A DNA stretch of 64,000 bases from Azolla caroliniana (lineage: Eukaryota; Plantae; Polypodiophyta), in the NCBI GenBank assembly GCA_043228905.1, contig JBHGNT010000011.1:19716001-19780000 (forward strand), in the 5' to 3' direction. Positions 1 to 64,000 of this stretch are shown here, one piece after another. Position 1 is the stretch's first letter. Each line of letters starts with the position of its first letter. The position numbers were made by a program, and so were the translations under genes. Under the pieces are notes generated by a model, which was not told where the DNA came from, ran no database searches, and worked only from the letters and a program-made list of their open reading frames with translations.

Positions 1-834
1 GTGACACCCCCAAATTCCTTGGTTAGCTCACCATGAGGAAGGTGGCCTCTTGAGACTTGGCAATGACCTATAAACTTTTTGAGATTAACAATGGTTGATA
101 CACTTAATTACTACATTACTAAGTAAAAAAAACAATTATATACAAAGTGGAAAAGATACATGGAGAGAGTGGCTTTTAATGTAGGTAATGGAGAAGAGTG
201 ACGACCATAAGTTAGCTCCAAAGACCATTTTACAATGAGAGTTATGCTCATTAACAAATTTGAGACCCTAAATGTCCCTAATAAAAGCAGTTACCACACA
301 ACGTACAATATAAGCATGTTTCTTGCATACAAGGGTACTTTCTACATATAAAAGGATGTGTCATTTTTCTTTTGGGATTTCTCCAATATGTTAACTAATA
401 AACATCTACATCTCAAGATAATGCAACAATAATTTATTTTACATAAGGATGGCAACTTTCCCTCTTAACAAGCACAAAGCATGACATGCGATATAGGAAT
501 ATTCATGCATTATCTCCTATCCAATAAGCTCATAGTGCACATGGAACAACACGTCTTGGTGTACAAATGGGAAATTGAATTGATATTATGTATGACTTGT
601 AACTAAGTTTTAATTTTGAACATGCATAACTCGGTGTTAAGTACCTACCGTACATAGCATAACTCGTGAACATTTTCATTGGTACCAAGGATCAAGTGTG
701 AGACCACGAGAAAAGGGAACACAACCTAGTAGCCATTCCAATGTGAAAGGGGACAATCTCTTTGTACAATAATTATAAATGTCACTTTTATGCCATTTTA
801 GTTCTTCTTGAACATTCTCTTTCCCTAAGACTTC

Positions 835-837
<3 letters not shown>

Positions 838-887
<50 letters not shown>
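838..887. repeat. (CT)n microsatellite
   Basis: Uninterrupted CT dinucleotide run. Confidence 0.95.
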
Positions 888-890
<3 letters not shown>

Positions 891-1449
891 CTACATAGAG
901 ATTAGCATTAAGCGTTCTTTTAGCAAAACCCTAATATTCTATTCTCTTGTATGTGTCGATGATGGTCACTAAATTGAAGTGTGGTCAATTTATTTGTGTT
1001 TATCATATTATTTGTCTACATTATCTAATGCTTAAACCCTTAATATGACATGAGTGAACTTCTTGGTGAGGATAAACTTTGAGAGAGGTGTGAGAGCTCA
1101 TTTAGTCTTATGTATGTAAGGTTAGTAGCTCCATAGTTATTGACAACCACTCTCATTTGACTTGCCACCAATATGGTATACAATGGTTTAGATCCCTTAG
1201 TGTGTGATATTTGCATAGATGTACAACTTTGTTGATACAAATGTGTGTGCTTGTTGAGAACACCATGAGCCAACACACTTGGAGTTTCAAATAATCATGG
1301 AGGTTCTCTACAAGCAATGGTTCATGATGAAATCCTATAGAGATATGTCTAAGAACACATAAAGTAAACATGATATATGAATAATCATGGGACACATGGA
1401 AAATGATTTGATTGAGAGGAAAACCCTAATGATCAAACTCTCATGACCA

Positions 1450-2110
1450 TGGTTACGCATGAACGAGCTCAAAAGTGTGGCATGTGTATGAGATAGGACC
1501 AACAAAACGACAAAGATTTCATGCCCATTGACAAAATACTCTTGTTGGATTTGTTCACTAAATGGGGATGTATTTTGTTGGGCCACATCAACCTAACACT
1601 AGAATTGGTACAAACATATTCTCATTGGCATGGAAATCAAATGGCCTTAAGTTGTTAAAATCAGATAAATAAGGTGTTCAATGTTGCAAACTTTTTGCAT
1701 TTCATGACCATGTTTGGTTGTCCTATTGGGGTGTTGTGTTCATAGAGCTCTCCATAAAGCAAATATGATGATCCTCAATTCAACAACTATGAAACATCTT
1801 CTAACAAAATCCTAGTTCAAATTATAAGAAGGATTGTTGAAGCAAGCAAAATTTATTACAATTGGAATTTGAATAGTGCATTACAAGCATTTTGAGCGTC
1901 ATATATGGATAACAGTCTTTTCGGTGGAGTTTAAACTAGAGACAATATTGCCCATCAAATTCATTATGTTTATCTAAGGATTGTGCTCTTTCAAAGGTTG
2001 TCCATGGAGGAATACAAAGAGAAAGCCAACAAGGAGATACGAACTTTGGAAGGGAAATTCATAGGAGAATTGGTGCAATAGAGAAGTCTTTCCAAATTAG
2101 ATAAGCTCGA
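1450..2110 (+). pseudogene. Highly decayed Ty3/gypsy (non-chromovirus-like) integrase remnant
   Basis: Frameshifted translation gives QKCGMC (zinc-finger CxxC), FTKWG-MYFVGP (cf. WGIDFVGP), MTMFGCP, SSNKILVQI and LNSAL.AF in the correct integrase order. Confidence 0.6.
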
Positions 2111-3007
2111 GAAAAGAAAGGAGATCCACAAGGGAGATAAGAGTTGCTCATTTAATTCTTGGAGTCATAAGAAAACATGAAAGTTTAATTCTTCTATGCT
2201 CATTATTTATTGGTCATTGTCACTCATATATTATGAGGTTCAACATATAAATGGCTCATTATATAAAATGAATAACAAAATATCTATATGAATTTGCATT
2301 AGGACTCAATTATTAAGGAACCAAGTAGGTTAAAAATGACCAAATATTCTCTCTAAATTTGGATGCGAGTATTTGAGTTGATTTTGTCTCTATCAACAAT
2401 GTATTAAAAGGTTTTTAAGGCACAAGACATACTAGAGATCATCAACCAACATGCATACAACAAATGGAAGATAAAGGTGATAACCCGTCAAACCTAGCAA
2501 AATAGTGAATGACGAGGATACCAACAAAATAGAAACTTTGAGAATTTGGCATAGCTTCATTCACAAGATGATAGAGGCTTCCAGTCACTTCTTTAGTTTT
2601 GGGATAAGGTCGACCACTAGTAACAAGGCATTTTTGTGTGGAGTTGTCTCAAAGAATGGGATTCAACTGAGTGTGCACAACAAAAACTCCAACCAGGACC
2701 AAGTTAGAGTTCAAGAAATTGATTGGACGTGCCAAGTGTTGCGTGCAGAAGAGGACAAGTAGTTGTTTAATGAGAAATGAGTGCAAGTGAAGAAGAAGAA
2801 GAAGAAGAAGAAGACGACACACATAGGGAAATCAATGAGAATACAAGGGAGAAGAAGTGGTGGATGCGGATCACGGTTGGACCAACAAAACCTACTCGTG
2901 CGAATACAAAATGCATGCACATACATACATACATATGTAAGTACGTACGTACATGATCATACATACATACATGCATGCATGCATGCATGCATACGTACAT
3001 ACACGAC

Positions 3008-3126
3008 GTGTCTAACTACTACCACATATTTATGAGGGCAAGTGAGGGAATCGCGGAGAGGGACGGTGCCGGTCGCTAGATGAGGGTGCATGCAATTTGC
3101 ACCGTCCAATGTGGATGAAGAAAAAG
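3008..3126 (+). repeat. Left TIR of MULE
   Basis: Inverted match to 15901-16019, including the perfect core gagggcaagtgagggaatcgcgg. Confidence 0.85.
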
Positions 3127-3609
3127 TGCGCCATAAGAAGTTCTCTTTTTGGGGAGTCCGTCTCACTAAAGAAGGAGCCAACTCTATGAAAAGGAACTTG
3201 ACTCATTAGTTTGTGATGAGTATAAAAACCCATATACCTGTCATTTTTGCCTGTTTTCAAACAGGAAGCCAGAGGTTTAGGGTTAAGGCATCTTCAGCGA
3301 GGCGCACCACTTGTTGTCCTGTTGTTTGCGAGCACCTGTTGTACTGTTGTCCAGAGGTATGTATCACCAGACTTTGTGGAGGTTATACCTTTGAGTTTTG
3401 TGTTTGAAATCATATTTTCCTCCCAATTGGAAGCCATATTATTATTAACCTCCATTGCATGCCAGAGTAAAAATCTTGATAAGATAATATGGCATCCATA
3501 TTAATATGAAACAGAGTAAGAAGAAAAAAGACCTGAACCTTCAATCACGTACTGCTTGGGTGGGTTGCACAAATTGGTGGTTTTTGAAGATGGCATGTGT
3601 TTTGTACAG

Positions 3610-4311
3610 ATGGCTAGTCAGTCCAAGACCTTCATAGACTTTGATGCGGATTGGGGCGAAACAATACCCTATGAAGGGATGTATGGCTTGAATCATTTCT
3701 CAACTATATATTGCGTATAAATAGTGATGTTTGTCTGCTAACTTGAATGATGGTTTAGGGTTTTTGTAAGAAAGGGTGCTAGGTGCCCCAAATCCAATGA
3801 TATGGATGTTGAAAACATCATTACTGAAGTCTCTCGAACATGGATACGAACCCCATACATGACATGGGACCAGGTGTTGAAGATATCAAACTAAATGGTG
3901 AGTTGATGTAGTTTCTTGTAAACATTATTGAAGTAAGTATATATTGGGTTTTTCTAATGCAAATGTCACACCATTGTTGTAGTGGACCCTATGTCCCTCT
4001 TCAAGTGTGGCAGAGACTTGACAAGTATCAAATGTAGCACATGTATCTTCGGAGATTCATGTAGAAAAGAGGTACAATGGTTTCGCAAAAAAGCTGACAT
4101 GGAGGCTCACTTACAGAAGGCACATGGCATTCGTGTAATACTACCTCGGGGGCTAAAGATAGAAGAAGAAGAGCAATCGACCTCCATGAGGAGCACAACC
4201 TAATAAATAGGTTTCAGGTGGCTTGCTGACGACTAGATCTAGCGGTCTCTTTGACGGAGGTAGAACTATGTTCGTTGTGCACTATAGGGGAGATGGCATC
4301 CACATGGATGA
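3610..4311 (+). pseudogene. 5' exons of MULE cargo gene, including a C2H2-like zinc finger
   Basis: Putative GT-AG exons at ~3610-3680, ~3760-3873 and ~3983-4200; the last encodes CSTC...WFRKKADMEAHLQKAHG (CxxC...F-x5-M-x2-H-x4-H). A further exon starting ~4288 is split by the copia insertion. Confidence 0.45.
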
Positions 4312-5163
4312 TGACGGGAACAGGACGCTCCCTATACGCAACGCTCGGCCACAACCGAGCTTAGAAGCATACACAGAAAACGGGAAATAAAACACGACAC
4401 GAAGAAGAGAAGAGTACACAGGATGTTTACGTGGAAAACCCAAAGAGGGAAAAACCACGGCAGCCCACAAGCTGCAAACTATCACTATGTTAGAATGTAC
4501 AACAGTGAGTTCACGGAGGCAACGACCTCGTGCTCACGATCTTCGCCACAAGCGGTGGTTACAACAGAGGCAACGACCTCTTTCTCTCTCTCTCTCTCTC
4601 TCTCTGTACAAAGTTATGCACTGTCTCTCTCCTTGCACCAACAAGAATGACAACAACAACTAAAAGTTTGCCCTAAGTCATATTTATACTAATATGACTT
4701 TTCGGCTATTTACAAATATAACCATGATGGACTCTTAGAAACATATTTACGAATATGTCTCTTCATCCGGTGAGCACTTCTCACCGGGTCTGCACCATCA
4801 AGCTCTCCGTAGCCGGGTACTCCTCATCTGGTCTTCACCGGGTCTTCACCGGGTCTGCACCATTCGGCTCTCCATAGCCGGGTACTCCTCATCCGGTTCT
4901 CACCGGGTCTGCACCATCCGGCTTTCCGTAGCCGAGTACTCCTCATCTGGTTCTCACCGGGTCTGCACCATCTGGATCTCCGTAGCCGGGTACTCCTCAT
5001 CTGGTTCTCACCGGGTTTGCACCATCCGGCTCTCCGTAGCCGAGTACTCCTCATCCGGTTCTCACCGGGTCTGCACCATCCGGCTCTCCGTAGTCGGGTA
5101 CTCCTCATCCGGTTTCGGCACTGTTCTTCTCCCTTCCCATCCGGAGAGACCTGTCTCCCAACA
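4312..5163 (-). repeat. Copia 3' LTR with about 6 copies of a 54-bp tandem unit
   Basis: Matches 10125-10916; unit ctcaccgggtctgcaccatccggctctccgtagccgggtactcctcatccggtt at ~4780-5115. Confidence 0.95.
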
Positions 5164-5173
5164 AACTCCCCCT

Positions 5174-8100
5174 TCACTCCGACACGGGGTGTCTTACTAG
5201 TCCGATCCTCTTCCGGCATGCATCCAGCTTGTCGGGTATCAGCACTTTGGTCAGCATATCTGACCCGTTCTCGGTAGTGTGGATCTTCGTCAGTGCGAAC
5301 TCCTGGTCATCTATTCTTTCCCGGATCCAGTGATATCTTCGCTGGATATGCTTCGTCCGGGAATGGTAGGCCGCATTCTTAGCAAGATGGATGGCACTTT
5401 GACTGTCGCAATAGAGTCGGTATTCATCTTGCCGGATACCGAGCTCTCCGATGAAGTCCTTCATCCATAACATTTCTTTGCCTGCTTCCACAGCCGCCAT
5501 GTACTCCGCCTCTGTGGTTGACAATGCAACCGTCTTCTGCAACCTCGACTGCCACGAGACAGCTCCCCCTGCATATGTCATTACATACCCGGATGTAGAC
5601 CGACTGGTATCCACATCAGCCGACATGTCCGAATTGGTAAAACCGTCAAGTTGAGGTTTTCCGGAGCCGAATCGGAGACACATATTTGAGGTGCCCTTCA
5701 AGTACCAGAGTATCCATTTGACCGCATTCCAGTGCTCCTTGCCGGGATTACTCATAAACCGGCTGACCACTCCGACTGCGTATCCTATATCCGGTCGGGT
5801 ACACACCATTGCGTACATCAAGCTCCCAACGGCAGAGGCATATGGAATCTTCATCATATCTGCCTTCTCTGCTTTCGTCTTCGGGCTTTGCTTACCGGAT
5901 AACCTGCAGTTTGCCGGAAGTGTCGATCCGACCGGTTTCGCATCCGACATGTTGAACCGGTGAAGCACCTTTGTCACGTACTTCTCCTGTGACAACCATA
6001 ATTGCTTCACTGACCGGTTCCGGATAATATGCATCCCCAGCATCTGCCTTGCCGAACCCAAGTCTTTCATTGAGAAGGTCTGGTTGAGAGCCTTCTTCAG
6101 CATCCGTATTTTGGCTTGGTCCCGTCCGACGATCAACATGTCGTCCACGTACAGAAGGAGTATCAGGAAGTCGCCTCCTTCGAATTTCTTCACAAACACG
6201 CAGTGATCGGCCTGCGTCTTGTGGTACCCTTGATCAGTCATGAAGGAGTCGAACTTCCGGTACCATTGCCGGGGGGCCTGCTTCAACCCGTAGAGGCTCT
6301 TCTTCAACCGACATACCAGGTGCTCCTTCCCTTTCTCCACGAATCCTTCCGGTTGCTACATGTAGATCTCCTCTTCGAGGTCGCCATGAAGGAATGTCGT
6401 CTTCACGTCCAGCTGCTCTACCTCAAGGTCCATGCTTGCCGCTATACTCAGCACCGTCCGGATGGAGGTCATCTTTACAACCGGGGCAAATATCTTGTCG
6501 AAGTCCACGCCCTTCTTCTGCTGGAACCCCTTCACCACAATCCTGGCTTTGTATCTCGGGGGGTTGCCGACATCTCCCGGTTTCAACTTGTACACCCACT
6601 TGTTTCGGAGTGCCCGCTTTCCTTTCGGCAACTCCACCAATTCGTACGTATGGTTCTCATGCAGGGAATCCATCTCATCCTGCATGGCACTTAACCATTT
6701 GCGGTTGTGGGTGTCATCCTTCGCTTCTTTGAAGCTTTCCGGCTCCCCCTCATCGGTCAGCAGAACATGCTCTGCATCCGGAAATCTCCGGGGGGGCCTT
6801 CTCTCTCTGAGAGGATATCTCCATCTTCGGGCTTCGGTAACCGGCTCCTCCATTTGCTCTTCATCCGAATCCGATTCGGGGTCTTGGCCGGTTCCGGTTT
6901 CAGCTTCCTCTACTTCTTCTTCAGCCGGTTCGATATCCTCACCGTAACCGACTGGCTCCTCGAGTGCTAACCGGTCTCTTGCCGGTTGGGTCTGTTCATC
7001 GTAGAGTCGGTCCTTACCGGTCGACTCGGAGTTCATTATCTTCTTCTCCGACTCCCAGTCGGCGAGCGTCTTGTCCTCCATGAAGATAATATCTCGACTC
7101 CGGAATACTTTCTTGTCGACCAGGTCCCACACTCAGTAGCCGAACTCATCATCACCGTAACCGAGGAATATGCATGGCCGGGTCTTTGGATCTAACTTTC
7201 CTCTCCGGTCCTTAGCTACATGCACGTACGCGAGACACCCGAACACCTTCAGGTGCCGGTAGGATACTTCCTTACTGGTCCACACTCTCTGTGGCGTGTC
7301 TCCGTCCAAGGGTACTGAGGGTGATCTATTTATCACATATGTCGTCGTCGACAATGCCTCAGGCCAAAACTTCTTGGGTAGTTTTGCATGCGCTAGCATA
7401 CTCCGGACCCTCTCCATTATGGTCCGGTTCATCCTCTCGGCTAGTCCGTTTAGTTCCGACGTCTTCGGCATAGTAAATTTGAGTCGGATTCCCTTCGAGC
7501 AGCAGTACTCCTCGAACTGCCCTCGGTATTCTCCTTCGTTATCTGCTCGAACCGCCTTCAGCTTCCGACCGGTTTCTCTTTCCACTCTCGCGTGGAGCTC
7601 TTTGAAGACGGATAGTACCTGATCCTTCGTCTTCAACGGTGTGGCCCACAGCTTCCGGCTGTGGTCATCTATAAACGTCACGAAGTACTGCGCTCCAGCA
7701 TGTGACTTCGTGTCTACTTGACACACATCTATATTTACCAACTCCAGTGGTGCATTACGTCTCATCGGTGGCCTTGGTCGGAAGGAGGTCCGGTTTTGCT
7801 TACCGGCCAGACAATCAGTGCACGTTCTTCACTGGAATGAGGTTGTCGTCTGCAAGCCTCTTCATCCCCTTCTCGCTCATATGACACAGCCTCTTGTGCC
7901 ACAACTCACCGGCAGTGTCGGATGCCACGTTCACTTCTTCCGGACATAACCGGGCAATCATCAGGTACAATGTGTTGACCTTCCGGGCCCGAGCCACAAT
8001 CAGGCTCGCTTTGCTGAACTTCATGACACCGTTCCGGATGCTACCCGTGTAGCCTTCATCATCTAGCCGACCGGCTGATATCAGGTTCAGACGAACCTCC

Positions 8101-10096
8101 AGAACGTGTCAGACATCCTTCAGCAGCAACTTGCATCCGATTGGTGTTGTCAGCCACACGTCTCCTATGCCAACAATTCGGCATGTACCTTCATTCCCCA
8201 TCCGGACACAACCGTGATCACCGGCTGAGTAGAATGAGAAGCATTTCCGGTCCGGGGTAAGGTGGAACTGACGGGAACTAAACGCTCCTTATGTGCAACG
8301 CTCGGCCACAACCGAGCTTAGAATCATACACAGGAAACGGGAAATAAAACACGACACAAAGAAGAGAAGGGTACATAGGATGTTTACGTGGAAAACCCAA
8401 ACTAAGGGAAAAAAAAAACCACGGCAACCCACAGGTTGCAAACTATCAGTATGTTAGTATGTACAACAGTGAGTTCACGGAGGCAACGACCTCGTGCTCA
8501 CGATCCTCACCATAGGCGGCGATTACAACAAAGGCAACGACCTCTTTCTCTCTCTCTCTATCTCTCTGTACACAGTTGCGCGCTCTCTCTCTCCTTGCAC
8601 CAACAAGAATGACAACAACAGTCATCTAAAAGTTTGCCCTAAGTCATATTTATACTAATATGACTTTTCAGCTATTTACAAATATAGCCTCGATGGACTC
8701 TCAGAAACATATTTACGAATATGTCTCTTCATCCGGTGAGCATTCCTCATCGGGTCTGCACCATCCGGCTCTCCGTAACCGGGTACTCCTTATTCGGTTC
8801 TCACCGGGTCTGCACCATCTGGCTCTCCGTAGTCGGGTACTCCTCATCCGGTCTTCACCGGGTCTGCACCATCCGGCTCTCCGTGGCCGGGTACTCCTCA
8901 TCCGGTTCTCACCGGGTCTGCATCATCCGGCTCTCCGTAGCCGGGTACTCCTCATCCGGTACTCACCGGGTCTGCACCATCCGGCTCTCCATAGCCGGGT
9001 ACTCCTCATCCTGTTCTCACCGGATCTGCATCATCCGGCTCTCCGTAGCCGGGTACTCCTCATCCGGTACTCACCGGGTCTGCACCATCCGGCTCTCCGT
9101 AGACGGGTACTCCTCATCCGGTTTCGGCCTCGGCCGAGTTTGTTCATCTCCCTTCCCATCCGGAGGGACCTGTCTCCCAACAGGAACGACGCTCCGGAGT
9201 CTACCACCCAAGTCATCTCGTCGCCGACAAGGTTTATCTCACTCTCCTCGGTGATGAGCATCAACTCTTCTTCACTTGCCGCGATTGTCATCGTTCCCTT
9301 CCGGTCCGGGGTCCGCTTTGAATCGGTACTGTCGGTTTCCTTGTCTTTTCGGAAATGCTGACAGTTCTTTTGGAAGTGTCCCGGCTTGCCACAATAGAAG
9401 CAAGTGGGCCTTCCCCTTGACTTTGACCGTGTCCCCGACTTCTCCCGGTTCTGGGGACTACGGTTTCTATGTCTTCCGCGTTCTGATTCGGTAAGGAGCG
9501 CTTTGGAGTCGGAGCTTGTATCTTTATCTTTCCGACGCGCCTCCTCATCTAGCAAGCTCGACTTTACTCTTGCTAGGGATAACCGTTTTCCTTCCGGCCC
9601 GGCGTTGCCCAAAGTGACAACCAACGTCTCCCAGCTATCCGGGAGGGAACCGAGCAGGAGTAGCACTAGTACCTCATCGGCGAGAGGTACTTCCAATGAA
9701 GTTGCCTGGTGTATCAGCCCCTGGAAGGCATTCATGTGCTCCGCCATGCTGGAGCCATCTTGGTACCGGAGTCTTACTAGCTTCCGGAATACCGAAACCT
9801 GATTAACAGCATTTTTGTTTTGAAACATAATGCCAATCTTCTCCCAGAGCTCATGAGCCTTGCTCTCTTCATTGAAGTTGTTGTATAGGCTCATGTCGAT
9901 GAAGCACTGTATGTACGCCGTTGTCTTCATGTGCATCACCTCCCATATTGTGGCGTCAATCTTGTCTGGTCTCTTGTCCCTGAACTGAACCGGTAACCAA
10001 AGATCTTTAACCACGAGCATGTCCCTTATCTTCGACTTCCACACTGAATAGTTGGAGCCGGTGAGCTTGAACATGCCGCCAAACGATTCGTCCATT
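5174..10096 (-). pseudogene. Copia gag-pol polyprotein, disrupted by stops, a frameshift and a solo-LTR insertion
   Basis: Gag zinc knuckle CFYCGKPGHFQKNC; protease WVVDSGASF|HLT; GAG-pre-integrase LWHKRLCH; integrase FIDDHSR...NGLAERMNRT; RT LLLYVDDML; RNase H ALSTTEAEY. In-frame stops at ~7133 and ~6356; frameshift near 7815. Confidence 0.95.
8269..9182 (-). mobile_element. Solo LTR of the same copia family, inserted in the protease domain
   Basis: TG...CA copy of the host LTR with 7 x 54-bp units; 5-bp TSD GGAAC at 8264-8268 and 9183-9187; removing it restores DSGASFHLTPDRKCF. Confidence 0.96.
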
Positions 10097-10124
10097 TTCT
10101 GTGTCGTTTTGCTCTGATACCACT

Positions 10125-10916
10125 TGACGGGAACAGGATGCTCCGTATACGCAACGCTCGGCCACAACCGAGCTTAGAATCATACACAGAAAACGGGAAA
10201 TAAAACACGACACGAAGAAGAGAAGAGTACACAGGATGTTTACATGGAAAACCCAAAGAGGGAAAAACCACGGCAGCCCACAGGCTGCAAACTATCACTA
10301 TTTAGAATGTACAACAGTGAGTTCACGGAGGCAACGACCTCGTGCTCACGATCTTCGCCATAGGCGACGGTTACAACAGAGGCAACGACCTCTTTCTCTC
10401 TCTCTCTCTCTCTGTACACAGTTACGCACTGTCTCTCTCCTTGCACCAACAAGAATGACAACAACAACTAAAAGTTTGCCCTAAGTCATATTTATACTAA
10501 TATGACTTTTCGGCTATTTACAAATATAGCCATGATGGACTCTCAGAAACATATTTACGAATATGTCTCTTCATCCGGTGAGCACTTCTCACCGGGTCTG
10601 CACCATCCGGCTCTCCGTAGTCGGGTACTCCTCATCCGGTCTTCACCGGGTCTGCACCATCCGGCTCTCCGTAGCTGGGTACTCCTCATCCGGTTCTCAC
10701 CGGGTTTGCACCATCCGGCTCTCTGTAGCCGGGTACTCCTCATCCGGTTCTCACCAGGTCTGCACCATCCGGCTCTCCGTAGCCGGGTACTCCTTATCCG
10801 GTTCTCACCGGGTCTGCACCATCCGGCTCTCCGTAGCCAGGTACTCGTCATCCGGTTTCGGCCTCGGCCGAGTTTGTTCATCTCCCTTCCCATCCTGAGG
10901 AACCTGTCTCCCAACA
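10125..10916 (-). repeat. Copia 5' LTR with 5 copies of the 54-bp unit
   Basis: Adjacent to the PBS; matches 4312-5163. Confidence 0.95.
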
Positions 10917-10917
10917 G

Positions 10918-11155
10918 ATGATGACCCTATTCCACTTATGGATGGAGTACTCGCTGCCCTCTGAGATCAACAAACGGTTTCATATTGTGGATCCACTATG
11001 GGTACAACTAGAAAGCCAAAGTGATAAGGTAGAAGACATACTCACTCGGGTCCCTAAATGGGAATATGTCTTCATTCCAATATTGCACTCAGGGCATTGG
11101 ATGCTTTGGATGAAGATGCAACAGACTCCTACAGGTCTCGATGCCGATCAATTTG
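10918..11155 (+). pseudogene. Ulp1/C48-like protease fragment (continuation of MULE cargo gene)
   Basis: With the copia removed the frame reads GEMASTWMMTLFHLW...RFHIVDPLW...WEYVFIPILHSGHWMLW; VFIPI-x3-GHW resembles the catalytic-His motif of Ulp1 proteases. The Asp/Gln/Cys part was not found. Confidence 0.55.
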
Positions 11156-11896
11156 TAAGTATTTATGAGAATTGAATTTGAGCATTTGTTTTTGTAAGGG
11201 CTTAGGTTGATGGCATCTTGTGGTGTAGGGTAAGGAGCAATGGTTTGGATTTGAAGACGTGGAGCTCCTTCGGAAAATCATAGCAAAATGGTCACGAAGG
11301 ACTCTGGGCTTAGGGTTATTTTAATCACTAGCATGTTGTACTTTGTAACATCAAACATATGATCTCAATGTACTATCTCATGCAGATTGCCAACTTTTTT
11401 GTAATATCAAATCAAGATTTGAATCTCATTTTGGTTGTATATGACTCAATGTGGACTCTATCTGAATCTCATTTTGTAATATCAAATCAATATTTGAATC
11501 TCATTTTGGTTGTATATGACTCAATTTGATGAACATTCTGGTTGTGGCACTTATTATTTGAATCTAATTCTGGTTGGGAGTCTTATTAATTAGTCGCACT
11601 CATTTCATTCACCCGCTTTCTCGATCGTTCACTAATAGCCCTAAACATTCTCGAACTAAATCATTGAAGAAGAGCTTAAATAATCCGCTCCATTCATGTG
11701 AATTATTTGAATTCATCCACTTCATTCATTCGCATAATCTCTCACATTCACTTCATTCACCTCAATCACTGGCATTCTCGATCATATTGTATTTGCTATG
11801 GAAAGCACAATGCATCATGGTGTCTTCGCCATGTCAGAAGATGAATTGGAGGATACGTCATGGTCGTCCAATGCATCGTTTGTATCTTAGGACGAA

Positions 11897-14800
11897 TTGG
11901 AGATTCCTTTTGAGTCATCAGATTCTGATCGTGAGGATGAGGTGGTCGATCCCTTCATGTATTGTTCCCCCAGGTATTCTGCATTTTCAAGAGGTACGTA
12001 TAATTTGATGGTTAAAGATTTATTGGGACAAGTTAAGGTAACATTGGAAACATTATGTGATGTCACGAGGGGTGCACCTCTTTCATTTCATGGATGGAGG
12101 CACATGAAGAGTTGTCTCATACTCGGGAATGAGGGTGCAATTTACCTTAAAGCATCACCTAATCTTCAAGTATTATACGTCACGAAATGGAGGGAAGTAG
12201 TATTAACATCACATGTTGACACATCCCATCACACATTTTCAAAGACTTTTAAAGAGTTAAAGCTAGTTTACGCGATTGATGTACGTGATTATGGCATCGC
12301 ACCAGAGTACGTAAAAGCACTCATTAGAAGTTGTGGTTGCCAAATGGTATCGAAGGTTGACCCGATAGAAGGTTTGGGATCAAGCATGGCCAAATATAAC
12401 AAGACCCTACCCATAGAAGTGATCAAGGTAGAAACCCACCAATTAGATGATGCGCTCACAAATTTGCAAACCAAGTACCACACACGTTTTAGGAAAGGAG
12501 TCAAGAAGGGTATGCGTGTGACTAGGTATAGTTGCCATCGTGCTAGGACATCTCGGCTTGCATCTAATTCCACTCGACGACGTAGGTGCACACCCCGATG
12601 TGTACGTTAGAATGAATGACAGTGTTGTGAATGAGACACTTACCATTTCAATATATGGACCTCATAGTGGTCATGTACCATGTAGTAGGTCGGATGTGTA
12701 CCATTTGCTAGTACACCCCAATGTCATAAGTTGTTGCAAAGATGACCTATTTGATGTTGGGTGTGCAAGGCATGTAGCACGAATGAGCATGCGTAAGGAA
12801 GCATATCATAAATCCAAGGCTAGTCCATTAGAGCTTGTTAGCTATCGGTTCTTTATGATACCAAAGGAGGTCCATAACATGGAAAATAGGTTAAAAATCG
12901 GGAGTGCCATGACTAAGGTTGATTGGGCTTTGATGATGCAAGATGCCTATGCACTCCGAGATCTTGGGAAAGTGGCTCATGTTCAACCCTACATGCCTCG
13001 TGAACCAGGATCTCCCGCCAGACAACCATTTATCTTGATACTTCAAGATCAATGGATGTTGGAAATGTGTGAGCGGTTGACCCTAAACAACTCTTGGGCA
13101 ATTGACTCGACATTTAAAACAAACCAATTCGGGCTACCATTATATGCAGTTGTTGCCCCCAACGCCATGGGATTTGGGATCCCGTTATGGTACATGCTTT
13201 GTAGTTCTGATAAGGGGTCAAACCATGAGCAGGTCGCATTAAAAACTTGTTTGAGAGTCATATTCTCAAGGATGCCCATGGTGAGGCCAAATGCAATAGT
13301 GATTAATAAATGTTGGACATCATATAATGCCATAACTAATGTGGTTACAACAAACCGTCAATCTTGGATTGTTGTAAATGGGCAACGGTCGCAAACACAT
13401 TGTTGACTTTTGTTGTGTCAGTTTCACACCAAAAAGTCATGGGTGGACAACTTGTTGCCAAAAGTAAGTGCAACTGAGAGAAGCCATCTTTATCAACGAA
13501 TGTGTCAACTAATGCAATGCATTACTGAATCCGCATTCAATGGGATGTGTGAGGAGTTAAAGGTAGAATATGCAGACAAGCCCGATGTTTGGCAATATAT
13601 AGAAGGAGGATGGTGTGGTTTGACATGTGTGTGGAGGAAACTCTAGCCCAAGTTTGGTAGAATGTTCAACTATGGACACGTTGACACTACCAATATTGTG
13701 GAAAGACATTGGCAGTTTATCAAGTATACTGCCTCGAGAGGAAGAATAAACCGATCAATTACCGACCTTCTGCATGTCTTAATCAGGGATAGTGAAATTG
13801 ACACTTGCTTAGGAGGAATGGTAATAGAGTGGTACAAGCAATGACAAGAAATATGTGAGAGTGGTTGGTTTGCACCCCGTGCGAATTGTACGGATCAAAG
13901 GTCCCGACTTAAAGAAGCGGAGATAATATTGGAAAGGTATGTCGACGATACTTCCACAATGGAAATTGTCGACGAGGCCCGATATTGGTTTAGAATCTTG
14001 AGCATGACAACTCCTACTCTATGGTATAATGTCTCACTCCAATGCTCATATTGTGATTGCCAAGACATTGCGAGTAAATGTAAGCATTTACTCGGTATCC
14101 GAAGGATTATTGAGAGGCATATGCCACATTTATGTGACTCGTTGCCTTTTATAGATCACGCTGTCATGAAGAATTTCGGCCAGAGGCGGAAACCGGGAAA
14201 TATTGGCTATATCGGCAGGGTGCACCATGTGCACTCACCCTCGTATAATTGTGTGAATAATAGGAGTTAAGTCGGGACGAAGAATCCCATGTAAATCGGG
14301 ATTTATCCCACATTGTAACGCATCCCTCTCCTTGTTCTATAAAAGGAAGGGATGGTCCCTTGTAGAAGGGTTGCCCATTTTGTATTAGAGGGTATACCGT
14401 TAGTTTAGGGCTAGTCTCTTCTTCTTCTTTCTCTCTTCTTCTTCTTCTCCTTCTCGAGTACTCGGGCGACACCTATGGCGGGAAAGCTGTTAGGTCGACT
14501 CCACTTCTCCTGAGCATACCCGGCTCGCGACCGGGGTTGTATCTCTCCCTGTTGTAGGTTTACTTCTGCCCGACCTCCTGCGCAAGACCCTGCTCGGCAC
14601 AACAAGCCTGTGAGCTCCCAGATCGGCGGCTTGGCAGCAGACCGCTGTTGTAACCTACCTTGGTCCAGCTCGAAGTCGGGGATGTATTCCTTCCCTTGTA
14701 ATATATACATTTGCGTTTGTCTGTGCATATTCGTGTCTCTGTTGGTGTTGGGTGCTTTCCCTTCCCTGCGTTTCCTGTACATAAGGGCGTGAGTTGGGTC

Positions 14801-15517
14801 GGCGGTGGGTGTGTGTGTGTGTGTGTGTGCGCGTATGAGTCGGTGTCAAGCGCATGCTCCCTCCCTTTCTCTCTCTCTCGTTCAGTTGCTTCCGGAACGC
14901 GTCCGGAATCGTCTTCTCGGCTTCCCTCCTTCCCTTGTCCGAGACCCCCGTGGTTCCGCCCTTCTACACACAAGGCGTAACAACGCGACAACGCGACCCA
15001 AATGGGAATGGACCATAATACAAAAATAGAAGTGGAGGCAGAGGTAGAATGAGTCGAGGAGACAAACCCCACAACATCCGAGATTGAATCATTCAAGTCC
15101 AAAATACAAATGGTCATGAAAGCACTTCAATGTCTCGAGCACGGGTTAGGAACCTTCGACCGTGCAACTATTGTCGAAGGTATACAAACATTGGAAGATG
15201 TGGTTGAGAAGGTGTATCACGTTGGTGCACCAAAATCAACCAATGAAGAAGATGGCAAATCAATAAGTCGCAACCATCAAATCGGTGCCAAAAGAAGTGC
15301 AACAATAGACATCTCACAAGAACTTATTGGCAGCTTCCCAAACACTTCCAAATCTTACTCTGGAAAACTACAAAGAGGTGCAAGTCGGGCTAGGAGGCAA
15401 TTACCAATATGTGACCATGAGAAGGTTCGGTGTTTGCGTTGCGATGGCTTGACCTTGACTTCAAGGGACTCGAATGTTACATGTAAAAATTGTGGTTGCA
15501 TCTTGCAATCATCCTGA
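11897..15517 (+). pseudogene. MULE (MuDRA/FAR1-like) transposase pseudogene
   Basis: WRKY/GCM1-like finger (YSCHR...GPHSGH); first catalytic Asp in WAIDSTFKTNQFGLPLY; LCQFH (CxxH); TTNIVERHW (catalytic Glu); SWIM finger CSYCDCQD...CKH; C-terminal CxxC...CxxC. Several stops/frameshifts and a solo-LTR insertion. Confidence 0.9.
14162..14990. mobile_element. Solo LTR (829 bp, family unknown) inside the transposase
   Basis: TGTC...GACA termini; 4-bp duplication ACGC at 14158-14161 and 14991-14994; TATA-like ctataaaagg at ~14337; removal restores the frame FIDHA-TQMG...KIQMVMKALQ. Confidence 0.8.
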
Positions 15518-15715
15518 CATGAGCCATAATGTTAATATGTAATGTGTATATTCATATTTCATTTTAGGGTTGTCAACATTTGACGTTTTAATATTTTATG
15601 TAAGACTTGTTATTTGAATCTTTATAGGTTTTTTTGATAAATTTTATGATCATTTTCATGGCAAATATTTGTTGTACACTTACCATTTTTTGGAGTTTTT
15701 GATGTTTGTTTTTAA

Positions 15716-15892
15716 GTCGGGCTCCTGATGACAGAGGTTGTTAAACAACGGGGCTCCTTTTGACAGAGTCGGGCTCCTTCTTACTGATGTTGTCAGACAA
15801 CGGGGCTCCTTCTGACAGAGTCAGGCTCTTGCGTACAGAGGTTGTCTGACAACGGGGTTCCTTTTGACAAAGTCGGGCTCCTGGTGACAGAC
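15716..15892. repeat. Subterminal tandem repeats of the MULE
   Basis: Repeated gtcgggctcc / tgacagaggttgt / aacggggctccttttgacagag modules; an inverted degenerate copy lies at ~3150-3205 next to the left TIR. Confidence 0.8.
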
Positions 15893-15900
15893 GTTGTCAG

Positions 15901-16019
15901 CTTTTTATCCATCTTGGACAGTGGAGATCGAATGTGCCATCAGCGGTGCGACCTGCACCGTCCCTCTCCACCGCGATTCCCTCACTTGCCCTCTTAAATA
16001 TTCGGTAGTAGTTAGTCAC
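15901..16019 (-). repeat. Right TIR of MULE
   Basis: Inverted match to 3008-3126. Confidence 0.85.
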
Positions 16020-16461
16020 ATACGTTCATGTGATCATACATACATACATACATACATACATACATACATACGTCCCTTTGATGTGTGTGGAAATTATGCC
16101 TTCCTTTCATCAGCTGCAAATTTGCCCCAAAATCTAAAAAGGGTTTTGAAAAGAAGCCTGTCACTTCAAATGATACAACAGAAAAAGAATTTTCCCTGTA
16201 TCATCAGCTGCTGAGGGTGCGCATACTACTCTCTGCATGATTGGATTCTTCATCGTCTTCTGCGACAAATTCCGAACAGGAGCAAAATAAGAGAGCATAT
16301 CACCCATAGCAGCAGCAGCAGCAGAAGCTGCAGCCGAAGAAGCAAACCGGCGGAGCCAAGAGAATGCTAATGTACGGATGGATGGAAGCATTCCACACTT
16401 TTAATTTCCTTCCTTCTATTCTCTCGTTAACCAGTGGAGCGCGTACCTCTCTTGGTCTCCT

Positions 16462-19400
16462 ATGGTGAAGATCCGAAAGCAGAAGGCAGGAGATCAGATC
16501 AGAGATCGGGTGTTCCCCGTTTCTGCCCGTGATCGTCATCCCTGTGCTGTAGTACGCCATGTGAAGCTTTGCCTTCGAGTCGATGTCTCAAGTCATCGCC
16601 TCCATGGGTCAGTCAGATGTTCGTTCATGTGTTCCTTACATTCTAATTACTTTGGAATGATTTCTGTTTGTGGTTGACTTTGTTGAGCTGTTATGGTCCG
16701 CTTCAGAAGAAAGATCACAATTTTGACGTGATTTGTTTTTTCATGTGTTCTGATAAGTCTGTAAGATAAAAACAACCTTCACAGAACTGTCAAAATTAGA
16801 TGTGAACATCAAACCCACGAGTCTCCTTAACAATATCTTAGTTCTCACTGATTCCCACAGTAAAATCAGTGAAATTGTTCCTTAGTCACTATCATATTAG
16901 CTTCCCAACATCTCAACATACCAACACAATGATATTCACCAGCTTATGTGCCATGTAGTGAAAGTACTTATCTTTATGATAAGGTGATGATGTTGTATTC
17001 TCATATGAAATTAGGGGTTGATAGTGGTGTATTGCTTTCTTTTAGTTCCAACGAAAACCTACATTTCTTTTGATTGGTTATATCTAGATCATGTTGACCA
17101 TGAAATTTATCTTTCGCCATCAATTGTAGTACCTACATTTGCACATGCACTCCAAGAGCTACATATCTGAATGCCGCTGCATTTGGATACACTCTTCAGC
17201 GAAGCGTGTTTATCTAACTCTCTCTCTACATGAGTGGTCAAAGCTGTAACCAGGCCATCATACTCTGGAGGAAGAGTGCTGATACATCTCTGTGTTAGAT
17301 AAGGCCAGATTTCACCAAGCCAACAACTGTCACTTGGTCCTGAAGATGTTGTATGCTTGTGATAAACACCCTAGCCTTTTTGCTTTCAACCATCCTCTTA
17401 GAGGCGCTGATTCTCTGCTCTCATTTGCTCTGCTTCTCATATTGGGCTTGGAGAAATGTCCAGGAATTTGCCATCTTTGACGTTTGCTGGATTAACATTA
17501 ACGTACTGAATCAATTGTCCCCATGGTAATTGGGCAGAATGTGTCTGAGTTAAGCCTCTTCCATGCTCATGCCCATTGTGCTTTCTGGATCAATTGTTCC
17601 TACAAGCTCGACGTTTATTCCAGGTATGGTATATAGGAACCCATGGTTTGAGATTCATGGTTAGAATCCCACTGCCAGAACCATTTGCTCCACTAAGTGA
17701 GTAGTCACAAAATTTCGTTTAATCACTATTTCTGCTACTGTTGCACCCTATCACATTCGTCACACCTCTTGCGAAGTAACTGGTGCAGAACCTCCATTGC
17801 TCTAACGATATGTTAAATGAAAAACAAGAGGATGTGCTGAAATATTTGACACAGTACACAATAGAGACACAATGAAGTGTGATTACAATAGAGAATGTGC
17901 TACAATTGGAGCTCTAGCTCATGCGCTTCTATGTGAGCCGATACAATTACACCTCAATGAGTAAAGTGAGAGCGAACCTAGAGTGCACATTGTTAGACCC
18001 ATTGGCTAACCTCATATTCAACACAGCCCCTTTCCATTGACCGGAAATGTGAGGGTAGTTGGTACTTGTTGACACCTAGCAATTTTAATCCACAATATAT
18101 TCTCATTATTAGATTGTATAATTTTTGCGTGAATATGCTAAACACATGGATTGAAATGAATAGCCATGGTATGGTCCTAATATTTTTCAAGTTGAATTTT
18201 AGAAATAAAAAGTTGTAACTCGCACCAATGTTTGAACCATATGCTTGTAAGCATCAGTTTGTCAGTGATGAAAATAACTTCCAATAGTCGTGTTTCACTT
18301 GATGCTTTAATGCTATTCAAAGGAATGATTTGAACCGTATATATTTTTTATGTTACCTTGTTTGCCCTCTATGTGGAGTAATGAGGAAGCTCACGAGAAA
18401 CCTATAATAATAAAAAAGGCAACATGGCTTGTTGGTAATTGGGAAAGGGTTATTTAGCATCTTAGAGTCTCATTTAATCTTCTTGCGAAGAGACTTTGCA
18501 TGTATAATAGGATTAAGGTTGGTGCATGCCATATTCTGTTGATACAATGGGTGATGCATCTGAAAAGTTGGAGATATGAGGATTCTACATGTATTATATC
18601 AAAGAAGAATGCATATATATGGAGAACTAATATATTGCCGGTATCCCTTCACATTAATTAGAGATTGAGATAGGAAGATATGCGCGCAAATCTGTGAAAT
18701 AATGAATCTGTCAATTGTGCTATCAAAGGAAGGAATGGTATGAACACTATGTTTGCCAAAGAGATGCCATTGCCTCGTCAAATGATTGTTTGGCCACTAT
18801 ACAAGGTAATGGAATGCAAAGATCAACATTGGTTGGGATTGTTCTTGCTAGAATGTGAGGTATAGAGAGAAGTTGTTGAAGGGCCACAAAATCAACCACG
18901 ACTTAGTCAACAACGTGTGAGAAGTTTTTTATGAAGAGGTGTTCGATGCCGAAGAGGCTAGCAGCAGCTTAACAATAAGCTAAAATAAAAAGTATATTTC
19001 TTTGTGAGGCTCAAAGCCTTCAAATGCAAAAAATGAGTGGGTTTAGTAAGCCATGCATTTATGAACGGAGATAAAATACTCGTAAGTAACATAATGAATT
19101 AATGTAGTGGAAGAGTGGAGAGAAAAGAACAATGCATTAAATGCTGTAATGAAGTGATGGTAGGTTAAGGAGGAACTCTGTGCTAATGCAAGAGCATGTT
19201 GGCTATTACTGAGAACTTGAATAGGAGTAGATTGTGGACTTCTAAGATGGTCAAGGATTTTTCTTAACCATAAGAGTTCATGACATGTGTCCAAATAGAA
19301 TGCCTTCAAATGGCTGTTATACCTGAGATTTGTGTGTCACATTGGACCACATAATTCCATATCCACTAACTCTAAAATGGATGTGGCATGATGAGTAGCT

Positions 19401-22400
19401 TGAGAGGGAAAAGGTTCATGGTAGTGCTTCCCATGTATACAAGCACACATGAGATATTGGAGACATTGAAATGAGGAAGTTTGTGCACCATTTGGGATGA
19501 GTAAAGCTTCTGAAAAGAGTCATAGTTGAGGTGCCCAAAGCGTGCATGCCACACCTGAGGATCTTCTTGAGGTACCAAGGCGTAACTTCCATGAAGAAGT
19601 TGTAGTAGATGAGACTTGTAGGATGGTAATGGGCTAGTGGAGCTTTTAAGATGATTCAAGCCATCTTCCTTTTTGCCACTAGCAGCAATTTATAGGTTGT
19701 TGACGTTGGAGTTGTCAAAATAGACACCATAACCTTGTTTAGTAATATGAGAAATTGAGAGCAGGTTAGCTGAATGATGAGGTACATGTAATGCATTTTG
19801 AATAATAGTTGATGTTGACTAGAAGTGAACTCAACAATTCATTATCATGCATGAAGTTTCAAGATTCGATCCATCTCTAATAGGAATTTGTGAGTTGTGT
19901 GGCGGTATATCACACAAGATTGGCTGTCATAAGTCATAACTTGTGCAACCATTATCCACTATCCAATCATGAAGAGAGGATGTGTTGTGGTTAGATCTAG
20001 GTGTGAGCTTGGGGTTGGTTGAAGCTGGCTTTGTGGCACTATCCCTTCTCTTTTTCTGACAATCGGGTTGGATGTGGCCGTTATAGCCTCAATAGTGACA
20101 AGTAAGCTCTTTGTGGGCTGGATTGTCAGTTGGTCTCAATGAAGATTTATTGTTATTAGGAGAATCATTCCATTTGCCTTTGTCTTTAACATGAGTAATG
20201 GACGAAAAAGGAAACAAATGGTTGGCTACTCCAAGGAAATTGAGTTGAATAGAAGAAAGAAATATGAGGGAGATTATGGAGACCTTACAGCTCTAATACC
20301 ATGTGAGAAAACTATTATGAACAGTTGTAAGTTGCCAAAGAGGCTAGCAGCAACTTAGCAATAAGCTAAAACCAGAACTATATTTCTTTGTGAGGCTCAA
20401 AGCCTTCAAATACAAAAAATGAAAGTGAGTTTTGTAACTCATGCATTTAGAAAGGAGATAAGATATTCCTAGGTACATAATGAGTTAATGTAGTGGAAGA
20501 GTGAAGAGGAAAGAGCAATGCATTAAATGCTGTAATGAAGTAGTGGTAGGTTCTAAAAAGTCAACTGTAATAAATGCTGGAATATAGTAAATCTAGAGAG
20601 AGAATATGCATAGTGAGATTGCAGAAGGAAGAGATCTGCTCTGGGGCTGTGACCTTCCAACACTTCTATAGCTCCACACTCATGAAAATTCAATCCAGGG
20701 CTACACAAGTGGGGTCTTGACCAGGATACTAGAAATTGGCTACAATAGATCCATCAATGACAGTTTGTCATGCACATAGGCCTGGTCCTTTGTACCATCG
20801 CAACGTCACCCTTGACATTGACACGTAAAGTCAATTATCTCCCACCACCAGAGGTGATTTACTTAGTCTGGAAACCTCTCCAGCTTGGGTCAGCCCATGT
20901 TGAAGATATTTTGAAGGCAGAAGTTTCAGTCTAAGTTCAGAATTGTAAGTGCATAGCTACCTCAGTACATTATATTTAGCTATATATAATTTGGTTTGTT
21001 GTTCTCAAACATAATATCTTTTCTTTTCTTTCCGCGAATGGTTATCTGTTCTCTGTCTATTGAATTTCCTTTGACAGTTTATACTGGCATGCAGTTATGC
21101 AGAACTGAAAGTTGTTGCACCAACAAAAGGAGTCATTGGTCTTCATGCTCAAGACCTTAACATTGTGAGAGTCTTGTATGATGGCATCCCAACTGATTAC
21201 GAGGTCCTTCAGGGTTTTGAATCAAACAAGTTTGAAACAACAAGCTGTACTCGTGCTGCACAAAAACTCCCAGCTTCTGCCGTGGAAGCTGCAGAATCAG
21301 CATATTCAGAGTATTTGGGGGCTTTGGAAAGAGAATCACACCCTGATTTTCTTGTCTTTGTTCCAGAGGTTTCCATTGCATCTGATGAGAATCATGATGT
21401 TGCACATCCTCTGCTAGAAGCCGGGTCAAACGATGAGACCGTATCACATGCAGAAAAGGTTGGACCTGAACATGCAGTAGAGAGCCAAAAGGAGGAAGTA
21501 ACATCTCACCCAGAAGAAGTAAGTTATATGAAATCTCCTGCAATAGATTTTTATTCTAGTGCCCATCTATTTGTACTCATCTTGTGTGTTGACAGAAAAT
21601 GAATGTTGTTCGCGTGGAGTATTGGTTGGCGAAGCCAGCTTCTGGAGTTCATTTTTTTGGCAATATGCTCCATACAAGCGATCAGTTGCGAAGAGCACGC
21701 TGTTGGTTTCCTTGTGTCGACTTGGATTTTCAAAGATGCAGGTGAAGCTTGAACATCATAGTCCAGTTAGCTGAAAAACAAACAATTCTGATACATAATT
21801 TGCTTATTCAATTGTACAGTTACGAAATGGAATTTACTGTGGAATCTCAGTATTTTGCAGTTAGTTGTGGAAAGCTGCAATACCAGGTAATTTTTTTCTC
21901 TTAAGCTATATTGCTGTTCAACCTAGAGATTTCCTGAAGGCGAGGCACATATCAGTGCCATAAAGGATAGCCAGTATCTAGCAGGATATTTTTACCAGCT
22001 CACTTATTGTTTGCATCTCAATCTGAAGCTTATTTCATGATCATAGACATTTCATGAAGGCAATGCATAAGCCAGCTCGATTCATGGTAGCTGGCATTCA
22101 GAAGAATATTACAACCAGCTCTCTTATTGTTTGCTGCTCAATCTGAAGCTCATTTCATGATCATAGAGATTTCATGAAAGCAATTCAGAAGTTAGTGTGA
22201 TAAATGATAGCTGATATCTAAGATGATATTACATCTAGTTCTCTTATTGTTGCAAATGTTCGAGCATCAATGGTATATTGTATGATAGAATATAATAAAT
22301 ATTAGTTCTAAATACTATAGAATTCTGAAAGTAAGTGTCAACAGCAGCTTCAGACAGCAGATAGTTTAAACCCAATAAGGCAGAACTCAAAGTTCACAGT

Positions 22401-25400
22401 GATTATCCACGGGAACATTAGCACACAATCAGAAAATAAAGAACGACATAAAAATGCGCAGAATCTGGAATTATATTTCTGGGCTTGATCACAACAATGC
22501 TGTTGCATTGTCAAAGTTTCTGGGTAATATCCTTAATTTTGACATACAGAAGTTGGGTACAATTCCTGATACTACATGGATTCTAGTTTTACTATAAAGT
22601 TTTACAACAATTTCTGAACCTGTCCACAAGGGTGGTTTCCTATGCCTAACACCTTGTCATTGTGAGTTAGCAAGTCAGAGTGGACGGACCCATGCTAGCC
22701 AAAATGCCATGCAGGAGTTGGTGTTCCATTTATGGCTACACAAGATGTTGCAAACTTCTGTGAACTAAAGTGACCCACAGCCATCGGGCAGATCCTCTTC
22801 CGTGACATTTTTAAATAATTGCTTGACTTTTGAAGTTGTGTTCAGTGCATTTATGATTACCATAAAATACACAATCAGGTGCACCTCCTTTCGATCCATG
22901 TCCGCTGGTGTTCTTTAAGCAACTGCAATTCACCCAGAAATTTTTAGAGTAGTGTCATGTGTCCTCCTTATGCTAATGGAAATTAGACTCTTTAGCTGAG
23001 TTGTATATGTATAGTTATGTTGCTCTTACATTTTTTTCTTTGTTTGCTATATTTTGTAGACTTCCTTTTCAGTCCTAATAGGAAAATTTCTCTTCATTTA
23101 TAAATTTATATCTGATATCTACTTATATTTTCAAGTTAGGAGCTTCTATTTCTGCATTCAGAAAAACATACCTTTAGATTCTTATAAATTTAGGATAATA
23201 TATATATATATATATATATTGATAATGACAAGATTATATGATCATATATATAGTGCGCATGTGGGTTAAAGTTGATTCAACAGTATAACTCAAAACTTGG
23301 GCTAATTCATAAGTTCTAAGATAAAGTTTTATGAGCTGAATGGTGGCACTGAAGAATTTGGTTAATTGGTTGATTTGTTTAAAATCCAGGTTATCAGCAA
23401 GGAGGATGACAATCTGAGAACATTTGTTTACATTCTCGATACCCCAGTTGCGGCACAGTTTATTGCACTGGTGGTTGCTCCATTGGAGTTGCAGCCTGAT
23501 CGTCAAAATGCATCTATTTCACATTTTTGTTTTCACGGCAAAGCTTTTCATCTACAATGTACTGTCAGTTTCTTTAACTTAGTATTCAGGTATTGAACTC
23601 ACAATCTCAGTGCAAAAAATTGACAGGTTCTTTTTTATGGGTTATTGTGTCATATTTAATGACACAATTGTTGCTGATTGCAGCTTTTATGAAGATTATT
23701 TAGGTGCTTCCTTTCCATTTGGGTCGTATAGTCATGTATTTTTGGATTCTGAATTTATTACAACCTCACTGACAGCAGGAGCAGCTATGACTATTATTAG
23801 CTCTCATCTTTTGGTAGATGATCGTATCATTGATCAGGTAGTGTTATCTCATTCTTTTCTTCATTCTCTTTTCATCATAGATGTTCATGCAAACTGATTA
23901 TACTTATAATGATCCATGTGCTAATAATTGATTGGGCACATGACAGACAATGAACACGAGGATCAAGCTTGTACATGCTTTAGCACAACAATGGTTTGGG
24001 GTTTACATCTCCCCAGAGTCACCTGATGATGGTAACATCTGAACATTATATTTTAAGAGGTTGTTTGTATGTATTGCTATATGTGTACGAAAGCCCCAGC
24101 TGTATATTTTGTTCATGTACTTAAATGTGTTTCTCTCTTTATCTGTCCTTGGTCTTTTTCTAACTGATGTTTTTTTTCCAGCTTGTTGCATCACATTCTA
24201 TTGTTTAAGGTGCACCCAGGTTTTAAGGTGTTAACCTCCTTGTTGAGCAATCTTGCTTCTTTGATGTGAAATTCTAGGGAATCTAAAATCTTATGGAGGC
24301 ATTTCCTTGTTTCTATAAGATTTCTTTGATGGTGAAAATATAGCTAAATTGCTGGCTCAATAGGTGTTTTTCCGGATTCTAGAAGTTCTACAGGCTGGTT
24401 TGCAATCGTTTCTGCCACTTGATTTTCTTACGACACCATCTTTGTGTCTTTGATGTTCAAAAGTGACCTTGTAAATTTGTATCCATAGTGTAATATAGTA
24501 CAATACTTTCTATGTGAAAGTATAATATAAGATTATGTGCTTGAAAGTATAATATAATAATCGTTATATGAAATGAGAAGGGGAGTAACAAAAAGATGAT
24601 CTTTATGCAGGATGGCTTGTAGAAGGGTTGTGTGTTTTTCTCACTGACATGTTCATAAAACGACATTTTGGAAACAATGAAAGCTATTTCCGTCGCTTTA
24701 AGGTTTTACTATTCTTGGCATTCTTCTGTGTTCTATGAATATTTTTCATTGCACTGTTGTCATCTAAATATTTTCACTTCTAAACATCTATCCTTGGAAT
24801 GGATGGTTTCAACCTTTGAAGGGCTTGAAGCAAAATGTCGAATCGAAATATCTATATATAAAAAGTTGCTTAAGATTACGCACATGGGCACATACGAGTA
24901 TTTTGTAATAATCATTTTTGAACAGGCATAATGTGTCTAGATATTATAGCTAAGATTCAAGTTTCACTATTCATTAGTTTTTTGTTCAAACAAAAAAATC
25001 AGATGCATAAATCTATAATGAATCATAAAGTAACCAAAGAAAGAGTACATAAAAGATCATACTAAATAACAATCTACTCAAGAGGTGCTGTTGGAGTCAC
25101 CCAATGAGTAATACTTACACTTTGAAGGAGTGGAAGTAAGGCTATTGAGACAAAGATACAAATAATAAACTTCGTGAAATATTCAAATTTAGATCATTTG
25201 TCTGAAGTTTTCAACCAACTGCATCATATTTGTTGGGGCAAAACAAGTCACTAACCTCTCCGCTTAATTTCCACAAAAACAGAAATTGGGTAGAAAATAA
25301 AAACGGAAAAAACCAGCTTATCTAGTGGCATTCAGAGATTTTCAAACAGTTTCTGTAGTGGATTAATGGAGATATGGAACATGAAGCAAGAAGGAAGTCA

Positions 25401-28400
25401 TTTGCAGGAGAGATGCCAAGTTTGGAGAAGAAACGACGCCAAAAGATAATTAAAAAATCTTTGTTCTTCACCCTAGATATTCAATGTCAAGTTTGATGAA
25501 GGGGGAAAAAAACATTTTACGTGTTTCACAATTCATGGTGACGTTTCTTCCATTGGCAGTGTCTTTGATGAATGTGGAAAACTTAGTCATATAGTTAAGT
25601 GATTTCTTCATATGGCGGAATTTATAATTTGTTGTTTTTGCATCAATTGTAGAGAGCTAGTTTTTTCTTTGTCTTTGTAAGTTTTTCTGAGTGATCTTGT
25701 ATTTAATTAAATTATGTATGACCCCATAGGCTAATGAGGCTGTTTGCAAAGCTGATACTGAAGATGCACCACCTTTAAGCCCTCATATGAATCTATTTGG
25801 AACTCAAAAAATTGGTGCCTTGGGCCACATCCACTCATGGAAAGCTGTAAGTGAAAACAATGGGGCTTATACAGTATTCTAGTAAAAGAACTGAATTGAG
25901 TACAATTTGGTCACAGATGAGCTTTAATAATTTTCACAGGTAGCTGTTATTCAAATGCTAGAAAAGCAAATGGGACCTGAAGCATTTCGTAAAGTAAATT
26001 CCATACCCTTGCATAATAATTCCATATACTAATGATTTTACAAATTTTATTGTAATAGTCATCTCGGTTGTCAATAGATCTTGCAGAGGGTTGTGCTTAG
26101 AGCACAAGATCCTGTGCGTAATTCAAGAACACTGAGTACAAAGGAGGTAAGTTGATGACCCATAAAATCACTTATTAAAAGATTATTCCCCATAAAACCA
26201 CTTATAAGTTGATGTTTAGAAGATTATGACCCCATAACATCACTTCTTAAATGACTACTTTTAGTTTGCTTGCATTTGCTTCCATGGCCTTTCTGGTAAC
26301 ATGATTGGTTGGGGTTGGTTCTAGTTTCGTCATTTCGCAAATAGACTAGGAAATCTGGAGCGACCATTCCTCAAAGAATTCTTTCCCCGATGGGTGGAGT
26401 CCCCAGGCTCTCCGCTTTTACGGTAATTTCACTTATGGATTTCATCTTACCTTATTTATATGAGCTTTCTTCATATAATAGCTATTTGTTTCCAAGAGAC
26501 ATTATTTCTTCTTTCCATGTTGCTCTATATGTATTCATTTATCTGTCCAGCTTGCTGTTGTATTTGAGCTTCTGTTTTATAAAATAAGAACCGTAAATAA
26601 TATCTGCAATTGCCCAAGAAAACTGTAGAAAAATCAATCTGAACTGCTGTTTGACAAACATTAATGAGAGCTTTTAATATATTGTACCAGACCATCTTTG
26701 TGGAAGGGAATTTGTCTAGTTTTTTGTAGAAAAACATGTTTCTTGTAGAACATAACAAATAACTTGGGCGAGGCTGTTGAGCTATTGAATATGATTGGGG
26801 ACAAGGCTTTGGAAGTAACGTTGGTCATAGAGGGCCTGGTTAACAAAGAATAACTGTTTTATCGGAGAGAGCATTGTCTTTAAGAAGAACAAACCAAAAT
26901 GAGTACTACTAAATACATTGGTGAGAATGCTGCATTTTAATTCCTATAAGTAATGGATGCTGTGTACAAGGCTTATCTATATTGCAGTGAAAGATAGTTT
27001 CTGATGAAGGGAATGGTATTGACATTTCAGGACTTTTTCCGTTACAAATTTGTAAAATGTCCTCAAAGATGAGACAACATTTTACAGATGTAATATCTTG
27101 TTTGGTCTTAGGCAACTTTTGCATCTTAAAAGACATTAATATATCTCTTTCTTTCTTTCTATACATTCCTATAAAATTCACGCAAGTCTGACTATAAAAT
27201 TCATCCATGCAACTTGACAAAATAATTTATGTTTTTCTTGCTACGTAGGATGGGTTTTGAGTATAGCAAAAGGAGAAATGTCATTGAACTAGCTGTCCGA
27301 AGGGAGTGCACTGCATGTTGTGAGATGATTTTGCAGCCAAAAAGTGACACGATCTTTGAGCAAAGACGATCAACTGATATTGGCTGGCCTGGTATGATGA
27401 GCATTCGTATACATGAAACAGATGGTATGTATGATCATCCAATTTTGTCGATGGCTGGTGACACTTATCAGCTTCTTGAGATACAATGCCATTCCAAGCT
27501 TGTTGGCAAAAAAATCCAGCGCCCAAAGAAAGGTACTAAGGGGGATGTGGAGGATCTGGATACCTTTCCAGGAACAGATGCTCGTTTAAGGTAGTTTCTG
27601 CACATTCTCTTTAAATGATGTACAGTCAAGTCAATTTCATTTCTTTAGGACGTTTTGAAGTAGAGTTAGGATCACATTTAATGCTTGGTTTAATCTGACA
27701 TATTTTCTTTTCCAAAGTTTTTGCTTTTGAAACTGGATTAATATGTTGTGATGATATTCCTTAGCAGCATTGAGTCTCCTCTTTTATGGCTCCGTGCTGA
27801 TCCGCAAATGGAGTATCTGGCAGAGATTCATCTGCACCAGCCAGAGCAAATGTGGGTAAGGTTCTCTTGATGACAGATGTCTTGAGTAAATGTGAATGTG
27901 TTTTATGCTAAAGCACTATCTAAAAGCAGATAAACCAATTAGAGAAGGATAAGGATGTGGTTGCACAATCTCAAGCTATAGCCGCACTCACATCTATTCC
28001 TGAGATGTCATTTGGTGCAGCAAATGCACTTACTAATTGCTTGGTCGATTCTAAGGTGGACATCCTGCTATACTCTACTATATATTTGACTATTTATGTT
28101 TCACAATAGCCTTCCCATGCATGCAGGTTTTCTACAGAGTTAGAATAGAAGCGGCACATGCACTTGCAAGTGCTGCCAAAGAGGTTCGTTGAGCATCTTT
28201 CACTGGAGGATACTCTGCATTGAGTGATACGCACATGGTTGATGTTCCTGTGCTTCTGTCTGGATGTTGTCGAAACAATTCATAAGATTATAATGCATGT
28301 AATGTACCATAGAGAGGAGTCTTTAACTTAGTTAATTCTACATGGCAGTTAGTGGAACACAGTTGCATGTTTATTTATGATGACTATTTTAATTGGGACA

Positions 28401-31185
28401 AGCTTGATGCTGGTGCTCACATTTAGAACTGATATTTGACATGAAAATGGTCTGAGTATGAATTGGTGTTAACTGAAGCATGTCAATGTTCTTTTTAAAT
28501 GGGAATATTATACGGAAATCGATTGTATGAAGTAAGATCTTGTTATGTTTAGTCTACACACCAAGTTTTAATAAGACTCTGTGGTTGATGTAATTATGAT
28601 AATCAATATTTGGTAAGTAAAGAATTCCTATGGAGTTATGTGAAACTTTTTGAATTAATAGAAAAGTACAAGCATATTCTATTGCTCATTATCTCCAGTT
28701 CTTAGGAGCTACAAGCTAGAAAATTGATAAAACAGAAATAGTAAAGTGATGGTCTAGCCACATTGCTTAAGTATAGTTTTTTTATTAGTATGATCTGATA
28801 CAAGTCTGCTAAGTTTAGAACTAAGCAGCAAATCTTTCATCATAAATATTCCAGGTTTCTGATGGTTTTGGTTAGTAACTGCATGTTCCTTTCCTTGTAA
28901 ATCTATGTAACTTTCTTGCAACTTTCGTGTACTTGAATGACATTGTCTTTTGGCACTAAGTTTGTGGGGTGGTGTCTTGTCAGGTTAATGGAGGAACTCA
29001 TCTTTCTCGGATATTAGGATTTTACAAAGGTCATAGATATGATCCTGATATGGGCCTACCAAGGTACTGGTACAATCAGTTTATAGCCTTTCCTGACGTG
29101 TATTTACTTTGAATGACTTCTTGCTTTTTTGCAGGCCAAATGATTTCCATGATTTTTCAGATTATTTTGTTCTACAGGTAAGAATGAAAAATGGAATCGC
29201 ATATATGATCTAGTGAAGTCTATCATTGTCAGTCATATTATTGTATTTTTACCAGGCCATACCTGATGCTATTTCGAGTATGAGAGGACCTGATGGTAGG
29301 AGCCCTCCTGAGGTTGTTGAGTTTATCCTTCAACTTCTTAAGGTAGACTATTTTATTTGACTCCCGGGCTTATATATTGTATGTGTTTAGGATTTATTTT
29401 TTCGTATTAGTAACACACAATTCTCCTGGGTAAACTGTAGCACAATGATAATAGTGGCAATCAGTATTCAGATGTTTTTTGGCTTTCTTCCATCATAAGA
29501 TCTATTGGAAAGCTAGAGTTTGGACAGCAGGTATTTTTGCTTGCCTAGATTGATTATCGTTGTTGCTTTATTCAATATTTCTTATCTTGAAATTTGACTG
29601 AAGTTAATGGTAAGTGGAGTGCAGAATTCTTGATATAGAGTAGAAGCTCGTTTCATTTTTAGATTCACAAGTAAATGGTATCATTTTGAGGTGGTGTGAT
29701 GGTGGAGAGGATATTACCTTTGTTTTGATTGTTTGATTGTGATTATCCTAATCTGGTGTTTCCTTGTGTATTGGAGAAATGTCTAGAAGACCTTATAAAC
29801 AGTTAGTATGTTTCTAATTTCATAATTGACCATGATTTTTTACTTTGTTAGCAGTTATTTTCCTATTTTGCTATAAATATGTAATTTATTTCCTTCTCTT
29901 CAGAATCTTGATGCATTGTCACGAATGCTGAAGCGCATTGACAGATTCTTGCAATCGGATAGGTACATTTTCATTTAAGCAGATCTTTATTACACTTTCA
30001 TTTCTTTTTAGTTTTTTTCCCCTCATAAGTAATGTTGCTATCATGGTCCATCTCTAAGAAAATGAAGTTTTGATGTAGCAAACATTTATTACTCTTTTTG
30101 TGTATAAGAAAATGAAGTTGGTAAAGTTGTTGAGCAAAGACAAAAGTCATGCACAGCCTAGGAAAAAAAAGCTATATTAGCTTTTAAGAGGCCAAAATGG
30201 CCTATGAAATTGGATTAGAGATTAGATCTTAAAATGTTGTCTTGTCTTAAAGAACAAAAAATAAATATATGTACCTCGATTTGTAAAACTGTCTATGGTA
30301 CCAAATATTCTTGTTAGCTAAGCATTGAACATTGTAAGCTTAGATGGATCAAGAGATCTTAAAATGTTGTCTGATCTTAAAGAGCAACAAATAACTGATT
30401 GTATCTTGGGTTCACTCAATTTTATGGCTTTGATGATAGTGTAAACCATCAGGCCAAAGGCTAGAATATGAGACCAAATTTCGACCTATGGGACCAAAAC
30501 AACATATCATTTGTATGTGACTCCTTCCTAAGTAGGGAGGGTACTGCTCTGTAGTAAAAACTCTTGATGTGGAAATAATGCATGCACATCTGTGCTCAGC
30601 CTTCTTGGTGGAAATTTGAGTATGATACTCACATTATCATGCCCGTCTAACAAGTCCTATTTCTCATGAATTACCTTAATACTTTGTATATCTTCATATT
30701 TGGCTAATGATTTCATGATGGTATGTCAACACGTAACTTGTGTGAGCGAGTTCGAAGAAGTGGTAAGCCACTTTGAGAGCTAAGGCTCATGGGGGTAGTG
30801 AGATGTGATTGGGTACTTTCTGGCATTTTTTCCTTTTATTGGGGCCGAATTGGGGCTAAGTATTTTCAATGTAATATTCTATTTTTGTCGTTAGCATATT
30901 GCCATTTCATCCTCAATGCCTCTAATAATCTATCCTCAATGGTCACATACTTGATAGCATCAATTGAGAGCTCCAATAGGTCTTTTGCTTCCCATCTCTT
31001 AAACCTTTTCATAATGTCACCCAGCCACATGAGAGGATTTTTCTCATATTAGTTTTTTGTGCCTTGCATCCTATGTTCAGAGCTTGTTTGGGCTGTGTAT
31101 GATCAGAATTATTCTTGATTTTTGTGATATACTTGTTTGGGCCATGCACCTTTTTCTAATAGCATGATAGGATAGAATGTCTAGG

Positions 31186-31241
<56 letters not shown>

Positions 31242-33075
31242 TCTTTGATTTCAGGATAATGCCAAGTTACAACTATTTACTAACAATTAGCTGCATTCAG
31301 ACACTTACAAAGTTAGCTTTAAGGTTTTCAGCGTTGGTGCCTATGGTTGGTTCCAGAAGGCCATGCCTTTGTTTATTTTTACTTATACATCCTCGTATTA
31401 TAAATTAGTTAGCATTTTTGTTGTAGGACAAATTGGAGACAATATTGGCTCCATTTAAGGATTCAAGATTGATGCCTGTAAAAGTGAGAGCTGCTGTTTT
31501 ACAAGCTCTATTGGAACTGAGAGTACATTTAGAAGGGTTGGATGCAGGAATCAATCTAGCATTGGAACTTATTGAGACAGATTTGTCTTTTAGAGGTACA
31601 AATAGCATGTGTACTTTTCCACCGTTGATTCTTAAATCTATGCAGTGCAAACCAAACTTTTCGGAATGTTATATCTCATTTCGCATACATATTAAATCTA
31701 TGCAGTGCAAACCAAACTTTTCGCATACATATTAAATGTAGCAATCTTGATGGGAGATGCAACACAGTCGGTTGAAATGAGTACTCTCTCACAGCTGTTG
31801 CTAGTTCTACAGAGTCGAAAAGCTTTCAATAATACAACTATGCGGCATTACATTTTCTGTATATTACAAGTTCTTGGTGGACGGTAAGTTTGTTTTTATT
31901 GACCGAAGTGTATCTGAACACATCTCATTCTTGCTCATATTTCCTAGAAGAACATTACTTGCAAGACATTTTACATAGATCGTGTTATTGTTCTGCAAGA
32001 ATAATTTATGCACACCAATGAATCCATAGACTGTGGTTGAAAATGATACTGGTGGTTTCTCCAGCTGTTGTGCTTTATGTAAAATTTCTTTGCTTTCAGG
32101 CCAGGTACATTGTTTCGAGTAGGAAGGCTGGATGCTATTCGTAAAGCTGTGGAAGATGTGCCTCAAGAGGTAGCTCCAATGCAGACAATTGTAATACCAG
32201 AAGTTAAAGTCAGCACCAGTACCATAAAAGTACGCCTTCAACAGCCGCCACCAGAAACTCCAGTAGAACCTGTATGTCTTGATCTGGTTCTCAATTCTTC
32301 CATTTGTGTAAATTAAATGTCCTAAAGCTTCAGTATGGTAACTTTGTGTTTCATTTATAAGTTCAGATGTTTCATTTTGTTGCTCTTGGGTTTGTTTGTA
32401 AGGTTTATAAAATATAGATGAAATCATTTCATTACTTTGTGCAAATGCTGGGTAGCACTATCTTTACTTCTGCAATGATTGGTCATGGAATCAAAGGAAC
32501 AGTTCTGTTTGCCGTTATTTCATTTGAAGATGAAAGAATTGATCTCAATGCTAAACAACGACTTCACCTATATGCAGAAGGTGGTGCAACTAGACAAATA
32601 CAATGATCCTGAATATCGAGAGAAAAAGAGGCTGAAAAAAGAGAAGAGAAGAGAGCAGCACCAGCAACTGATGCAGCAGCAGGAGTTGATGCAGCAACAA
32701 CCACCTGAGATGAAGCAAGAACCAGAGATGCATGAAGAAGAGACAGAAAAACCTTTAGAACCGGACAGAGCTAAAGTGCCTGCTGCAGATTCTTTACAAG
32801 CAAAGCCTGCCACAAGTGGCTCTGAGAAAGCAGTTGTTCGGTTAAAAATTAAGCGAATGCCTCAACCACAACATGAGCCAATGCAGGAACCCCAGCTATC
32901 ACAACCACAACCAGCTCCAGCACCTCACCGAGTAGAATCTGATATGTATGATGAGAGTGATAAGAATGTAGAACATGAGCCAGTAGTTAAAGCTGGTGGT
33001 GTTGATTTTTTGCAACCTCGGCCTCCTACAAGTGCTCTTGACAAAGTTGTCCGCTTAAAGATTAAGCGAATGTAA
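16462..33075 (+). CDS. TAF2: Transcription initiation factor TFIID subunit 2, about 26 exons
   Basis: Spliced by hand at GT-AG sites: exon 1 16462-16607 ([11 protein letters not shown]), exon 2 21095-21518 (YAELKV...IGLHAQDL), 21596-21741 ([10 protein letters not shown]), then [99 protein letters not shown]; last exon ~32578-33075. These motifs are typical of plant TAF2 (aminopeptidase-like fold). Confidence 0.95.
16850..17620 (-). mobile_element. Old copia gag remnant in TAF2 intron 1
   Basis: Minus-strand translation at ~17230-17290 gives [18 protein letters not shown], a copia gag (UBN2-type) motif; boundaries approximate. Confidence 0.5.
18420..18800 (+). mobile_element. Decayed LINE 3' fragment in TAF2 intron 1
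   Basis: ttagagattgagataggaagatat gives LEIEIGRY, like the motif preceding the C-terminal CCHC finger of LINE ORF2 (compare LGIEVASW at ~43580). Confidence 0.35.
18916..20552 (-). mobile_element. Internally deleted ~1.6-kb copia element in TAF2 intron 1
   Basis: Diverged direct repeats ~18916-19167 and ~20302-20552; Met-type PBS (gctctaatacca, 20290-20301); remnants of zinc knuckle, protease (WIVDNG), WHARFGHLN and RNase H (ELLWLRKIL); most of INT and RT missing. Confidence 0.85.
21900..22252. repeat. About 3 diverged tandem copies of a 120-bp unit in TAF2 intron 4
   Basis: atctgaagct(t/c)atttcatgatcataga at 22021 and 22141; cttattgtt at ~22003, ~22123 and ~22243. Confidence 0.85.
31187..31234. 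repeat. Compound (TG)n(AG)n intronic microsatellite
   Basis: Directly visible. Confidence 0.95.
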
Positions 33076-34782
33076 AAGAAAGTCAAATTGATGACAACAT
33101 TGTACAACTAGTTTTTTGTGTAAATTGAAGCTTGTAAAGATGGCATGTGATCCCAGTTTTTTGTATATACTGATCTATAGGTGAAGCCCATGGCAAGAAT
33201 ATGATGCCTCGATGACCATGTGCAGATGTGCTCACCCTCTTCTTGGTGGAGATTCGTGTATGACACCTCAATGACCATGCTTGTCTAACATTAAAGTCCC
33301 ACGAATTTAGTTACATGTTGATCATACGAGAAGTATGGGATTGATATTCATCCTCCACCCTATTTTTATTGCAAACCTTGTATATCTTTATACTTCGGTT
33401 GTCGTGAGGGCACTCTAAGATCCGAGGCTTATGGAGGTAAAAAGATGTGGTTTGCATCCACTCTGTAAAGCAAACAACGTTGAATAGCATCAATCTTTGC
33501 ATTGATTCTCAAATGTGTAATCATTATTCCAATGATCTTGAGGTTTAGATTCATAGCATACATTCCACATATTTGTTGATGAGACATTAATGCCAGGATA
33601 ATTTGAGCTTTGCACCACTTGTATTGGTTCTCCCTTCTATGTAAAAGTGAGATATCGTTTGCTTGGTTGTATTGCCTCTATCACTATAATTTCTGTTTCG
33701 TCCACAATTAGCCCATTGATTTGACAAATGTTTCATGAGAATATCACAACACCATTGGCATATAGGAGTATAAAAGTAACATATTTGAGTTTTCATTGAT
33801 CATCCTTCCTTTTTTGTAGCCTTGTTGAGTATTTGTTCTAGTTGATTGATTCCTGGACTAAATAGTGTGTGAGAGAAAAATACCAATCATAGTTGCACAA
33901 GCGAATGAGCTACATTACATTATTAATTAGGCTATGATTAGCATTCCATTAGACATCAAGAAAACAAAATCAAACCAATATGAATCAATGATGCTACTTG
34001 CACAAGTAAGTTTCATAATCATGTCTCAATACCTCTTAAATATTTATCTTCAAATGTAGTGTCACAACTGAACTAGTAGTTATGACAACATAAAAATCAT
34101 GTGTATGATTGATTAACCTTCAAGATGTATGTGCCCAAAATTCTAGCTATGGGAAAGGGAGCTCACATGTGGCATATCTCCATTTTTAAGTTGTACAACA
34201 ATATTGATGACCAGGGAGATGCCACTTGATTGAAGTACCATTCCAAACCATTTGATTGAACAAGAGCTTGGAACTATGCTCAGGTTTTTTTGTGAAACCC
34301 CAATATTTTGAAGAGATAGGATGATATTTGGAAAGGTTGGGGGATATGTCAAATAGTTACTTGCAAATCCACCTTTTTATGGGAATAATCTTAGAGAGAT
34401 ATGGAGAGATTTTTTAGTGCAAACTAGAAAGATCGTTTGTGAAATAGAGCTTCTCTATATGGACAAAAGATATCAAATTGCTAAATCGTTACTTTTGCAA
34501 CACTTGCAAAAAGATGGGGATGCCTATGTTATGAATTGTGGAGAATTGTGACACCTAAAGCTTGGTAAAATGTATGCATGGCATGGGACCTAAATTAGCA
34601 CTCATAATAATGACCCATACAAATCCGTTTGAGGCAAATGGCTCACCTTATTAAAGCAACGCATACATCTCAATATTGTTAGTAACATTAGGATTTCCAA
34701 GGTTACAATACTATTCTCCTTGGGTGAATGATGCAAATTGAGAAAGTTATCGTTCCAAAATTATTGTCCCGAAAAAATGCAA

Positions 34783-34960
34783 TATAATCATATGATAGGT
34801 TTGATTTGGGGGAAATTAGATAATGAAATCATATATTCCAAATAATGCACCACACTTTCCTAGCAAATTAATAGTATAATCATGATAGGTTTGATTTGGG
34901 GAAATTTAGATAATGAAATCATATATTTTAAATAATGCACCACACTCTCCTAACAAATTA
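34783..34960. repeat. Tandem duplication of a ~90-bp unit
   Basis: tataatcat(at)gataggtttgatttgggg...aataatgcaccacact occurs twice. Confidence 0.85.
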
Positions 34961-35321
34961 GAAGGCACACTTGTCTTCTCAAAATTGCTATGCCCATAGG
35001 CTTGCCATTTAATCCAATATCGACGAAGAGAGGGATTCAAACCCTCGTGCATAAATTCTTTTCAATGGAGCAAAACAAATTTCTTACCCCTTAGCTACAA
35101 TGAAACATGTAATTAGACTTACCAATGGGGTGCTCTAGGAATTTACCTTGGAAGCCATTGAATCAAATATAAATTTAATGTTAACAAACAAATTCCCAAT
35201 TTATTCCTCCCAACACCAAATTTTGTCTTCATGTATGTTTATTTAATTTGACTAAGATATAATTTCAAGCTTATCAATATTAGTAATGTTCAAAATACAC
35301 CTTTTGTTGGTTGGAAAGCTG

Positions 35322-35620
35322 AATACCCATTGACTCAAATTTGATCTCTCAAAAGGTTTTATGGAACCCCAAAAATCCGCGCAGGGTGCTTTGGTTTTCC
35401 TTACAAAAGAAGAATGGGAAGACATGTTGGTGCAAGTTGTTTTTTATAGAGGCCTCAACTAAATAATAAATATCCATTAGCAAGAATGCCCATTGACTTA
35501 AATTTGATATCTCAAAATGTTTTATGGAACCCAAAAAATCTATGTGGGGTGCTTTGGTTTTCCTTACAAAAGAAGAATGAGAAGACATGTTGGTGCAAGT
35601 TGTTTTTTTATAGAGGCCTC
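35322..35620. repeat. Tandem duplication of a ~160-bp unit
   Basis: cccattgact.aaatttgat...tttatggaaccc...ttggttttccttacaaaagaagaatg occurs at ~35326 and ~35489. Confidence 0.85.
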
Positions 35621-36359
35621 CATCTTGCTACTATAAAGAATAAATATCCATTAGCTAGATGGACGAACTTTGACATCAACTCAAAGGCGCATCTTTTAAT
35701 AGCTAGATCGACCTAAGGTCCATTACCGCCGCTATATGCAGATAACTCTTGAGGATGAGCATGTGTTGACCATAATATGCACATTACCTATTTTTTATTT
35801 TATCGTTCTATGTATACTTATTCATTGTAAATAAGATCCCCAAACGTCTTATGCATCTTCATCTTGCCGCTTGTGTCATAAAGCGAGAAAGATCGGTTGG
35901 AATGTTACGTAATTTGGATTTGATATTTTCTTATTTCTTCTTTTTATTATTGTAAATTAGATCCCAAAGCATCTTATGCATCTTCATGTAGTCTCTTGTG
36001 TCATAACACAAGAACGATAAGATGCACGGACGATGCGAGCGCATGATTGTTTTCTCTCACTATGTGTGGGCCACATTGTTTCGGCCCATGATGTTGAAGT
36101 TGAGTTAGATATCATAAATATGGTAACTGAATGGGCCATTTTTGGTAAACTCACGAAAGGTGGCAACTGCGGCATGGGGTGGAGCCCATCCCCCTGGGGC
36201 AGAGGACGGAGTAGAGAAGGCAAGGCCTCGGGAGGGGACAAACACACACACACAACCCCACTTGTGAGCAAACCTGGGCCTATCCAACCCAAGATTGGGC
36301 AAGCAAGCAACCAAGCTTGCTCCGTGGATAAACAACCAAGAGAAAAACCAACCTTGCTA

Positions 36360-36424
36360 GTGTATGTGCATGTGGTATGTGAATGTGAATGTGAATGTGT
36401 ATGTGTATGTATGTGCATGTGGTA

Positions 36425-36503
<79 letters not shown>

Positions 36504-36552
36504 GCGTATGTGGTATGTGGTATGTGTATGCGTATGTGTATGCGTATGTGTG
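36360..36552. repeat. (TGTGTA)n-type microsatellite upstream of the poly(A) polymerase gene
   Basis: Hexamer array with degenerate edges. Confidence 0.95.
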
Positions 36553-36906
36553 AAGACACAGAGCTTTCCGACAGAAAGCAGCAGAGGCAGAAAAAACAAA
36601 ACAGCAAAGAAAACCCTTCTGCAGCATTCCCTCCCTGTGTCTTCTTCTTCTTCTTCTTCTTCTGTCGCTATCCCTCCGCAAACCCTACATTTCGTTTCCG
36701 CTCCTGCCGTCTCCAAACCGCGCGCACCTTCCAGGTTGGATCCATTCCCTTTTATGTTTTTCTTTTTTTTGGGTTTTCTCATCGCTTTCTTTAATCAATG
36801 ATCAAAGCGTTCCTGTCCGTCTCTCTCTGTACTCCGAGCCTTATTTTCGTCTGACCTAGAACTTACTGTAGAAGCTTTCTTGTTGCCATTCATCAGGTAC
36901 GCCGAT

Positions 36907-40616
<3,710 letters not shown>

Positions 40617-42296
40617 GTGTGCAGAAGTCTGTACTTCCAACTTAACGTGATTTTAAATTTGTTTGTACTTCTGTGCAGTTTGCAGTATTGAGTTTTTTGG
40701 AATTGATTGGAATCCCATGGTTCCGGTCAAATTTGCTTTTTTTTTCCTTTGGTTTCTTGTTGATTAACTCTACAGTGAGGCTGCATGCTATTGAATCTGA
40801 TGCAAAAATTGGTATTGGCAATGAAAATGTAGTGGGCAGGTGAGCTGAAAAGTATTTTCTAATTGCATTCTAGTAGTTTGGTATGTCATTCCGTACCAAA
40901 CATTTTGATTCCTGGCAGGCTGTAGATGAAAACTGCAGCTTCAACCAAGGTGGCCACGATATGTGTACATGATTTCAGGTATTTTTGGGCATTTGAGGTC
41001 AGCCCCAAAGTTCTGAGAAATACTGTAAGTGTCTACATTTTTTGTCCTGATCTTGTTTCGGAAAGGCCGTGTTCTGGGAAGTTTTTGTGCAGATACACTA
41101 TTATTTCGTAGCAACAAACCTCTGGATCAATTACCAGAAACACAGAATTGGTAACTCTTTTATGTGTTTTTGCCATGATGAATTCACAAGGAATTGAATC
41201 ATTATATCAGCAAATAGGCTTATCTATTATTCTCTTCAAGGGGCTTACTGATTCTCAAGAGAGGGAAATGAGTTATACGATATTTTTGTTGCTATGACTT
41301 CTGGAACTGCTACAGTGGAGTAAAGCCACTTCTAAGATTGACTAAGTTGGTCTTGCCAAGGATGGCAATACTTGTATCGTGCAACACTTGTAATATAAAT
41401 TTGTATAGTTGGCTGCTGTTTTCTTGAACCTGTTAACTCTATTAAATGCTTGTGAATAGGTTGATTTCCGTATGTTATTTTCCTTTGCTCATCTAGGTAT
41501 TTTCCTTTTCACAAAGGCGTTCAAACATTCGTGTTTGTGTGTAAACCTTCTTGTTGTGCGTTCATGCGTTTTGTGACTCGGGCTTGCCAATGCACCTCTC
41601 CTTTTCACAAAGGCGTTCGAACATTCGTTCTTGGTATTTCCTTTGCCCACCTAGGTATGATCACGATGATACTATCAATCTGAGCCATCAGAGAAGAATT
41701 CTTTATGCTTTATTTTTGCTGTCAGAATCTCAAGGAAGGTTGGTTCTTATTGTTGCATGGGAATTTTTCTTGTGAGTATTTGATTGTGCTTTTTTTCTGA
41801 GGTTCAAAAAATAACAAGTGTATTTGACTTCTAGCATGGGATAATGAGATGTATTTTTGTGAATAAAGTTGCCTAACCATCAAAAAAGTGTTAATGAGTC
41901 TTTACTGATGACACATGTACCAACAAATACTTGCCAAAATTTAAGTTCAGTGACATGTCAAATTTAGGTTTGGACATACAATTTCTGCAAAAAGAAGGCT
42001 GATATGTAAGTATTTGAGAAGCAATTTTATATGCAAAGTTGCAAACCTTTATTTACTCCAGTAGAAACCAGTTTAAAATTATGCATAATACAGGAGAATC
42101 TTTTGATAAAGAGTTCAATATGGTATCTAGAATGGCTTCTATCCATTAAGAAATTACCTAGGTCAGAAATTTAATGAAAAGGCGAGATGCTAAACCATCG
42201 TGATTTAAGAAGAATCCTGAGATCCTCAAGGGTGCATAATGTTTTGCATTCTATCTTAGGGAGGATCATGAAGGCTCATTTGCAGTGAATGGATGT

Positions 42297-42565
42297 GATT
42301 CAAGACAAGTGAACAAATGGTCACCATTTCTTTCTAGGAAATTCATGTGTTCCATTGCTTAGCCAGAGACACAAAATCAATGGTGTCTGTCTATAGGTAA
42401 AGCAAGTGAATGGTAATTTTCATTTAGATTTTGTCAGAGAATGATTCAAGACAAGTGAAGAAACGGTTATTGTTTTGGTCTAGGAAATTCATGTGTTTCA
42501 TTGCTTAGCAAGAGCAAAATTTGTAGTGTCCACATCTATAGATAAAGCAAGTATATGGCAATTTC
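42297..42565. repeat. ~146-bp tandem duplication
   Basis: gattcaagacaagtgaa...tctaggaaattcatgtgtt.cattgcttagc at ~42297 and ~42443. Confidence 0.8.
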
Positions 42566-42999
42566 ATGTCTATGATAGATTATGTATGGATATGAGGAAT
42601 TTTGGATGATTATCATGAATATCATTAGTCACCTACGCAAGATTATTAGAAATTCAAGGAATCCATTTTTCCTTGGACATTCTAAGGTTTCTAAAGATGT
42701 CTTTGGATTACTTCCAAATCTTGGATGATTTGCTATCGTATTTTGATTTTAGTTTATGGTATTACTATGGGATGATTTTATGAAATTATGTATTAGTGCC
42801 ACTCGTGAACCCCCTTTATTACTAAGTTGGATAAAGTTATTCGCATAGATTAGAAGGGATACTTCCTTGATTACAGAAGTTGAGTGAATTGTAGTTGTTG
42901 TAAAGATTGGTTTAGGGGAAACAATTATTCTTTAGAGGTAGTTGAGTATCTTGTGGATAAATTGCAATGGGTGTCAATTTCTAACGGTAATCAATATAG

Positions 43000-43930
43000 G
43001 GTAAGTGTTCAGATCCACCATTCAGATCCACCTATAGATAGTTTGAATTTGGACTTGGGTGCTTTGGACCTTGATTGACAAGAGCCTAGAGCACACATCA
43101 TGTTCATCAAGATGGACCTCTTCAATCATGTGTGTTCGAGCCATAGAAATATTGGCACTCCAAAGAGTATATAAATACATTACAAAAGTCAAGAATATGC
43201 TGAATTGCCGATTACCACATCTTGCTTGGAATGTTGGACGTAAGCTACAAAAGAATTATAAGAGTAAGATTCTCTCATCCGGTTGGGTTGTTGACATAAG
43301 GAAATGGTTTAGAAGATGGGGTGTGGATGAGCTTTTAGAGCTTTCGGGCGATGCTATGCATTATGTAATGATTGAGGAAAGGTTGGTGGAATCGTTAGGA
43401 TGAAATGGGAAGATGCTAAGAGGACAAAGCTAGAATACTATATTGCAAATGTCAACCCTAAATGTTGGTTTAAATATAAAGCAAGAATGGCTATTGATCG
43501 TATCCAACCTTATCTCATTACCAATATGAGTAGTAATGCTCGTAGAGCCCTTACACTATTTCACACTCGATCTCACAAGTTAGGTATTGAAGTTGCATCA
43601 TGGTATCAAAATATAACGAATTTGAAGACATGTAAAGTATGCAATGAAGGCATGGTAGAGGATGAATGTCACTTGCTCTTCACGTGCTCGATATATTGTG
43701 CAATTTGTTCAAGATATGATGACATACAAAGAGGGAGTGATAACTTAAGTGTCATATTTATGACACCACCTAGAAGGTTGAGCTCATATGTGTATGCTTT
43801 ATTCATGCGTAGAGACTTTGTGCTTCAATGTATGAATACCCCTTCTTAGAAAAGAGACACATATCAATACTCTGGTCCCATAGGTCAAAACTAGCCGCTT
43901 TATGGACGATAAAAATTCTTGCTCTTCTCG
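43000..43930 (+). mobile_element. 5'-truncated non-LTR retrotransposon (LINE ORF2 C-terminus)
   Basis: ALTLFHTRSHKLGIEVASW...CKVCNEGMVEDECHLLFTC (C-terminal CCHC finger); ends in gataaaaattcttgctcttc. Confidence 0.8.
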
Positions 43931-43974
43931 CCTTTCACATTTCATGATCTACTCAATGTGGTAAGTCAAGCTTG

Positions 43975-44033
<59 letters not shown>

Positions 44034-44761
44034 CAAAAGACCAAATCTATAAATAATGACCAATAAAACAAAGAGAAGGATCGTTCTTCACCATGGTTGG
44101 ATCTATCTCTCCAAGGTACACAATGCTTTGTATGTGACAATCATACCCCGACACAACACATTTCTCATAGTAAAGTATGTGAGGGGAAAAAAGAATAGTA
44201 ATCTCAAGGATATACTTGGAGGTATAAAGATGCAATGGCAATGAAGTATCTTGAATAATTAAGAACTTGCAGCATATGGGACTAGCTCATGGCTTGACAC
44301 CTATAGAATTTGGCCATTGATGTAGATAAGGTAGATAGTTAATTGGATATTATACTTCCTATTAAAACATAAGAACATGATTCTACTTTTTATGATTGTT
44401 TGGATATATATCAATATTTTGTTACACAAGAAGATGAGATTGCTCATTTCAAAGCCAAGTTGAAGGTTATTGTCTTTGGTCACAGGAGTTGAAGGATGCT
44501 AGTACAAAAAACTTTGCACAATATGTATGATAGCTCTTAGATGGATAAAACTATATCTCCTATGCTAGAGGATATGTATATGTATACATGATCACTTTTC
44601 TACGGATAAATATGGAAAGTTACATCTAAAAATGTGCAATAGTACTTGGATGTCTATCATGAACCCACATCAATTTCTTTCTCAATTGGTGTTGTCAAAA
44701 TCTCTCTCTTAAATCATTTGTCATGAGCTTAGTTGGCTCTCTCTTTCTCTTTCTCTCTCTC

Positions 44762-44950
44762 ATAATTACCTTACCCTAGTAGTAAGTTCTTAGCACTACA
44801 TTCTGGGTTTGAAACCCAACTTCCTTACCTCTCTATTATATACTTCTTATATATCTCTTAATTCACTAGATGCCACTGTGGAATGTAGGGGTTGAACCCA
44901 TGACCACCTGGTCTCCATTGGGCAACCTTACCAACTGAGCTACATCCATC
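44762..44950 (-). mobile_element. tRNA-derived SINE-like element
   Basis: Minus strand 44950-44878 reads gatggatgTAGCTCAGTTGGtaagg...catgGGTTCAACCCCtac (Pol III A and B boxes); the anticodon arm is not canonical; an AT-rich body follows and ends in (GA)n. Confidence 0.65.
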
Positions 44951-44970
44951 TGGGCTCTCTCTCTCTCTCT

Positions 44971-45198
44971 TTTGGTGAAAACACACAATTATATTAATAA
45001 ATGTGTGTTAAAAACACTACTTACTATGGGTGTGACAATGGAGTCTGGTCACCCAATAACTACACTACACTACACTACACTACATGGGTAGTGGAAGATG
45101 TTGAATAGCCAATCGGCAAGACAAACACTCCACTCAGGAAAGAATTTCCACTTGCTCCAATAAAAAAATTGCCACATTAGTACTCCCTTCAACTTTCG
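44971..45198 (-). mobile_element. Short 3'-terminal L1-like LINE fragment related to 53401-54976
   Basis: Shares the terminus tttggt.aaa.cacacaattatattaat with 53401 and a homologous C-terminal peptide (LLEQVEILS...LAIQHLPLP vs MFEHVEIIS...IALQNVPLP). Confidence 0.75.
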
Positions 45199-45894
45199 TC
45201 TCTCTCACTCTCTCACACACACAACCACAATGTGCACTCTCGATTGCAACATTCATTGGTAATGTTCTTGAACATCGAGAGTCGCTACTCACTTTCACAC
45301 GTATCACGTGAAATGTAATATTTTTGGTCTCATAGGTCATATTTGACCTCCGAAGACGATAATATAATCTATCTCTCGCTCTCTCTCATGTACTTACAAA
45401 ATCTGTTGTGAAGAAGAAGAGAAAAAAGAGGTGGTATGATTCTTTGAGTCCTCCCAACCTTAGAGCATGCCTTCATATACTAAGCCTTCACAAGAAGGTT
45501 CGTTGTCCACCTCTATGTGGCATGCAATCAACAATTAAAACCATGTTAACATTGATAAGTTATGCCCCTAGATAAAAGAGGGGGTTTTAGTAGTTTTTTG
45601 TCTTTAATGTTTTGATGCATGTCATCCCGAGCTTGGACAAATGGGTAATGTGCATCCATTACCTTTACTTTTGCCACACTCGTGAACTTCCATCATTCCA
45701 TTAGACACTCTGGTTGAATGGGCCTAGAATCTAGACTCTCTAATCCGTATATTGAATCATATTAGAATTAGAGATGGAGTAAAATGTCGTGGTGGATCAC
45801 GACCATAGGAGGAAAGGGGAGTCGGATGCGCATGAACGGGGTGTGCAAGGATGAACACGGACTAGGGCTTATGTACATAAAACATATATGTAAA

Positions 45895-46523
45895 TACCGA
45901 GGTCTAATAAGTACTCAACAAAGATAGCTTATTCGGTACTTTAAGTATCCCATAAAAAGAGGGGAATAATAGGATATGATGGGAGTAAATCGTGTGAGGG
46001 ATTGCTGACAAGAGTGGGTGTCATCAATGTTGATGTAACTGACCTCCCCTTCTACTATAAAAAGGGAGGAACAGTTCTGTTTCGGGGATCCATCATTTTA
46101 GAGGGAGAAGTGTTGTCGGTTTGAGATTCAAAGCTTTGTCATTCTCCCTACTTTCACTCTGTACCTATCATGTGTTCATGACCATTATGGCGTCACCCGA
46201 ACTGAACCTACCAAGGTCTAATAAGTACTCGACAAAGATAGTTTATTTGGTACTTTAAGTATCCCATAAAAAGAGGGGAATAATAGGATATGATGGGAGT
46301 AAATCGTGTGAGGGATTGCTGACAAGAGTGGGTGTCATCAATGTTGATGTAACCGACCTCCCCTTCTACTATAAAAAGGGAGGAACGGTTCTGTTTCAGG
46401 GATCCATCATTTTAGTGGCAGAAGTGTTGTCGGTTTGAGATCCGGAGCTTTGTCATTCTCCCTACTTTCACTCTGTACCTATCATGTGTTCATAACCATT
46501 ATGGTGTCACCCGAACTTGAACC
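45895..46523. repeat. 314-bp tandem duplication spanning an LTR-like sequence and the first ~20 bp of the chromovirus LTR
   Basis: Units 45895-46208 and 46209-46523 are nearly identical; both end in gtcacccgaact(t)gaaccta. Confidence 0.92.
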
Positions 46524-46917
46524 TAGGACCTTATAATCCATGCTTGAAAACCTCAACCATTAAGATAGCTTTTTGTCACATGAGAGGGTAAAAGCTATCT
46601 TTTGTATTACATTGATTATTGTAAAAACTTTGGATCATTCCAAAATGTTCTAGAATGTCCCAGAACATTCTAGAACATTATAGAAATCTCTAAGTTATTC
46701 TATAGGAACCTATAAATAGGGGCATACATGTATTCTCAAATCAATTCAAATGAACACCAGTCTTTAGCTCTCATTACATATCTTGTATCCATTCTCTTTC
46801 TTTTTCTATCTTAATACACCCATTCTTCTCTTAGCATTTTGTTCCTTTCTTCTCGTGTTCCCTTATATCCTTCTTCTAGCACTCTATCTTTTATTCTTGG
46901 TTTTGACAGTTTGATTC

Positions 46918-46968
<51 letters not shown>

Positions 46969-49900
46969 CTCCTTTATAACCATCACGAAACTATGGCCGC
47001 CATCAACTCAGAAGAATATCTCACCCTTGTTGCAGAAATGGAGAATCTTAAATCCAAGTTCGCATCACTTGAAGTAGAGAATCAACGTCTACTTGGGGAT
47101 CTACAAAAGGTTACTATAGAGAAGCAACAACAACAAGAGGAGTTCACGCGACGGGTTTAATAGTTAGAGTTGACAATTGTAGTGTTACAACAACAAAGGG
47201 TCGATAGTCAAGGACTTATCAAGGAGCCCAAAATCAACCTCCTGTCACAGACATGAAAGCAATTATGTCAAGATTCGAACTCATAACCTCTTGTATTATA
47301 GTCAAGTGTTATGTTGTAACCAATACATTCAAATACATGGTCATGTTATATATATCTTAGTAAATTATTAGTAGATTATTTATTTCAAGCTCTAGGAGTT
47401 TTTAGAAAGTTCTAGAAGTAGAAGGTTCTAGAATATTATCCAAAATATTCTAATGCATGTACTTCAAATCACAGTATAAATACTTGTAACCTCCTTGGTC
47501 CCTTTCAAGGGATTCAAACTGTCACGGACATACCAAGCGTGGACTAGGACGGAGCACAAATGATAGTGCTACAAGCGACGGATGAACTTAGAGCTAGATG
47601 TGACACAAGAGTATGAAGATAGACATGAAGATCAATGAGACAACGATGAGGCGAAACAAGGGTTGCATAGTCGCCCACCCATTTGTGTTCGAGTTCTCGG
47701 TGAGGGCCGCATGGTCACTCACTCCCGTTCAGCTCATCCTTGCACCATGATGCTTTCGAAAAGGCGGCCGTAAAGGGGATGATAATGTCACAAACATGAA
47801 AATAATTATGTCAAGATTCAAACTCTTAACCTCTTGTATTATAGTCAAGTGTTATGTTGTAACCAATACATCCAAATACATGGCCATGTTATATATATAG
47901 CTTAGTAGATTACTATTAGATTATTTATTTCAAGTTCTAGGAGTTTTTAGAAAGTTCTAGAAGTAGAAGGTTCTAGAATATTATCCAGAATATTATAATG
48001 CATGTACTTCAAATCACAGTATAAATACTTGTAACCTCCTTGGTCCCTCTTAAGGGATTCAATGCTAGTCATTGACACATCAATCTAGTATTCTTGTTTC
48101 GCCTCATCCTTGCCTCATTGATCTTCATTTCTATCTTCATACTCTTGTGTCACATCTAGCTCCAAGTTCATACATTAGCTTGTAGCCCTATCATCTGTGC
48201 TCCGTCCTAGTCTGCACTTGCTATGTCCGTGACACCTCCCAACTAAATTTGATGGTTCGAGGGTGCATTTCTGAGGTTTCTTGAATCAAGTACGGTTGGT
48301 TATTCAAATGCATCCCACGTGTTATCTGACAGATGCATCACGAGTCGGGTTAGTGGGCACCTTATTGACTGGCATAACGTTGTCGTGGTTTGGTCCATTG
48401 CTAGAGACAAATTCTCCTCTACTAATTCATAATTTTGAGGAATTTATCAAAGAATTTAAGGCTTGCTTCGGAGATACTGATGGGGGGAGAACAACAATCA
48501 ACAAGATTTGTACACTACATCAAGGTGATCAGCCAACATCGACATATGCAACCAATTTTCGTCTCATCGCAAGCGATATTCCTTGGGATGAACAAGCCCT
48601 AATGGAGCAATTCCGTTCCGGCCTTCATAGTGATGTGAAAGACTTACTTCTTACCTTCCCTGAAGACCCAAGTTCACTTACATAAACTATTAGTCGAGCA
48701 ATACGGTGTGATAATTACCTTTTCTAGCGTCTATGTGAGCAAGAACAACAAATAACAAGATCAAGATTCACACCAACTTATGCATCAGTAATGGTGCAAT
48801 CATCTCCAAGGCAACATATAGCCCTACTCCAACTCCAAGGCAAACACGTAGTCCAATCCCAATGATAGTCCTACACCCATGGAGATCGATATGACTCAAC
48901 GACGAGGACTACTGTTGGACAAAGAGAGGCAACGACGCCAAGCAAACCGTTTGTGCTTATATTGCGGAGGTTCAGGACATATAGCCATTCATTGCTCCCA
49001 CAGGCCGAGATGTCGGGTAAATCAAATTCACTATGACAAAAAAAATGAGTCCAACATTTTAGAAATAGTTAGTGAATCTAATATTATGAATAATCCACCC
49101 TTGTCCAATAAGTTTGAAATGCTAAGCCAATTAGAAGAGGAGTCAAATGAATAAGTCCAGCCAAAATAGGAGCCATTTGGTTAGACAACCCTAGATATGT
49201 ACAACCTAGCCTAGTGTAGGTTCCATTTCTTCCAAGCATGTTAGTAGAGTCTTCTCATCCCAAGTACAAGTTAGGACACCGAGTTGTCAACTTCAGGTTC
49301 AAGCCCTCGTAGATACTGGAGCCAATTCTTGTTTCATGGATAGAGTTTTTGCCCAAAAACACCAAATATCCTTGCATACACTTCCTTGTCCTGTTTCCAT
49401 AGTAGTGACTGATGGACGTCCCATAGCTTCCGGGAAGATATTCGAAGAGTCTAAGCCAATACAAATGCTCTTAGGTGATTTAGGATGTGTAGTTTCCTTT
49501 AACATATCCGTAGTCCTGAGCATCCAATTGTCCTCGGTTTGCCATGGTTCGAGCTACATAACTCTAGAATAGATTGTAGGAAGCGAGAAATTTGGTGCCC
49601 TTCAGCAAAAAATATCATTGCCAAGGATGGAACTCAAGATTATTCTCTTAAAGAATATAGTTGTACCAATGCACCATCTCCTTTTCATCAAATTTCATCC
49701 ACCACATTGCAACAATTGTGCCAAGTGGGAGGCAAGGAGGACCTTCTCTTATTTGCAGTATCAATGACACCTTCTAGTGCTACTCACAGGAATTCAAACA
49801 TCCAAATTCCCAAAAAATATCAAGAGTATGCTGATGTTTTCGACAAAGTCAAAGCTAGTGTTCTTCCAAAGCATTGGTCGTACGACTGTCCTATTGACCT

Positions 49901-52900
49901 CCAACTAGGAACAGAGCCATCGTGGGGTCCGATTTACAATTTTTCACGAACTGAACTTGAGGTTCTTCGAGAATACATCGAGGGGAATCTTGCACATGGG
50001 TTTATTCAACATTCAAAGTCTCCAACTGGTGCTCCTATCATTTTTGTGAAGAAAAATGACAGCTTCCTTCGTTTGGTCGTGGACTATCGAGGCTTTAATA
50101 AACTCACCATAAGGAATAAGTATGCTCTACCTTTAATCTCCAATCTTTTAGAGCGCATTGGTGGGGCAAAGCATTTTACCAAAATTGATCTAAAGGGTGC
50201 ATATAATCTTGTTCGAATTCACCTGGGAGATGAGTGGAAAACTATATTTCGTACTCGGTATGGTCATTTCGAGTATACAGTCATGTCTTTCTGGCTCACA
50301 AATGCACCAACAGTTTTTCAACATATGGCAAATGACATTTTCTGGGATTTCTTAGATATCTTTCTCATCATCTACCTAGATGATCTATTGATTTACTCTA
50401 AAACACAGGAGGAGCATGATATACATGTGCGGAAAGTACTTGAATGCCTAAGAAAGTATGGTCTTTATGTCAAACTTGAGAAATGCAGTTTTGACTGCAA
50501 ACAAGACAAATTTTTGGGATACAATATTTCATCCAAGGATTTTTTCATGGATCTGGCAAAAGTCCAAACAATATTGGAATGGAAACCCCCATGCTCAGTT
50601 CGGGACATCTAGTGTTTCATCGGATTTGCCAGCTTCTATCGCAAATTCATACGTAATTATTCAAGCATTGTGTTGCCCCTCACCCAACTCACCAAGAAAA
50701 ATCAAGCATTTTTTTGGAGTATCGAAGTGGACAAGGCTTTTACTCAACTGAAAGAGGCATTCACATCAGCACCTATCCAAGCGCATATTGATCCCGAAAT
50801 CTCGAAAAGCCATTTACTATTGAGGTGGATGCGTCAAACTTTGCATTGGGGAGTGTCCTATCGTAACCAGGCGAGGACGGGCAGACTCATCCAGTCGCAT
50901 TTCACTAGTTGTGGAGATAAACTATGAGGTGCATGACAAGGAGTTACTAACTTTGTGGTAGACTCATTCAAGTAATGACGACATTTCCTAGAAGGATCGC
51001 CTCATCATATTATCATTTATAATGATCACAAAAATCTCACATATTTTCAAACAGCTTGAGTATTAAATAGACGACAAGCTCGGTGGGCTCAATTTCTAAC
51101 GTGTTTCGATTTCAAGATCATTTTTCGCCCAGGAAAACAACAAGGGAGAGCAGATGCTTTGTCTCGACATTTGTATCTAGCACTTCCACCTAGAGATCCG
51201 GCTTTCGACAATCAAAAGCAGATTCTCCTTGGGTCATCAAAGGTACATGCAACAACAATTTATGCCACGCCACTTGATTCAAGCCTTCTTGAAACTATTC
51301 GGCAACAATTTCACTTCGATGATTTCACTAAGGATGTCTCAGCCCACATTGGCTCAAGTCGTCCATCTTGCTCCACATTGCAAGGGTCATCTCAACATTA
51401 TCAAGACTTCAAGTAGCAAGATGGATTACTCTTCTATAAGAATCTCCTTTACGTCCCTGACGGATCACCACGACTTCAAGTGTTAGAAAATTGTTATGAT
51501 CCCCTCATGGCTGGACATTTTGGTATTGCCAAGACCATTGAGTTGGTGAAACGTTCATTTTGGTGGCCTCACTTGCAAAAATTTGTCAAAGATTACGTTC
51601 GCACATGTGACACATGCTATCGCGCCAAAATACCTAGGCATCATCCTTATGGCTTACTACAACCATTACCACCTCCCAGCAAGCCATGTTAGTCTATTTC
51701 TATGGATTTCATTACGGACCCGCCACCTTCCAAAGGCTTTCATACTATTTTAACAGTAGCGGATCGGTTCACCAAGATGGCACAATTTGTATTGTGTGTA
51801 AGACCATCAGTAGTGAAGAAACTGCAAATCTCATTATGCGTGAAGTGTTTCGCCATTATGGTCTTCCAAATAATATTATTAGCGATTGAGGTCCTCAATT
51901 TATCTCACACTTTTGGAAGCACCTATGGGCATGCCTCAAAATCTCCTGCAAACTCTCTTCGGCTTATCATCCACAAACAGACGGACAAATAGAGCGCACA
52001 AATCAAACGCTCGAGCAGTATCTTTGATGCTTTATCAGTTATCAAGAAGATGATTGGAGTAATATTTTACATCTTACCGAGTTTGACACAATACACTCTT
52101 CTACCAAAGTTACACTTTTATTTGCCTACACTGCCAACCACCCTCGATGGTGTATCCTAGATCTTCCCGAGGTGTCATGAAACCCTAGTGCGGCGCATCA
52201 CCTCCACCGACTACAACAAATCCAGTTCGAGTTATCTTCCCATCTTCAACAAGCGCAAGCACACCATAAGGCCAATGCAAATCGGCATCGTCTTAAGTCT
52301 CCTTTTAAGGTTGGTGATTGAGTATGGTTGTTTCGTCGTCACATCAAGACTACCCAACTGTGTTCTAAGCTCAATTATCAACGCTGAGGTCCTTTTGTCA
52401 TCACATCGCGGATTAATGATGCAACATTTCTTCTTAACCTTCCAACACAGATGCAGCTTCACCCAGTCTTTCATAGCTCTCTTTTGGAACCTTGCCGCAC
52501 CTCTTTAATTCCTAATCATGTCGTGCCACCACCGCCTTCTGTCCAACTTGTTGACGGCCCTGAATACGAGGATTGAAAACTTCAAACATTAAGATAGTTT
52601 ATTATCACATGAGAGGATAAAAGCTACCTTTTGTATTACATTGATTATTGTAAAAACTCTAGATCATTCCAGAATGTTCTAGAATGTCCTAGAATGTTAT
52701 AGAAATCTCTAAGCTATTCTATAGGAACCTATAAATAGGGGCATACATGTATTCTCAAATCAATTCGAATGAACACCAATCTTTAGCTCTCATTACATAT
52801 CTTGTAGACATTCTCTTTCTTTTTCTATCTTAATACACCCATTATTCTCTTAGCATTTCGTTCCTTTCTTCTCGTGTTCTCTTATATCCTTCTTCCATCA

Positions 52901-52927
52901 CTCTATCTTTTATTCTTGGTTCTGACA
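46505..52927 (+). mobile_element. Ty3/gypsy chromovirus-type (Tcn1-like) LTR retrotransposon, decayed
   Basis: 5' LTR 46505-46908 (TGTCA...TGACA); 3' LTR ~52574-52927 lacks its first ~40 bp, the PPT and most of the chromodomain. Gag CLYCGGSGHIAIHC, protease LVDTGA, RT YLDDLL, integrase GHFGIAKT and ISMDFITD; many stops. Confidence 0.93.
47243..48234 (+). mobile_element. ~1-kb non-coding LTR element with a rearranged 5' LTR, nested in gag
   Basis: TSD CCTCC at 47238-47242 and 48235-48239; removal restores KEPKINLPTKFDG. Structure: U3 (47243-47517), inverted U5 (47520-47660), short internal part with PPT (aaggggatgataa), full LTR 47787-48234. Confidence 0.92.
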
Positions 52928-53351
52928 ATACCAATTCGGAAGGAAGGTGAGGCCTTTGTTTGCATAGAAAGCCCGTGTCCTCCCGACCAAAGGCCCACCG
53001 TTCCGCTTGTGTGCGTGTGTGTGCAGAGCTCGAAGCTCTGTTACGGGCCGAGTTCGGTTGTACTCTTTCTATTATTGTTTAATCGATTTATCTTGTTGCA
53101 TCCAATCTTCTCTGTTTCATGCACGCCTCTTGATTTCTACCACATTCTCATATTTGTTTCCTCCTTTACCCGTGTGTATACCCGAGAGTTTGAGCCCACG
53201 CACTCTTCCTTCGGTGTCCGACGTCTGATCCGGAATAGCATACGCGTCTAAGCCTGTGTGCTCATCATCCGGTGTCCGATGAGCAGATCCAGAACGGTCA
53301 TGTGCTCGGACCATTTACCGGCAAGATATTCGGAGATCGATCCGGATAAAC

Positions 53352-53352
<1 letters not shown>
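52928..53352. mobile_element. LTR-like fragment, possibly the 3' part of the LTR-like sequence at ~45785-46504
   Basis: CpG-rich, pyrimidine-rich U5-like composition; the upstream part has ctataaaagggagg. No TSD supports the join. Confidence 0.35.
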
Positions 53353-53400
<48 letters not shown>

Positions 53401-53404
<4 letters not shown>

Positions 53405-54973
53405 GGTAAAAGCACACAATTATATTAATTGTATGTAAAATCCACTTAGTTACAACACTTCTTAGTCTCCTCTACCTATCATATGTTTATGTAGGGAGAG
53501 GGACGTTCTGTAATGCTATTAAAAAACTTGAATATACATTTGAGGAAATGATCTCCACATGCTCAAACATCCAAAAATTCCATATAAGAATACTTATAAG
53601 CTTCTTTATATAGGCTTTCACCCCATGTCTATTATCAAACATGAAAGCATTACACATATTCCAATTGTGTTGTAGACCCCAATAACGTAAAAATTGGAAC
53701 AATATCTCCATCTCATCATTTGAACCATTTTGACCATATTGAGAAAAAACCCATTGTTGAGGTCTCAAACAACAATAGGTTAAAACTTGCCAAATGTCCG
53801 ATAAGTACTTCCAAATGGTACACGTTATAAGACATTTAATGAACCTATGTGTACTATCCTCCAATGGAACGGTGCAAAAGAAACAAGTGCTAGACCCTAG
53901 TCCTCGTCTCTTTAATGCCGAACCTAATGGGAGCCCACCAATCATGACTCTCCATATGTATACCTTTGCACGAAATGATAGATGGGAATGCCAACTACGT
54001 GGTAATATTTTCCACCACCTTGCATCTGACTTACATACATTCCACAACTTTGTTGCATTAGGAGATAGCCAAGATAATGATGTCATCGCATGATGATACA
54101 ATATATTTGTAGTGACCTGTAACAAGCATGTACCATCTTGTAACAGTCAATCACCCAAGGTGCAAAATTTGTTTTCAATGGCAAAGATCCTTGCAACAAT
54201 GGAATATCTTGTCATTTCTCCCAAATAAATCCATAATTTGGGGGAATATATAACCATTGCTTGACATCTTCAAAATCCGACAACCTTTGAGATTCATTAT
54301 CAACCATATCTTCCAAATGTAAAATCCCCAATTTAAATAAAAGATTGAATTAAGATCTCAACTTTTCTTTCCCATGCCAAAACAACACTCAAGAAGAAGC
54401 AAGCAATTCATTTTGTAATGAATTACAGTATTCTCGATCACTTGATGGTCCCCATTCAAAAAGAGATAATGCATCTTGCCACGATCTTACCAAATGTTGT
54501 CCACATACAGAATGTCGAATCTTTAGAGGAATACTTCCATTGAGTAATGACCACCAGGATGCTTGAATCTTTGTTTTCTCGTGCACCAATCCTTCATGCT
54601 CAATAAAATATTGCATCATAGATATCCATGGTTGATCTTGTTGACATATATCTCGTAATAATGCAAATCTACGAGTCATCAAATGCCTTTCCAAATCCAA
54701 TATTGCTGCACCACCTAACCTTTTAGGAGTAGCCAAATGGTCCCATGAAATCCATGTAACTCTTCCGCTACAACATGAACCGAATAGGTTATAAAATGTT
54801 TTGTAATGCCTTCTTAGTCCAAGGTAGTAAAGGCAAAAAATATAATAACATGGGTATCAAGATACATTGCACCACTTTGAGCCGTACATGAAAGGGCCAT
54901 AATTGAGACTTCTAATACATAAATTTGTCCTTCAATTTAATATCAATCCAATCAATCAATTGAACATTTGTAA

Positions 54974-54976
<3 letters not shown>
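53401..54976 (-). mobile_element. 5'-truncated L1-like LINE inside a (CT)n tract
   Basis: ISWDHLATPKRLGG (post-RT motif) and zf-RVT-like KVYIWRVMIGGLP...CFFCTVPLEDSTHRFIKC; flanked by (CT)n at 53355-53400 and 54977-55026. Confidence 0.88.
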
Positions 54977-55029
<53 letters not shown>

Positions 55030-57454
55030 CCTTCGTTCAAGACCCTGGCAGTCCTGCCTTAGATCATACATGTACCCGCGAAATGTCGCAACAATCTGAT
55101 ACCCAATGTTGGTTGTACATAACCTCATTTATTTCTTTACAAATATTTATTGATTACCAAGAGCAAAGTTGTACATTGAAGTTCATTTTCCCAAATCTTG
55201 CAGGAAGAAACCATATACTTAAGATAAATATATACATGAAGATTGTCAACATTGAAGGGTATAATATATAACTAACTTTCGTAGGTGCAGTCGTATTTAC
55301 ATATTATGTATGTCATGTATGTCAATAGGCTAAGCCTTGAGGGCCGAGGCTCATCTATGATTACTCATTATTTACTTACTAAAACTTTATAAAAATGGTA
55401 AATTCTTGGAAGTTGTGGGATGGAATCAATAACACCAATTGATTAATGTAGTCTAAATAAGCTCGAAAAAGCATGCACACATACACACTCAATATATGTC
55501 TATATATATGTATGATGCTTCACTTTTGTACAACTTTATCTTTGTTATTTGTAAACATAATAACATATTTAGTGAAGGACATGTGCTATACTTAATGTAA
55601 ATAAGGGCATTCGCAGGTAACTCCATCAAATAAAAATATATGAAGGGCAAGTGTGATTGTCAAAATAAAACCATCATTGGGATACTTTTTGACCAAACGA
55701 TGTGGTATAATTTTATTTTCCAATTAGAGATAGAGCAAAGTTACTTAAATATCATTTCATAAGCCTGATATTTAGGAGGTTTAATGTGCTCAAGCTTAAA
55801 CAAATGCCTCAAACCTAAATCCTTAATTAGTTGAAAAACACCCCTTCTCTTTAGTTGGTGTTTTCAATGTACAATTTTTTTTCCTATGCATTTAATGCTG
55901 ATTGGCACATATGCATGGCTTGTTGTATTGTTGCAATACATTGTTATTATGGTGAGAAGTGACGTATTGTTGACACCTTTGGGCATGGATGAGGATAGAG
56001 AGAGCACGAACCTTATTTGATAGGGTGGTTCTTTTCATGTTGTTTGGGTCTTGGTTGGATGATTCTTATTTGTTTCTTCATTGACATTTCTTTCATGTTG
56101 TATTATTTGCCTTTCTATTCTATATGTGGTTTTTTTGGAATCCAAGCAAATTTCAACAATTGCCTTCTTGTGGATGTGTGAGTATTAAAAGGAATCATTA
56201 AATTATATTTACACCCACTTAGAATAACAAGTGTGGCCAACAATTGCATTGAAATTTATGGCTCGTGGATGTTAAGTTGCTTTCACTCTTTATTTTCTCA
56301 TCACCTTTATTTTTACAAGTTATTTTCTAAATGTGTTGATTAATATTTCTATCTTAACTTCGATTATTGTGATTAAATCTAGGATTGCAATAATAGTTTG
56401 ATTGATGATCTATTATTCATGAATATGATTTCTACGGCATGATTGTGTATATCAACAATAAATATGATAGTATGAGAGGAGGGTTGGGTCTGATTGATCC
56501 CCTCTCACAATCCAAAGCCCTACTTGCCAAATTTGTGGTGCGAGGACTCCTATCAAGAGATGATTGTTGGAAAATGCTATTTCGATTATGCTTCACTTAC
56601 TTTAAGCCACAAAAAGGGGTCAATTGGGCCCCTCAAACGGGATGGATTCTAAACATGGACTATGAGATCGGAAATTATGAACACTCTATTACTTAGGGAA
56701 GCTGCTAATCAAAGGGTGACAATGGAGAAGTGGATAGGCTACGAGGAGGAGGGCTCTTTGATCCAAAGAGGTATTGAAATATCAGACAAGATCGAAGACC
56801 ATGAATTGTGACTCAATGATATACCAACATTGATTATGGCAGTTCAAGGACTCGCATATACTAGTCGTAAATGGATTGTAGATCCAGATCTGATCAAAGT
56901 ACGACCATAATGACACATATGACTCATGAAAACACATGGTTACTTAAAGCTAGTTGGGACCCTTTGCAATGGACGTGGCGTGATCCTTATGCGGGTCAAG
57001 GAAGCAAAGACATCCATTTCTTCCAATTCATGACTAGATTGGGTCACCACATTCTAGCCGCTCAAACCGTTTGAGAGCTAGCTGTGGCAAAGATATTGCA
57101 CACATATCATGTTCCCCATACAATTATCACTAAGTTTTTGTCACAGATCATAAACTCAAGAGACAAGCAAGAAGATAACCAAATGGACAAGAAAGAAGAT
57201 AGTATTAAAGGAAAGACTCCATAACTGGTGTTGTTCACCTTGAATTCCTTCAAGGTGAACTCCTCTATTTATACTACATGGCATGCATACTTGTTGCACG
57301 CATGTGAATCTACAATAGAGCATGTAGGTATGCATGCATGTGCCAAGTGTAAATACTACAAGGGTGCAACTATGCACATGATGCTAGCAAAATAATAAGG
57401 ACCAATTACATACATAACTAGTACTAGATATCTTGGTTAACTCATAATACTAGA

Positions 57455-60400
57455 TTATAACATGGTCGTGTCAAGAGTTCGAATCTTGACATTATCCCCC
57501 CTCTTACGCCGCCTTCCCAAATCGGCCACTGGTTTGTGGGGATATCGGTGATGAAAATCTTGGACGACCTCTGGGGCATTTTGTAAATTTGCCGATGGTT
57601 CCCATGTGGCCTCAGACACGGGGTAACCCCTCCATAGGATGAGGTATTGCAAGTGTCGACGGTGCCAACGCGAGTCAAGGATTTGGTCGACCTCGTATTC
57701 CTCCCCTGTCGTCAATTGCATAGGTGGTGGTGGTGGGGCTTGACGACCTGGGAGTTGTGAAGCATAATGGGGTTCGAGGAGGGAGACATGAAAAACATCG
57801 TGAATCTGGAAGTGGGATGGAAGGGCGAGCCAGAAGGCGACGGGATTGATGCACTCGATGATACGGAATGGTCCCAACTTCTTGTAATCAAGTTTCGCAC
57901 ATGGACGAGTAGTAGAGATGTGTCGACGTAACAACCAGACCATGTCTCCAACGACAAAGTGTGGAGTGGAAGATCGATGGCAATCAGCCTGCTTCTTGTA
58001 TCGTTCACTAGCAAGACTAAGCTCCAAGGATAAATCATGATGTAGTTCTTCCAAAATGCGGGCGCGATCCTCCGCCGAAAGGTTCATGGAAGTGGTAGGA
58101 AGGGAAATGTTGAAGCGAGGATGTAAACCGTAGTTGGCAAAGAAGGGAGTGACGCCAATCGATGCATGGAGAGAATTATTGTAGGAGAATTCCGCGAGCG
58201 AAAGTAAGTTGACCCAATCATCTTGTTGGTAACTAACCGAGCACCGAAGATACTGCTCAAGGATTTGGTTGACACGCTCCGTTTGCCCGTCAGTTTGGGG
58301 GTGATAAGCGGAGGACAACTTGACAGAGATGCCTAAAGTTTGTAGCAGGCGCTGCCAGAAGTGAGAGACAAACTGGGGTCCGCGATCCGAGATGACATCA
58401 TCGGGGAGTCCATGCAAGCGTACCACATTGTTGAGTAGGAGATGCACCATTCCTTCTCCGGAAATGGTTTTGGAGCATGGAGTGAAGTGAGCCATCTTCG
58501 TAAACCGATCGACAATGACCAACACTGAGTCATAGCTATTGACCAAGGGTAGATCAGTTATCAGGTCCATAGAGATAGAGGCCCAAGGACGACGAGGACA
58601 TGGAAGCGGCTGTAGTAAGCCGTATGGCCGATGATGAATGGCTTTGGAGCGAGCACAAACCTCACAACTCTTTATGTATTCTTTGACCAGCTTCCATGGT
58701 TGTGGCCACCAATACCCCCGAGAGATTAGCTCGAGGGTTTTCGCGACCCCGAAATGACCTGCAAGTGGGTCATCGTGGCATTCCCGCAACACCCAGGTGT
58801 GACATGGGCCCTCTGGGACGTATAAGAGATGATCTCGGAACAACAAACCCTCTTGTATGGTGAAGGTGTCAAGATCCTTCCTTTTGGTCGCCTTGGAGGG
58901 GTTTTGCAGACTATCTCGAATCTCGTTGGCGAACGCATCGGTCTTGGATGCATCAGTGATTTGTTGGAGTAAAGAATCATCCTGCAACATACAAGTGGCA
59001 AAAAGATGCAATTGGTCGGGTTTCAACAAACGTCTAGATTGTTGAGCATAAGCAGTATCCCTACGGCGGAGTGCAAGGTCAGCTTGGCGAGAAAGGGCAT
59101 CAACCTTCCCATGTTGGCCACCAGGTCGAAATACGATCTCAAAATCGTAGTCGGCGAGAAATGTCGACCAACGGGCCTGCCTTCGATTCAAAGTACAAGT
59201 GGTGGAAAAATAAACTAAATTTTTATGATCAGTCACTACCTGGACACGATGTTGTGCGCCGGCCAAGTAGGGTCGCCATTCTTCAAAGGCAGCAATGATA
59301 GCAGCAAGCTCCTTGTCGTAAATGGGATAATTAATTTCGGATGCCGTAAATTTTCGGGAATAGTAAGCCACTGGGTGCATTAGGTTGTTGTCGTCTGCCT
59401 GGGATAAGATGGTGCCAATGGCAAAGTCAGAGGCATCGATTTCGACTTGGAAGGGTTTTGTGGGGTCGGCATGTAGCAGCACCGGGGCAGTGATGAATGT
59501 GTGTTTGAGTGAGTTGAACTCATTTTGTGCCTCCGAGGTTCATAAAAATGGAGTGCCTTTATGGGTGAGAACGATAAGAGGTTGTGCTAGGGTGGAAAAC
59601 CCCTTGATGAAGCGACGGTAAAAATTCGCGAAGCCGAGGAAGGATTGCACATCTTTAAGTCGCCTTGGAGTTGCCCACGCCTGAATGACAGAGACCTTCT
59701 TCATATCCATGGTGATGCCAGTGGGCGAGATGATGTAGCCTAGAAATTCGATCGAGGTACGGTCGAACTCGCATTTCTCGCCTTTGGCATAAAGGCCATG
59801 CTCGCGAAGTTTGGCAAGAACTAATCAGACTTGGCGAGTGTGCTCCTCCATGTTTGGCGAGAAAATGAGAATATCATCGAGGTAAATGACAACAAAAAGA
59901 TCAAGATATTCCCGGAAAATATCGTTCATCATATGTTGAAAAACTGCGGGAGCGTTAGTAAGACCAAAAGGCATTACCTTGTATTCAAAATGCCCATACC
60001 GTGTTCGAAATGCGGTTTTCCATTCATCCCCCAGCTTGATGTGTACTAGATTGTACGCTCCACGCAGATCAACTTTGGAGAAGACACGCGCAACTCGGAG
60101 CCGATCAAGGAGTTCGGGGATCAGAGGTAGCGGATAGCGGTTGCGCACAGTGAGTTTGTTGAGACCTCGGTAGTCGACGCATAAGCATAGAGAGCCGTCC
60201 TTCTTCTTCACAAATAAAATGGGGGCCCCGGCTGGTGACTTAGAAGGTTGAATAAAGCCTTTCTCGAGGTTCTCATCGAGATACACACGAAGGGCCTTCA
60301 ACTCTGGTGTAGACAACGCATATAGAGGACCAAAGGGTGGACACGCACCTTCTTGAAGATCAATCGGACAATTGTAGAGCCGGTGTTCCGGCAAACGATC

Positions 60401-61035
60401 AGCATTACATTTTTCAAATACGTCGGAGAAGTATTGGTATTTTTCGGGAATAACATGGAGTGTGTTAGAAATGGCGCCACAAACAAACCCATCTTGGACC
60501 GATGATGGGGTAGTCAATTCGGAGTCGACCGTCTCCGAAGGATGGGAAACTGAATTTACCTTCATACTTTTGCACGAGCATCTTGGCTTGCTAAATGTGA
60601 TCGAGCGGTTGCACCAATCCACTATTGGATTGTGCGCCTCCAACCACGTTAGTCCTAAGACGATCGGATGTCGAGGAGATGCAATGAGGTAAAAGGTGAG
60701 CTCCTCTTGGTGTGAGCCCACCTGAAGCCCTAATGGATTGTAGCTTGACTAATTGCACCTGACGAGAGGACGCACCCGTCGATGGCTTCAACTGGAATGG
60801 GTTTTGAGAGGCCAACGACAGGTACGCCATGTGCTTGGGCAAACGCGACGTCGATGAAGCAAGAAGATGCCCCAGAATCAAGTAAAGCAACAGACTGAAT
60901 GGAACTAGAGTTAAACGAAAGCCATACCTCCAATGTGAAATTGCTTGATGGTCCGGCAATGGAACCAAGAGAATGTGGACGACGGGAGATGTCCAGTTGC
61001 ATGGCTCCTACTGCAACCGAACGATGTCCTTTTCC
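57455..61035 (-). pseudogene. Chromovirus pol (PR-RT-RH-INT-chromodomain), disrupted
   Basis: [45 protein letters not shown], chromodomain EYEVDQILDSR...YLILWRGY...ATWEP; frameshift near 60725 and stops near 59825. Confidence 0.93.
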
Positions 61036-62024
61036 AGATGTTGGGGTCCGTTGGCTCGATGGAATTGTGGGCGAGTACTCCTAGGACAATGGCGAACGAC
61101 ATGACCGGAGGCGCCACAATACATGCACAAGCCATTAGCCCGCCGAAATGGTCGTTCAGCATCAGTCAATGGCCGAAATCGGGCTTGATCAATTTCCATG
61201 GGGACAGGAGCATCTGCCGAAGTAGGCGAGTGTGAGGATGCTTGGGGTTGTATGACCGGGGCGTGGCGTGGAAGTGAATGAGGTGGAACCCAAGTCCGGC
61301 GCTCTTCTTGGCGAAATTCGAAAAGACGATTGTCACAATGGACTGCTTGTGAAATCGCTTGGGATAACGAGGTGGGCTCTGGAAAGTTTAAGAGAAGATT
61401 CTTGACATTGCTTCGAAGACCGCGCCGAAAGTGATCAGCTAAAGCTTGATTATCCCAATTGCCGTCGCATGCTAGTTGTCGAAATTCGGAAGCATAGACC
61501 GAAGCTGTACGTGAACCTTGTTCGAGTGCATAAATCTTGTTAAGAGTTGTACGTCGTCGGTCCGTCTCTCCAAATGTGGCCTCTAACTCGGTGAGGAAGG
61601 CGGGAAAGTTCTCCAATAAAGGTGATGAGGTTTCTACCAATGGTGCAAACCAAGCTTGGGCCAGACCGGAGAGAAGGGTGCCCACAAGGCCGACTTGTCG
61701 AAGACCATCTCCATAACGTTGAGGTTGTAGCCGAATGATAAGTCGAACTTGGTTGATGAACCCTCGGAAACGCGACCTCGTTCCATCAAATTTTTCTGGG
61801 AGGCTAACCTTAGGCTCAAGAAACTGTGACGAAGCTAAGCTAGATGTTGGTAGAAGATCGGGCTCTAGGCTAGGTTGTTGTGGGAGACTAGGGTTCGGGG
61901 GTTGTGAGGATAGGGAGGTACCGACTTGAAGTTCTTGTAAAGAATTTCGAAGAGCTTCATTTTCAAGCTGTAGTTGTCGTAAGGCTACCATTATTTGGCC
62001 TAACTCACTAGTTGAGTCGGACAT
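61008..62024 (-). CDS. Chromovirus gag (338 aa, open)
   Basis: EPKVSLPEKFDG, retrotransposon gag core YASEFRQLA, PMEID, zinc knuckle CMYCGASGHVVRHC. Confidence 0.92.
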   Translation of the reverse strand: MSDSTSELGQIMVALRQLQLENEALRNSLQELQVGTSLSSQPPNPSLPQQPSLEPDLLPTSSLASSQFLEPKVSLPEKFDGTRSRFRGFINQVRLIIRLQPQRYGDGLRQVGLVGTLLSGLAQAWFAPLVETSSPLLENFPAFLTELEATFGETDRRRTTLNKIYALEQGSRTASVYASEFRQLACDGNWDNQALADHFRRGLRSNVKNLLLNFPEPTSLSQAISQAVHCDNRLFEFRQEERRTWVPPHSLPRHAPVIQPQASSHSPTSADAPVPMEIDQARFRPLTDAERPFRRANGLCMYCGASGHVVRHCPRSTRPQFHRANGPQHLEKDIVRLQ

Positions 62025-64000
62025 AGCTATGGCTTATGAGAGGGAGAGCTATGAGGATGGGGAGGTGAACAAACTATCACGAATCATAAACTCAAGAGAT
62101 AAGCAAGAAGATAACCAAATGGACAAGAAAGAAGATAGTATTAAATGAAAGACTCCATAACTGGTGTTGTTCACCTTGAATTCCTTCAAGGTGAACTCCT
62201 CTATTTATACTACATGGCATGCATACTTGTTGCACGCATGTGAATCTACAATAGAGCATGTAGGTATGCATGCATGTGCCAAGTGTAAATACTACAAGGG
62301 TACAACTATGCACATGATGCTAGCAAAATAATAAGGACCAATTACATACATAACTAGTACTAGATATCTTGGTTAACTCATAATACTAGATTATAACATG
62401 GTCGTGTCAAGAGTTCGAATCTTAACAGTTTTGGTAGAAAATCCAAAAACAACAACACACTAGGCGAATTACCATGTTCAAATGACTATTAATACATAGG
62501 TCACTACCGATTGGAGCGTTGTAGTGTGGGAACCTTAGCTCTCCTAATTGTGTAGCCTTTGTGGGACTGCCCAAAGACCCATTCAATCTAAGGAGGGGGT
62601 TGGCCAACTACTACAATTATACCAAGTGCAAGGCACAATCAAGTGGGGGAGCGTATGTTGGTTATCATGATAGGCCTTAGTTGACAGGTACGAACATCAA
62701 GAGGAGGGGATGACTTTGGTGATAAAAGCACAACAGATTTCTTTTCCCACCATTGATAATATCCACTCAACTCCTATTAATGTCAAAGCGCAAGTAGTGT
62801 TGGAATTGGTCAGCCCAATAACTATTTGGATGCGATGGAAACAACGGTGTAGACGGGTGTTGCCCAACCAAACCGTGCATCAAGTAATGTTAATGCAGGA
62901 GATATGGTGTGAAGTGGTAGCCCCTCTAAAGAGCTAATACGATAGCCTCATAGGCGGATCCGATGGAGTTGAAAGAGAACGATTAGCCTTCATCCAACAA
63001 TAGTCGTCCTCTCCCTTTCTTGAGTCAGTGGGCATTCACATAAGATGGAACTATCGCATCCCTACAGGGATTTGTATGTAACACTCATCTGTAAAATTTA
63101 TAATTAATGGATGGAATTTTTTTTTGAAATAAATAAATATGATAGTATTTATATTTATATATTCAATGTTGCTTAAAAAATATAGTAGTAATTGTGGATT
63201 AGAATTTGTGTTGAGTATGTTTATCATATAATTAGATAAAATTACGTATATACATATGCTAATGTGAGGCAATGAGGTAAGAGACATTTCTACTTATGTC
63301 AAGTCTAAGTTTGGAGTTTCAATAACTAAGTTTTACTAATCTATTTCATTGAGCTTCGAGTACTATGGAAACCAAGGGCTATACCTCTCAACGATCTCTA
63401 TTCAAATTATGAGTTTTGAGTAGGGCAACGAGAAACCTTGAAGCAAGCTGACAATTCCCCTCACAAATGAGAGAAGTATTGTAAAGGATTAAATTCAAAC
63501 TATAAATATTACATTATTTAATCAACAAGATATTTTATTGCCCAAAAACTTGATGTTTGAAAAGGAGCTAATGAATTGAGATCTTACTATTTATCTTGAT
63601 TCTCGATAGTTCTTAGCAATTTTCATAAGGACTTCTAGTCATGTGATGTAACATGTGCACCTACACATAAAAAGGTAAAAGAATTTATTTTACATTATCA
63701 TATTGAATGAGGGGAAGGCCATGGGAACTTGAGTGCAATGAGTCAAAGCCTTATACTCTTGACACCCTCATTTCTAAACTCGGTTCTTTTTGTCCCCATT
63801 TGCAATGATGAGTACTATAAGTTACTGCAAGGGTCAAGTCCTAAATCCAAAGTTGATGGAACCTTTATTTAATAGAACAATTTGATTCTTGTAGCCTTAG
63901 ACAAAACGCACGCGTCTCTTAGACAGTAGACTAACATAAATGTTGTAAAAATAGTCCCTCGTACAAATATCTACATAAAACCATGCAAGACGTGGATTAT

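What the first reader, a model, noticed from the sequence alone, without database searches (positions are those of the whole stretch)
47243..48234. Genomic fossil of a self-priming reverse-transcription junction: 11-nt 5' RNA end fused to inverted U5
Seen: the 5' LTR reads U3, TATAAATA (47475), then 32 nt after the TATA start the 11-mer AAGGGATTCAA (47507-47517), then AC, then TGTCACGG... (47520-47660), which is the reverse complement of the 3' end of the intact LTR (~48092-48234). In the intact LTR the 11-mer continues TGC instead, so the switch falls exactly after nucleotide 11. Established: fission-yeast Tf1 primes minus-strand DNA with the first 11 nt of its own transcript annealed just downstream of the 5' LTR, so strong-stop DNA reads primer, spacer, antisense U5. 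Both neighbouring chromoviruses have a GT spacer after the LTR, whose complement is this AC. Inference: the element records a template switch or inversion at the self-primer/PBS inverted repeat, giving DNA-level evidence of self-priming in a plant chromovirus. It has a perfect 5-bp TSD and a PPT, so it may be a mobile non-autonomous derivative with a large U5 fold-back.
Basis: partly seen in the sequence, partly recalled or inferred. Interest (0 to 1): 0.85.

Follow-up and report, generated by a model that had tools for sequence, protein, structure and literature searches.

The report
Recurrent primer-site inversion in self-priming retrotransposons
A broken, likely immobile copy of a small non-coding retrotransposon in a plant (probably a fern) has part of its terminal repeat flipped exactly at the 11-base sequence that its family is predicted to use to prime its own reverse transcription, and the same flip shows up in other, diverged copies, so it is likely a repeated by-product of that priming design.

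Summary
The structure is real: a 992-bp element with a CCTCC target duplication, reading U3, 11-mer, AC, 141 bp of antisense U5, a 125-bp internal tail with PPT, and a full LTR. The string '11-mer-AC-antisense U5' is only the minus strand of any normal U5-GT-PBS junction, so it does not itself prove self-priming; the abnormal event is the switch from U3 onto that strand through the primer/PBS inverted repeat. Parents were found: a non-coding LTR family with GT-TTGAATCCCTT after the LTR (12 of 70 loci), primer and PBS covarying across three primer types, always 32-33 nt after TATA. Four divergent contigs in two other organisms securely carry the same junction; 0 of 70 ordinary loci do. The copy has lost its PBS and is likely dead, not mobile. 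Best reading (about 50%): a copied-primer (PBS) cDNA tail, known from Tf1, annealed to the primer site of an LTR; rival (about 38%): chromosomal inversion plus deletion. Self-priming was already predicted for moss and lycophyte Tcn1; my searches found no report for ferns, non-autonomous families or this junction. The scan had not noted it on other DNA.

The parts
47238..47242 (+). left target-site duplication CCTCC, in the gag region of the host chromovirus
   Evidence: contigs of empty host copies skip 47238-48234 (table 5)
47243..47506 (+). U3 of the 5' LTR, TATAAATA at 47475-47482
   Evidence: 15 substitutions in 275 columns against 47786-48062
47507..47517 (+). 11-mer: predicted self-primer on +, PBS when read on -; the switch point (junction 1)
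47518..47519 (-). GT spacer between LTR end and PBS, read as AC on +
   Evidence: same spacer in 12 parent loci and both neighbours
47520..47660 (-). inverted copy of the last 142 nt of the LTR (U5)
   Evidence: 13 substitutions in 141 columns against 48093-48234; score 225 against its own LTR, at most 134 in 70 loci
47661..47730 (+). remnant of the internal 46-nt tandem array (one full unit 47685-47730); junction 2 at 47660/47661, 2 shared bases (AG)
   Evidence: one contig of run X3 crosses the junction (table 3)
47728..47785 (+). 3' end of the internal region with the polypurine tract (47772-47785)
   Evidence: matches the block before the 3' LTR in relatives
47786..48234 (+). intact 449-bp 3' LTR (TGTCA...TGACA), TATA 48020, 11-mer 48052-48062, inner stem 48068-48083 complementary to 48218-48233
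48235..48239 (+). right target-site duplication CCTCC
46544..52927 (+). host chromovirus (decayed; left LTR ends not exactly resolved); 11-mer 46744-46754 and 52763-52773, PBS 46911-46921, offset from TATA 33
   Evidence: match 9 of 11 (5' LTR) and 10 of 11 (3' LTR)
57139..62427 (-). neighbouring chromovirus with gag, RT, RNase H, integrase, chromodomain; TSD AAAAC; 11-mer 62177-62167, PBS 62072-62062, offset from TATA 32; same primer type as the type-B non-coding elements
   Evidence: match 10 of 11

Best explanation
This is a rearranged, likely dead copy of a non-coding LTR retrotransposon family whose 11-base primer and primer-binding site are complementary and are predicted to self-prime as in Tf1; the flip at the 11-mer recurs in other copies and likely arose from reverse-transcription intermediates. 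Shown: anatomy, TSD, parent PBS, primer/PBS covariation, loss of the PBS in this copy, recurrence of junction 1. Inferred steps: (1) the parent RNA starts at the 11-mer, which pairs with the PBS, and a helper chromovirus supplies RT and integrase; (2) as in Tf1 the primer stays on the minus strand and is copied, giving a DNA 3' end U5-GT-PBS; (3) that end anneals to its only perfect complement in the element, the 11-mer of an LTR, and is extended over U3, which gives U5-GT-PBS-antisense U3, the minus strand seen here; (4) a second jump with 2 shared bases in the GC-rich tandem array joins this piece to the 3' part. Steps 3-4 can happen in the particle before integration (TSD made by integrase) or by annealing of a cDNA end to a copy already integrated (TSD kept). 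The product has no PBS and would not prime again.
For: Parents: 12 of 70 loci have LTR end-GT-PBS of this type, 9 of the 12 exact; of 14 LTR/PBS pairs with a TATA in range 10 match 11 of 11 (7 type A, 3 type B; A and B differ at 4 positions, all compensated); neighbours 10 of 11 at offsets 32-33. The 11-mer pairs with the PBS (10-11 bp) in the predicted fold of 5 of 5 parent leaders, with an inner stem of R on the U5 end. Junction 1 recurs: of 32 pieces listed (1,896 records laid, 4 runs) 4 have at least 31 nt on both sides with 10-13 differences and no gaps (X1 r1, r3; X11 r9, r10), against at least 17-23 for any ordinary site with gaps allowed and 29-33 without. About half of Tf1 cDNA keeps a single-stranded PBS at its 3' end, which directs insertion at homologous sites and tandem arrays with single LTRs (PMC11042837, sections 8, 9, 13); such arrays occur in this family (L012, L048, L003). 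Neighbour RTs group with fungal and vertebrate elements rather than the angiosperm rows.
Against: Structure alone does not separate this from a chromosomal inversion plus deletion. Divergence of the U5 arms (13 of 141) is not significantly above that of the U3 pair (15 of 275; Fisher p 0.15), so a donor in trans is not shown. The inverted repeat extends about 16 nt further (inner stem), which also favours replication slippage. 4 of 14 LTR/PBS pairs match only 7 of 11 (type-A primer with type-B PBS, in arrays or collapsed contigs). The host's 5' leader folds weakly (6 primer pairs, -8.4 kcal/mol). Six of the 10 long-looking pieces fail the 31-nt rule and 5 of those cannot be told from an ordinary LTR with a small deletion. 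The secure pieces could be alleles or orthologues, so the number of independent events is unknown. The sections of PMC11042837 I read do not describe inverted insertion at the self-primer. No RNA, TSS or cDNA data.
Confidence: 0.5

Rival explanations
1. Chromosomal event after integration: a replication template switch or recombination between the 11-mer and the PBS (an inverted repeat with a 160-240 nt loop, extended by an imperfect 16-nt inner stem) flipped the loop, with a deletion of about 1 kb at the same time or later. No reverse-transcription intermediate is needed.
For: Keeps the TSD; explains why the inverted arm is closest to this element's own U5 (225 against at most 134); thousands of family copies offer the same repeat (depth tables, rough); arms and U3 pair diverged about equally.
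Against: Needs two events or a return point about 1 kb away; the reciprocal junction is missing here and in 0 of 70 loci (but junction 1 is also 0 of 70, so this has little power); none of the 32 listed pieces shows a switch in the inner stem (weak: the list is cut and gaps lower the likeness).
Confidence: 0.38
2. One reading: a mobile non-autonomous derivative with a U5 fold-back that has spread; the other junction-bearing contigs would be its copies.
For: Perfect TSD, LTR ends and PPT; one X2 contig with the junction has depth 89 against 10-12 for single contigs of that run; a transcript through the whole 3' LTR would fold into a long hairpin (-324.8 kcal/mol).
Against: No PBS on the transcribed strand, and the primer is unpaired in the predicted fold; the secure contigs differ from this copy by 12-14%, more than its own repeats differ from each other (5-9%); identical junction words also arise from separate events in identical parents.
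Confidence: 0.07
3. Assembly chimera at two repeats.
For: No listed contig spans the whole element; no genome or long reads were available.
Against: The arms differ at 9% of sites, unlike a collapsed copy; one X3 contig crosses junction 2 with at least 44 nt on each side of the marked sites; junction 1 stands in independent runs; the TSD is perfect.
Confidence: 0.03

Closest known systems
Tf1/Tf2 of Schizosaccharomyces pombe (Tf1/sushi group)
   Same: 11-nt sequence after the TATA box complementary to a PBS just past the 5' LTR; stem of R on the U5 end; retained PBS tail and tandem arrays described in PMC11042837 (passages and sections 8, 9, 13 read).
   Different: Here the parents are non-coding, the host is a plant, priming is inferred from sequence only, and the copy carries an inverted U5 that the sections I read do not describe.
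Plant Tcn1 chromoviruses (PMC6317226, PMC2864245; passages read)
   Same: Predicted self-priming, chromodomain with aromatic residues, RT 73% identical to a Cryptococcus deneoformans protein, non-seed-plant host.
   Different: Reported from mosses and Selaginella; a PCR survey of 26 ferns and horsetails found none. Host here is probably a fern; no non-autonomous partner or recurrent inversion in the passages read.
TRIM / LARD non-autonomous LTR retrotransposons
   Same: LTRs, PBS, PPT, TSD, no coding capacity, tandem arrays sharing LTRs (PMC6934838, passages read).
   Different: About 2 kb with about 450-bp LTRs, between the two size classes (size limits recalled); PBS is self-complementary rather than tRNA-type.
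Inverted-repeat template switches in chromosomal DNA (recalled, no call)
   Same: Inversion bounded by a short inverted repeat plus a deletion with microhomology.
   Different: The repeat is the priming stem, so the breakpoint is the same in many copies.

Membership tests
Self-priming (Tf1-type) LTR retrotransposon | PBS complementary to a sequence in the element's own LTR, starting 0-5 nt after the 5' LTR | tested here: met
   parents: 10 of 14 pairs 11 of 11, 4 chimeric 7 of 11; neighbours 10 of 11. The window copy itself has lost the PBS.
Self-priming (Tf1-type) LTR retrotransposon | compensatory change between primer and PBS | tested here: met
   types A and B differ at 4 positions, all compensated; host type differs further, 10 of 11 paired
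Self-priming (Tf1-type) LTR retrotransposon | three-duplex 'pretzel' leader | tested here: inconclusive
   primer duplex and inner duplex predicted in 5 of 5 parents; no clear third duplex within the 20 nt folded past the PBS
Self-priming (Tf1-type) LTR retrotransposon | transcript starts at the primer; RNase H cut after nucleotide 11 | not testable with these tools
   no RNA holder or raw reads offered; only the constant 32-33 nt distance from TATA
Tcn1 clade (coding neighbours) | RT-RH-INT phylogeny with reference Tcn1 elements | tested here: inconclusive
   22-row RT tree: window RTs apart from 7 angiosperm rows (100/100); group with Cryptococcus, Absidia, Adiantum open (87/83); no named Tcn1, Galadriel or Mordred references
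Tcn1 clade (coding neighbours) | chromodomain with aromatic cage | tested here: met
   PF00385 E 5e-16; Y, W, Y at the cage positions (positions recalled)
Tcn1 clade (coding neighbours) | moss or club-moss host | tested here: inconclusive
   poly(A) polymerase exons best match fern proteins, 67-68% against at most 59% for named seed plants in the top 25; no named moss or lycophyte among the 120 compared
Non-autonomous LTR retrotransposon (parents) | LTRs, PBS and PPT without gag or pol | tested here: met
   8 internal regions of 0.75-1.46 kb in 6 loci; only a 44-residue integrase tail next to type-B LTRs
Mobile non-autonomous derivative (window copy) | minus-strand priming site on its own transcript | tested here: not met
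   0 PBS-like sites with up to 2 mismatches in 47243-48300
Mobile non-autonomous derivative (window copy) | several copies sharing both junctions with different TSDs | not testable with these tools
   no genome held; contigs are short and absence is not shown by them

The most novel reading that the evidence does not exclude
Self-priming LTR retrotransposons leave a stereotyped integrated by-product, U3-primer-AC-antisense U5, made when the DNA copy of the retained RNA primer anneals back to the primer site of an LTR; counting such junctions would read out primer retention and the 5' end of the RNA from genome sequence alone, in lineages (ferns, non-autonomous families) where self-priming has never been assayed.
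Probability: 0.4. Interest if true: 0.7.

Novelty: new variant of a known kind. Interest (0 to 1): 0.47.

Why it matters
Self-priming has been shown by experiment in Tf1 and only predicted in plants. A high-copy non-coding family with primer and PBS changing together, tied to coding chromoviruses in a probable fern, extends the prediction to a new lineage and to non-autonomous elements. If the recurrent junction comes from cDNA ends, it is a countable genomic trace of a Tf1 property (primer retention, PBS-tail annealing) and a source of long hairpin loci; if it comes from chromosomal slippage it is a modest inversion hotspot. One census in an assembled genome can decide.

Tried and rejected
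No genome of the window was held, so the census of copies could not be run. No RNA holder was listed: no statement on expression or TSS. Runs X1, X2 and X5 showed no record laid at 47657: a part without cover, not used as evidence that they lack junction 2. Junction pattern in viral contigs: 0 matches, uninformative. Three pieces that start at 47495-47497 (only 10-12 nt left of the primer) were left out; five further pieces were downgraded after the control showed that R resembles antisense U5 up to 47536. The 'opposite strands' joint 47605/48140 was read as a U5 variant split over the two arms, not as a new junction. L013 was dropped as the same contig as L012; many loci come from related assemblies and are not independent. 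The 125-bp tail was checked as a chromodomain remnant and rejected: it matches the tandem array and pre-PPT block. Cluster look-up gave no useful names. The primary paper on primer retention in Tf1 (Atwood-Moore 2006) was not held; I rely on its description in PMC11042837. Searches of earlier findings: none by sequence; two unrelated notes by words, not used. Supplements of PMC6317226 were not opened and may list fern or further Tcn1 elements.

Full report
Observation. The element spans 47243-48234, begins TGTCA, ends TGACA and is flanked by CCTCC on both sides. 47243-47517 matches the first 277 nt of the intact LTR at 47786-48234 with 15 substitutions in 275 columns; after AC, 47520-47660 is the reverse complement of 48093-48234 with 13 substitutions in 141 columns. 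TATAAATA lies 32 nt before the 11-mer in both copies. It sits in the gag region of a decayed chromovirus (about 46544-52927) whose LTRs differ at 23 of 355 columns, similar to the element's own 28 of 416. Contigs of empty host copies skip exactly the element plus one TSD (table 5).

What the junction is. Read on the minus strand, 47660 to 47507 is U5, GT, TTGAATCCCTT: an ordinary 5' LTR/PBS junction. All 17 hits of primer-AC-TGTCA in 70 related loci are this ordinary reading and none has U3 upstream. A second junction at 47660/47661 joins antisense U5 to the family's internal tandem repeat; in relatives 26 of 36 matching repeat starts are preceded by GTGAG and the arm ends ACAAG, giving 2 shared bases. 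Thirty bases of R, the PBS and about 1 kb of internal region are gone.

The parents. One scan of metagenome contigs with a 19-nt LTR motif gave 71 loci, 70 distinct (many from related assemblies). Of 38 LTR right ends, 8 are followed by GT and the type-A PBS, 7 by GT and a type-B PBS, 23 by unrelated flank; a direct search found the type-A junction in 12 loci, 9 exact. Of 16 LTR/PBS junctions 14 had a TATA in range: 10 match their own 11-mer at 11 of 11 (7 type A, 3 type B) and 4 pair a type-A primer with a type-B PBS (7 of 11), in tandem arrays or high-coverage contigs that may be recombinant or collapsed. Types A and B differ at 4 positions, all compensated. The coding neighbour at 57139-62427 has the type-B primer 32 nt after TATA and a 10 of 11 PBS; the host has a third type, 33 nt after TATA, 10 of 11 against its 3' LTR and 9 of 11 against its 5' LTR. 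Five of 5 parent leaders fold with the primer on the PBS and an inner stem of R on the U5 end; the host leader folds weakly. Eight internal regions in 6 loci are 0.75-1.46 kb, carry a 46-nt tandem array and no gag or pol except a 44-residue integrase tail beside type-B LTRs. The family is therefore non-autonomous, forms arrays with shared LTRs, and is linked by sequence to the coding type-B chromovirus (helper role inferred).

Recurrence. Logan contigs of four runs (three organisms by their codes) were laid on 47468-47568; 1,896 records were laid and 32 pieces listed. Ten pieces run without gaps from at least 31 nt before the primer to 9-47 nt past it. Because R resembles antisense U5 up to 47536, I tested how close an ordinary site can come. 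Four pieces with at least 31 nt on both sides (X1 r1, r3; X11 r9, r10) have 13, 10, 12 and 13 differences against minima of 19, 18, 17 and 23 with gaps and 31, 29, 31 and 33 without: secure. X2 r18 (3 against 6 and 12; depth 89 against 10-12) is probable. Five are not separable from an ordinary LTR with a small deletion. The secure pieces differ from the window by 12-14%, so they are probably other loci; they could be alleles or orthologues of each other. By summed depth the junction is of the order of one per thousand LTRs, a rough figure since depth is no copy number. One X3 contig (depth 16) crosses junction 2 (table 3), which argues against misassembly; no listed piece spans the whole element.

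Mechanism. PMC11042837 (abstract, passages, sections 8, 9 and 13 read) states that about half of Tf1 cDNA keeps a full single-stranded PBS at its 3' end, that such ends direct integrase-independent insertion at homologous sites, that a distal recombination is thought to truncate the insert, and that tandem arrays with single LTRs result. In a self-priming family the primer site of every LTR is a perfect target for that tail in inverted orientation; extension over U3 gives the minus strand seen here. This could happen in the particle (minus strand jumps in the tandem array onto a strong-stop DNA, copies U5, GT and the retained primer, then anneals to the primer site of a plus strong-stop) or on a resident copy. 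These steps are inferred. A chromosomal template switch at the same inverted repeat gives the same sequence and is a close rival; arm divergences do not separate them (p 0.15). Mobility is unlikely: the predicted transcript has no PBS and its primer is unpaired.

Host and clade. Poly(A) polymerase exons in the window match three named fern proteins at 67-68% and named seed-plant proteins at 59% or less among the top 25 of 120; no named moss or lycophyte was in the set, so 'fern' is probable only. The neighbour's RT is 77% identical to an Adiantum protein, 73% to Cryptococcus deneoformans, 72% to Absidia, 68% to a snake protein and 54-60% to angiosperm rows; the tree separates the angiosperm rows at 100/100 but leaves the inner group open. 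It has a chromodomain. This fits the Tf1/sushi-Tcn1 side without proving Tcn1 membership.

What is known. PMC6317226 (passages) predicts self-priming for plant Tcn1 (moss and club-moss only) and TAR elements. PMC2864245 (passages) found no priming signal for SM-Tcn1 and no Tcn1 clones in 26 ferns and horsetails. The S. osmophilus preprint (passages) describes the pretzel leader. PMC6934838 (passages) describes TRIM arrays. Eight searches of the open library (listings only except the papers named) showed no title or abstract on self-priming in ferns or in non-autonomous families, or on this inversion; subscription journals are not covered and supplements were not opened.

Verdict. Observation confirmed; interpretation partly right. 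The copy is a dead rearrangement, and self-priming in plants is not a new prediction, but the covarying non-coding family in a probable fern and the recurrent, position-exact inversion are a new variant worth a genome-wide census. Interest 0.47.

Noticed in passing
L012:1122-7764, L048, L003: Head-to-tail arrays of the non-coding element with shared LTRs alternate two LTR types; inner LTRs pair a type-A primer with a type-B PBS (7 of 11). Recombinants or collapsed assembly (coverage 9-34).
   Followed up: partly
L012:4329-4460, L003:1015-1146, L001:44-175: The non-coding elements carry the last 44 codons of the integrase of the type-B coding family (70% identity) next to the PPT, pointing to their helper or donor.
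   Followed up: partly
window 57139-62427 (-): Young chromovirus (LTRs differ at 6 of 351) with TSD AAAAC; the bases just before its 11-mer form a palindrome with it, so the primer has a second complement in U3.
   Followed up: no
window 4312-10920: Copia element on the minus strand with three LTR copies (about 4312-5163, 8269-9182, 10125-10917), each with 54-nt tandem repeats; the middle one lies between gag and integrase.
   Followed up: no
window 45895-46525: Tandem duplication of 314 bp (95% identical) just upstream of the host chromovirus; the host's left end and TSD were not resolved.
   Followed up: no
window 46922-46966: A CT microsatellite directly follows the host's PBS.
   Followed up: no
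L043:2078-2407: An antisense piece of U3 lies about 150 nt upstream of a sense LTR fragment: a different inverted arrangement, not at the primer.
   Followed up: partly
window 36976-40289: Nuclear poly(A) polymerase gene, exons closest to fern proteins; used only to place the host lineage.
   Followed up: partly
window 12522-13406: MULE transposase fragment (PF10551).
   Followed up: no
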